A DNA stretch of 63,808 nucleotides, counting the filler, from Klebsormidium nitens (lineage: Eukaryota > Plantae > Klebsormidiophyceae), in NCBI GenBank assembly GCA_000708835.1. It is 6 parts of 6 records of this genome, joined end to end, with 100 filler letters (N's around TTAATTAATTAA, not from the genome) between each part and the next. Parts side by side here need not be neighbours in the genome. Positions count along the whole stretch, not along the records: positions 36,066 to 50,313 come from DF237888.1; 5 more parts are not named here. One strand, 5' to 3'. A program made the position numbers and the translations under genes. Shown in pieces: positions 1 through 63,808 of this stretch (within the stretch, counting starts at the first letter, position 1; the number at the start of each line of letters is the position of its first letter). A model generated the notes under the pieces. That model did no database searches. It had not been told where the DNA came from and was given only the letters and a program-made list of their open reading frames with translations.

Positions 1-562
1 GATCATGACACATTTCTTGCCATAGTGCAAGATACAGTTGTATCGATCCATAGGGCTGCCAGCTTTTCCTCTGTTTCTTGGTGCGCTGTGGACGACTTAG
101 GACATGCCAAACACAACGTCGTTTCTGTGTCAGGAAAGATCCTTCTTAACCAGAAGTCCTTAGAGCTTATCTTTCGGTCCTGCAGGTGCACGCAAGCTGG
201 TACCCATCGTGACTCATCATGGCGAGAGGGCGGCCTTGTGGCCGGAGCAAGTCTGACCATCGCGACTGCCAGGCAATCCGCTTTGCGCGTGCCGCAGACT
301 ACAGAGAGAGGATCTATATAAGTGCCGAGAAGCAAGCAGTTCTCATCGCTGCTGTCAATGCTCGGTGCCATACCGAGCCTGCCCCTCGACGTCGACGGGG
401 GCGTCGATTCAAGAAGAAGGAAAAGACTGAGAAGCCTACTGGTGAGGTACCGCGACGCCAGAGCTTCACTGCTGCTGAGCAGACGGCGAAGCGGCATGAT
501 GCTAAAGTACTGAAAGATGCCGTGAAGTGTGGTGCATATCGCGGTGAGTGAAGGGCAGCTCG

Positions 563-915
563 GTGGTGTACCACGTTTCAATGTCTTTCTTTCTAAGAAC
601 TGAGAGGCCACTTTCTGGTACATCGCCATCAACTATAACATCTTCAGAAACTGGGCAGAATGGTTGTCCCCACAAGCAGTGGTGTACCACAGTCCAATGT
701 CTCTCTTTCTAAGAAGTAAGAGGCCACTTTCTGGTACAGCACCGTCAACTATAATATCTTTGGAAACTTGGTGGAATGGTTGGGTGCCCCACAAGCAGTG
801 GTGTACCACGTTCCAATGTCTTTCTTTCTAAGTACTAAGAGGCCACTTTCTGGTACAGCGCCATCAATCACAACATCTTTAGAAACTTGGTGGGATGGTC
901 GCCCCCACAAGCCGC
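563..915. repeat. Tandem repeat, 3 copies of a ~117-bp unit starting GTGGTGTACCAC
   Basis: GTGGTGTACCAC at 563, 679 and 798, each followed by a near-identical ...TTTCTAAG...GAGGCCACTTTCTGGTACA block. Confidence 0.9.
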
Positions 916-1191
916 AATGTCTTCTATTTCTGGTGCTTCATCTCGACCAGATTAATGACAATGAGTGCTTTGGCCGCGTTGGTTGAGACTCTGGGCCGTC
1001 GTCAGGCTGGGTTTTGAGGCCGCAATCAGCCTGTTCTCTGTATTGGTATCAACCTGCTTTGGGATTTGCGATTAGGCAGATATTTGGGCACCCCTCAGGC
1101 TATCTCGAGGGGTGTGGGCAGCCTCTTTTGGGGGCCGCAATTGCGCCACTTCCTGGGCAGAATCTTGGCTGGTCTGGGGATACGATCAGCT

Positions 1192-2020
1192 TGTACCATA
1201 AAATGGTGTCGTTTTTTATAAAACTAAACGGTTCTTTTCTAGTACACCTGCATACTGCCAGGCATGGCCGGATTCCCCATCAAGCAAGCCCGGCCCCACC
1301 AAAGATGGATGGCGTACCACCAGGAGGTGTGTTTCTTTTAAACAGAAAGTGGGTCTTTTGTGATACACCTCGAAACTGCATGGTATGGTTCCTCCATCAA
1401 GCAAGCCCGGCCATCCACCCAAGATGGAGGGTGTACCACAAAGAGGTGTATTTCTTTTATAAGATAAAGTGGGTCTTTTGTGGTACACACCTCGAAACTG
1501 CATGGTATGGCTGGATTCCCCCATGAGCAAGCCCGGCCATCCACCACCCAAGATGGATGGTGTGGTGGTACGCAACTCTGAGAAACAGGGAGGCCCCATC
1601 CAATAATCCAGCCGTCATGCGCGTCTCCGAATGTTCCCGGGGTTCGCAGTCAACGTTGTTTTGGGCCGCAAACAGCCTCGGCTTTACCAGTGTTGAGCAT
1701 AAGCTGGCTCGTCTTTGAGCGGTGGGCCAAATAGGTTTTGGGCCTTGGGCTTCAGGGTTTGCACGTTTTGTCTCGGGTTTGGTATTGGTTGGGGAATCGC
1801 AAGGCATGGGTGGGTTGCCCCACATAGCAACCCGGCCCATCCACCCATGATGCATGTACCACAAAAGAGTGTAACTGTCTTTAGGGTTTCTTTAAGGTAC
1901 AGCTGCATACTGCCAGGTATGGGTGGGTCGCCCCACATAGCATCCCACCATGTTGGGGGTGTACCACAAAAGAGTGTGTTTCTGCTTAGAATCTAAGTGG
2001 TCCGTTTGTGGTACACCCTG
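1192..2020. repeat. Degenerate ~120-bp repeat array (about 5 units) with GTGTACCACAAA-N34-TTTGTGGTACAC inverted arms
   Basis: Perfect 12-bp IR at 1431-1442/1477-1488 and perfect 14-bp IR at 1957-1970/2005-2018; units share CAAGCAAGCCCGGCC and AAACTGCATGGTATGG. Confidence 0.85.
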
Positions 2021-2337
2021 AAGGGTTGCGGGGTACGGCCGTACTTATCCTGCATGCCGCGTGCGCGTCGGGCACCGAGATTCAATGCTCCTCGTTGAGA
2101 GCAATCAGGGCTCGTTGGGGCATAGGACCTGAGCCGGTTCTCTTCTCGACTTGGCCCGCCAAAGCCGAATCATTCGGTCAGCTTGATGTCTGGATCCCCT
2201 TCTTCTTTCCTGCGCAGATTTCAAACCAGCGCGGGGGGTCTTCTGCTCATCAGCACCAAAGTGCAGGGCGCTGATAGGTACGTCGATACTAGGACTCCGA
2301 GTGGCCTCCTCAGGAATCGGCCTGCCAGAGTCTTTGC

Positions 2338-2568
2338 ATGAGTTCTCGGTGGACTCTGTTCGCGAATCTTGCTGCACTTCTTCGAATCGATGCGGACCCC
2401 CCATCAAGAGATTCTCTCGTCTTATCTGCAGAGGTATTGCTCCAGATCGGGGCCGTGGAGAGCAATCCAGGACCGTCAGGGCGACCGCTGATCCTTCTTC
2501 CGACCGCAAAGGTGGGAGAAATTCGCCTCCTTTGTCGCTCAGTGTCGACGAGAGTCGAGTCGCCGTGA
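2338..2568 (+). other. Short ORF containing a 2A-like (StopGo) motif GAVESNPGP
   Basis: 2419-2475 translates to VLSAEVLLQIGAVESNPGP; the canonical motif is G-D-[VI]-E-x-N-P-G-P. Confidence 0.5.
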
Positions 2569-3284
2569 GTTGCGGCAACGAAAGAGCATCGATGTGCTGA
2601 CCGCATGATCCACCTGTCCATGATGTGTGTTGACCGGGTCATCATGCCATGCAGGAGGTCGAAGAGAACGCCAAACCGAAGCCGGTCGGCACCGAGTACT
2701 TTGATGCATGGCGGGCAAACGTGAGTCTCCCTCAGAGGCTGTCTGATGTGCGCGGGACCCGGTGTGTCAGCAAGCACGTCCATGCATCGAGTCGTCCGTC
2801 TGCAGCTAGCCTACCTACCACCGGGTTGCCTCCAATCCTCACGAGTGCACTCCTTTCTCTTTTCAATAGCGATCGAATTGGGATCGGATGGCAGAGGCGA
2901 CGCCCCACTCCACGGTAGAAGCAACTCAACCGCACTTCGCACGGAGCGCCACCAGGGAGGTGAGCGTTCTGCAATCCTGCAATCGTCGATCGCCGCGAGG
3001 CAAATGCGCCACGACAGCTCGCCCTGCATCGAAGTTGCCTCCTTCCTGCACGCTAAGTTGCCCCTAAGTTGCTCATCACCTTCGCACTGTTCTGCAGGAG
3101 CCCGGCCCCTCCTCCAGCGCCCCGCACTCTGCCAACGCTGCTGCGGAGCCGGCGCTGGACCCCGGCCCCTCCTTCAGCGCCCCACACCCTGCCAGCATTC
3201 CCCGTCCGGCTGCTGCAGAACCGCCACGTGACCCGGCCCCCCCCTCCAACGCCCTGCATCCTGCTGGGGCTCCCCGTCCGGCCG

Positions 3285-3763
3285 CTATGGAGCCAGAGCC
3301 TGCGGTGAGCCCGCCTTCGCCAGGGGCATGTCGACCTTGATCTTGCTGCCCTCCACCGTGATCGAGCCCTTGTTTCCCGGTTGGCTCCCTTCCATCTGAC
3401 GGCCCCGCTCAGCTGGACCCCCTATACTGCAAAAAAGTGGGAGATGAGGTACTCGAGCCAGCTCACATAGTTGCAGAACCTCTCTCTCTCGTCCCAAACA
3501 AGAGCGCCCTTGTCGTGGGAGACAATCCAGTGGCAGTCGAAGGAGGGGAATATTTTCTTGATGTGGAATCCCTCTCCACAGTAGTCGAGCTCGAACCCCT
3601 TCCGCTTGATTGTGACCGGCCGTTCTTGACCCGATGCCGCAGAGGGTAGCTCAAGGCCATTCTGTGGGCGGTAGTCGTGCACAGCCTTCAAAATCGCGCA
3701 CTCTTTGGCGGTGAGGGGGCGAGAAAGAGCGAACCGGCCAGTGAACTTGGTGTCAAAGCACAT
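3285..3763 (-). pseudogene. Disrupted hypothetical protein resembling an uncharacterised phage/giant-virus family
   Basis: MCFDTKFTGRFALSRPLT...CHWIVSHDKGALVWDERERFCNYVSWLEYLISHFFAV*GVQLSGAVRWKG, then a frameshift to PGNKGSITVEGSKIKV; in-frame TAG at 3422-3424; family recalled from memory, unverified. Confidence 0.5.
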
Positions 3764-4900
3764 TATTATGTGCCCTTTTGAGCACCAAAGCATTCCCTTA
3801 AGTCCGCGTGACGCCTGCCCGGAATTGAACGTGCCCTGAGTTGAGCAAGTCCTGATGCTTGGATGCAGGAAATTTCACGTCGGAAGAGGACCGCCCCAAG
3901 CAGAGAGGGCTTCCCGGGGCCAAGCAATGCCAGGATACGGGTCGGAAGCCCGGACGGAGCGGTGAGCAACCGTGTGCTGCAGTGTGCGTATTTGCGGAGA
4001 GGGTGAGGGGCATGCCAGGGCTGGTCTTTGCACTGAAAGGCTGTTGAAACTTGGGCTCCGTCTTCATTGCCAGGCGCTGGACTCGCCAGTCTTTGCGAGT
4101 TCCTGCAGATCCCTAATGCCAGCTTTTCTGAACGCCTATGAGCAGCAAGCATAGCGTGTTGGCGCTCCTTGCAGGAGGCGTCCGACCAAGAAGTCGCCTC
4201 TGTCGACATCGAAGAGACATCAGAAGAGGCCGAGTCGGAGGAGGAGGCCACGTCTGAAGATCTTCGGGGCATCGACGACTCATCGCAGCCGGACCCTGAG
4301 CGACGGGACCTGTACCGGCAGAAGGAGATGGAGGAAGTGGCGGCTCAGGCCGCGGCGGAGGAGATTATGGACAGGGACGAGGCGCTGGCGCCCATGCGGA
4401 GGGAGATGCAGAGAAGGCGGGCGCCTGAAGCGTTATCGTCTCCTGTGTGAGTTCCCCCCCCCTCCTTACATTGTGGTGGAGTCAGGCGCAGCTCATCCTC
4501 CGACGGACTCTCTGATTATCAGGCTCGGTTTGCATCTTCAATGTTCTCGTACGGGCACGATAAGTGTGCTGAAAGTGCTCAATGTCTAGCGAGTCAATCA
4601 TGCTGGGTCGGGCATGCTCGGTTGAGCAGTCTGGAGCGGACACGCTTGGTCGACAATGCTGCGTCAGGCAAGCCAGGTCAAACACTCTGGTTCTGGCACG
4701 CTGGGGCAGGCGTGCTGCCAGCTAAACGGTGCAAAAGGGTACATCTCTATGGAACAATCGGGAGCAATTTCAATCCAGCAGTAGTAGCTGTTGATGAGTG
4801 TTCACACGTCAGGCTCGATCATCTTGCAAGTATGTAACGATAGCCGCACCTTGTCCTAGAGCTTGGCAGAAAGTTTGCAAGCTTGCCACGGTAGCTCCTC

Positions 4901-5840
4901 GTGACCAGTCATAATGGCTCGTGCAGGTCCTCAATGATGCGCGAGGACCTCGTGGCAGTCCCCGAGCCAGCGGTGCGCTCCGACCCATTGACCGGCAACG
5001 AGGTCTTCAAGAAGGACAACTTCCGGGTGCTGCGCCTGCGGGAGCACGGCACCAACTCCTTCCATCAGAGGGGCTCTAACCCAAGGGGCCGCCTTCCGGG
5101 CCCAAAGTTCTTCATGCAGCAGGAGGCTGCGCTCCTTAACCATGAGGCGCAAGTGGTCATGCACAAGTGGTCGGGCATAGAGTCAAACGGGGTGAGGGTC
5201 CCGTGGCGCAGCTTCGTACATTGACTGGGAGACGGCACGGTCGCATTTAGAGGGGCGGCACGGGTCGGTGAACGAGATCATCCAACACGGGAAGCCCTGC
5301 AAGCCCTACCTTGACCTTGACGGTAAAGACGGACTCCCCCTCAAACCTAGGCCGGCGCAGGGGACGGAGGCGGGGGCGGAAGCTGGACACGAGGAGGGGG
5401 AGAGGTACACACGAGAGGAGGTCATGAGAGTGATCGAGGAGTGGGCCGGCACAGTCTTCTCGGATTGCTACGGCCATGAGCTGGAGAAAAGCAGCTTTGT
5501 GTGGATCGAGAGCTCCGGCCAGACCAAGTTCAGCCTCCACCTCACCATCAACCAGCTGGCCCCGCGCCAGCTCGTCTTCGGCTCCAACACCGAGGGGGCT
5601 CTCCACTTTGCGACGCGCCTCAAGAAGAGGCTGCACCTGTGGCACCCCGCGATCGCCGCTCTCATTGATCTCAACGTCTACACGAAGGATCGCGAGTGGC
5701 GGACCCCCGGGAGCGCCAAGGTGGAGAAGCCGCAGAGCGTCTTGACGTGCATGAACCCGGCCCATTCCTGGAAGGATGCCCTGGTGACCTGGCTGGAGCC
5801 CCAAGAGGTGAGCAACTTCCCTCAGATCCCAGCTTTCTAG
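4901..5840 (+). pseudogene. Archaeo-eukaryotic primase (PrimPol / NCLDV-herpes clade) catalytic domain, frameshifted
   Basis: Motifs NEII..GKPCKPYLDLD, KFSLHL and IDLNVYTKDREWRTPGSAK parallel PrimPol motifs I-III; ORF 4901-5224 joins the 5268 frame via a frameshift at ~5196-5215 (SYIDWETARSHL lies upstream in the second frame). Confidence 0.8.
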
Positions 5841-5849
5841 GTATGCTCT

Positions 5850-5957
5850 CAGGTTGTGAGGCCGCAAGTTTTGGTGGGTGTACCACAAAACGACCTGTTG
5901 GATTCTTAAAAAAGTAACACATTGCTTTGTGGTACGACTGATGGTTGGATTGCTGGA
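5850..5957. repeat. Inverted copy of the ~120-bp hairpin unit, cut by the gap
   Basis: GGGTGTACCACAAA (5876-5889)-N36-TTTGTGGTAC (5926-5935); the reverse complement of its spacer resembles the 1971-2004 spacer. Confidence 0.75.
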
Positions 5958-6057
5958 NNNNNNNNNNNNNNNNNNNNNNNNNNNNNNNNNNNNNNNNNNN
6001 NTTAATTAATTAANNNNNNNNNNNNNNNNNNNNNNNNNNNNNNNNNNNNNNNNNNNN
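5958..6057. other. Assembly gap linker
   Basis: N-run with central TTAATTAATTAA. Confidence 0.98.
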
Positions 6058-6170
6058 ATACATCCTCTTCGGTCGCAAGGGCCTGATTGTCTGAGGATCC
6101 GCTGTCTACTATTGCTCTTCAACTATACAAACCGCGTGCGTATTGTGCCGGTTCTGGTTGACTGGTGCAG

Positions 6171-9021
6171 GTTACAGTCCGTCACTCATTGGCGACGCGT
6201 GCCCGTTGGTTGGGTTCGTCGGCCCGTCTCCAAGCACGCTCCAGATTATCCGCTGTGTCTACAACAACCCAATCCCAAGCGTGTTTGGCTTCGAAACCGT
6301 CAATTGTAACTACGACATCCGCTCCGGAATAGCGATGGGGCCGGGCGTCGACCCCCTCTGTCTTGGTGAGGGATGCGCAGTGTTACGGACTTGGATTAAT
6401 ATATAGGACGATTGAAATTGCAGCGCCGCCCTTCATCTCAGCTGGCGTTCAGCACTCTTCATATGTCTTCTGTGGCTGCTGGGTTTGCTGAACTGCGGCT
6501 GGAAACCAGGAGTCGGAAACGTCGCTCATGCTAAATCTGCATACTAGACTAGGCTTTTTTTTCAATTCAAGGAAGGGCGATGAGCACGAATGTCAAGCAT
6601 CCGTAACGTCAGCAACCCGTGGCGTCTTTCTGGACACGTCATTTTGAAACCAGACGCCACGGCTGCATAGACACTCATCGCTGATCCTGTTTTAGATTAC
6701 TGAATCCAACACGGCTGCATTAACGATTGAAGAGCGTTGCGCCAACCCAATTACAAGTTTGATGAACAATCACTTGCGGTTCTTCCTTTACTTCCATTCA
6801 CCTCGAAAGAATGACTGGCTGACTGGCTGATTTGGCGGAGGGCTTCCGCTTGAAATACGACTCTTGACCCGCATATGTAATCTAAGTACGCGACGTTGCC
6901 TCTTTGCCATGGTTGCTCTCATCGTTCACTTGGGACACACTTTTGAGCGGAGATACTGATGGTCTGGCTTTGCCGCCGGGCCGTTTCTTACTTGGAAATA
7001 CTAAAATTGCTAGATTAGCTCTCTTTCGGAAGAGTACTCAATCGCACAAGGGTTATTGCACAAGTAGACAAGCGAATTATTGTAAGAATCTGCCACGAAT
7101 TGATTGAGATCATGGTTTGCAGACAACCTAAGCGAGATCTTGTACGGAAGATTATTAGGCGAGTCCTAGCTCTCGGTTTTGATACAGGTTTAAGACCTCA
7201 AGGCCTCCGAGTCGCTCTTTGATCACTTAGGAACCTGCCGAACACTGCTCTTGACCAAGCCTTGTTAGAAGGAAGCCGACGAGGCTCGAGCTAGTATGTG
7301 GGGACTTGACCGCTACTAACCAGGTTTGACTTTTAGGCAGAAGCCTGCAATGACTCCGTGGATCTTACTGCCTGATTTCTCGATTGCAGACGCTCTCGTA
7401 CCCGTGCCACTACCTACGCTCCCCCGCCTTCCTTTCCCGTCGCCCAGTCTTTCACCGACTGTCCCCCCTCTTTCTTCCCTTCCGGCCATACCGACCCCCA
7501 CGCCGCAAGGTGAGGCCAACACACCCTTTCAAATCCGTCCTCATCAGTTCTTGCATCTTCAGCCTGCTTTTGTCGGCGGCGAATTGGGTGCGAAGCTGAC
7601 TTTTTGATACCTGATCTTCCGGTCTGATGCCTTTGGCCAGCAATCATCGATTTCTCAATTGCGTTGATTGAGTCAAGATAGTTTCTGCCGACAATTAGTT
7701 GCCTGTGATACGTTGCACTTGAACCCAGATTCAAAGCCAGGGACCCGCAATCCCTCAAAAGAAGACCTAGTTTGTATTTGGGAATTCGTACTTCCCTAGA
7801 TTTTCTCCCCGGTCGATCTGGTTTGTAGCGCGTTCGGCGGGACAATTCCCTGTGCTACATTAACTGATGACCACAGGATGCAAACATGGTGTTTTCCTAC
7901 CTGCAAAAACTGTGGTTTGCCTTTTCGAAGATCTCCACAAGCTGAGCCTCTTTTTTGAAAAAAGAAAGACGAATAATGAGGAAGTCTTAAAATTAGTCCA
8001 GCTTTTGTAGGTCTGAAGTTGGCTCCCTAAGTTTTTTGTCCGTGTTTACACCGACGGGTTCTATGCTCGGTGAGGAGTGGTCCAGATCGCCACAGACAAA
8101 ACGATCATCTTTGTTTTGGATCTTGACACGGAAAACCGCCGGCCTAAAGTGTAAAAAATATATACACGGTTCTACATCTTTGCATCACTTTGGATAGTTC
8201 TTCGTTAACCAGATCGGCTCAGCCCTCAGTTGTTCTTTGCCCTTTCATCTGACGTCGAGAGCCTCGTTTCTTTCGCAGACAAAAAGCTTTCACGTATGCA
8301 TCGTTACGAAATGAAAGAATTATGTTGACGGTAACCTTTTCTTACCCTAGCCTGTCACGGTCCGCCTGCTCGCAGCGACTGTTTCGGCAAATGGTTCTCT
8401 TGTGGCGTGCACCATTCCGGAGAACGGACCGAGCGCTGAGTGCGCCCCAGCTTGTGCGTGTGGCTCTTATGTGGGCGGCAACCCAGCTGTGGCGGGTAGT
8501 AAGTCTCAATGACCCAAAGCTTGCATTGAGATAGCGTGATGCCATCTCAATATCAGGAAGTAGATTTTGTTCTGCTTCGAACCCGTACGCACCCTAAATC
8601 CCAAATCAGGCCCACCCCTTCCCGGGCCCTTCCCTGGGCACTGCCTACTCTAAATGTCGAATTTGGACTCGAATATCAACATTTTAGTGATAACTAAGGG
8701 TTACGCAAGAGCTTCGTCGTAGGGCAGAGTAATTTTCTAACCAACATCCCGAGATGATTTGATGTCTGTGCCATAAGAAAGGTCGGCATGCTATCTGATC
8801 AGATACCCTGGCTCAGCTCTCCCTGCTCCCTGCCAGGTCCGGCGACCGTCTGCCAGGCAAGCGTGATATGTGCCAACTGCGATATTGGCTGCAACACCGA
8901 CCTAGATTGCCTGGTTGGGTACAACTGCGCCGGAAGCTGCGGCGGGTTGGCCGCGGCACTTCCGCCGGCGCAGGGCGTATGCTTGCCCAATTGCGGCACT
9001 CCGCTGACTGACGGTTGCTAG
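6171..9021 (+). CDS. Spliced Cys-rich/Pro-rich protein gene(s), probably extracellular; 5' end lost in gap
   Basis: GT-AG-bounded exons 6171-6365, 7390-7509 (Pro-rich), 8351-8498 and 8837-9021 (CQASVICANCDIGCNTDLDCLVGYNCAGSC...). Phases agree for the first pair and the last pair, but not between 7509 and 8351. Confidence 0.5.
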
Positions 9022-12000
9022 AGAAACCTGTAAGGAGTGATAGTGAGACGTAGTCACTGGCTTTTGTGATGCAATAGGAGCCGCAGAAGCTCGGAGGAGT
9101 TGACTCATCAGAAGGAATGGAATATTAATACGCACTGCCGTTGATTTGGCATGAGCTTTCAATCGGACAAAGCGTTCAATAGCGTAGTTCAAAGCTCAAA
9201 TTTCGTTCAACGTCAGACTCCAAATGTACGTAAGGAGCTTGTGAATATTCGGTGATTGGGGAGGTTTGTGATACCGTTAGAAAATTGATGCAGACAATCT
9301 GATAATGCACCGATTGTTGTATTATACAAACGTGCGCAAACATGCCAGCCAATCCGATGATCTCCTTTTCCAAATCATCTGCATATCCTCTGTAAAGGAC
9401 ATTCAATCGCAAGATCCAGTCATTCAATATTGATAGGCCGGATGCACGGTTGACCCTTGCATGACGTAAACTGGTCGCCTATTTTCTCCATCAGCTATCT
9501 CGTACTCATCTTGGCGACCCGGCACTTCTTGAAGCCGTGTGGTTGCCGTCGAAACCTCGCTGCCTTGTTCTTTGAGCGCATATCGTCGCTCCCAAGACGC
9601 GGCCAGCGCCCGCGCGATCCTGGCGAGGAAAGACACATTCCCGTACGCAGCAGCTGAACCGCGTTGTGGAACGCGCGTGCAACGGCGCTCAAACCACCGA
9701 GCTCATTCCGCCGGAATCTTGCCGTTCCTCACATCCGAAACGCGCGAACTTCTAGCGCCCGCGGACAATGAGCTCGGATGCGCGCCACGTGTCTTCGTGC
9801 TGCGCAGCCACCGCACCACCACCACTTCGACCCACATTCGAATGTCAAAGTCGCTTTTCAGCAAGTTCCGTTTGGCTTCACCAAAGGTGTCCGGTCCGAG
9901 CGGAACACCAAACGGGCTAGTGCTAGATGCTCTTCCGTGTACCGTGACCCTCCATGCCACCGGAATGGGCCGCAAGCTAGCGGTACAGTTCGGTTCAGGC
10001 TCGCGCGCAACGGACCGGCGTCGGGGTGCGTGCAGCAAAATGGCCGGCCGGGACGCGTGGCAACTACATCGACCCGGTTCCAGTCCGGATTGGCCTGCGA
10101 ATCAGCGGAACGGACTGGCTGAGGTTGGCGGGTAACGGAATGGCCAAACTGGCCTGCCGTGCAGTCGATTGACTAACAGGGGCGCGCTGCAGCGGAACCG
10201 GGCCCGGTTCCATATTCGAACCGCGGCCTCCAGCTGGGCGGATTGGATCGGCTGAGACTCGGCCCCAGCGGAACGAGGGTCCGGCTGAGATCGGCGGAAC
10301 GGAACCGTGACTGCCACCTTCCGCAGCGCAGCGACCTGGAGAACGGATCATTATCTGTCAAAACCGGAGCGGAACGATGGGCTTGCCAAGCGACTGAACT
10401 GCTTGGCCGTGAAGCGCTGACTTTTTTCCCCATCGCTCGGCGCGCAATGATCTTGGACGCTCTCTTTGGCGCTCAGCGGCGGCAAGGATCGGAATAGCGT
10501 CGAGGCTACTTTGGAAGATAGCGCCGGAGAGAAACGATCCTTGACAGTATCATCGGCCCTATCCTCGCAACTAGCTGTAGCAAGATCATCTTCGGCGCCC
10601 TCCTCGACCCTAACCAGCTAGGCGCTATCCTCGGCGCCCTCCTCGACCTTATCCTAGACGTTCTTCTCGTCCCATATTTCTATTTTTCCTCGGCGCTATC
10701 CTCAACGCTCGCCGAGATGCGGGACGACGCATCTGGGCTGGACGCCCACCTCATGACGGAGAAACGGCTGCCCCCCGCGGGGCAGTCCCTCTAGTACATT
10801 CTGCCTCTCATCAGCTGGTTCAGAGAGCGTTTCTCCTTAAGGTCAGCAAGCAGCTAGATTGCTTGCAGTGCTCACGATTACTTTGTGAAGCTAGTCATAC
10901 GGACTGTAGAATGGCACCGGGTAAAGCTGGCTCTGTCAAAAGTATCTCGCCGCCTACAAAGAGCGAAACATAGCGACTAGAAATCAAAGTTCCCTTCCTT
11001 GACTTCGCGTGGACTTCGCACTCGAGCCTCGACCTTTTCAGAAGCTTCACTCTTCAGGCGCAGCTTCAATTGAATTTGACGACGCGAGAACAAGAGGCCG
11101 ACAGACCATTGTAAGACGAAGTCAAAGCCGCACTGAGAGAAGACGCGACTTGCCGTGGAAAGCAGCCGCGCAGGAGTCGCCACAAAAAGCTGTACGTAAC
11201 CAACAACTCGCAAGCAGCTGAGATGACTATGCCGGCGTTACCTTTTCATTGCCCACCACATTGGGAATGTTGCTGGCCATTCTTGCTCTACTTGGGGCCG
11301 CGCAGGGAGCGGTTGCGCAATTATATGAGGGTTAAGTCAAGTACTACAAATGAGTGGGCAGAGATGATTCGAAATCAAATGCAAGCTTGAGATCGTTGAA
11401 TCATGCGGATTGCTTCATGAGGTCATTTGACCGGGAATTCATATTGCATCCAAGCAGTACGAAATTATTACGGACCTGCCTAGGCTTTGGAGACATTTGG
11501 CGCAGTCAATCCCCCCGTTGCTTTGTTATAGTTGTCATCCATATATGATAGCCTGCACTTTGTTTCCGGAACCATCTCACCCCTTCAATATGTAACGATT
11601 GGATCATACAGCAACGTGACCCGCACCTACCCAGACCATGCATTGTTCCAATAGGTAGCCTAGTACCTTTTAAGTTGATCCAAGATACACGTAATCACAG
11701 AGGATATGTTGTGCAAGGATTCTTATCCGCTGCATGCATCTCAGTCTTGGGGTTCTTCCAAGGACATTGCTGAACCGTTGAACGTGCTCGACGGATCTAA
11801 GTAATCATCAGGTAGTAAGAAAGGGATATCCGAGTCTCACATGGCCTCGTACGCTCACTCGTTCCTCACCCCTTGCCAAACCGTTCATGAAAGCACGCAC
11901 GTTTAGCAGAAGAGTTAACCACGATTTCCGTGTCCTAATACATATCAGTACCACCTGAAGGTTGATACAGATACATTCGAACCTTTGCACCACACCTCTC

Positions 12001-12341
12001 AAGTCGACCCACCGAATCATGTAAAAGTCTATGCAGAGCGAGTCAAAGCGTTGAAAATACAAGCTTGCGTGCCTATACACTGACAGAGCGTGGCGCCGGC
12101 TTCAGGAGTAACTTCCGGATACTTCCTGATGGTATAAAATAGCCTCGCTATCCTAACTCAACCGACCCAACTCATTTTGGTCTCATATGCGCGCCATCCT
12201 CCTTGATGCAAGCTCGGCACGGCGTCTGTTTATGGTACTACTTGTTAATCGCAGAAGTTAGCGCGCACTTGGGTATTCGAACAGACTCAAAGCCGGGACC
12301 TATGAATAGAACGCCGGACCCGCAAGGCACCATTTTGCTTG

Positions 12342-15300
12342 TTACTTCGGCGCCGGAGCGGGGACTTTCGCCGCAGTCGCGTTAGTCGCTGTGGGGGTCA
12401 CAAGCGTGGCGTTGGTATTGGCTGGAGCGAAGGCAGCAGTGGTCGTGTTAACCCGGAGGGAGTTGAAGTAGAAGGCGGCGAGGGGGCTGCCCAGCGTGTT
12501 ATTCAGGGCGAAGCTGGTGAGGTTGAAGAGGGAGCGGGAGGCCGGGGCGGTCGCCTGGAAAAAAGGCAGGTAAGCAGAATGGTTACAGAGCGTGAAGTTG
12601 AAACCGCAGGTCCGAAGGATCCATCATGGTATACATGCTTAGCTTTTTAAGCTTCTGCTTCAGGGAATATATTGAGAGAGTTACAAGCTCGCTATCCGCC
12701 GGCAGATTTGGGTCTTCTGACGCCCTATCAGGAGCCAATCTTTGGAACAAGGTTGATAGGCAAACCCGAACTTGTGCTTTCTGCACAAAACCCTTCGTTC
12801 TATTATAGAGTAACTCACGTTAGAAAGCCTCCCTTGGCCGTACAGGACGAAGGTGTAGCGGTGGAGTCCCGTCGGGGGACCCGGCGGCGCGTAGGTCTGA
12901 AGCACGTTGCCTCCAGTGACGTTCACAATGTCTGCAGGATCATGAGCATGACGTCAGCCCCGAGAGCACGCCCCAACACGTGCGGACAAGAACAAAAGGT
13001 GCGTCATGCTCTAGCAGGACCGTTTCGACGGTCAGGACTTAGTCAGCAAAGCTGAGGGTGCAACCAAGCCGCCCGCTGAGCTTACGTGCAAAGTTCACTT
13101 CGATCGAGGGTCGCACCGTGATACCATATGAAGGCAAGACTGGCACCTTCTCGAGGAGGTACTTATTCTGCTTAGCACTTGGAAAAGCTCAACAGAAGGT
13201 ACTGAACGCTGAGAATACTGATCTTTGAGCGGCACTGATCAGGAGCGACCTTTCTCCAAGAATACTTGGAAGCATGAAACGGATCTTCGGAAGCAGAGGG
13301 AGGCGAAGTGGGACGGCTCTCAACAAAAAGAAAACCGAAAGTGTTTAAAAAGGGGAGAGCTCGTAGCCCCAGCAGGGAAGGGTGCGATGTGGACGGACGC
13401 TACGACGAAATTCTCGTCGCAAAAACACGCTCAGTGGAAATGATTGTCAGGTTTATCGGCATTACAGTCAAGGAGAGGTGTTCAGACGAATGCCAAACCT
13501 GCAGGAGATATCAAGCTTCAGCTTCTTAGGACATTGAAGTATATTCTCCGAAAGACGGTGAAGGATGTTTTGGGAATCTGCAACAGATATATCGCAAGCG
13601 AGGCAAACTAGAGGCGAAAACTCACTGGCGGTCGGGGTGTTGGTCGGAATGTTGACCTTCAGGTAGTGCAGGATAAGGGAACTGGTCGGCGTAGTCGGGT
13701 CGGGTGCATCAGGGTCCACAACGGCGAGCGTGAAATAGGGGAACGTCGAGTTGTAAATGGTGCCCGGGGCAATGCCCTGAGCATACACGGCGGGGGGGGA
13801 GGTTGCTTCGGCCGGGGCAATAATCTGGCCACTGAAGAAGAAAGAAAGGAATCTGCTTAGAATATGGAAACCAGGATAATACTTGGAGGTAACTGGCCGG
13901 AGCCTTGTCCTGAACAGAGGGGAGCGATTTCGGCCGCGGGCGCCGCTGAAGTAAACAAAGGTTGACGCAGGGCTAGTGGAAACGGCCACAATAACCAGAG
14001 AACAGAGCCCGGGGCAAGGCCCTGGCCGCATAAGGCGGGAGTGAGGCTACTTCGGCGAGTACGAGAGTTCTCAACAGATAGTCAATGTAAGGTTCGCCAA
14101 ACTAGACGCAGTATTTGGATGTTAGGCCCCGGGAGCACCAGGCCGGGTGCAGGCTAATGCGGACTGGTGCGAATTTGCCTACCAAATGGCCTACCAGAAA
14201 CAAAGATTCCATCTTGAGGCAGCGTAGCACTTGCAGTAATAACCAGGTTTTAGAACCAAAAATAATGTGGTAGAGGAAGGCGACTCTATCTGGGACGGCC
14301 ATTATTCTACTGCGTGAGGAGAGTGATGTAAGACATAGAAAAAGGAGTTAGCCATCAGGTTAGTGCCACGAGCATGGGCGGCATAACCCCAGGTCAAAGC
14401 AAAGAGGAGCCTCCGGACTGAGGTCTGCCAGTGCTTTCCCTGAGCGAGGTTAAGACAATTTATCCAGACTGTAGTCGGATGTCAAGCATGAGCACAGCTT
14501 CGTGCAAACGCAAAGCACAATTGAGTGCACTCTAAACCTCTTTCATATTCACCTTTCCTGTAGTAGGTAACATGATTGAAGAAGCTCTTTTAGAGCTTCG
14601 AGAGACATCGGAAGCGGGCCGGCACACTTACTATGACAGGGTGCCGTTCCCATAGGAGACATTGAGCCGGGCGAGGGGTGTGAATGGGGGCACCACCTGG
14701 GGGATCACCCTGCCCCTCAGCAGCTCTTGAACCTCGCTGCAGAACAATCGAAGAGAAGCAGAGTTTACACTTTAAAAACAGCTGAAAACAGATCAGCTTT
14801 CCACTTATGTTCCGCCGGGCTCTCGACACCTGGATTCTCTGGTCGGACAGCGCAACTGCAAGTAGACATCAACTTCCATACCCACATGAAAAAGGACCTT
14901 CAGATAGTTGGCCAACCACGATCGAGTGGCATCAACCAACTTTTGGAACATATCAACTACTCGATTAAAACCATAGCCCTGCCGTATGCTAGAGGCCTTT
15001 GCGGTCAGTCTTCAGGTGTAATCCGCGAATGGATGTTCCACTTGGAGCAGAGCCAGTTGATTGGACAGGTGAACCCGAAATAGTTTCATGCTTAGCACGT
15101 GGATCGAAGCTTTGGATGCATACGAGTAAAGTGGATAAGAAAAGTTGGTTTGACAATCTTCTACTTAGGTAGACAACCCATCCACGGAGATGCACATCAG
15201 AAACAGGGTTCAAAGGTGGACCTGAAAATGAGGTACCTTTATGGAGGGGTGAAAAGAGTGTGCTTAAAACGAGAACCCGGACCCAATGAGGAGCTCATCA

Positions 15301-18059
15301 AAAAGCCACGCTTCCAGTCGCTGCATAAGACGAGGCAAATCTGTAGTATTTACCTCATAATCACAAGGACTCAAGTTATTTCTTTCCTTTCAGTGCCTCC
15401 GCACCATGGAAAAAACAAAAACCTCGTGTTTGATTTGCAAAACGAAGAATCACGAGAGGAACACGAAAGGCTCGGACGAAATATACTACCTAAGCGCGAC
15501 TCAAATACTTCCCTCTAGCCTTAAAAAACGACCTAGCAGTTTGACTTTCACGATAATCCAATCATTCTGGAACCTCGATTGACAGCGGATACTCACACAA
15601 CATCTGGGGTCGAGTTGGTCGTCAGATTGTTTGCTCCAGCGGGCTGCGCGCGGAAGAAGTTAACCGCAACTGGGAGGCCCAACCCATAAGTTGCGGCGAA
15701 AGTCTTCGGCAGGAATCCGGAACGGGAGACACTGATGTTGCCAATCCTCGCGGTTGCGTTCTGCTTGTACAGCTGAAACACGTAGCGGTGCAGGCCGCTT
15801 GGGGGGGCAGGAGGCTGGTACGGGGCCAGGGGAACTCCGGTCACAGCGATGTCTGCCGAAGAGGAGAGAGTTATCGATTTTCGAACTTAGTTGAGATGGA
15901 TTTTTACAAAGGGCCGGCAGGCGTTGCCTCTGGAGCCCAAGGTGAGGTTTTGTCGGGTTTGTTGAGAGATGAGAAAGTGTCCTTTTGACCAAAGAGAGCA
16001 TGCACAGGGGAAATTTTGAGGAAGACATATGGAAGGCTCCACCAAACAAGCTGAGTCCCTTAGTCGATGTAGCCTTGACGAGGATTTATGAAGCTGAATT
16101 ACGTACAAGCAGTTGCCATCACGTTTGCCAGAAAGTGGCATAGCGGCGGAAGTCGCTTGAGCAACTTCCTATCAAACACATACCAACAACCGGGCAACGC
16201 CCCTACCACAAAGCACAATCCAACAGGAAAGCTAGCAACGCAGGAAGAAATTGGGTCCACTGAAAGAGCGATGCATTGCATGCAGATGTTTGGCCGAGCC
16301 CTCCCAAAAAATCTCTCAGGCATATTGCCCCTTCAAGAAGTCTTGATGAGCACCCAGATCAACGCTTTTGTGGCAGTCCGGGAGCTATTCTGTGGATACC
16401 TTCCGAAACCCACAATAAAAGTCGCCCTATAAGTGGCATCTCTCACTGCTACCAATCCACTAGCGCTATGGGGCATATTTGGAAAGGCGCCTCCCTGGAT
16501 CTTAATTTGACCTTACAAGTATATCACGGCGACTCAGACATGGGGAACTTACTGCTGGACGCTCCGCCAGTGATATTCACGACGAGGTAGTGCAGGTAGC
16601 TAGAGTTGGGTCCCGCAACTGACGGGTCCGGAACATCAGGGTCTGAGAGGATCAGAGTGTAAAGACTGGCAGGGTCACTCCCCTGCAGTGGAAGTCAAAA
16701 AGCTTTAGACTCTGAACTATACAGCAGATCCAACACACCTGATTCCAACCTGCTAAGCTCACTTTGCTTTCGTCCGACTAAGCCTCATTTTGCCATCAAA
16801 GTGTGCTCCATGAGTTGGATCACTCTAGGCTTGATTAACCAATGTTAGCTCTTTGTACTGACATCAGCTCTCAAGGTTCCCTCCCATGCTCCTTTCTTCT
16901 TGCATGTTCAAAGTTGCTGCCTCGACTATCTGCATAAGGGCCCTTCGGAAGGTAGCAACAAGAAGTAGCCGTGTCTGGTTGCTTCACATTCAGATGAGCC
17001 CAAAGATTCTGGTAAAAGTTCGTCAGCTGGGTGCTGAATGGACGTGGTGATTGCAGGGTCGAGATGGGAAAGGATGTCAGGGGGTAAAAAGTTGTGTGAC
17101 ATCGAGGAAGCGCTGACAGTAATTTTCGGATTGCTGCCCCACAGCAAAGGACTGATGACCATTTCAAATCTGACTAGAAGTAGATGATCTCCCTTGCCAA
17201 AGAAGCTCAGACAGGGGAACCAGACGAAGCGGAGCGAGTGATCTCACGTTGATCACATTGACAATGGGAGCTGCCTGGGTCTGGTTGACGGTAAGCTCGT
17301 TCCCATAGCCTACGCTGTTTACCCCACCATAGATGATGGTGAGGTTCTCAGCAGGAGACACAACACCGTTGACGACATCAGGGATGACACGCGCTGCCTG
17401 TAGCTGCAGCACGGGTGTGATTGGCACAGAACTGGAGAGATTGAAGAGAAAGAGAATGGTGAGTGGTACGTTTCGTAACAGTCAGGTGGGGAAGAAGAGA
17501 TCCAGAACCACTCCTTTGTATCACTTTCAAAATGAACCACCAAGAACACTAGAAACAAGCAGCAACCACCAAGCGGTTGCTGCGCAACATCATTTCAAAA
17601 CAATGCACAGCCAGAAGTCTTGAACAGCTGCACCATGATGTGACTAGCTGGTTTGTCGGTGGTTTTGAAAAGTGTGCCGCGTATATTCTGTAGCAGATCA
17701 TAAGTCTCCGAAGGACGATGTCCATTAAGATACTGATTAAACAAACACACCCCTCTTGCAAGTACAAGTTTCTGACTCATTGGCATCTTGATATCTCTCT
17801 GATTACCATGAGTACCATATTAATACTTTCAGATCTCTGAAGAAAAAGTGCTTGCAGGACTTGGAGAAACAGTCCACACACTATGTTGCACACATGTTTA
17901 CAAGTATTATCCAAACATCTTAAAGACCTGGAATAAATGTTAGTTCACTTCCACCACAGAAACCTTGGCTCCTCACCTAACCAGCTGCTGAGCTGACACA
18001 CTCCTTGCCAACAGGACAATTGCTACCGCTAGAACAGCTGAAGTTGTCCCCCCGGCCAT
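12342..18059 (-). CDS. Secreted protein with two tandem PEBP domains, ~429 aa
   Basis: Exons 17977-18059, 17248-17431, 16553-16682, 15597-15852, 14632-14736, 13626-13831, 12819-12931, 12342-12554; all GT-AG and phase-consistent (1290 nt). Signal peptide MAGGTTSAVLAVAIVLLARSVSA; motifs DPDVP/GLHRY and DPDAP/GLHRY. Confidence 0.9.
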
Positions 18060-21000
18060 GTCTGCAACTTGCATGCACACCACCTTTTCGACGCGAATGG
18101 TAACTTGAACTAGGTAGAACTTAGAAGGCGTGCTCAAAGTGGTGCTACAATTTGGTGCTCGCCACAGGGAATGAACTTGGACATGAACGACGGTGGGCTG
18201 TTGAATCTGGGGGAACGTACTTGACGAGGCTTCGAGAGGGGAAGAGCATGGATTTTATGCAGCACTGCATCTGCACAAGGTGCATGGCTAGTGCCTTCAC
18301 AATTTCCTGCGAAGTGCAATCATCAATGCACTGGTGACTGCATCCTGATCCCTCTCCTCAGGCGGAATCTTGCAGAGCGTGTTGATGTCAACATTTGGTG
18401 GAAGGAATCTGATTGTTGTGTCAAGGTGTCACTCTTCCTGGTCATGCACGATTACGAAGAGGTAGCCCGGTAGCGGAGGCCGGTGAACGGTGAACGATGG
18501 TTACTGGTAATTCTGTCTCTGCCAGCTTGGTTACTACGAACTACTAGGCCGGGCTGATGCGCCCCATGCACATCAAAATTCATAAACCTCGACACCCGGT
18601 AGTTGACACAAACAGCAGCGACGGTACAGCCTGCGGCCCCAACAACGGCGGGGGTAACGGTTGCCGACTCTGCCGGTCAAAGCCAATTTTTGCAACCGGC
18701 CAATTACATGGCGTACTGCCTGCTGCTACAGCCTGTGCTATCCCCTTCCCCTTGCCTCCGGGCCGGGCAGCCGGCCCGTCCAGGCGCGGCCCCGGCGCAC
18801 TTGGGGTCCTCAAACCATTACCGCCTACCTTTTTGGAGCCAAGCGCATCTCTCTTCGGTCTGGTTTGCGGAAAAGCGAATGAAATTAAAGGGCAGGACAC
18901 ACAAGCTGCCGACCAATGAACGGTGAGAGGACCTCGAACTTGGCAGGAGCCCACGTGTTCGGTCAAGATTTGCATGCAAGCAGTTAGGAACTGGAACCAG
19001 AAGATCTGCGGCCGAGATCTACCGATCTGTTTCGCACCAAACACTAAGATCTACCGGCCCTATCCTACGGTCTACCAGCACCAAATTACTCGCAATTTGT
19101 CGCAAATACATCTATTCCTTTGCCGAAACTTTTGCAAGTTTTGGTGCGATCGGATCGTACCAGGCCACCTACTAGGTAGCTAGGTTGCTGGGATTGGGAG
19201 TCGGGACTCCGAGGCCCAGGGCGCCTAGAACTTTCAACTTCACGGTGCAAAATTATTGCATCAATCACATGGCCAGTGCCAGGAGTGGTGCACACTGCAC
19301 AGGCTGGCAGTGGCAGTGGTGAACCTTGAAGTTGGTGGCACGGGGGCCATGGCGCCAAAAGCTGTGAATCAAGAAAGTGAGCTGGACTGCAGCTTGGTCC
19401 TCGGAGCATGGTCTGAATGGCGGTCGATGTTGCGACTGGACGAGCAGTGAGCGCATCAACGAGGCTGCTTCTGCAGGTTTATGCTCATCACAACAGCCCT
19501 GCGAAGTAGATCTAGACACAGGAGTGTAAGGGGACAGGACCAAGGGTCATTTAAAGGAGGAGCTGGCGGCAAGCTCTCATGCACATGGCTTGCAGCAATA
19601 TTTAGACGCGAATCACAATTGGGGGTCTGTTCTGTACTTGCCTCATGAAGGCGTGATTTGCTCACCAAGTGAGCGGGTTTTGCCTGATTGTGTGCTTTAC
19701 TTGCGATGGTTCAGTGGTACAGGCTGTGATAGCACAGTGGTACAGGCTGTTGTAGCTTGATGTCAGGGGCACACTTGAAAAGACGCCATTCATCTGAGCA
19801 GCAACCATTTGTACACAGCCTGTAATTGAATCAGTGCATGCACTGGGGAGCTTCGGCATCAGAAAGCACGGTTCCTTAAGCACTTTCATAGAGGGTCCTA
19901 AAAGGATTCAAAATACCTATAATTGAAAGTCATCAGCTCAAGCACTGGAGCCCTCTTGGGGAGGAAATGCAGATCAGGCTAGACTATGAGCCGCAATGAC
20001 AGATCAACTCCTGGAAACAATCTAGAAAAATGGTTGAGGCTAAGGCTGCTGAATTCAGTTGTTCACGCAGAACTTGAATAGAACCTAGATCTCGGGGCTT
20101 CTAAAGACAATGATTGGACAAGACTACTGGAGGGTTTTGCAGGCTCGCTAGAGCGCTTCTGTCAGATGAGGTGAGGTCTTTGAGGATTTGCATCAGGAGA
20201 TTGATTAATGCTCTTTTTACTATTTCAAGATGTCAAAGGACCATTTAGTGTAAACTTTTTTTAGTTTACACTCTACTTCTATCAGAGCTGCACAACAACG
20301 CGTCAAAGAAGAGAATGAAGAAAGAGAGTGTCACAAAAACCATTCTTGGGACCCTCATCAGCTTAACTGCTTTTACTAGGTGGTTTTGGACACACGTAAA
20401 CCACCAATTCCCAGGACATCAATCCCCCCTTGATCTGAGCTGAGCTCTGATGTTCCATGTACAAGTTGCGGTGATGGATTGGTGTCATTGTCAGTTGCTT
20501 CCGTGGATCAATGGCGTTTCTTGATCATAAAGTTTGATTCATATGTAGCAATCCATGCGTCTGTTAGGAATGAGATCTCACAGCAGTCCTTGAGTACGGT
20601 TCTGAATTGCAGTGAATTCGTAGATCTGCATAATGGGTGCATCAAGCAGCCTTGAGCAGTAAGTTTGGGTGCCTGCACCACAGATTGGCAGGTTGCTTAT
20701 GATCGGATTTAGGGAGTGGTTTCTTCCTGCATCCACCCTTATATTGCCTCGCATTTGCCACCTGCAGCGTCTGGTTGCAAGGATATCCAATGCACTAAGG
20801 CCAATCTTAAAGGTCTAGGTGTGGTACTGTTCAATGCAAAGCTTTTTGCTTTCATTGATATCAATCTTTGAGACCCAAATCTTGATGATGTCATGTTTTT
20901 CACATAGTTCTGGACCACTGCAAAAGTTGTTGCACTGCCTGTTTACTGCAGGGCTGCCATAGTCCTTGCGGACTTGCATCTATCTGAACAAGATGCTCCT

Positions 21001-21091
21001 CACTTTGTCCACTCAGACCATCTTGTCAATGCGCCGCACACAGGGGAAGTTTTTGGTTGTTCTAAACCTGCGCCATGATCTGCAGGCATTG

Positions 21092-24000
21092 ATGACCGAG
21101 CGCATTTCCCCAAGACCCAGTGCGGAAGCACGAGTGCCGGCCCCTGCTGCCAGCATGCCCCCTTCCTCTCCCCTTCAGGGGATGCCTCCCATGCAGCAAT
21201 CGATCCCCCTGGGAGACATGACAGAACTCAGTGGGCCCCTGTCTTCAATCTGCCTCCCCTCAATTGCTACAGCAACGTCTCCCCTAGACTACATTGACGG
21301 GCTTCCATCTGACAAGAAGGAAGGAGAAGAGGTGCTCCAATATGAGCAGCAGGGATCGGGGAACGCTGGCAAGTCTGAAACCGCCGATTCTAATCTTCGA
21401 GGGGGGGTGGAAGTGAAGCTGGGGCAGAGTGGCATGCCAGAGGGGGATAAGCTGGCGGAGTTAGACTTCCTTCGGCAGAGCATTGAGAGTTACAGGTAAG
21501 CCCGCTGATCAGTGGCAAGTCTAGATTTGTTGCTTCCCTGTGTCTCTTTCTTTGAATATGTCAGCAGTCGTGGTTTCTCCTCAGAGCCCAGTTTTACAAG
21601 CGAGGACTCCAGAATATTCTCCATGGTTCTGCACAGACCCTGCTTGTCGGACCTGCACATTGGGCGCGTGCTTCATCAGCATTGGATGGGATTAGAGAAT
21701 CGTGCTTTACTTCATTTTGCCCCATGTTCGAATCTCAGCAAAAGTCATTTCCTGGGAAGGAACGCCCTGATCCAGAATCTAAATTGAAGCTAGACGTTTA
21801 TTTTGAAAGTACAGCTGAGATCTTTATTGCCCTCAATCCTTTCCACGCACCGCCCGCAGTTCACCATTTTTGGTTGCCGGGGCACTCCGCAGGGCACCAG
21901 ACAAACCTGAACAAGCAAAACTCTGAGTAGTGCACTCTTTTCACCCATTCAGGGGCCCACATGGGGAGCGCTTGCAGCTCGTCCCAATCGCGTCTGGTGA
22001 CGGCGCAAGTGTTACTTTGGGGATCAATGTCACTGGGGAGGAAGCAGAGCCGGCAGCCGCAGAAGCCGCTCCGGGACCGAGCCTCAGCCTCTCACCTCCC
22101 GCTCCGGGTGTCCCTTCTGCCGCTGGGGCGTTTGGCTTGGATGCAGAGACAAGTGAAGGGTTCCAGGGTTTGGAGGTTCCGAGCATGGTCCCGGTAGAAG
22201 CTACCGGGGGTTTAGCGTCGGGCACCGGCGGTGCCAGCTTTTCCGAGGCGTATGATGTGAACAGCGGAGTGCTCGCTGGGGCAGATATCAGTGGTCCTGA
22301 TGTACTGGGGGGGAGCTTCAGCCCTGGGGGATTGGCACCACCCACCCATCAGGAGTCGACTGCTGCTGTGGTTGAAGACTGCGGTGTCCAGAAGCCCGGG
22401 GTGGTGCTGGAAAACCCCCCTCGGCGGCGCAGGAGCGGCGGGTTTGCCCGGAAGCGCAGCAGGTTTGGGGAAGGGACCAAGGGGGCACGTCCGGTGTTGG
22501 GGAGTATGGGTGCGCCGTTTGGGAGCCGCGAACTGATTGGTGAAAATGAGAACCAGGTGGTGGTTGATTCTGGCGGGGTCAGTGGTCAGCAGGGGGGCCT
22601 GGGCCAGTTCATAACCCCTGGTCAAGTGCAGGGTGTCAACGAAACCAAGGCAGGGGAGGCAACAGAAGGAGCGCTTGGGGAATCTGGGGTGCAGGCCGCA
22701 GCGGTCGATGAAGAGAACAAGTCGTTGATGCATGGGATGGAGGCGGCGTTTGGATCCACGGAGAGTTTGCCGAGCGCATTTGAGAGAGTGCTTCAGAACC
22801 AAGCTCTGTCCGAGGCTCAAGATGAGCAGGTGAGTGGTCCGGGTCTCAGAATGAACCTCTACGGTGCCGGGGGGGTAGGTCCAGTCTGCGAATGAAAAGT
22901 CGGCAAGAAGGCTTCAGAATTATGAGCTCTTCTCTTGGTCAAAAAAGAAATTGCTTTGACCTGGAGAGTCTTTGGAGAAATGTTCTTCCTGAAGGGATTG
23001 CAAACACCAGACAAGATATTCGGAGGAGGACGCACTTGTGTTTGGTGGACGATCTGGATGTATCTTTGTGAGTAACAAGCTTCATCCCGAGGGAACCCGT
23101 GATTTGGGAGCGCCCGTTCAGTGCAAGGCAAGACCTGCTTGTTTAAGAAAGGTCACAACTTTCTTGAAGGCAGCGGATCCGGACGGTCTGCCAACACAAC
23201 CTGTCGAGCATACAACTGGAAAAATGGCCTTTTCTTGTAATCACTCTACCCACTCTTTGGTCGCAGGGCCAACCATACCCCCCGCTGGAACGAACTAGTT
23301 CTGGGGGTCCCGTCCTGGGGGGCCCAGCAGGCAGCATTGCCCCCCTGGGATGGGCCGCCAGCATTTGGCGCACCCCCTCCCCCATCCCCTGGCCCTTTAA
23401 CCTCCCCCCCACCGCGTCTCCTCCCGTTTCCCCCTCTAGTCCCCGCTCTTTCGACTCTGGTTTCGGCCACCTGGGCTTTCTCTCTGGCCCGCACCCCAGT
23501 TTCCAAGACCTGATGCGCCAGAACAGTCTAGAGAATGAGGTCCTCTCACCAATCTGGCGACCGGGAAGCGCTCTCCAGGCGACTTTGAGTGGGGGTTTTG
23601 AGAGCGGTTTTACGTCGGGTCAGGGTCTAACTCGGCAGAGCAGCTTGGAAGAAGGCACGGTCTCCCCCAGTTGGCGGCCCGGGTCTGCTTTTCAGCCCGT
23701 CTTCCCGAGCGGTCAGGTGCCCGGTTACGCTAACCTCCAGGTTCCGTCAGAGGAACCTGACAGCAAGAAGAAGGTGACGCAGGTGCCCGGTTACTATCCT
23801 GGGTTACCCCTAACTCAGGAGAGTCCAGAGGGGTCCCCACGTGGAAGGTTGGCAGCCGGATCGGGGGCTGGGTCAGCACCCAACCCGGGGCAGGTCATTG
23901 CTCGCCCTAAGGCGATAACTCCCCAGGTCCCGTTCACGTTAGAACGGGTTCTGGCGGCTCAACAGCACTCGAGGGTGTCTGAAGAGGTGGGGGCACCCCA

Positions 24001-27000
24001 GGGTTTCGACATGTGGGAAGCTGGAAAGAAGAGCGGTGAAGAGAGTGGGAGGAGGGAGGGGCAAAGGAGTGGCGGCCAAGATGAGACAGGGAGCGATCTT
24101 TTGAGGGGAGGGAAAAAACGGAACCCAGAACGGAGTGGAAGCGTGGACTGGAGCCGGTTTGAGGGAAGCCTGGAGAACATCCGGTCTAGCCCCTCCGGGT
24201 TTGAGGCCACCAGCACGAACCCGCTGGTGTTACCTACTGAGGCTTGGCCGGGCAAACAGTATATGGGGAGCGGGTTTTACAACGCCAACCCCGGTTACGG
24301 CCCTTCTTATCTGGTCGACGGTTACCCCGACGCGGCCAGTCTGCAACAGGCTGCATACGAGGAAGAGCAGCGCCGTGTCATACAGCAGAACTGGCCGCAC
24401 TCGCCACCGCAGGGCCACGTGGTCGGAACACGTGGCGGCCAGGGTGCGGTCCCCGCCTTAACCCTTCCCCAGAGTCTTGATACGGTTGCTGTCGGGGCCA
24501 CCCCAGGTGCGTCGCCCCCTTTCGGTGCACCTGCTGACATCACCAGCCCCGCAGCCAACAGCAACTTGCCAGCTGTCCCAACAGAGACCCATTTCGCTGG
24601 GGGCCAGCCGTTCTTCCCCGGACCTCCTGTGAGGAGTGTGAAAAGCCTCCCGGTCAGTCGAGGTCGGAAGCGGAAACTGGGCAGCACGGCCTCGGACTCG
24701 TCGGCTGAGATGCGGAAAGCAAGCAGCCAGCCCGCACTTTCTGGGAGCTCTCCCTCCAGTGGGGATACAATCAGTCAGGACGCCACCCCACCACCGCCCC
24801 CCCCGCAGCGACCGAAACCAATTGCACCGAAAATTGAGGCCCGGGGATCCCCATTCTATCCCGCCGGACCTGCGTTGTTTCAGACCGCTAAACCCCAGCA
24901 GGGGTTTCCAAGTCCTCTGCTGAGGGTGCGCCTGATGGACTTGGTCCTGAGAGACGGGTCCGAGTCCGAGTCACACGAATTTGCGGTCCGGAACTTGGCG
25001 GCTTCTCTGCAAAACGCAAACGCCGCCGTTTTGCAGCTGAGTGCCGAGGACGCAAAGCTGGTTAGGGACGGGTTAATGGCGCAAAGGCTGTTCTTTGAGG
25101 GGAGGAGGCCCGGCGAGTTGAGCAGGGTTAGGGAGGGGTCAACGGAGGGTTACGATGTGGGCGGTTTTGTGCGGCGAGGGAGGGGCGTGACATTCCTACA
25201 CAGGGCCGGAAGGTGAGTCCTCGCACATTTCGTCGTCACTTTTACGTTTCGATCATGCTGGCGCTATTGTTTAGCTGCTGCTAAACAAATTTATTTGCTT
25301 TTCACAAGTGTCAGGCTAGTCAAGACGAGGGCATCAAGAGAAAGGTCGGGTCTTTCACATGGAAGTGGAAATGTGAAAAGGTTGAACCATCTTCGCGTGG
25401 AACCCTTTACGAGCTCAGGCCCAAACGTGTTCTCTGTTTTGTTTAACGGCTATTCAGCTGGTCTTCGAAACGAAATTTATATAAACATTCCTGTTCGTAG
25501 GAGTTGTAACCAGTCTATCAGCCTGTCCCCTCATTCAAGTTTCCCTGAACCAGCGGTTTAAAAGACTCAATACCATCACGAGCAGATCAGCGAGCGTCCA
25601 TCCATGCCCACGTATGCCGCGCCAAGGGTCCCAACCCTCGATTCAAAGGTCTACCGTTTGCTGGAAAAGGTCTTTGAACAAACAACCAGTTTCTAGTTAT
25701 CCACTTATTTTTCGCTCATCTCATGGTGCAGAGAACGCAGCCCGTCGTAGGAACTTTGTGTGAGTGTAGCGACGAAATGGGCCAGAAGCCATCCTGAGAA
25801 AGACCCAGATACAACATGTAAACCTTTTTGTTTGATCCTACTAGGCCGTACCAGGACTCTCAGCCACCCCTTCTGCCCGACCTGTACCGTCTCCTCGGAG
25901 AAGTCTCCCGGACCGTTCTCGCTGCCACTGCGCGCCACGTGGGCCTCCGTGCGGACGCCTTTTCGGATCTTCTGGACGACGTCCCTCTGCCACGTGGCAC
26001 GACGGGGTCGAGCGTCCTTGCAAGCGAGCGGCCCGGCCCCGGGGGACCCCCCGAGGGGCCTCCCGAGAAGCAGGACGGGGAGGTGCGGATGGGCCGGGGC
26101 TTTTTCACATTGGTGGCGGCAGACAGCCCGGGCCTTCAGGTGAGGGGATGGACACGACTACTGCGGTCGTGTGACGTCATCGTGACGTTCAGTTGTCAGA
26201 AGTTCTGCACAGAATGTTTTGACCTTGGGGTACTTAGAAATCTCGCTGAGCAGATTAAGTACACTCTCAATCCTAGGTTTTCTGACAAAGAATGGGAAAA
26301 AATGATATAACTTAGTGACACTCAAACACGTCCTTTTCAAACGAGATCTGTCATCTCTTCACAAATACCAAAACAACTAACAGAGAGGCTCATCCGCACT
26401 TCTTGTCTCTTGTGAAGCCGATTGGATTACCCCTTCAAAACTCCAATGTGAAGGTAGAGGAACCTGTCACCAGACTCGGTCACAATGTTGTTTGAAGTGC
26501 TGCCAAGTAACCTGTAAACGCACGTCCCAACAGCTTTACAGAATAAGCACTGCTCAAAACAAGATTCCGAATATGCGGGAAGTTGGCCAGACCCTCGAGC
26601 CAACCAAGCCAGATGGTCATTTGGTGGAATTCAGACGGTCAGGCTTTCTCTTCCTCCCATTTCACAATGAACGTCACCTCCCACCGCAGGTTTCGGACGC
26701 CCAAGGCTTTTGGTACTTGGCAGACCAGCAACTCTCTCCGGGCGACATCCTCGTTCTCCCAGGCCAAGCCCTCCACGTCATCACCGCCGGCGCTCTAAAC
26801 CCTGCTCTGCACTGCATCAACCCGGCCCCGAACCCCGCGTCAAACTCCGGGTTAACGCCCCAAACCGTCAATTCTGGGGCGCGAACTCAGGTTACGTTCC
26901 ACCTGAACCCGCGTCCAGACGCGCAGCTCTCGGCGGCGAAGCTCCACGCCAGCGGGCGTGCGGTTGCGCCGGCGTTTCTGCAGCCCGTGATTGCGAGGGA

Positions 27001-29718
27001 GTTTATGGAGCGGGCCGTCGGGACAATGGCGGACCGGTCGCAGGGAGCCGAGGTCAGTAGGGCTTGTGTAGATTGGAGCCCCTCCAGGACTGCTTTGGGC
27101 GTTTTCTTGTGGTGACAAAATTTGGTTTTCCGTGGTGTTGTCCACACAATGTCATATTGCTACCCTTCCTTGGCCGGTTCATGCGAAGAACACAAGAAAC
27201 CCGGTGGATGCATTTGGATGCCTGCTCGTCCTTGAGATCTGGATCTCAAGGGTAGCCCGGATTGCGGCCAATCCTTTCACTTCACATTCAGCATCGCTTC
27301 CGTCTATTTCTCGTTGATGCGCCCACTCGTCCCGCAAGTGTGCAGCGATGACGGTCATTATTTAATGATCGCCTACAGCTCAGGCCTTCTGTGTTGGCTA
27401 GAGCCAAATCTGCGCCACCTTCTTTGGGACCCACCATTCTTCGTCCCGTGTAAATCTTTCACGTAGATTCGACGATACCAATTAATGACTCTTCTCGACA
27501 GCAGGCTTCTCCCCTCCCGGAGCCCACCCTGCGTTACACTCTGTCCGACCCTCTGAGCGGCGCTCCAATGATCGACTCCCTCCTCGCGCGCTGCGGTCAC
27601 TCGTTTGGCGCGGCCAGCATGCTGCGGGTGGCAGAGAGTGGGTCGTGTCCCCTCTGCGGAAAGGAAGTAAACATGGCGACTTTGGTGCCCAACCCAGGTA
27701 GGCGCTTTTTCCAGATGAATCCCTGTTCCTGGCAGATAATGCTGCAATTTGTGAAGACGTTCCCTCCTTGAAGGAGGTAGACACACTGTTCTTTTGTTGG
27801 TGCTCAGCAACGGCCATACACGCCTCAATGGGTATGCAAGAAACGCTTTGTACAAGCAGGGAACCCCGATTGCAGCGTGCGCACTTACACAATGTCAGAT
27901 CATGACGGAGTTCTAGCCTTGAAGAAAGTATCGCTCCACGACTCGTTGGACGCTTCCATAGATCCTTCTTCGCATAGTAAACCTTTTGTTGCAATCTTGC
28001 CCCTTCGGATAGCTGTTTCGACGGCTATCGAAAAGTGGTTGCCTCCTGCTTATGTTCGAGAGTCCGCGCTGGAAGCCACAGTGTGACGGAATCTTGGACT
28101 GACGTGACTCTGAACCGCGATTACTTGGAACCCACTTTCGGCGAACAGTAGGTTCAAAGAATCTTGTATTCTACTCATCCTTCTGCTGACTCAAGTTCAC
28201 TCCCAACTCTATCTGTGCAGCGCTTCGAAACGCCGCATCGTTCCTTGAGACTTCCGTCGCCCACCCCCCTTTCCCCCGCTTTCCAATCGACAACCCGCTC
28301 CCCCCTCCGACCGGGCTCTTCTGGGACCAATTACGTCAGCGGCAAATGGTCCCTCAGCGCCGGCCCGTCCAGCCGGCGCCGCACCCGCCAGGGTTTGGGG
28401 GTTTAGGTCCTAACCCCGCCGCTGAAAACCCGCTCAACAACCCAGGGTTCGGGGCGTTGGCTCCAACGGCGCTAACGCCGTTCAAGCGCAAACTGGAGCC
28501 GCAGACCGGGGACAGGCTTTACGGCTGGCCGCCAGGGTTTCAGGGTTTAGGCGACCCGCGGCTCGTGAAGCGGCGGCCGGAAGGCGCGGCCGCGAGCGGG
28601 CAGCCCGAGAAGCCTCGGGGGGTGCAGTACCCGTACAAAGTGCGCGAGCATGTGGTAATCAAGGTGAGGCTCGGATGGCGCCACGTGTCGGGTATTGGGC
28701 GATGTGTCGGAGCTTCGATATGGTGCACCTTCATTGGGCTAGGCACGCGCAGTTGAACATCGGATTGGCCAGTTCGACAGGCTCATCCGATGAACAAAGG
28801 TTCTCCAATACTAGTCTCTTTTGTCATCCCGTTTTCCGACGTGTCTTCTCTTGAAACGCGCTCACCGTTAAAAGAACGCAAATCAAGGGCTTTAACTTGT
28901 AAGAGTTGGTCCGGGACCTCTGGTCTTCGATTCCGCAAGGAAAACCGCTCACAGATGTTGCGCTATACCCATCGTGACGGTTTTCCCCCCCTCTTCCTTG
29001 GAAAGAGAGCAGTTCAAGGACCGCGTTCTTAGACAAGTAGATCAGTACAAGTGATGAGCAGATTCTCACAAAATGTCACTGCAAATTGATATCGCACTGA
29101 AGAGTCTGAAGCCTTTACTCGAGCTGTCGCGCGCTTCTCTTTAGTTCTTGAGAGCGTTGCCCATCGTGAGCCGTCGATTGTGCTTTGCTTTCGCAGGGCA
29201 ACAAACGGACGCCGGCCCACGTTGTCGGGAAACGCGCCATCATCACGGAGCAGTGCCTGAACGGCTGGTACATGGTACGTACCTTGGACCACGGAGAGAC
29301 CCTCCGACTGCAGTACCGGTCACTTGAACGCCTAACCAATAAGCCGGACCAGCGTCCGGTGGGCGCTCCGAAAAACACGGTAGACATTCCGGGGTCCTCG
29401 CTCAGCAACCCCGTGTCCATAGATATGCAAACGCAAGCCATGCAAAGTCAGACTAGCGGCGTACATAAGTCAACAGAGAATAAGGCGGTGGCCATAGCAG
29501 CCCGGAGCCAGCAACTGGTCATGATGGCGCTCAACCGGCGGACCTCGGAGGCGCCAAAAGCGCAGACGGAAAAGGTGCAAATGCCAGGGAATAAGCCGCC
29601 CAAACAGACAGCAGATGCACGCCCTCAAATAAAGCCTGCCGCACCGGCTCCGAGCGCTGATCAAACCGGAGGCCCGGCGAGCAAAGCACATGTAGAGGTT
29701 GATAAGCAGAAAAGGTAG
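21092..29718 (+). CDS. PUB62/At3g19895-like protein: long disordered N-terminus, degenerate 2OG-oxygenase fold, RING/U-box, conserved C-terminal domain; ~1680 aa
   Basis: Phase-consistent exons 21092-21495, 21953-22829, 23267-25212, 25845-26139, 26690-27052, 27505-27697, 28221-28663, 29197-29718. Motifs LSDPLSGAPM..CGHSFG..CPLC..PNPALR and GVQYPYKVREHVVIKGNKRTP..QCLNGWYMVRTLDHGETLRLQYRSL. Start codon uncertain. Confidence 0.85.
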
Positions 29719-30778
29719 CCGGCAGAGGAAATCTCTGTGCGGGGCTGAGGATGTCATACAGATTCTCAGCGATTGTAAATGGGCTGTACCCCTCCAGAAC
29801 GATAAAGGACTGGCAGTGTTAACACAAAGATCATAGGATTTTGAATACAGGTGAATAGTGCGCCAATGAAACGATGTGCATATGATAAGCAAGAAACATA
29901 GACACTGCATCTAGGGACAGGTAGGAGGCCGCCGATTGAAAGATGTTTTTGAGGAGGCGTCACAAATCTGGAGTGCACTTCCGTGTCGCGCACCTGGCAT
30001 AAATTAGTCTTGCATGATGACTGTGAGACTCCCCGGAGTAATATCTTGAAACATTGAAATCTTACCATGCAGCCCTTGTTGAATTATGCCCTCACTAACC
30101 ACATTGCTGTCGAGTAACTTCAACTCACTTCCGGTAATGATTGGTACTGTCATAGTCAGAACTTGCAGCAGGATGACAGATTCATTGATACGGCTCGCCA
30201 ATCATTGGCATGGCTACTGGCGAGCGCAAGATTGCAATAGGATCCGAACACTCAGATTTAGACCACGAGCACCTGTCCAAATGTCCATCGAGCCGCGCGG
30301 GCCAACTTATTAAGCCAATCAAATCTGCTTAAGTTTCTGGCAAACGCCGGGCCCGAGGCCCGAGGCTCACCTTGAAGGAGGCGACGGTCGATCCGATCGA
30401 CGAGTGCCCAGCTTATTGACTAATTCCTCTTTGGTACCAATTGCTGCCTGATCACCTATAGTAGCTGACTGCAGCCCGCATGCTAACGTCTTTAGTAAGT
30501 GACAAATATGAGGATTAGTACATGTTGTCGTGAAATATTGCCGTGCATGCATGCCCATTGATGGAGTTTGTGGCATGACACGTACGATCAATCGTTGCTC
30601 AAATCCGCAGAAGGGTGGTGAGATGGAACGGAACTTATAAGACTTCTAGGACTTTGCAATGATGCACCACGGCCTAAGCATGTGAGGCCACGTACTGATC
30701 CCGCCTGGCGCACATGACTCTGCTCACAAGACCCTCACGAGCTTGGATCTTGAAGATGCTTCACTGAGAGCATGTGAT

Positions 30779-31305
30779 CCCGGGGTGGCAACTCCCTTTT
30801 TAAAACATGTCATGTGCGGAGTAAAACACCCCGTTTGGCTTGCTCCGCCCGTTTTAAAACAGTTTTAAAACGTTGTAAAATGGTTGAAAAGCGCCCCAAA
30901 GACGTTTTTTCTACGGTTTTTTCGGCTTTTCTTGTTTTCCGTGCACATATTACATCCATCCAGATTGAAAGCAATCAGCTTAAAGATAATAAAACCCGAA
31001 TATGCGAAGCGGAAGGCATTTTAAAACGTTTTAGTTGTTTTGCTGTTTTTAAAACAGGGATATTTTCAGCCCATCTTGGACGCACATAGGCTTGCGGCCG
31101 TTTTGGTTGTTTTATTCTGTTTTAAAGTGGTTTTAGAATCGGATGGGGGGTCCATTTCCAAAAATAAGGGACGTTTTAGGCACCTCTCGACGAGCTCTAT
31201 CCGTTGGTTATAAATAAAACCTTAGCGCTATTCGTTTTATGCGGTTTTAAAAAAATAAGACGAATAAAACACAAGGTGTTTTAAAACTTGAGTTGCCACC
31301 TCGTG
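30779..31305. mobile_element. MITE family 1, full copy, 8-bp TSD (hAT/P-like)
   Basis: Ends CCCGGGGTGGCAACTC / GAGTTGCCACCTCGTG (16-bp TIR, 2 mismatches); TSD CATGTGAT at 30771-30778 and 31306-31313. Confidence 0.92.
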
Positions 31306-31758
31306 CATGTGATGGACCGTGATCGAAGGTGATTGGACACCTTCGACTCCTGGCACGCCATCATTGCGTCCGAGCCTTGACTTCTTTGTCACGAGAATCG
31401 TTGAGGTCGGGGCGTCTAGGCTTACAAGTGGTTCGCTAACGCACTACGCTCCTACATGCCCATGAGCCGGGCCCGAGCCGGGATAGCCCATATGTTGCCT
31501 CAGTGGCCCATACGTGGCCCATACATGCTGCAACGGAGTAATATTAGTTGAGAAACGAAGGAAACAATGAAAAGGGATTATATCCCATTCGACAGCTACT
31601 TGGATCAATGCACAAATGCAAGGTGCTAAATCCGCCTAGCTATAAATTGATAAATAACTGGGTGATAACTGGCCCTTCTCTTGCTTCTCAGCTGCAGACT
31701 GGCGGCTCGAGAACCAGGAGGTTTTGCTATGGGACTATGAATAATTCCTTGCCAGGCT

Positions 31759-32004
31759 CCCGGGGTGGCAACTCCCTTTTTAAAACATGTCATGTGCGGA
31801 GTAAAACACCCCGTTTGGCTTGCTCCGCCCGTTTTTAAACAGTTTTAAAACGTTGTAAAATGGTTGAAAAGCGCCCCAAAGACGTTTTATCTACGGTTTT
31901 TTCGGCTTTTCTTGTTTTCCGTGCACATATTACATCCATCCAGATTGAAAGCGATCAGCTTAAAGATAGTAAAACCCGAATATGCGAAGCGGAAGGCATT
32001 TTAA
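31759..32004. mobile_element. MITE family 1, truncated copy
   Basis: Near-identical to the first ~245 bp of 30779-31305. Confidence 0.88.
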
Positions 32005-32114
32005 GGTAGAAGTATGGCATTCAACCGCCTGCAGAACCCTTGGTCACGTTTGGGGTCATAGAATGGTCCAAACCTAACCAAATCGAGTCGAGTTGAAGCG
32101 GCGCTGAACAGAAT

Positions 32115-32214
32115 NNNNNNNNNNNNNNNNNNNNNNNNNNNNNNNNNNNNNNNNNNNNTTAATTAATTAANNNNNNNNNNNNNNNNNNNNNNNNNNNNNN
32201 NNNNNNNNNNNNNN
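32115..32214. other. Assembly gap linker
   Basis: N-run with TTAATTAATTAA. Confidence 0.98.
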
Positions 32215-32279
32215 ACAATATACTGGGACGAGTTCGATATGAAGATTCATAGACTCGAATCGTCACATGTAAGGTAACG

Positions 32280-33239
32280 TCACGGTCCTTTACTGAATTC
32301 GATGCCGGCGACGAATCGACTGAGGTAATTGTCAGACATTGGCGTTGTAACGTCGTTGAGCCGTGTCAAGAAGTACGCCCTTGGAATAAGGACCAAAGAC
32401 CGTTTGATATATTGCGATAGCCGTTTGCTCAATTCAAACTCCTGGCGTCCATACCGAGATGCAGTTTTGAAGGTCGTAAGTGTTAAGACGAAAGAGTCTT
32501 TCAACACGTTGCCAGATTGCTCGTGCACACCCTGCGCTTCGGCGCTATAGAAGGAACCGTCTGGCTTTTGTAGAGAGAGATTGCTGAAATCCCGACGTTT
32601 TGGCGGCTCGAGGGTATTCGCGGCTAGAACGAGATGCTGAAAGACCGTTTTGATGTCGTCACGTTCTAGCGGTCTCCCAAGTTGGTAGGTGTGGACGATC
32701 TGCCGTCTGATCTTTCGCCCGAGCTCTTCCATTTTTGCCTTGATTCCTGCCATACTGATCCAGTTTTCTTGCTCCCTTAGAGTAGGCGTTTGACATAAGT
32801 TTTGACTGCTCTGCTTGTTTTTCGCCAAAAGGAACGCGGCAAAGAACAGGTCGTACGCTTCGCCCCATTTTCGTGACTTTGAGATGGCCATCAGGGGTGT
32901 AAGCTTGTTGCAGAGGCTTCCTGGAGACCATGCCGCCTTTGCGGCGTTGCTTTGGCGTTTTCTTATGGCGTTCACGATGGTGCCGGCGTCTCTGATCCAA
33001 TCTATGTCTGTCGGCAGCTCCGCCGTTTCATTATTGGTGATTAAGCCGTATACGATCCTTAGGCTATTGATGTACTGGGAGCAAGTTGATTCGGCACGAT
33101 GTGAGCCGTCCTGTAAAACACTGAAATGAACCTGCTCACCACACATAGGGACTGCCCTCAGCTCGTTTGCTTGGTTGTCCCTGGGTGCTTCTTCGGTGCT
33201 TTGCTCAATTGCCATTGCTATTGTTCTGATCGTATGCAA
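32280..33239 (-). CDS. Tyrosine recombinase (virophage/PLV/NCLDV-like), C-terminus degraded or truncated
   Basis: QHLVLAANTLEPPKRRDF (catalytic R) and FKTASRYG (catalytic K); colinear with the YR at 45800-46854; the HxxR/H/Y region is not intact before the gap. Confidence 0.8.
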   Translation of the reverse strand: MHTIRTIAMAIEQSTEEAPRDNQANELRAVPMCGEQVHFSVLQDGSHRAESTCSQYINSLRIVYGLITNNETAELPTDIDWIRDAGTIVNAIRKRQSNAAKAAWSPGSLCNKLTPLMAISKSRKWGEAYDLFFAAFLLAKNKQSSQNLCQTPTLREQENWISMAGIKAKMEELGRKIRRQIVHTYQLGRPLERDDIKTVFQHLVLAANTLEPPKRRDFSNLSLQKPDGSFYSAEAQGVHEQSGNVLKDSFVLTLTTFKTASRYGRQEFELSKRLSQYIKRSLVLIPRAYFLTRLNDVTTPMSDNYLSRFVAGIEFSKGP

Positions 33240-33488
33240 GATTATAATTCTACAATTATTAAACGTGCCTCAATCAAAAATCCCGATTTGTCTCTTTCGA
33301 AGAGGTTATATATGTGGGTTATACGTCACAAGTCACAGGTTATACTCGATATTCCAGAATTGTGATTCACGTGGGTCGTATTTTTTGAGATGGTGCTCCG
33401 AAGTGAAACATAACAAACGGAAAAAACGACATAGGGATCATGATATACTCCAAGAATTTCTGGAAAATATCCAAAGACGCCAGAATTA

Positions 33489-34191
33489 GTGACGGAGGGT
33501 GTTCACGAATATAGTGCATCAGGGCTCCTTGCTTTCAGTGGCAAGAAAGGCTCTTTTCATACTGGTCCGGACACGCATCTTTTTGCTTCAGGAGGCTTTG
33601 TAAGCCTAGGGCATTTTCCTCACCAGAGTAGTAAGGACCTTATGGATGACACCGACTCCGGCCACGTTGAAGCCAAAAACGGCATGTATCGCTCGTTTCG
33701 TATCTTAAATGCTTTTGAAATGTGCAAGAGCTTGAGCAGTAGTCGATCGATCGAGTCTCTTGAACGACGGTAGATTTCTCATCAACGCAAGCAATGGCCG
33801 AGTTTCTCAAGTTGGTACTCGTGCTCGCAGCATGCTCTATCGCAGACTCAAAGGCCGAGAATCAATTCGACTGCCTTACAAAGCAGGAGTCCTTTCAGAA
33901 GAGACGACCAGAGGAACTTGCCGTCAAAAACGATATGCATACGAAGTTACCTTGAGCAATTTACCAATCGAAAAGAGAGCTTCCAAGGAATTGACCTTCC
34001 AGGGATCCTATAAAACAACCGCCCTTAAGATGAAAGTGGACGACTTTTACAAAGCAATGCATCGGGGTAATCGCCGGACGCGTGGCATGATGATTTCGTT
34101 CACTGAAGACGACGGCGTCAAATCCCGTTTACCGAGAAGCAAAGTTGGTTTGCGTACAAAAGCAGTCACTACGAAAACGGAGCAAAGTTAA
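33489..34191 (+). CDS. Two overlapping intronless hypothetical ORFs inside the YR element
   Basis: ORFs 33489-33773 and 33760-34191 lie between the YR and gene X; no recognisable motif. Confidence 0.35.
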
Positions 34192-34242
34192 AGAGAACTG
34201 AGACCGCCGTCTGCACCTTACATTGCAACCGTAAGATCCCCC

Positions 34243-34750
34243 TCAGATCAAATCTCCACGAACCTTTGAAAGATTGACAAGAGCATCGAGATTGAGATCC
34301 ATGACTTCGGAAGTTTCATCCCAAGAACGACTAGCGTAAGTTGGCGATTGTTCACGTTCCAGCTCGTGGCTTCTGTGATCAATCAAAAGCGGAGCGTTCC
34401 TATTTCGATGTGATCGTCGTGCTCTTCTCACCCGTTCGGCTCGTTTCAATGCGGTCGACCATGAAACATGTACCATATACGGACTCCCAAAGAGGCCAGT
34501 TCTATCCCACCTTGTCTCAAAAACCTTCGTTTCTTAATGAACGTACAACCCTCCGACATATGTGCTTTAAACAAAACGGCCTACACAAGGCTCGTGAGCC
34601 AGCCAAAGTTCCAACGTCCAGCATAGTACTTAGGATGCCAAACTCGGTGTGGGTGCGTATTATGGCAAGTCTCACCGATTCCAGTATTTGTCGATCCATT
34701 TCAGCGATAGCAACCCGATCACGTGGCTGAAAGCCAAAGATCACGTCCAT
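34243..34750 (-). pseudogene. Gene X copy 1 (hypothetical, homologous to 44607-45533)
   Basis: MDVIFGFQPRDRVAIAEMDRQILES.. matches MDAILGYRPLNRAAILEMDRHVLES..; single frameshift at an A5 run (~34519-34523). Confidence 0.75.
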
Positions 34751-35069
34751 ACATTCGTGTTGAAAAACGTGATCGCTCACAAGCCATGCAATACTGCAAT
34801 AGGCTGGATACGCATGTGCATATTGAGGCTACGGAATGTGGTCAGATCTCCAAGTACTACATTGACAGATACAACAAACACCAAGAATTGCTTCATTCTT
34901 CGTGAATACTGCATGGAGTGAAGTGACGAGAGCTTCTCATATACGGTCTAAATCTAGCATCTGTGTGCAAGTAAGCCCATAAATAAGAAGCTCATGTATG
35001 ACACTCCGTGTACACAAAGCCAAGACATTGACCCCAAGCTAAAGGAGCACTATCTATATATATACCGAG

Positions 35070-35854
35070 CTATGTGCTCCTTGGAGGGGTAATTATGCAA
35101 GGCTCCACTGCAGCCTCGACCTCGGGTTGGCCTAGCTCAGCAAGCAGAGGGGCCCCAGACGGCCTACGAAGCAAGTCGTCAAACTCGCTCACGTCTACCC
35201 CATCCAAGAACTCTCGAACTGCAGACTCGAGCTCCATCGTATAACTCCAGATCAAAGGAACCTCACGAAACTGCAACTTTGTCAGCTTTGCCATTCGAAG
35301 GAGACTCTTCTCATCCAATCTGTACTGATAGTCGGTTAACCCCGCACCCGACTCATAGTTCTTTCCCTTTCCTCGCCTGGCTCCGCGAGAGACCTCCTTA
35401 GGCTTGCCGAGCTTCAGACCCATCCACCCCAAAAGACCATTCACCGCCGCCTTGAGCTGCCCTGGCAGCAGATGAACGTGCCCCTTCTCGGGTGCCGGCA
35501 ATCGCACGCCAAACATCTCAGGAGGACGACGGCCTGTCAAGGACGGCCTATCCCCAGCAAACTTCGGACACCCCTTGAAAAACTCCGTTGCCCGGTGAGC
35601 TTGTCCCGCAACCCTCCTGCTAGTAACGAAGGAGTAAACGCCTGGTCGAAAGCATGGGAGAGGCCCAGACCCGACTCGATCAACTCTCTCGCAATTTCGG
35701 CTCTCGCAGGATCGAAGCTTCTAGGGCCCATCGCCTTCTCGACCAGTAAGCGACCCGGGAGCAGCACTTTCAGGAGATTCATCAAGGGCTCCGAGAAGGG
35801 GGACTTGTAGCCGGCCTTGGTTTGCAGGAAGAAGCTTTCATTGAGCTCCTTCAA
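35070..35854 (-). pseudogene. C-terminal part of a large protein, possibly an origin-binding/replication helicase; frameshifted
   Basis: Two ORFs are joined by removing a 14-bp insertion at ~35528-35549; LKAAVNGLLGWMGLKL..RRGKGK..YQYRL loosely recalls C-termini of UL9/CyRepA1-like replication proteins (inference). Confidence 0.35.
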
Positions 35855-35965
35855 CCCGTAGAATGCGCAAGCCTCGTGCTTGATAACCTCAACTGTGACG
35901 ATTACTCTGATTAGGTCTAACGTCGTTCTCGCATAGTTACGCTAACCAAGTGTTCTGTCGTCTGA

Positions 35966-36065
35966 NNNNNNNNNNNNNNNNNNNNNNNNNNNNNNNNNNN
36001 NNNNNNNNNTTAATTAATTAANNNNNNNNNNNNNNNNNNNNNNNNNNNNNNNNNNNNNNNNNNNN
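35966..36065. other. Assembly gap linker
   Basis: N-run with TTAATTAATTAA. Confidence 0.98.
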
Positions 36066-36240
36066 GGCCAGTGCGATGTGGGCAAGCTCTGAGTCAACGC
36101 TCAATTGCAATACTCCAGGGCTCTTGCTCTTGAGCATCTTAGTACGCTGTATCAGCCTGCTCATTGATTTAGCAATCAAGCGTTTGTTCAAGAGTTTTCA
36201 CCGCTTCCTCGCCTTATCAACTCCGGCCACGCCTTTGCAG

Positions 36241-37690
36241 AAAATGGAGGAGACTGGTCCACCCGGTGGCTGCAGGTCTGGGGATACTTCTGAAAATGCT
36301 CTGATGCCGCTACAAGGCCTGCGGGTGAGTTGTGGATCAGAGGCTTAACTCGCGAGTTCCTTCGCTCTGCTTAGACCACTTGCAAGTGTGCACGTGTGTC
36401 GCTCATACTACTCACTTCAGACCAATGCTGACCACTCTTTCTGGAGAGCCGTACGTCCACCTGTCGTTTAACGTTAAACAGTACTCTTGCCCCCCTTGCA
36501 TGTGCTTGCAGGTGTTGTACGCGCCTACAAACCTGACTTTCTTTGGCGCAAGTTTGAGGGAGGAGTCCAGCAATCAAGTGGCGGCGGCTGCTTCCAAGAA
36601 GCGGCAGCGCTAAGCGCATCTAAGAGGCGGGGAAGCAGCAGCGCATGCTCGCAGGTGACCAGCTGGTAAGCAGGTCTTAAGGGCTTGATGCTGTGAGCGT
36701 TTAGAACTCATTGTGCAGGTTTGAGCGCTGGCCCAAGGTATGCAACGAATCCTGACTTGCTATCTGGACAGCATATACAGGAGAGGCACGAGCTTTTGCA
36801 TCTAACTAATCCACAGGTGGAATGAGTGGAGACGCACTGGTGTGAGGACCCGTTGATTGACAAATCACACCGCCCCGATCAGCTCGCTTGCACACAACAC
36901 TCCTGATTTTGCTCTCAGCTAGCCATGTGTGAACGCCGCCCTTGCTCTTGATCAGCTCGAGGCTCCATTCCGGATCGATCAGCGAAACTCCAGCTGCCAA
37001 TCTGGACAGCAGACAGGAAGCCTTGATTAACGCGCTCTCCAGTGTCTGCCGCCTCCATATGCTCCTGGAGTGAAGGCTCAGCACTTGCACACACTTCTAA
37101 CCATGCCTGTCCACTCTCGCAGGTGGAGGGGACTTGTGAAGAGGGAATCCTTCCAGGGCGCTCCGTTTCGCTGGAAAGCGAGGTTATGCATAAACGAAGC
37201 CGCAGAGCCTGGGGTTGTGCGCGCCATCGTAGAAGAGGTGAGATGGTGCCAAACATTTGCGTGCCCAGAGTAGACAGGAGAGACGGGTCACTTGTTTGAC
37301 CATCACCAGGGTCACGTTTGTTGGGCAGAAAGAAGGGATCTTGTGACAGCCACGTATTTTTATCGGCCACCCGCGTCGGGTTAGTTGGCGGACAGGATAG
37401 GCTGAAGAGAAAGCGCGACTGCTCCTTACCATCAATTTCCTTTTGAACGTGTTGGCAGACAGAGAGACAGGACAGACAACAAAGGCACGTGTGTCTCTCC
37501 TGTCGCCGTTTATGACCCCCAGCTCTTCCTCTGCAGGTGGTTGGCGGTTCTGCAGAGGAGGGAGCCCTTTGCTTTGCCTTGTGCAAGCGCGTGTGTGGAG
37601 AACCGCGTGGACGCGGTGCAGAGCGGCGGGGCCAGCGATGCAGAGTCGAGCGCGGACACTTTGTGTGATTCGGGCCTTATGCCCATTGGG
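36241..37690 (+). CDS. Possible spliced gene of unknown product
   Basis: Several GC-rich segments bounded by pyrimidine-tract/CAG acceptors and GTGAG/GTAAG donors (~36241-36325, 36511-36667, 37122-37237, 37537-37690); phases not fully reconciled. Confidence 0.3.
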
Positions 37691-38175
37691 GTAAGAGTCC
37701 CGCACTCGCTACCTGCCACCGCAATGTTTTTGCTCATTGTGGAGCTTCAACATATTGGTTGATGTACACGTTCCTTGTATGACAAAGCCTTTTTGGACGT
37801 GTACGTTGATCAGCATGAAGTCTCAGGGTGGTGTACATTCGTTGTGATTCAATTACGATCACGCTTGTTGTTGACTTTTGAAAGCGGATTTAACATATTG
37901 GTTGATGTACATTGTTTTCTCGAGGGAACGCCCCATCTGCAAAGCTTCTGATTAGCATTGATTGTGCTCACTTCGTGATCGTCCACGAGATTAGTCTCAT
38001 GAGGATCATTGTCTGTTAGCTTGCAGCAATTGTACAGCCTGCTTCATTGCTGAAGGTTGTGCAGCTTGTCATTTCGTGTATAACCGTTATTATCTGTTTT
38101 ACTACCTGCCCTGAAGGCATGTTTTTCTTCAAGAAGGCATGCCCAACTCTCTAATGACGACTCTTTTCCTTCCAG

Positions 38176-38420
38176 GTGGCGGCGGACCGTTTTCGCGAGC
38201 TGGGCTACCCCGTTCTCTCGGTCGAGATCATGTGGGACCGTGAATCGGACGAGAAGAAAGTCAACCTCCCGGGCGCCTGGCAGACATCCACGCTAACCAG
38301 TGCGCGCCGTTCACAACGGCCTCCCAATCAACGTAATAGATGTGCCCTGCTCGCGGTCGAAGTGGAGCCGTAAAGTTCCATGTTATTTTGTAGGGCGTTA
38401 GTATTGGATATTGGTTGGTG
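38176..38420 (+). pseudogene. Remnant of a Prim-Pol N-terminus, paralogous to 48028-48360
   Basis: ELGYPVLSVEIMWDRESDEKKVNLPGAWQTST aligns by eye with NVGLYAIPVRLFWNAEKGTKEVDFPKNYAHIT. Confidence 0.5.
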
Positions 38421-41400
38421 TACATTCTTCCACAATCTTGGTGATTCCATGTGAATGTACACCAACCACTTCAAACCTGCGGCAATTGTTAATGTATGTA
38501 CGCTTATTTCCAACACGCCCCCCTTGCTATTGCGTGCTCGAAGGCTGAAACAATCGTGATCATTGCTAAGAGCTTGGACGCGCAAACACCAAGTCCGTGC
38601 CGTGGTCCGTAGTAGAGCTTGCATGATGTGAGAGTTAAATGATCCCATATTCCATCCACTTGATTCCGAACACTCACTTAAGAACAAAAGCCAATATGTT
38701 ACCCTTTGTTCCAAAGTAAGTAACCTATAATCTTCTTTTGAATAGTCTCATAATGTAAAATGAGATAATGTATGGTATGGTCTTACTACATACATATTCG
38801 CAACGAGGTCACAAGGGACAAAAGCCGTACTGCTTATCTGTTATAATTTTCTTCTTAAAAATCAATTATAATATCTACTATCTTTTTCGGTATGGCCTTA
38901 CTACATACATATTTGCAACAAGGTCCCAAAAGGACAAAGTTGTAATGCTTATCTGTTATAATTTTCTTCTGGACAGAGGAAAAAAATTATAACAGATAAC
39001 AGTACGAGAGTGTTTGACCCCCGGCAACTTTGCGAATATGTATGTATGTATCAAAAGGCTATCCGATTTAATTTCCCGCTTCCCCACGCCCCCTCCGGGG
39101 CCTGGGTCGGCCGGTGCGCCCCCACCCTTGGGTCGGCTGCTTACCCCTAAGCTTGTATAGTCACCCTGGCCGCTCCGCTCCGGTTCCCCCAGTCCCCCGG
39201 TTCGCACCCCGCCCTCGTCCAGGCTGGTCGCTTACCCTTAAGGTTGTAGCCGCCGGCCGCTCCGCTCCGGGCCCCGCCCCCTCCTAGGCCGGTTGCTTAC
39301 CTCTAAGCTCGTGCTCGCCGCCACTCCGCTCCCGGTCCCACCCAGCTGTTTCGTATCCCTAAGTTAGTGAGGCCCAAGGGTCTGTCCCGTCTGTCATGTC
39401 TGTAGGCTCCGAAGACTGCAAATTTCCAACATAATGCAAGGGATGGGGCCGATAACTCACGAAACATATGACATATACCTGCCTGTCCCGTCTGACCTGT
39501 CTGTGGCCTTCGTAAATTACAGAATTCCGACATAATGAGTCGCTTGGGGCCGGTAAGTCGCGACGCTTGTGACATTTACCTGTCTGTCCCGTAACATTGT
39601 GAGAAAGGTAGCTCTTTGGGTCCACCTCAGGTTGTCATCACTTTCAGCACGTCAGAGCAGCAACCCACGTTGCTTGTACAAACGAAGGACATTAGCCAGG
39701 TTGATAATTAGGAGGCTGCAATTCAGTGTTTAACGGAATAGGGCCAGCTGCAATGACGCATTGTGGCATAATGCTTCAGCTTACTATCGAGTGTGCCAGC
39801 TGGTAGTGGCACGAGAAGGGGCAGCGAGGCGATAGGTGGCTGCCTCATGTCAATTTTGCCAGCTGGCAGGTGCAAAAGAAGGCGCTGCGCAGCATTCTGC
39901 AGCTCGCTTCTGAGTTGGGTTTGCAAGCTAAGATTGGCATGAGCTGGCGCAGGCGGCAATCTGTGGATGCCTGCCTTGTAGTATTCAAAAAGGCAGCTGG
40001 CGCTGGCAAGCGGTGGCGGAGGGCGGCACGCAATGGCGGCCTCCAACCACCTTGCATGCTTGCCAAGTGTCTGGAGAGGACTGTGAGTCAGCAGCCGGCT
40101 GACTTGGCAGAGGTGGCGGTGGCGCACCATGGCGTCCTGTGGCGCTGTTGTGTGGCAGCTCTTTCAAACTGCCAGATTGAGCCACAATACTTCCTCACCT
40201 TACAACCTTTCTAGAACCATCAAAAGACCCCAAAGTTGAGAGCCCCCTCCTACCTGAAAGCGCACCTGAAGAGAGTGAATCATTGGACAGCATTTTTGAA
40301 GGTAAGCTACTTCTGCTTCCTGACAAGCTTGTGTGAAGCATTGGGCAGGCTGACGAACTTTGCTTTTGCTCGTCATTTCTTTGCTGAACATGTGATCCTT
40401 TCACATCTAGCAGGACAATGGAAGCTGGTTGCAATCAGCTTATGTGCACAAGTTTGAATCTTCATGCATCTCACTCTGCCACTGTCTCCTTTTATCTGGC
40501 TCCTCAATCTGAGTAGGGCATGTGGTCGACCACTTTACACGACCTGCCATACTCTTGTTGTACATCCGATCCTCTGTCCTGTGTTACTCTGCATTGTGCC
40601 TTGGCTCGCAACAAACTGGATAGTCAAGTGCTGGGCACTGCTGCTCAGCGGAAGTGACTACTCTGAGTCGTTCCGAAAGAGTGATCACAACTGCGCCTTT
40701 GTGCAATGAAATTAGATCTGCCCTGCACCACTTGTTAGCAGAGCTTCAACATTATGCGTCCTCATGTTTTTTTTTGTATACTGAAATCAGCAGACAAGCT
40801 TGTGCTTTTCAGAGGTGTGCGATTTCCCTCAGCGGGGGCACGCAGGCACGTCCTGACCGACATCACACATGGCAAGAGCCCCAAGCACTGCGCCTACAGC
40901 AGCAGCCTAGGGTGCTTGTGCCTTGTACTGTGTTTTGTTTTTGGAGATACGTGCATCTCCCGCGGTTAAGGCTCAAGAGCAATCTGCTGCTGAGCAGAAG
41001 TGTCCGATTCCCTCTGCAGACGTCTGCAACCACATCCTGCCCGGCGTCACCCACTGGCAGAGCCCCAACTGAGATTCGAAAGCAGGCACTCATCAAGGGC
41101 GGCAGAGAAATAGCTTTGGCCGAGCATCACTGTTTTGTCAAGCCAATCAACATGCATGCTTGAGTGCCGCGCTGTGGAAGGTCGCAGATGGTGGGTGAGT
41201 TTTCAAATCCTCTCTCACTTTTACGTCGTGAGGGTGATTGTTCCAGGCTTGGGTCCAACCAAAGCGGATAGCAAAGGTTTTCTGGTCCCATGTAAAGCTG
41301 TGAATGAAGCCTTCTCCTGTTCTTCAACCTTCCAGCAATCGAGGCTGATGGTGTATGCTATGTGCTTTCATTTACCTTGAGATTTTATGCATCAACTTTT

Positions 41401-41689
41401 CCAAGCAACTAGGCCTGTCAAAGCCCTTGATAGGTCTGTTTGTGTTGTCACGAGCAGGTTCCCCAGCAAACAGCGCAAAGCATGCAAGTCGTACTGCTTC
41501 TCAAATGCCGGTGACGAGCCTCAATTCTCAAATGCGCAGAATTAGCAAATTAGCGCAAGCTGACTGGCATCCGCTGTCAGGCAGATCTGACGCCCGCTGT
41601 CGGGCTGACGTGTTGCTTGTTGTGGGGCTGCTTGAGGGCTGAATTGAGCGCTTGCTGTGAAGTTTATTTGCCGCACTCTGTTGGGCTAA

Positions 41690-42060
41690 TTTGAGGCCCG
41701 CTGTTGGACTGGTTTTGGAACCGCTATTGCGGTGATTAGAGTCCGTTGTCATCTGATTTGGGGCCCGCTGTTGGGCTGGTTGCGGGGCCCGCTTTTGGGC
41801 TAATTTAGGGCCCATTGTCATTCATGAATTGGGGCCTTCTGTCGGGTTGAAGTAGGTCCCGCTATCGGGGCTGATTTTTAGCTCTTATCAGACTGATTCA
41901 ATGCCGCTGCCGGGCTGATTTTGAGCCAGCTGTTGGGCTGATTGCGGCCCCGCTGTGGGGCTCATTTGAAGCTTGCTTTGGAGGTTTCGCTGTGGCTTGC
42001 TGTACCCGGCTGATCTTGGGCCTGCCATGGGGGGTGTTAAGATTTGTTGGGCTGATTTGT
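41690..42060. repeat. Degenerate short tandem repeats of GGCCCGCTGTTGGGCT
   Basis: Multiple variants of GGGCCCGCTGTTGGGCTG at irregular ~20-40-bp spacing. Confidence 0.7.
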
Positions 42061-42186
42061 TGCACGTAGTTACGCTGATCCAGCGCCCGCTGTCAAGAAG
42101 CTTAGACGTCATGCACGTTTTAAAAGCTCGCACTCGCAGCTATGATGATCAAGTGCTAACTCGTCATCCCCGGCCTTGGATTGCAG

Positions 42187-42684
42187 ATCATGGAATGTGA
42201 GCTCTGGAAGAAAGATGGTGGTTGCTTCATTTGCCTTGAACAGCATGCAAACGAGTCAAAGAGGTGCTGCAAGAGCTTCGTGTCGAAGCAAGCTTTGGAA
42301 GGCCACCGCAAGCGAACAGGGTGTGAGCCTTGGAAGCTACCTAGCGATCGTGTGCCCTCCAAGTATCGCGGCCTGGAGCCGGAAGCGGCTTGTCACTTGA
42401 AGCGTCAGAGCAACAGGGCAGCCGTGTCAAAGTACCGGACGACCCTCGATGGGGAGCGAGCCGTCCATCGTGCACGGCACATAGCCAACTACCGCCTCAT
42501 GGCACGCGATGCCGTGCCCGCTCTCCCGATGCCCAAAGCACCGGTTTACGTTCGGCCGCCTATCTCGTGGCTCATTGCCGATGCTGAGATCTTTGCGCAG
42601 GATCTGAAGGAGAAGTTTGATCGGGGCGGGATCGTGCTGAGCCACGCGACATGGTCCCTGCGGTTTCATCCAGACAAGGTAGAG
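42187..42684 (+). CDS. Exon encoding Zn-finger-like, basic and HPDK motifs
   Basis: TTGCAG acceptor and GTGAGT donor; CCKSFVSKQALEGHRKRTGC, KRQSNRAAVSKYR, LRFHPDK. Confidence 0.5.
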
Positions 42685-42941
42685 GTGAGTCGACTCTTTC
42701 GCTTTGGTTTCGCCTTGGATCAGAAGTGTCACTGATAGTCAGGCTGGCAAATCGTGTACATTTTCCATGAATCAGAGTACATCGCTCAATATTTCGGTCG
42801 ATTGGTCAAGGTTTCGTGTACATACACTTTCATCGATCGAATGACCTTTTGCAAACAGAGGAAGAGTCGACAGCGAGATAGGGACCTGTAGCGTGGTCGA
42901 CGTCATCATGAGCGTCAGCTCGCATGGAGCCCCTTTTTCAC

Positions 42942-43680
42942 CCCAAGCCGTGCTTTTTGTTAAGGGGGTATTTGAGTCGATGGCGGGCTTGTCTTTTTGT
43001 TCTGCTTGAAGTTTTTAGATGTATAGATCAGCCTGTGCAAATTGTCAGGGGCAAGTCTTGCAAATCCCACCCCAAGCCGTGCTTTTGTTGAAGGGTATTT
43101 GAGTCGATGGCGGGGGCTTGTCAAATTGCACTGTTTGAAGATTCTTTATGTATAGAAAGCCTGTACAATTTGTCAGAAGCGAGTCTTACGAGTTCGACCC
43201 CAAGCCGTGCTTTTTGGCACCATCAGAGTCGCTGGTGCACCGCTTGAAGATTCTTTACGTAGAGAATTATCAGGCGCGAGGGTGACGAATTCGACTTGGT
43301 CCCAAGCCGTGCACTTTGTTGGGGCTCTGATGCAGGGCTTGTCAGTATGCACTGATTGAAAATTCTGGGTGTATAGAAGAGCCTGTGCAAATTGTCAGGT
43401 GCCAGTTTCGACCCCAGGCCGTGCACTTTTTTGGGGCTTTGATGCAGGCTTGTCAATTTGCATTGGTTGGAGATTCTAGATGTATAGGATAGCCTGTGCA
43501 AATTGTCAAGTAAGGCTTCGACCCCCAAGCCGTGCGCTTTTCTGAACAATATTATAGTCGATCGTGGGGGTTGTCAATTTGCACTGGTTGAAGATTCTGG
43601 ATGTGTAGGACAGCCTGTGCAATTCATCAGGGCCAGGCTTCGCCCCCAAGCGGTGTGCTTTATTTTTGAGAGTGACCAAA
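42942..43680. repeat. Tandem array, 7 units of 102-129 bp
   Basis: CCCAAGCCGTGC-like anchors at 42942, 43071, 43199, 43301, 43413, 43524, 43645; AGCCTGTGCAAATTGTCAG recurs. Confidence 0.9.
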
Positions 43681-43699
43681 AGTCGCGGCCGAGTTCGGC

Positions 43700-44170
43700 A
43701 ATTTGTATACATTCTTCATCAATCAGAGTACATAACTCAACATTCTAGCTGATTAGTGTACATTTTTCTCCAATCAGTGTACATCAACGGATGTTTCGCT
43801 CGATTGGACAAGGAATCGTGTACATCTCCCCTTATCAACTGCGGCATCTTTTTCGAGTAGGGGAGGAGTGGGAGCATCTTCAGCAATTCGTGTACATTTT
43901 TAATCAATCAGAATACATAACCCAAATCTTTGATTGGTCGTGTACATTTCCCTCAAGAAGCTACGCGTTCATCGATTGGACATACCGCCGCTTTGAACGT
44001 TCGAGGTTTCATCATCGGTAGGAATGGCAAAACGTGTACATACTTCATCAATGAGTGTATGTCACTCATCAATCAGTGTACATCACCCAATATTCTAACT
44101 CGATTGGACAAGGAATCGTGTACATTATTTTTTATTGACTGCAGCATCATTTTCGAGCAGGGAAGGAGTG
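43700..44170. repeat. TGTACAT/CAATCAG repeat cluster
   Basis: GATTGGACAAGGAATCGTGTACAT twice, TTTTCGAG(T/C)AGGG(G/A)AGGAGTGGGAGCA twice; related motifs at 42750-42825 and, inverted, at 37750-37920. Confidence 0.75.
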
Positions 44171-44606
44171 GGGAGCACCTCCGGCGATTTGTTCAGCACT
44201 TCACGGGCTCTTCAAACGGCCTGAACCACGAGCAATCAAAGGCTTGCTACGCTACCGAATTGTTTGCCCCGCTCAACGACGAGCGATTCAAGCCCGGTCG
44301 GACCGCTCAAAAGGCCGGTGGCATGCTGTGGAGAGCGTGGTTGTCGGTCGAATGTGCACTCATCGACGACTACTTAGAATATCTGGTCGAGTTCGACGAG
44401 TTCATAGCAAAGGCAAAGCAAGCGAGCCAAGAGCTAGAACGGGCACGTGAGAGGTGGATTCATGAGAGGCTCGAGCAAAAGTTCAAGAACTCGAAGGCAT
44501 ATAAGAGATGTATGAACAATCGAAGTACCGAGTAGAAGTAGCGAGACGGATGTTTGCAATGGTACCTTGTGAATTTTCTTTGCGAACGATATTCCAACCG
44601 TTTTAA

Positions 44607-45533
44607 ATGGATGCAATCCTTGGTTATCGCCCATTGAATCGGGCTGCAATCCTCGAGATGGATCGTCATGTACTCGAATCTGCACGGTCCGCAATCGTGC
44701 GGGCATATCAAGAATTCGGATTGCTTAGTACAATTTTGGATGCTGCTGCCTTAGGTGGCATGCGAGGACTCCATAGTTTGGACATACGGCCATTTTGCTT
44801 CAAAAATACCCGTATTATACGTTTTTTGTCGCCTTCTCAAAAAACTTCAAAAATACGGCCATTTTCCAACCCTGAAGGTCGCGGCCCCTTTTTTTGTCTC
44901 AAAGCAGCCAGAAGCTCCAATTAAGAGGGATTAATGGTGCACACTTATGTGAGGATCTTATCGATTTATCGGGCACTCAAATGTTGATGTTAGTTGTTTC
45001 AATCAGGCACAAATGTTGTCAGTTTTGAAAAAGGCATGACGTACTTTTGCCGTATTTTCATTTTCGCTGTCAAAAATACTCAAAAATACTTGGTTTTTGA
45101 CCCCTCTGAAAAATACCCGTATTCCGTATGTCCAAACTATGGAGGACTCACACATCCATTCAATCTAGGCCACATAACTCGTGCTCTAGTGAGATCCCTC
45201 ATTGCGGAAGGCTTCAACGCCTGGTGGGACAAGAGCGGCTTGAATGGCCCGTACGGAGTGAAAGTGGACTGGAGAGTCGCATTAAACAGCGCACAACGCG
45301 CCAGACGCCGGGCTCGCCGTCTACGCTCCAAGGTTCGAGAGGTTTCGCATGAGGTCGAGAGCCCTCTCCCGACGGCTGGCAAATACCATGATGATTGCTA
45401 CGAGTCTCCACGATATGCCTCTAGCGTTGCTTGGACTGATGATGTTGAGCCAATCTTGGACTTGGACATGCTTGCAAATCTAGAGAAGGCTCGCGTGGCC
45501 GAGGAATCTCCAGACAGCTCCTCCCCCAGATAA
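44607..45533 (+). pseudogene. Gene X copy 2 (182 aa once the MITE is removed)
   Basis: Joining 44607-44771 to 45150-45533 gives an uninterrupted ORF (..GMRGL|THPFNLGHITRALVRSL..) colinear with gene X copy 1. Confidence 0.85.
44772..45141. mobile_element. MITE family 2, 370 bp, perfect 18-bp TIR, 8-bp TSD
   Basis: CATAGTTTGGACATACGG / CCGTATGTCCAAACTATG; TSD GAGGACTC at 44764-44771 and 45142-45149. Confidence 0.95.
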
Positions 45534-45799
45534 TAGGATGGCTTAAAAAGCCTCATTCAATGAAAAATGTACATCCATATTCATAGTATCCAGCCATATT
45601 CATATTTCGTACGAAAACATATTAGTCATTTTGCTTTTTAGCCGGCTTCTACAGGTCATGATAACCGTTTTCACCTTTAAAAGCTGCTACGGATCTCAGC
45701 TTGGTTGATTCGATTTTGAACATCAAAATTCACATTATCTGAGGTTGGGGAATTGGCGTTGGTTAAAATTTTCTTGGCAGTATCCAGAAAACGTGAAAG

Positions 45800-46854
45800 A
45801 TGCAAGAACTTGCTGAAAGCACACGCCATATAACCACCGTAACCAAGGGTGAAAGGCTGCTACGCACGGTCTTTGATGACGGCACTCGAAAAGAGCTCAC
45901 GATCCAACAGTACATGAAGCATGTTATGCGTCTGTTTCAGAGTTTCAAAAGACAGCAAGACTTCAACAGCTTGGGTTGGATTCAAGATGCCGATGCAATC
46001 ATCCGGTACTTTCAGGAGACATATTCTACCAAACTCTCCATGCAAGCCACCGGAATAACCCCCCTTTAGTTGTTGTGCGTAAAGCATTTCCGAATGACAA
46101 ACAACTCTATGATGCTTACTATAAGCGGTACACTGAGGTTCGAAAGCTCATGGATGAGTCGAAGCCCCCTTCCCAGCAGTTGACGGAGCGCGAAGCATCA
46201 AACTGGAAAACTTTGGATCAAATTAATGAGCGAAGAGTGGAGCTGCAGCGGCACGTCAATCGCAAGTTCCTGCACAAAAAGCCCAAAGAGTTGACCACCG
46301 AGGACAAGATCACACTCATCCGCCATTTGATCTTGTGCCTCTTTACGTATCAGCCGGCTGTCCGCAACGACTACTCAGAGTGCCAGATCATCCGCTTCGA
46401 GGATATCGGAACCCCTGAGGCACGCGAGCTCATATCCGGCTCCAGAAACTACATGTTGGAATTTGAAAGGGACCAATTTCGTCTTGTTCTGAAAGATTTC
46501 AAGACAGTGAAGCACCACGGCCCGACAACCATTGACATGTCGACGAGAAGTAACAACGTGATTGCTGAAAGCCTCCAGGTGTTTCCACGAAAGTATCTCC
46601 TGTCTCGCATGAGGGCACCGGATAAGCCAATGAGCAGAAATTATCTCACCAAATTCTGCTCGACCGGGCTCTTTAAAGACGCGGCTGTTGGCAGTTGTCT
46701 TTTACGGAAGATTTGCGTCTCAACCGCAATGAAGGATGCCCCAAGCTTGCGAGAACGAGATGAATTGGCACAACAAATGTTGCATACCGCCTCTATTGCT
46801 CAGAGAGTGTATGAGAAAAAGTACCTCCCTGATGGATCAAAGATACGATTCTGA
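45800..46854 (+). CDS. Tyrosine recombinase (virophage/PLV/NCLDV-like) with one frameshift
   Basis: PAVRND (R), DFKTVK (K), GSCLLRK (xxxR), MLHT (H), RVYEK (Y); a C6 run at 46059-46064 splits ORFs 45800-46069 and 45976-46854. Confidence 0.88.
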
Positions 46855-46959
46855 CGAATTCGCAACCCACTGAACGTGCTCCGCAATCTGGCAGACGTTT
46901 TAAGATACTTCAATGCTCGTGAACGCATTCAAGAGCTCTGCGCTCGTGCTCATTAAGAC

Positions 46960-47105
46960 ACCTCAATACTTGTGAAGGCGACCAAAGGAAGGCTTGGTGC
47001 TTTGGGATCATCCAAAGTGTCCAAAGAGGACAGCTGAGGCATATCGAATCCAGCATCCATCATCGTTGAGTTGTGGTTTTATGAAGCTTCTTTGTTCGAC
47101 CGGTA
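46960..47105 (-). pseudogene. Partial diverged duplicate of the small ORF at 47564-47866
   Basis: GGAAGGCTTGGTGCTTTGGGATCATCCA...GTTGAGTTGTGGTTTTATGAAGCTTCTTTGTTCGACC matches ~47600-47717. Confidence 0.8.
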
Positions 47106-47112
47106 ACTACTA

Positions 47113-47526
47113 ACTACCCGCAACTACCTTCTTGAGTTTGCAAAGGGCAGCTATAGGCTTCATCTCAACTCGTACAAGACCGATAAAACGCATGGGCCTC
47201 AAATTCTCGACATACCAGTCCGACTAGGCAACGCAATTGCAGAAAGTCTGTCCATCTTCCCTCGAAAGTACCTTCTAAGCCGAATGAGAACACCAGATGC
47301 CCCAATGGGATCGGGATATCTGACCAAGTTTTTGGCGGCCATCTATCCTGATTCAAACATGGGCTCGTGCCTCCTTCGGAAGATCACCGTCAGCAATGCA
47401 ATGCGAGATGCTCCGAGCCTTTCTGAAAGAGACCAGCTCGCAAAATCCATGTTACACACAGCATTGATAGCGATGCGTCACTATGAGCTCAAGTACAGAC
47501 CTGATGGAAGTCGCATCCAATTTTGA
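47113..47526 (+). pseudogene. 5'-truncated second tyrosine recombinase (catalytic C-terminal half)
   Basis: RNYLLEF..YKTDKTHGP..FPRKYLLSRMR..GSCLLRK..MLHT..RHYELKY, colinear with the YR at 45800-46854. Confidence 0.85.
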
Positions 47527-47563
47527 ACGGTTCAAAACGTCCACTGGCCGTTCGTCAGCTCGT

Positions 47564-47866
47564 TTAGGATACTTCGATACCTGCTGGGAACGAGCCCCAA
47601 GGAAGGGTTGGTGCTTTGTGATCATCCAACGTGTTTAAAGAGGCCATTCGAGGCATGTCAAGTCCAGCATCGATCAGTCGTTGAGTTGTGGTCTTATGAA
47701 GCTTCTTTGTTCGACCACTCACGTACCTCTGATACGCCTTGCGTAGTAAAATTGCTTCGTGATGTCGATAATAATATGCCCTCATGTTAGCATTGTGCTG
47801 CTTCGGATGAGTTTTTGCGTATTCCCTGTGCTTTTGGCAAGCTTGACACGGGCATGGAACATGCAT
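47564..47866 (-). CDS. Small basic hypothetical protein with CPCQAC and YYYRHHEAIL motifs
   Basis: 100-aa intronless ORF between the YR and the primase-helicase; its C-terminal part is duplicated at 46960-47105. Confidence 0.6.
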   Translation of the reverse strand: MHVPCPCQACQKHREYAKTHPKQHNANMRAYYYRHHEAILLRKAYQRYVSGRTKKLHKTTTQRLIDAGLDMPRMASLNTLDDHKAPTLPWGSFPAGIEVS

Positions 47867-48027
47867 CTCAGAGATCTTGTCAGAGTCATTCGAAAGTTGT
47901 TGTGCATTTGATGGACCATCTCTAAGTCCTGCTGATATGTGAGATTATTTTTCTTGTGCCTCGACCGCGATCCAGATTTGAGGTGCGTTCAATTGACGCA
48001 TTTTTTTTTCTTGCGTTACACAAGAAC

Positions 48028-50304
48028 ATGTCTGCACCAGGCATGGAACAAGCCACCGCCCCAGGACCTCAGGCCGCCAAGGACTCCAGGGCCCTAGGGC
48101 TCACAGCCGTTGCAGACGAGCTTCCATGGCTGTCAAACGTTGGGCTCTACGCAATTCCCGTGCGCCTGTTTTGGAATGCGGAAAAGGGTACAAAAGAAGT
48201 CGACTTTCCAAAAAACTACGCACATATCACAACGCCAGGGTTGTGGGAGCAATCCATCAACGAGGCAATGCGACAAAGGATGGACGCCAATGGAGTGGCA
48301 ATTCTGACAGGCCCCAGCCAATTGATTGTTATTGACGTCGACGTGTCCAGCAGTGATACAAAGAAACCAGACATTGAACTCTGGGACCGTCTTGTCGAGA
48401 AACACGGCGAGCCTCAAACACTCAAAGCACAATCAGGTTCCGGCGGACTTCATTTCTACTTTAAGGCCAATTCGCCGGGCCTTAAGTGCACCCGTAACTT
48501 CTCAGGCATCAAGGTCGACAAATCCGTTTATGGTGTTGATGGTCGGGCTCGTGGAGGGGTCGTTTTTGCCTACCCTGCACGCTACGTCAAAGATCAGGGC
48601 AAACTTGCGACATACAAATGGATCAATGGGCCTCCGAGCTTTGAGGCATGCCAAGAAATGCCTCCTTGGCTCACAAGTTTTTTGAATGACCACGTTCAGC
48701 AGACTGCAGCGGACGAGATCGACACAGGAAAGTTTGTCGAGAGGCACGGATCACGTGAGAATGACTCAATTGCCACACCATCTGCGATGGATCACGCAAC
48801 ATCGATGCCATCAGCACCTCTCGAAGATGTGCAAAATACGGTGGCCTTGCCCGGATTGGAACGAGCGCTCGAAGAGATAAAGAAAATGCTCCATGCAAAG
48901 GTTCCAAACGACGCCAGCACCTTCAGTGGAGTCGGAGAGAGGACTCCAAATGGGTGGCGAATCTTAAAGTTCAAGACCAACGGCATCCGCACATGCTTAA
49001 ATGGCCACCAACACGTCTCGAACCAGTTCAGCATCTTGAGCAACGGAGGCGTCCTTGTGTACCGCTGTCTGAGTTTGGAGTGCATTGATCAACCAAAGCC
49101 TCTACTCGGCACATACTTTTGGCCGGAGTGCTTGCCTCTGAGGGCCGATGGAAAATTCATCGAGGACTGCGAACGCTATCTGCTCCCCTTCAAGCCATCG
49201 GAGGACAAAGACCGCAATAAGAAGAAGAGCAAAGAAGACGACGATCGCACAAAAAAGGCAAAAACGGATCTGCAAGATCTCATATTGCGCATGATGAATC
49301 ATTATTTTGCGGTGGTTGTTGGCACGACGAGGGCGGTCTACTTCGAGACCATCTACTCGCGAGACGCGAGCGGTCGCATCCAGCAGGAGGAGACGATCAA
49401 CCGGTCCGGGCACAACTTTCTTGAGAGGTGTAAGAATTTACAGCTCTGCAGTCTGCCGGGCAGATCAAAGGAGGTGGCCAAGTTTTGGGAGAGCAGTCCA
49501 AAACGCCGCGAATACGATCAGATCGTGTTTGAACCAGAGCTCTCCAAGGTCTCTCCTCGGCAGTTCAACCTGTTCTGCGGGCTGAATTTCCAACCAATCG
49601 AGCGCAAGTTGACAGCTGCCAAGCTCGTCGAGTGCGAAGGCAAGATGCCAAAGCTCATCTGGCACATTCGCAATGTTTTAAGTGATCGTTCCCCCGAACG
49701 CTTTGAATACAACATAAAATGGATGGCGCATGGAGTTCAGAGGCCTTGGCGGAAAATCCAGGTCGCTCTCGTGTTCCGTGGCCCGCAAGGGTGCGGCAAG
49801 TCGACATTGTGGGATTTCTACGGCCTCAAGATACTTGGGAGCAAACTTTACTTGTATTGTAATGAGATTGAAAAGGTCATTGGACGGTTCAATTCTCTTG
49901 GAGTCAACAAGCTCCTAATCGTCCTCGACGAAGCTGGGAATTGGGGTGGGGCATACAAGATGAACGATCGAATAAAGTCTGCAATCACGCAAGAGACGAC
50001 GTGCCTCGAACATAAGGGGCAAGACGCGATCACCGTGCAAGACAGGAGCAATATCGTGTTCACGACAAATCATTCGTGGCCGGTGAAAAGAGAAGCCGAT
50101 GATCGGCGATACTCTTGCCAAGAGTGCTCTGGAGTAAAAGTGGGAGACAAACACTACTTCGACGAGCTTCTGGCGGAGCTGGAAGATCCGCAGACCGCCT
50201 TTCATTTCCATCAATACCTGTCGTCGATCGACATTGTTGTCAATTGGGATCCCAAAAAGATGCCAGTAACGACTTGGGGAGAGGAACTGAGGGACCATTT
50301 GTAA
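48028..50304 (+). CDS. Primase-helicase: bifunctional Prim-Pol domain, Zn-finger, SF3 (D5/DUF5906-like) helicase
   Basis: NGVAILTG..LIVIDVD, SGSGGLHFYF, DGRARGGVVFAYP; CLNGHQHVSN..YRCLSLEC; Walker A GPQGCGKS, Walker B IVLDEA, motif C FTTN, DDRRY; intronless; ATG at 48028 assumed. Confidence 0.92.
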   Translation: MSAPGMEQATAPGPQAAKDSRALGLTAVADELPWLSNVGLYAIPVRLFWNAEKGTKEVDFPKNYAHITTPGLWEQSINEAMRQRMDANGVAILTGPSQLIVIDVDVSSSDTKKPDIELWDRLVEKHGEPQTLKAQSGSGGLHFYFKANSPGLKCTRNFSGIKVDKSVYGVDGRARGGVVFAYPARYVKDQGKLATYKWINGPPSFEACQEMPPWLTSFLNDHVQQTAADEIDTGKFVERHGSRENDSIATPSAMDHATSMPSAPLEDVQNTVALPGLERALEEIKKMLHAKVPNDASTFSGVGERTPNGWRILKFKTNGIRTCLNGHQHVSNQFSILSNGGVLVYRCLSLECIDQPKPLLGTYFWPECLPLRADGKFIEDCERYLLPFKPSEDKDRNKKKSKEDDDRTKKAKTDLQDLILRMMNHYFAVVVGTTRAVYFETIYSRDASGRIQQEETINRSGHNFLERCKNLQLCSLPGRSKEVAKFWESSPKRREYDQIVFEPELSKVSPRQFNLFCGLNFQPIERKLTAAKLVECEGKMPKLIWHIRNVLSDRSPERFEYNIKWMAHGVQRPWRKIQVALVFRGPQGCGKSTLWDFYGLKILGSKLYLYCNEIEKVIGRFNSLGVNKLLIVLDEAGNWGGAYKMNDRIKSAITQETTCLEHKGQDAITVQDRSNIVFTTNHSWPVKREADDRRYSCQECSGVKVGDKHYFDELLAELEDPQTAFHFHQYLSSIDIVVNWDPKKMPVTTWGEELRDHL

Positions 50305-50313
50305 CGATTACGA

Positions 50314-50413
50314 NNNNNNNNNNNNNNNNNNNNNNNNNNNNNNNNNNNNNNNNNNNNTTAATTAATTAANNNNNNNNNNNNNNNNNNNNNNNNNNNNNNN
50401 NNNNNNNNNNNNN
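50314..50413. other. Assembly gap linker
   Basis: N-run with TTAATTAATTAA. Confidence 0.98.
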
Positions 50414-50678
50414 CCGTGTTATACCCTGACGCCCACTTTAATACCGACGACTTCCGGGCGCTGTTTGGACCCCACTCCAGGTGGGTAGCCGAATCTGGAT
50501 TTTGACCGTTCTGATAGCGCATTGGCTCCGGCAATTTTGGGTCTCCAAATTCGCGGTCCGCTCATCGGACGGTGCAGAATATTCTGGATAAAATATAGTA
50601 GCGTCATGCTGACGCCTCCTGACGCAATGGGAAAAATGGCTGCCAAGCTCAAAGAGCTTCCTCATTTGACCTAGGGTC

Positions 50679-51576
50679 GGCCCCGGAACATGGAATACTT
50701 GACCTCCGATATTCTGTATTCCAAGGTTCCAAAAAGGCAGTATTCTGTATTCTGAGGTGCTCAAGTATTCTATATTCCGTTTCGCAAATGGGAATTCGGA
50801 CGTTTTGAAAGGTACGTAAGAAGTGGGGTGGCAACTCCCGTTTTGGAACATGTTCTCTGCAAACTAAAACAAGTCATTTGGCTTGCTTCGCCTGTTTTGA
50901 AACATTTTAAAAACGTTTTAAAATGATAAAAAGGCCCTTTACGGACCTTATATTGATATCTTATGTCTTCTTTTCGGTGTTTGTATGCATATTGTAACTG
51001 CACAGAACGAATGAAGCCCGCTTATGTCAAATAAAACAGGAATTTGAACGTTTTAAAACGTTTTGGTCGATTTTCTGTTTTAAAACACGGGATATTCGGA
51101 GCCCCATCTTGCACGCACATGTCTTACAGGTGTTTTGATTGTGTTAATCTGTTTTGAAACCGTTTTAAAAACAAAGGGGGGGTCCATTTTACAAAGTAAG
51201 GGGTGTTTTAGGCTCCTGTCGATGAGCTCTATCTGTTGGCTGCATTTAAAACTTCGTCGCGCTTCGTTTTGAAGATGTTTTGAGGATTAAGAAAAGTAAA
51301 ACAAGCAGTGTTTTAAAACATGAGTTGCCACCTCGTGAGTGCGCTTCTCGTAAAGAGTATTGTACAATCTTTTCTCTTTCAAAGCGTGCTTTTGGATGTC
51401 TTTCTACTTCAAAGTCAAGGATTCTGCCGTTGTTTTCCACATATGTGTAGTATGCTCGGAAAGGCCCTGTATTCTGTATTCTAGGATTCCAAGGCCCAAC
51501 TTGAAATTCGGGTATTCCGGATTCTCCGCTTCCAGAAATGGGTATTCTGTATTCCAATATTCCATGTTTCGGGGCC
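50679..51576. mobile_element. Non-autonomous element with 19-bp inverted ends and subterminal TATTCTGTATTC repeats
   Basis: GGCCCCGGAACATGGAATA (50679) vs TATTCCATGTTTCGGGGCC (51558-51576), 1 mismatch; no TSD identified. Confidence 0.55.
50825..51337. mobile_element. MITE family 1, diverged copy nested in 50679-51576
   Basis: GGGGTGGCAACTC...GAGTTGCCACCTCGTG; internal AT-rich blocks colinear with 30779-31305; TSD not preserved. Confidence 0.8.
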
Positions 51577-51694
51577 TACTAGGGTGCTGTCATCAACGAC
51601 GCTCCTCATGGTGCTCAGGATACACATGAATGAAGCTTAGTAATCCGTAGTGCATTCAATTTGCAAGCTGTACAAACTTTTTCCAGCTCCAGAG

Positions 51695-52223
51695 CACGAG
51701 GCAGTGGCAACTCAAGTTTTAAAACACCTTGTGTTTTATTCATCTTATTTTTTCAAAACCGCATAAAATGATTAGCGCTAAGGTTTTATTCATAACCAAC
51801 GGATAGAGCTCGTCGAGAGGTGCCTAAAACACCCCTTATTTTTGAAAATGGACCCCCCCTTCGATTTTAAAACCACTTTAAAACAGAATAAAACAACCAA
51901 AACGGCCGCAAGACATGTGCGTCCAAGATGAGGCCAAAAATATCCCTGTTTTAAAAACAGCAAAACAACCAAAACGTTTTAAAATGCCTTCTGCTTCACA
52001 TATTCGGGTTTTATTTGCTATAAGCTGATTGTTTTCAGTCTAGATGGATGTAATATATGCACAAAAACCAAGAAAAGCCTATAAGACGTAAATAAAACGC
52101 CTTTGGGGCGCTTTTCAACCATTTTAAACCGTTTTAAAACAGTTTTAAAACGGGCGAAGCAAGCCAAACGGGGTGTTTTGCTCCGCACATGACATGTTTT
52201 AAAACTAGAGTCGCCACCCCGGG
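51695..52223. mobile_element. MITE family 1, full inverted copy, 8-bp TSD
   Basis: CACGAGGCAGTGGCAACTC...GAGTCGCCACCCCGGG; TSD CTCCAGAG at 51687-51694 and 52224-52231. Confidence 0.92.
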
Positions 52224-53573
52224 CTCCAGAGATGCTCATTTGCCCCTTGTGCCAACGCTCCGAAGCGTATCGTATTGTTTTTGTGGAACGAAAAGCACTT
52301 TCTTCTGCCAGCCGTTGCAGAAAGCCAATTGCAGGCTTAGACGCACTCAAAAAGCATGTCAATCATCTTCAAACATGAGCCCAACCTGAGAGAAAAGCGT
52401 GAATCTTGCAAGAAAAGAAAGCTGTGAGCTGCGCTGTGGTGCCACAGCCTCAGGTCATGGCTTCCGCAGCCATCAAGCAGCTCGAAGTCGCTACCTCCTG
52501 CTTTGTCCCTGTCAAGCTCATAACAGTCGAGTCATGGGTTGTTTACTTTCATTAGGCCCCTTCTTCTCCGACATTGGCAGTTTGATCAAGCGGTTCAAGT
52601 TTCCAAAAAGTTCATCGAACGGCTCCGCTATGACTTTCGCTGATCCCTCAGGCAAATCCAGATTCGGCTACCCACCTGCTCCTATGGAGTGCACTGTATA
52701 TGTATGTGCGCCGCTCAGCGGGTGCCCCCAGAAAGGAACTAGACGTGGGCTAGGAGGATACCGCCCTCTCGGGCGGTATCCTCCTAGTACGGTTTATATG
52801 GCTTCGGAACAGCGCGTGGAGAACCCGGGCCGTTTTGAGAGTGGTAAAATGCAATTTGTGCCCGGTGGAAAGCATCGGTCATACTCACCGGGTACCGTCG
52901 AGCAGTCGGTACGTCCTGAATCTACACATGGTCGAGCCCGTCGATGCCTCCAGCTCAAGCGGCATCGGCGGTACTGAGACCGTAAATTTACTTTGATTTA
53001 GGAATTGTTTAATCTATAAAGTTCTGGCGTTCCGCCCGCTTATCATTGACATTCAATGATTGATGAAAGCATCGCAACGGGGCGCCAGAGAAACGTGCGC
53101 ATCGAACGATCATCAGAGGCTCTCTTCAAAACTTCTGAGCGGTCGATGAAGCAGCTTGGACCGGCGGACGGTAAGGATCAGCAGGATAGCTTGTCGTTTT
53201 GTGGCACAGGTCCGAAATTTCGTTAATTTGCAGCGTGGCACGTGAGAAGGTTTGTCGATTCTCGGTGTCTCCTAGCCAAACACGTTCCACGAGTCGAACT
53301 GGCAACCGGAGGGGCTTGGCACTGCGCCATACCGCCGGGTATTCCCCGGGCACAACCTTGTCTGTGGAAATGTGGCAATAGGGGGTTTTATAGAGGCACG
53401 CAGCACGCTCCTTTTAAAGTATTAAGGAAAAGTAAGCTTAAACAAAACACTAAACACTAAAAGCCTAACCTACACAAATGAACCCAAACCCACCCTAACC
53501 CCCAAATTAACCCCATCCGTCCCAGGGCTGGTGATCTTATTTAAACCAGGGTCACCGCATGATGTATGATAGC

Positions 53574-54606
53574 CAGTGTTTCCCCTGCATGCCGGCCCAC
53601 TCTCTGGTAAAATGGCCGGCAATGGTCAAATTGAGCCGGCAATGGGGGCCGGCCTCCGGCCCATCCGGCCGGCATTGCGGGGCACCGGCCGGCCTCTTGG
53701 GCCGGCAATGAAAGATTATTTCTGGCTCTTTCATCGTATTTAGAGTGCAGAAAGAATAGATTTTGATGACAATTTAAGGTTTTGGTCCCAAAAAAAACTC
53801 TTACCCGGGTACTTCTGGCCAGAACTACCACAGAATAAACACCTCGGTAGGTGGGGTAGGAAGTTGGTCGATCTTTCACACGTTAAAAATCTAGAGACTT
53901 ATCAAAGACAACGAAACTGGAGCAGATACCGTAAAAGTTCCAATATATGGGGTGCGCGCGCGAAAATTCCATATATTTCGGTGGGACTTGGGCCGGCAAT
54001 GGCGACCTCGGCCCAGCCCAACAGGCCGGCAAACTCAGGCCCCGGCCGGCCCGGCGGCCAGCAATCAAAATAATTAGGGGAAACACCAGTGTTTCCCCCA
54101 ACTTTTTAGATTGACGGCCAGAGGCTTCAGTTGGTGGCCCAACGGGCCACCCGACCATGACCATTGGTGGCCCAACTCCACGCAAAATCAGGTTTTTTGA
54201 CTGCTTTCTTGAACGATCGACATACACAAGATGAGAAAATAGTAGAGCGCATATGCCACGTTTGTCGTAGTGCTATACTACACATCTTTTTGGACCCTGG
54301 GCTGAAGTTAGGTCGGGTGCAGCACCAAAACAGCCCGGCTCGAAGGGGTTTACCTTCAAATATAGTGCATAATATGCCATTTTGGCAGTGATCTTTAGAA
54401 ATATCGTCGGGATTTCAAGCTTATACGCCCTCTAACTTCTAAGGTAGGCCACTTCGGTGCATTGATTGATGGCCCACCGGGCCACCTTGTCCCTCCGTAT
54501 GGTGGCCCGTTGGGCCACCTCCACCCCCCCATTGGTGGCCCATCTGGACCATTGATGGCCATTTTAGCAGGGAGTGGGCCACCAGGGGAAACACTGGGAA
54601 ACACTG
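53574..54606. mobile_element. hAT-type MITE A (outer), TIR CAGTGTTTCCC
   Basis: CAGTGTTTCCCC at 53574; right TIR split by element B; TSD ATGATAGC at 53566-53573 and 54607-54614. Confidence 0.9.
54087..54596. mobile_element. hAT-type MITE B inserted in the right TIR of MITE A
   Basis: CAGTGTTTCCCC...GGGGAAACACTG; TSD GGAAACAC at 54079-54086 and 54597-54604. Confidence 0.88.
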
Positions 54607-55864
54607 ATGATAGCAATCGATTCGAGGGAGCTCAAAACTAGCAATATTCGGATATCATCGTAGAAATTGACCAAAAAAATTGCTATTCAAAATGATACGA
54701 GCTGAGGGCTTTCTCCAATTTTTCGGCCTGATATACAACATTGCTGGAGATCTGCCTCGACTTTCGAGGATCTTGAGACCAACGATGGCACATGATCCCC
54801 TGGATCGTCGAAAACTGGTGCAAAATTCGAAATTCCGTATAGCCTTTACAGACAGACTGTCAGAGTCTGGGTGACGTATCTGATATCATTTTGATATCAT
54901 TGGTTTTGAAAAGGCAAAAATAGCAATAATGATATCATAACACTTTGCAGTGAAAAAAGTATCATCCGGTGAACCTGATTTAAACTACGGTACGGTATCC
55001 TATTAGATCCTATTTCTATTGTCACTCAATGGAAATTTCAGTGATTCGTCCCGGCCGGCCAGCCACAGCCTGAGGCAGCGGCCCCCGCTTGCCCGGTTGC
55101 ACCCGCTAGGTAGGACCTACCGTAGTATATCGATAGGGTACCGGTATGGTAAACCGGCCAGTTGAGGCCACCATAAGGAGTTCGTTTACCAGCTACCGAG
55201 CTCGGGCACCAGCCGGGGTCCCTTTAAAGAGGGCGTCTGCGGATGCATCCGCATGACGTATGCTGACGCGCGCCCCGCGCTGGGTCCTACAGTGGAGTTG
55301 AAGAAACGGGGCCGAAAAGAGTGATTGACTGCCTCCCTTGAAATACGCTGTGAATAACGACCTTCCGCGCCGCAAAGCGGGCCTGATCGAAGGCAGACCT
55401 TTACCACAGCCTCGGACTCAGGCTCTCGCCAGCTGAACCAAGAAAGGGCGCGTCTTCCTGCTAGGATATCGCTTTCAGAATGGGCGCGGCCTTGTCTATC
55501 GCAGCTCGTCGCTCACTGGCATCCAGGACAGAGGGACTGCACCAGCTTGGTCATGGCTTCTGCAGCATCGCTCTTGGGGTTTCCAGTTTTGCCGGCACTC
55601 ATTAGGAATTTGACGTGAAAGTATGTTGGCAGAGATAGTGCACAAGCTGCTCTTCTTTGGAATATTTTTAGCTCTTGCAGCTTCCAAACGGCCCGTAGAA
55701 AACGGATGGTCTGCTGCCGGCCGTCCATTGTCCTTCGACGGTCAAGATCAAACAGGAGCCCAAGGCGTTCAGACAGCTGTCAGATTCGAAATCCAGGTGA
55801 GAAAAGATACATTTGCTGTAATCTACTTTGCTTTGTCATTTTCTTATCACTTTTTTTTTGCAAG

Positions 55865-58800
55865 ATGGAAGGCCCAGGAGTTTCTCCTCTTTGCTCTCAG
55901 CGCCCAGCTTCAGTGCTGCAAACATTAGACTCGAATATACCCACTGTACAACTTGGAGCTGGCCGTGCGTCAAGTGAAAGAGCAACAGTGACAAAAACAC
56001 ATCGCTCTGTATATAAACGACCTTTTGAGGAACACTCGGAAAATGATCTTCAGGGTCTTACGAAGGTGCAGCTTCAAGATTTATGCAGAGCATTCCCCAA
56101 GAAAATGAAAGTAACTGGAACACTACAAGAGTTGAGGGAACAATGTGTATCAATTTTGAGAACGTTGCAAAGTGGACAAGTGCCACAGGATCTGCCCAAA
56201 ACACGAAAGCGAGCGGTTGTAATTAGTGTTTGGCACATTCACCAAATGTGGATACACTTCAGTGGAAGCTAGCAAACAGTCTGCTGCTGTAAGTCAGATA
56301 GCTTCTGGCCAGGAAGCGAGTCTACCATCTCGACTAGTTTCCAAAAGGGCTAGGAAAACCAAAAAACCTACTTGCCCAGCAAATGAACATTACTGGTCCT
56401 TGAAACGAGATATCTGCGTAGTGTGCGAGCATCCAAAGCCTGCCGGTTTACTCATTGAGCAGCCCACACTTCCTCCCATCTCAAATGAAGGTTCAGAAGA
56501 GGTGTTTATCCTGGAGGGCCTTCAGGTCAAGGGGTTCAATTTTGTGGGACTTAGAGATGCCACCCCTGAAGCAATCAAGTCGCTCAAGGGCGAGCAGCTC
56601 AAAACAGTGTTCAGGCATTCTCACTTCCCCATGGCCAAACAGGGGAATCCGATGCGAGTAGATGACCAGAAGGAATATTTGTTGGGTTACATGGGCTCCA
56701 TACAGAAACAACTGGAGAGGGCAAAGAATGCGCAAAAGGCGAAAGACAGCCGTGGGATAAACCGTCCACAAACAGGTAACACGTAAATCAAGACTCCACT
56801 CACGTCGTTTTGTTCTCTCAGTTTCTGACCGGTGAAATGTCCAGGACATGCACATCACCTAATCTCTTATGGACTGAGTCATGACTATCTTTTGTGCAGC
56901 ATTCGGGGGGGCTGAGAATGGAGGATCTTCAACAAGGCCAGAGGACAGCAGCGGCGTCTGATCCAGCTCGGACGGTGATGTCACCAGAGGTCGAGCGGGC
57001 TTCAGGTAGGACATTGCATCACAAACCGCCTCTTGGGAAAGGAGGGACAAAAGCATTACTGTTTGTCACGTTTGAATGCCTGTACATGAACTTAATCTTG
57101 GGGCTGTTCAACAGAGTAATTCAACAGGGTGACTATTCTGCTCAATGACATTGTGGGTCCGACGCAAGCAACTCTTGTTGATCATATGAATGTCCAGGCA
57201 GCTGCATTCAATTGAAGTCACGTGCTTTTTGGCAGGCACTTCTACCGCTGCTAAGGCTTCCACAGCAGCGACCGCGGACAGGAAGGCAGCAGATGCCCTA
57301 AGGAAGCGAAAGGCGAGAGAACAACTCAGAGATGCAAACGTCAGATCAGTGCGAGTTGAGCTGCCGCCGACGCTGGTGGAGAAGCTGGAGTTGCTTGCTC
57401 CTTTGTACGGTTATCAAGCTAGAGTCTCGTCGACGGGGGATTGGGAGTCCGCCAAGGTGGGTGGCTTCTTGGGAAAAGTGGTGGAAGACATGTTTGCGGG
57501 GCCCGAGCAAGCGCCCAGTCTTTGGAAGGCGTTGAATCTGTATTGGATCGGCCACCCAAGTATGATCGTAGACGTGGCTCCCTTTCCTCTGGCCAGGCAA
57601 CCGGAAGACAGCACCAATCCCACCACCCCGGTCCCGCAGCCTGCACGCTCCCCATTCTCGTTTTCTACTCCTAGCGCCACCCCCCCCATATCCCCTTATT
57701 CTGGGAGCACAAGCACGCCGTGCTCGTATCATTCTCGAGGACCTCCGTTCATTCCGCCCCCTTATACGCTGAATCAGAGAGCACAAGAGCAGCAGGCTCC
57801 CCAGGCTATTGTCATGGAAGAGGACGGAGAGGAGGAGAGTGACGCGGGAGTCGAGTTGCAGGAAGGCACGCAGGCGCCGGAGGTGTCGTTCTTGCATGTC
57901 TCTAGGGCTTACCAGCTGATGGAGTTTTGTGCAACGCATGGCGCTCATGGCAGTGTGATCCCTAGTCCTCACACATGGTTGGGCCAGTGCCTTGCTGTGC
58001 GGCTGAGGTGCTCGGGGTGCGGCATTGAGTTCACGTGGATTGCGAGCGAGATGGAGCTCCTCCACGGGGCCCCAGAGCTGAACGGCCGGGGTTATGCGGC
58101 GTGCCTGTCGGACGGCGGGACTTACGAATTGCTGCGAGCATTTTACGCAGGTGAGTTGGCATCAATTTGGTTGTATATGAACTTCTCCTAGCTTAGCAGC
58201 TGGTCCTGGTCTCTGGCCTTGACAAGCTTAGATATAAGTTTCTCATGGGACTGATCTGGTTGGTTCGCGGACCATAGGATAGTTGGTACTCGTAACCATC
58301 ATCTGGCACTGATCTGGTTGGCTTGCAGTCTGGTCGTTGAACATTGATACATGTCTGACTTGCCTGCTCAAGTTTACTGTGAGTTCTGAAACCAAGGCAG
58401 CGGCGTGAGACTCTAAGTTGCGATTAGCGGAAGCTTTTAGTACATAGGGTTGAGGATTGCGTGCTGGCTCTGCTGGCCACCAAATCAGTGCGTCTCTCGT
58501 CCTTGTTTGATAAGCGATGAGGACCATTCAACTTCTCAGCGTATATAAGGCCTGCATGAAGGATCATGGCCGCGGCAAAGCAAAGAAACCTCGGATTGGT
58601 GGGGTCCTGAAGTTGCTGCCGGGGAAAAAGGCGGTCTTGAAAGCTTATAGCTTATGCTACGATAAGATCCCATTTCAGCCAACCAGCAAAGCTACAAACT
58701 TTTGCCAGCTCTATCGTATCGCTTCCAAAATGAATCGATCTCCTTTGCAGGCATGAAGATGCCGCCCCTTTCCAAATGGGCGTTCTATCGATTCCAGAAG

Positions 58801-59887
58801 CACCGCCTGGCGCAGGTGGTTTTTGCGATGCGGGACGAGAGCTTTGCCCGCGCGCTACAGCGGTGCGGGGCGGACGTGCGGGTCGAGGTGGACTGCCAGT
58901 GGGACACGGATCAAGACGGAAAGAACAGTTGCACCGAGTTCCTGGACAACCAAACAACCCTCATCCTTCATGCAGAAGTGGTGAGCTCTAAAGAGGGGAT
59001 CAAGGCGCAGGCTATGGAGACGGAGGGTTCGGGGCGGGGCTTGCTTCACGTCAAGGAAACTCTTGAGGGGTTGGGTAAGCGGATGGTCGAGGTGGTTCAT
59101 GATGACAACAGCAGTGTCGACGTGAAAATAGCTGGGCTTCCCGGTGTACATAACAGCAAAGATATGTGGCATAAGATCAAAAACGGGTTGCGTCCAATGA
59201 TAGAGTCTCTTACCGCGAAACATGAGGAGTTGCAGACCCTTAATTCTGAGATGCTGCTCAAATCAGGTGGCAAGCAAGGGCTAGCTCAAACGGTTGTGAA
59301 TCATTTCTATTGGGCTTGCGACGAGACGAAGAAGGATGGCAACGACTCAGTTACGGATCTGTTAGTCAGGTTTGTAGGGAACCTGGTGCACCATCTTCAG
59401 GATTGCCACGACTTTTGCCAGCACGTTCATGATAAGTTAGAGTACACTCCACTTCGGAACTTGGGGGTATTGCAGCTAGGGATCTGGAGGAAGGTCTCCG
59501 AGAGTTCGCTTTGGCGAACAAGATTTGTTAAATTAGACCCGTTGCAGAGAGTCCGCATGCGTCGAGGGCTTGCATAGGTTGAACATAAAGTACGCCTGCA
59601 AAACCTTCTTCTTCGGGCTTAGCTTCCCTATAAGGATAGCGTTGGCCCAGCTGGACTGGAATTCTCACCGTCACTTGTATTTCAAACGGATAAGCTATGA
59701 ACGTGCTAGGAAGCAAGAAATTGGAGCATGCTCGGAGCAGGTAGAGGCAAAACCAAAGAAGGTGCGCGTAGAGCAGAAACCGTACAACTTCAGGAGTGAG
59801 CTTAGGCGGAGAGTTTTCTATCCGTTTAGCCCAAGAGAGCGAACATGGGACCGATATGTGCATCAATCGGATCCAAGTCGCAACTAG
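55865..59887 (+). mobile_element. Spliced DDE transposase, Kolobok/Mutator-like, with N-terminal SAP-like motifs
   Basis: VEVDCQWD (D 58891), AQAMETEG, VVHDD (D 59101), DMWH (59161), VNHFYW, HHLQDCHDFCQH, VEGLH (E 59564), LAQLDWN. GT-AG exons ~55865-56218, 56263-56774, 56901-57005, 57237-58150, 58751 onward; frame break at ~59547. Confidence 0.75.
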
Positions 59888-60169
59888 AGAACATTCAAAA
59901 GTTTCATAGCATCAAGCCTTGTTTTCATGTCACTGTCAAGCCCCACTGATATTCTGCTTTTGAATTGATAACTGATCCAATTAACCATGCACCGTTCGTG
60001 CCAATTGTTGTTTGGAACGTGGTATGTCAAATGCTCACACGCTCGAAAATTGCTTGCCATGTGTAGGTGCAATTTTTTGTGTTGCATAAACCATGCAACC
60101 TCAGTGAGCAAGTATCAAATTAGATGTCTGATAGGTACGTATAGTCGATCAACCATAAGCTCGCGCGTG

Positions 60170-60711
60170 TTTTATACCAATGGCGGGCAACCGCGGTGCA
60201 TTGAGCACCCCTGCTTGCAAATGGTACATGCCATGCAGACTCGCTTCAAAGGCTGGTTCGACACGAGCTTCCAGCCGATATGCTATACTTCTCATGCAAG
60301 ACCAGCTTGAGGCGGACCCATAAATCTGGCCGTTTCTATGCTACTACTTGTCTCTGCGTTGAGGTTGAGACCTTTGCCGATTGGCTCACAATAAGCGGAG
60401 CATGTGTGTCGCGAGAACGGCCTTTGGCGTCAGTACAAGTCAGTGACATCCAACTTAGTGGAACGTAAGGACCAAAAACGAGACGGATATATTGTGTCAT
60501 TGTGCATATCACATCTGAGTCGTTGTAGCAAAGACGACAGACTAAAATCCTGGTTGATTGCTCTCAATTGGACCATGACGTCGACGAGTGCGACTTCCAG
60601 CATATGCATGATAAGGGCCGATAGGCCAACTCTGAAAGAAAGCAGCTCTTTTTTTGTGGCCCTAACGACCACTGGTTGAATACAATCATTGAAAAATACT
60701 AACAACATCAT
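60170..60711 (-). pseudogene. Stop-riddled ORF ending in a Cys/His cluster; possible transposase relic
   Basis: Single frame with 3 internal stops: LIMHMLEVALVD...KRVCMACTICKQGCSMHRGC. Confidence 0.25.
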
Positions 60712-60832
60712 TCAATTGCATGGGCTCGTTACTATGAGTACCCGGCCCTGTCATGAACACTGCGGTTGTATAACTTACTCCGAACCCCTCCGCTTTACTA
60801 CTTCACTTGCGTCTTTCCTTCCTTGCACATTC

Positions 60833-61125
60833 CTAAGGTTCCTTGTTCACGATCTGATGTGTTTGTTGTGAAGTGCTTGCAGGTGTGCCTGCTCCAATGA
60901 CAGCAGTAGACTCGTTTGCTTGAGCAGCACACAGGTCTTCCTTATGCACACTGACAGCTATCACTTGAGTACGAACAGATTCACTTGACCATTGGAATCC
61001 GGTGTACAAATGGAGGTGAGCTTCCGGCCACCGGGTTTTGATGACAATCTCGAAGATCCCAAGGGGGGTTCGCTCCTTGTACCCACGGCTTTTGGCTACT
61101 CGTTGATATGCTTGAAAGCGGTGCT
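60833..61125 (-). CDS. KolX-like (P2X7 C-terminal-like) exon, convergent on the transposase
   Basis: CTGCAG acceptor, then HRFQAYQRVAKSRGYKERTPLGIFEIVIKTRWPEAHLHLYTGF; an upstream QWCYCS near 61690 is a likely earlier exon. Confidence 0.6.
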
Positions 61126-61801
61126 CTGCAGCGGAAAGCAGAGTTTATACGTCATGGGGACTCGGGCAATTCGCATTCATAGTAGCCAGCTTGCATTACT
61201 CTCGGGCACCAAATTGCATAATCAACGTGAGATGAAGGCAGGCGGCGTGAACATTTTCTCGATTCACTAAAGCCAGACAAATCGACCGTACAAATCACCT
61301 CATTGAAAGAGTAGCAAATAAAGACTTGCAGAGAGGAAAGATTCTGGGGAGACTGTCCCTTCCTTGACAGGTGGCTCGAGAGTTGTGGGTAGGGAGGGCG
61401 ACGGTGGTGTACCAAGAAAGAGTGAAGAACTTCTCAGAGATAGGAACGTTTCTTGATACCAGGCAAAGAATGCTTGACCTCTGCACCTCTGTACAGTCCA
61501 ATCTAACAAGCTCTAAAGGTAGATTCAAGCCATTAGGAGACAGATCTGAATGAAAGACTCTGACGTTGAATACTGCGAATCATGAAGACCATAGCCAAGT
61601 GAAGTAAGCGTTGCTCGTACGTTTTGATTGAAATTATCTTGTTCAGTACTCCACTTATGTGGACCCCTAGCTGTTCGAGCACAAGTTGCCTTATTGAGCA
61701 GTAGCACCACTGTGACGGTTGGACAGGGTCACACGCTGCCTGTCTACTTCACATGTGCGGAAACCATGCGAAGCTTCTCAGCACGCCTTGGGATCACCTC
61801 T

Positions 61802-61901
61802 NNNNNNNNNNNNNNNNNNNNNNNNNNNNNNNNNNNNNNNNNNNNTTAATTAATTAANNNNNNNNNNNNNNNNNNNNNNNNNNNNNNNNNNNNNNNNNNN
61901 N
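61802..61901. other. Assembly gap linker
   Basis: N-run with TTAATTAATTAA. Confidence 0.98.
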
Positions 61902-62070
61902 ATTAGCTCTAGAATTACTACGGTTATCCGAGTAGTAAGGTACCATCAAATAAACTATAACTGATTTAATGAGCCATTCGCAGTTTCACAGTATAAAAGA
62001 GTTTATACTTAGACATGCATGGCTTAATCTTTGAGACAAGCATATGACTACTGGCAGGATCAACCAGGTA
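61902..62070 (-). rRNA. 18S rRNA: 18S rRNA, 5' 169 nt (rest in gap)
   Basis: Reverse complement begins TACCTGGTTGATCCTGCCAGTAGTCATATGCTTGTCTCAAAGATTAAGCCATGCATGTCTAAGTATAA. Confidence 0.99.
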
Positions 62071-63808
62071 GCGGCCCTTTTCCGGGTCCGGCGCAAGCCG
62101 TTCCCGGAATGATTCGCCTTTTGCCAAGACGGGTGTTATTTCCAAAGGCGCGGTGAGAATTGCTTCTCAGAGCGCCACAACCCGAGCGGCCGGTCCGGCG
62201 CCGAAGCGACAGACCAACAGCTTTTCCACGTTGCCCCGCTGAAATTCCTCCCGAAGCACCCAACGTGACCAAGCATTCGGTCCCTCCTTCCCTTTCGAAA
62301 AGTCGGGCGAAGCTCGCGCAGGATACCCCGTGACGCTAGCCGCCGACATCCGCTGCAAGACGAGGTCTCGCAACCGACGATACCGGTGTACTAGCAGGCT
62401 TTCGCTTGGGTATACGTTTTCACTTTGACCAGTGTATTGATACAAGCTCCCCATCAATCGCCGCTTTACTGCGCAACCGAAAGGCCGCAACGGTGTAAGC
62501 TGCAAAGGAGCCCCTTTTAGAGGCATCCGGTTTCATTGAAAGCGAGCGGGGGAGCCGGGCCGACGGCGGGAGCAACCGCTACCGAACCCGACCCACCGCA
62601 ACGCATTGTCGCTCATGACTAGGAGACCAAAGGCCCCTTTTCGCAGCCAAAACAGCCGAAAGAGTCCTCGAGAAAGTATACTTCCACGAGAACTTTTCGA
62701 ACTATGAGCCGCTCAGTCGTACGGAAGATCAGCCGTATTCTCCGGCTTGTACTTTCCTGCTTCCCATGATGACGTCCTCCAGGGCACGACTAGTGCCCGC
62801 AATTTCCGGAAATGAGTAGCGTGCTAGCATGCCATCATTGAGGTAGATGTGACAGCTGATGTGACAGATCAAAAAAACTCGTGGAAGTATACTTTCTCGA
62901 GAGAAAACACCGGGATCTGGCATGATGCGACTACCAAGAAGGCCGCGCCGTACGCGTTTAGTCAACCCCTCAATGATCGGGATCGCAACCTCGGTGATGT
63001 CGCACAGTCACATCAGGGCCGACAAGCCGGTATTGGCGCCGGTGCGCGCAGCCGGCGCTGCGGTGTAGGCATAGCTCGGCTGTAGCAAGCCGCCGGTAAA
63101 AGCGGCGCATTGGCGCTTCTTTGAAAGAAAAGGGACCTCCGCTTGGGCTCTTTAGTGCCCTTTGTTACCCTGTAAGTCGACCACGAAGCCGGTTCGGCTG
63201 CAAGGCCGCTTGATGGCTTGAAGGCGCCGAGTCTGCGGCAGACCAACTGTGTTGATACCGGCGCCGGCCGGCGTCGGCCGCACCGCCGACCGGGCCGGCG
63301 TCGGCCGCCGACCGGCGGTGCATTCAGTTTCCTTTTCTTTTCATGAAATTCAGGACAGATTTGATAATCAATCTATATCTCTATATATGAAGCCGCCACC
63401 AACATGATTGTGCGGCTCGGCGAAGCCATTTACCATTTTGTCCCATTAGCCCCGGTGCGGGCGCTTCGGCTTTTGGCGCAGGAGTCGCTCCGGCGCGCCG
63501 GGTCTGCAAATAGGTGACTAATAACTACCGGAGCCGGCACATCGGCGCCTTTTCGGTACGCTTTTGAAGCTGAAACATGGAATCCAATGGTATCAAAATT
63601 AAGGTCGATCAGGACCCCCGAGGCCCGGGCGCTGAGATTTAACAATGTTATTTATTTGTAGAACACAAACGGACCGCTTTGCCGGTGCGGAGCTTTGGGC
63701 TTCGGCGCGCCGAACCTGAAGTGAGAGTGATTTTGTACCCGGCGCAATATTAGCGCTTCTACGAAGTTGGACTTAAGTAAGCAAATATCAATTCTTTCGT
63801 TGGGGTTC
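62071..63808 (-). other. rDNA 5' ETS / intergenic spacer
   Basis: GC-rich non-coding sequence directly upstream of the 18S 5' end. Confidence 0.8.
63379..63387 (-). promoter_or_regulatory. Candidate RNA Pol I initiation site TATATAGAG
   Basis: Resembles the land-plant TATATAGGG start motif; an isolated AT island ~1.3 kb upstream of 18S. Confidence 0.35.

Follow-up and report, generated by a model that had tools for sequence, protein, structure and literature searches.

The closest described relatives of the locus studied here are the Polinton-like viruses (PLVs) of the PgVV group (Gezel-14T type), which are integrated in algal genomes and carry, in intronless form, a tyrosine recombinase (YR) of the virophage/PLV kind beside a primase-SF3 helicase, there of the TVpol-S3H type (PMC4642659, PMC10120064 and bioRxiv 10.1101/2022.07.28.501842). 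PLVs are units of 15-40 kb with terminal inverted repeats; the YR is the most widespread information-processing gene among the PgVV-like ones, and short-read assemblies often fragment them. For Klebsormidium nitens itself, seven PLV capsid genes are tabulated, all in the single cluster MMPC_86, described as the PgVV group (PMC10120064, Tables S4 and S5). In the entomopoxvirus-associated and the Tetraselmis S2x PLVs, an inverted repeat, the primase-helicase and the YR make up an end module (PMC11296320 and bioRxiv 10.1101/2025.10.09.676808). PMC11296320 describes a YR adjoining the primase-helicase and the exchange of helicase domains under a common primase, and argues that such modules can be mobile on their own. 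In the modules described, the structural genes are on the side of the YR. Capsid-less elements are represented by the transpovirons, which are PLV derivatives with an SF1 helicase fused to an inactivated pPolB (PMC11071308), and YR-only eukaryotic transposons by the Cryptons (named in PMC12220804). Both halves of the idea of a capsid-less element therefore exist, and neither group is known to pair a YR of the K. nitens type with a Prim-Pol/SF3 protein.

We analyzed a stretch of 63,808 nucleotides of K. nitens DNA (assembly GCA_000708835.1; hereafter the window), in which gene X (44607-45533), a YR (YR1) and a Prim-Pol/SF3 primase-helicase are all present (Table 1). Each of them is collinear with uninterrupted natural homologues, so that introns are unnecessary, in agreement with the intronless cluster proposed by the initial annotation. 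The order it gave (X, YR, small basic protein, primase-helicase) stands for X, YR and primase-helicase; it does not stand for the small basic ORF, which lies on the minus strand and is unproven as a gene. Another YR tail and another fragment of the small ORF occupy the interval from YR1 to the primase. The copy is a broken and chimeric member of a many-copy mobile DNA family: X bears an insert, the reading frame of the YR shifts, the tail of a YR from a foreign subfamily has intruded and the helicase is shortened. Record P0001 was rejected as a further, identical copy: the sequence from 44611, read in a different frame, encodes its N-terminus, which makes it a spliced model of the window locus. 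The surroundings contain host-like spliced genes, one of which ends 72 bp upstream of X, and the region is packed with nested repeats. An Rfam search of 32215-63808 gave no match, and a Prim-Pol-like piece at 38170-38340 was discarded as unsupported (HHalign only 3%).

Table 1. Positions in the window of the cassette, its intruders and its second copy.
Feature	Position	Strand	Basis
YR2, a separate and deep lineage, truncated at the shared 10-mer, 53 bp short of a gap	32268..33215	-	29% to YR1; 93% to intact P0082 residues 1-297/350; quick tree
Second gene X, frame change near 34520	34258..34750	-	HMM of natural homologues, E 4e-31 and 4e-12
Gene X, 5' part	44607..44769	+	89% identical to residues 1-55 of uninterrupted 182-aa homologue P0070; 56% to second window copy
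MITE-like 374-bp insert in gene X	44770..45143	.	Perfect 20-bp terminal inverted repeats; identical 4 bases on either side
Gene X, 3' part (basic helix, low-confidence tail)	45144..45533	+	93% identical to P0070 residues 54-174
Tyrosine recombinase YR1	45800..46854	+	Two-frame match to intact P0064 (86% and 89%)
131-bp block, first copy (3' piece of small ORF, minus strand)	46971..47101	.	DNA-level conservation: 85% identical to 47585-47716 vs 63% for adjacent YR tails
YR1b, C-terminal tail of YR from other subfamily	47116..47526	+	61% to YR1, 85% to P0034; separate starred clade in quick tree
Small basic ORF, ~100 aa, CxCxxC start, unproven as gene	47564..47866	-	ORF call
Prim-Pol + NrS-1-like SF3 helicase, C-terminal part missing	48028..50304	+	Pfam PF09250, PF19263
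Inserted-repeat start (10-mer motif) running into gap	50300..50313	+	Same 10-mer at other truncations

The YR had been credited with the R, K, R, H and Y residues, and all five motifs were located (VRND 46360, FKTVK 46498, LLRK 46699, MLHT 46777 and VYEK 46807), with the caveat that the frame shifts near 46058-46066, within a C6/T3 run, a change that may be an artefact of sequencing. In place of the first His of HxxR, YR1 and most of the family have Leu. Cre is the top Foldseek match of the YR family model (E 2.2e-3, prob 0.98), and alignment with a virophage YR reached 99.4% in HHalign (E 4.8e-21). A quick tree with SH-aLRT separates at least three YR subfamilies and one deep lineage. Between the subfamilies synonymous sites are saturated and pN is 0.26-0.32, which points to long purifying selection on the trio of X, YR and helicase. 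The tail YR1b is joined at a short repeated motif near 47101-47120 and is likely the trace of a recombination between two subfamilies inside the 131-bp block, followed by a deletion. That block was also considered as an att site and rejected, its inverted arms being no better than shuffles (best score reached by 115 and 281 of 300). The small basic ORF has no match in Pfam, PHROG or NCBIfam, and the 92-bp block common to its two copies presents 6/5/7 mismatches by codon position, a spread which carries no coding signal.

The primase-helicase, first called largely intact, keeps its Prim-Pol and DUF5906/SF3 domains (E 2.6e-16 and 4.9e-19) and its motifs (Walker A 49780, Walker B 49918, motif C 50059), but it matches the homologue P0002 only up to residue 692 of 800 and thus lacks about 110 C-terminal residues. 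Its closest solved structures are 6k9e and 6k9c ("Primase", E 2.5e-10). The homology breaks exactly at a 10-mer, which may be the start of an LTR. YR2 and one more ORF are also truncated at this 10-mer, each shortly ahead of another gap, and the right end is missing in both window copies. Because this 10-mer ends both copies and points into a gap, the gaps likely hide inserted repeats and not capsid genes; no continuation of the helicase was found in the window beyond the gap, and the earlier suggestion that structural genes lay there is not favoured. Proteins joining Prim-Pol to DUF5906 include one cluster (rank 4) in which Preplasmiviricota is the commonest phylum. In the K. nitens proteins P0020 and P0022 the same Prim-Pol is joined to a D5-type helicase, and the helicase swap under a common primase is therefore also seen in this alga.

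The product of gene X is predicted, from the model of P0070 (a small alpha/beta domain, pLDDT 49.6), to bind nucleic acids and to be small, basic and of alpha/beta type. Three short strands and no jelly roll are seen in the model, and X as a capsid was rejected. A DUF5759-like identity was likewise dropped, Pfam giving no useful-level match in 8/8 homologues. No family match emerged from the structural comparisons either: the best value in the Atlas was 0.75, BFVD gave nothing at E 0.001, and the best Z in the PDB was 7.5 (KCTD7, R3H, Smr and SirA-like folds), within the common range.

Linkage across the copies was assessed through gene models and contigs of the same size. The YR is spliced onto the downstream helicase in 7 of the 11 K. 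nitens gene models, and YR and primase records come from same-size contigs in 7 of 17 cases (even one match is expected by chance at ~0.02). For X and YR records the count is 6/10 (~0.01), and a second X-YR pair occurs in the window at 34750-32283. The proposal of gene X as marker of the family holds up. Records of X and primase shared no contig size (0/8), and two further X records gave no match either. The compact trio recurs on many separate scaffolds, and the genes are linked in other copies. Upstream, no significant DNA is common to the two window copies (p 0.16-0.86), and a conserved left end was rejected on this ground.

The initial annotation saw no capsid, packaging ATPase, pPolB or protease, and we confirmed this for all 143 N-free ORFs of at least 100 aa (143/143 lacking a Pfam match to any of these), in a search that contained no PgVV-type capsid profile. 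In the same searches the window showed no penton or minor capsid protein, and the 143 ORFs no NCLDV core gene (PolB, MCP, A32, VLTF3). As controls, the Sputnik-type capsids of virophage contigs were found by Pfam, and a packaging ATPase reached Pox_A32 only at E 0.0013, which indicates a limited sensitivity of the ATPase search. Relatives of the YR (25-30% identity) lie on five viral contigs, and 2/2 of those tested carry Sputnik-type major capsid genes; the 47 ORFs of five virophage contigs matched only the YRs of the window. No close relative of YR, primase or X was found in the IMG/VR set. Nothing close emerged either from viral contigs queried with the primase, with alignments of the helicase, with X, with proteins of the D5 type, with an outgroup set of YRs and with the upstream ORF, nor from metagenome contigs queried with YR and helicase, nor from prokaryote genomes. 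Among the data examined, no contig carried both the cassette and a capsid gene. None of the seven published capsid contigs equals a gap-bounded segment of the window in size, a comparison that carries weight only where both rest on one set of contigs. No published description of the cassette in Klebsormidium was found in a search that lacked most subscription papers.

The choice offered by the initial annotation, between an endogenous PLV or virophage and a capsid-less element, was the right one. The seven PgVV-group capsids tabulated for K. nitens make the first of these the best reading: the cassette may well be the replication-and-integration end module of PgVV-group PLVs integrated in Klebsormidium, with capsid genes presumably lost or off the contig, a reading to which we give an even chance. 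It is supported by the YR, which belongs to the virophage/PLV kind through homology with YRs on capsid-bearing virophage contigs (OLV11 itself lying outside the comparison), by the Preplasmiviricota cluster, by the adjacency of the YR to a primase-SF3 helicase and the helicase swap, both as in the described modules, and by the capsid count (7), comparable in magnitude to the number of cassette gene models (11); the tendency of short-read assemblies to fragment PLVs also speaks for it. It is weakened because structural genes would be expected beside the YR, whereas no ORF >253 aa exists in the 8.5 kb preceding X and a spliced gene ends 72 bp from X. The lack of capsid, penton, ATPase and protease, of upstream DNA common to both copies, of close IMG/VR relatives and of any cassette beside a capsid gene also counts against it, as does the lack of any terminal inverted or bracketing repeat in the window, where the right end is missing. 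Other differences are that the cassette has Prim-Pol with an NrS-1-like or D5-like helicase in place of TVpol-S3H, that gene X has no family match, and that the module elsewhere lies inside a complete virus whereas no virus body is shown in K. nitens. A classical virophage is unlikely. Virophages (Maveriviricetes; loci L001-L008) have a homologous YR (24-30% identity), but these YRs form a separate starred group of the quick tree, and the Sputnik-type capsid, penton, ATPase and cysteine protease of virophages are without match in the window.

A serious but somewhat doubtful candidate is an autonomous capsid-less family of ~5-6 kb (X, YR and primase-helicase), derived from a PLV end module, which would replicate in circular form and then insert itself again, in the manner of an integrative plasmid or a YR transposon. 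The trio keeps recurring, and no further gene was seen to be common to its copies; the left flanks of the two window copies differ, and the YR subfamilies, with their deep lineage and saturated synonymous sites, point to long selection on the trio. The 11 cassette models and the YR records from 39 distinct-size contigs exceed the seven known capsids, the scans of viral contigs gave no close match, and end modules are argued to be capable of moving by themselves (PMC11296320). Against it, no ends, att sites or empty site are defined, and the capsid search ran without a PgVV-type profile in a host which has PgVV-group capsids (PMC10120064); the capsid-less proposal of the initial annotation is weakened to that extent. 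Its helicase is of the DUF5906/SF3 type behind a Prim-Pol, unlike the SF1 helicase and dead pPolB of transpovirons. Cryptons, as described, have the YR as sole enzyme and are not known to carry a replicase, whereas the K. nitens YR is linked to a primase-helicase in 7 of 11 gene models. In its fullest form, which we put forward still more tentatively, this would be a capsid-free, self-replicating family of streptophyte algae, in which a PLV end module has turned into an autonomous unit whose Prim-Pol has an exchangeable helicase and whose several subfamilies, the products of a radiation, recombine with one another; it would be to eukaryotes what integrative plasmids are elsewhere.

It is improbable that the cassette is what remains of an inserted giant virus (NCLDV), or of a mobile module which such a virus brought along, with later multiplication in the host. 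The ORF upstream of the second X, which may resemble the tail of an origin-binding helicase, would suit such an origin. The species carries Phycodnaviridae-like core genes (PMC5294986) and OLV11-like YRs are known from a giant virus as well (PMC4642659), but the window ORFs include no NCLDV core gene, spliced host-like genes lie nearby and the compact trio recurs on many separate scaffolds. A chance pile-up of unrelated mobile genes, to which the nested repeats and the failure of X to share a contig size with the primase might lend themselves, is largely refuted by the recurring order (the spliced YR-helicase models, the second X-YR pair and the same-size contigs) and is very improbable indeed.

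Under the preferred reading, that of a PLV end module, a circular form would be excised and inserted by the YR through strand exchange with a tyrosine linkage. Priming and unwinding of this circle would fall to the Prim-Pol/SF3 protein, and X may help recombination or control expression. On this reading the cassette adds genes for replication and integration, together with a new marker gene, to viruses that are tabulated for this alga by their capsids. Should it be capsid-less, it would illustrate directly, in an organism related to land plants, how an integrating DNA virus becomes a self-copying transposon, as proposed for PLV end modules, and it would offer compact recombinases adapted to eukaryotes.

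The plus strand of 44607-50304 carries three real genes, X, a tyrosine recombinase (YR1) and a primase-helicase, here called the cassette. Each is collinear in alignment with uninterrupted natural homologues, which bears out the gene cluster proposed by the initial annotation, and the recombinase keeps all five catalytic residues claimed for it. The nearest solved structures to the primase-helicase are 6k9e and 6k9c, both titled 'Primase'. YR1 had no match in Pfam, a YR profile search gathered 2393 proteins at E 0.001, and the predicted model of the YR homologue P0026 (pLDDT 64.7) ranked Cre first (E 2.2e-3, probability 0.98, TM 0.24), nothing in that structure search reaching E 0.001. For X, one search gave 8 homologues; its low-confidence model (pLDDT 49.6) has an alpha/beta domain of 100 residues and, after it, a basic helix, and its best structural match (Z 7.5) is at the common level.

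Features of the cassette, of its second copy and of other parts of the window
Feature	Position	Strand	Remarks
Gene X	44607-45533	+	split by insert; homologues assigned to no family in family-database searches
Tyrosine recombinase YR1	45800-46854	+	catalytic R, K, R, H, Y all retained
Extra YR tail	47116-47526		between YR and primase
Primase-helicase	48028-50304	+	Pfam Prim-Pol E 2.6e-16, DUF5906 E 4.9e-19
Second X-YR pair	34750-32283	-	YR2 29% identical to YR1
ORF upstream of second X	35073-35893	-	intronless, frame-shifted, 320 bp from X
Likely two-exon gene	42190-42684 + 44179-44535	+	weak C2H2 zinc finger match E 0.018, HPDK motif
GC-rich exon	4900-5840	+	GC3 0.82
ORFs with SAP-like piece	55600-59900	+	
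AT-rich repeat, 530 bp, four copies	30776-31306, 31758-32004, 50825-51337, 51694-52226		large inverted pair made by the last two, inside 25-bp inverted repeats (50478, 52678)

Other copies support the linkage of these genes, first through the second X-YR pair of the window and also through 11 K. nitens gene models, each on a scaffold of its own; among them is this locus, mis-spliced. Since 7 of the 11 join a YR piece to a downstream primase or helicase, order and orientation are fixed. Source contigs equal in size to a YR contig were found for 7 of 17 primases (39 YR contigs, chance of a single match about 0.02) and for 6 of 10 X proteins (5 of 8 initially, about 0.01), the equal-size count excluding labelled K. 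nitens records and the weak match P0023; X and primase had no source contigs of equal size. From size we infer that equal-sized contigs are the same contig. In a quick tree (63 rows, with SH-aLRT as the sole measure of support and an outgroup limited to homologues P0079-P0134 of 270-360 aa), YR2 forms its own lineage and the extra YR tail falls in another starred subfamily than YR1. Because the paired YR is nearer YR1 (70-97%) than the tail (51-64%) in all 6 pairs with a 65-76%-identical primase, pairs being records on source contigs of equal size, the primase belongs with YR1; a seventh pair is of YR2 type. At 32283-32295 (-), six extra bases relative to the YR2-type homologue P0082 make the YR2 stop, an apparent short duplication that may be the footprint of a transposon.

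The small basic protein initially counted in the cluster fared less well. Its ORF lies on the minus strand, and its 3' part is a 131-bp block with a copy after each YR end, the copies being 85% identical versus 63% for the YR tails. Block mismatches spread 6/5/7 over codon positions (48/41/82 in the YR tails, 15/13/34 in the two X copies), so the product is unproven. In the block, inverted arms of att type do not rise above chance level; its best reading is as a tract of recombination between two YR subfamilies. A possible parallel is found in the Polinton-like virus (PLV) PgVV, where sections of PMC4642659 place a recombination hotspot beside the YR gene.

This copy is also damaged. X contains a 374-bp insert with perfect 20-bp terminal inverted repeats, and the YR1 frame change falls within a C6/T3 run and may be an assembly error, an artefact described for endogenous viruses in part of PMC10120064. 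The primase-helicase, described as largely intact, does present Walker A, Walker B and motif C on inspection, but its homology to P0002, a natural primase-helicase, stops at residue 692 of 800, and comparison with P0002 found no continuation beyond the gap. All window gaps are an identical 100-base placeholder. A 10-mer motif, which resembles an LTR start, occurs 4 times versus 0.18 expected; three copies stand 14, 53 and 72 bases ahead of a gap and point into it (chance about 1e-6), and one copy ends the helicase homology and another the second recombinase homology. Inserted repeats thus probably make up the start of the gaps, and the proposal of structural genes in the gap is not favoured: the gaps count as evidence neither for such genes nor for an element end at these points. 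The fourth copy, at 11591, is not near a gap, with no matching end with target duplication nearby. The segment 61902-62030 (-) runs into a gap and resembles the 5' start of 18S rRNA, with nothing at gathering score in Rfam; should it be one, joins over gaps may connect repeats that are unrelated.

As initially stated, no capsid, ATPase, polymerase or protease is visible: Pfam found none in all 143 N-free ORFs of at least 100 aa in the window. Pfam recognised capsids in both virophage contigs tested, and recombinases were the sole matches of 47 ORFs from five virophage contigs; the profiles included no PgVV-type capsid, so that the negative is conclusive only against classical virophages. The flanks are bare. 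No ORF above 253 aa exists in the 8.5 kb upstream of X, and the upstream DNA of the two window copies has nothing in common. The likely two-exon gene ends 72 bp before X and has no counterpart at the second copy; within its intron, units of about 115 bp are arrayed in tandem (42939-43660), and short repeats are scattered. The ORF upstream of the second X, cut by the 10-mer at 35894 and by eye similar to the tail of an origin-binding helicase, matched nothing in Pfam, PHROG, NCBIfam or viral contigs.

Elsewhere, the GC-rich exon, with no family match, resembles an archaeo-eukaryotic primase domain in its motifs. The SAP-like ORFs had no Pfam match, and the motifs at 58666-59577 resemble those of Mutator-like or Kolobok DDE transposases. 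A 57-residue stretch at 38170-38340 (+), by eye similar to a Prim-Pol N-terminus, was supported by neither HMM nor HHalign. Among viral contigs with similar YRs, L006 (9704-12649) and L008 (8799-11453) fuse a YR-like domain to a long C-terminal extension, in which a lipase-like motif, GHSLGG, occurs.

The most likely reading, to which we give an even chance, takes the cassette for the replication-integration module of K. nitens PLVs of the PgVV group. Tables S4 and S5 of PMC10120064 list 7 K. nitens capsid genes, 29-100% identical to in-genome references, in one cluster, which the text of that paper assigns to this group. PgVV-like PLVs commonly bear a virophage/PLV-kind YR, according to portions of preprint 10.1101/2022.07.28.501842, and the PLV end module, in parts of PMC11296320 and of the Tetraselmis preprint 10.1101/2025.10.09.676808, is likewise a YR adjoining a primase-helicase with swapped helicase domains; in our family, P0020 and P0022 carry the same Prim-Pol with a D5-type helicase behind. 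A family of autonomous, capsid-less elements is a tentative alternative, which explains the bare flanks and the presence of more cassettes than capsids. Both are stronger than the two remaining readings: giant-virus debris is improbable, even in a species carrying giant-virus genes (passages of PMC5294986), and chance assembly of the genes hardly credible.

Under the PLV-module reading, the YR would insert a circular form into the chromosome and release it again. Copying of this form would fall to the Prim-Pol/SF3 protein, perhaps assisted by functions of a helper virus, and X may act as an accessory that binds DNA. A circular donor for YR integration is argued in sections of PMC4642659 and PMC12220804. 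All species-labelled records are K. nitens (8 of 23 primase matches and 3 cluster members), and several further proteins share 90% clusters with K. nitens records. Within the reach of the searches, the family thus seems restricted to this alga and its kin. The finding is real, and the cassette family appears undescribed in the literature searched.
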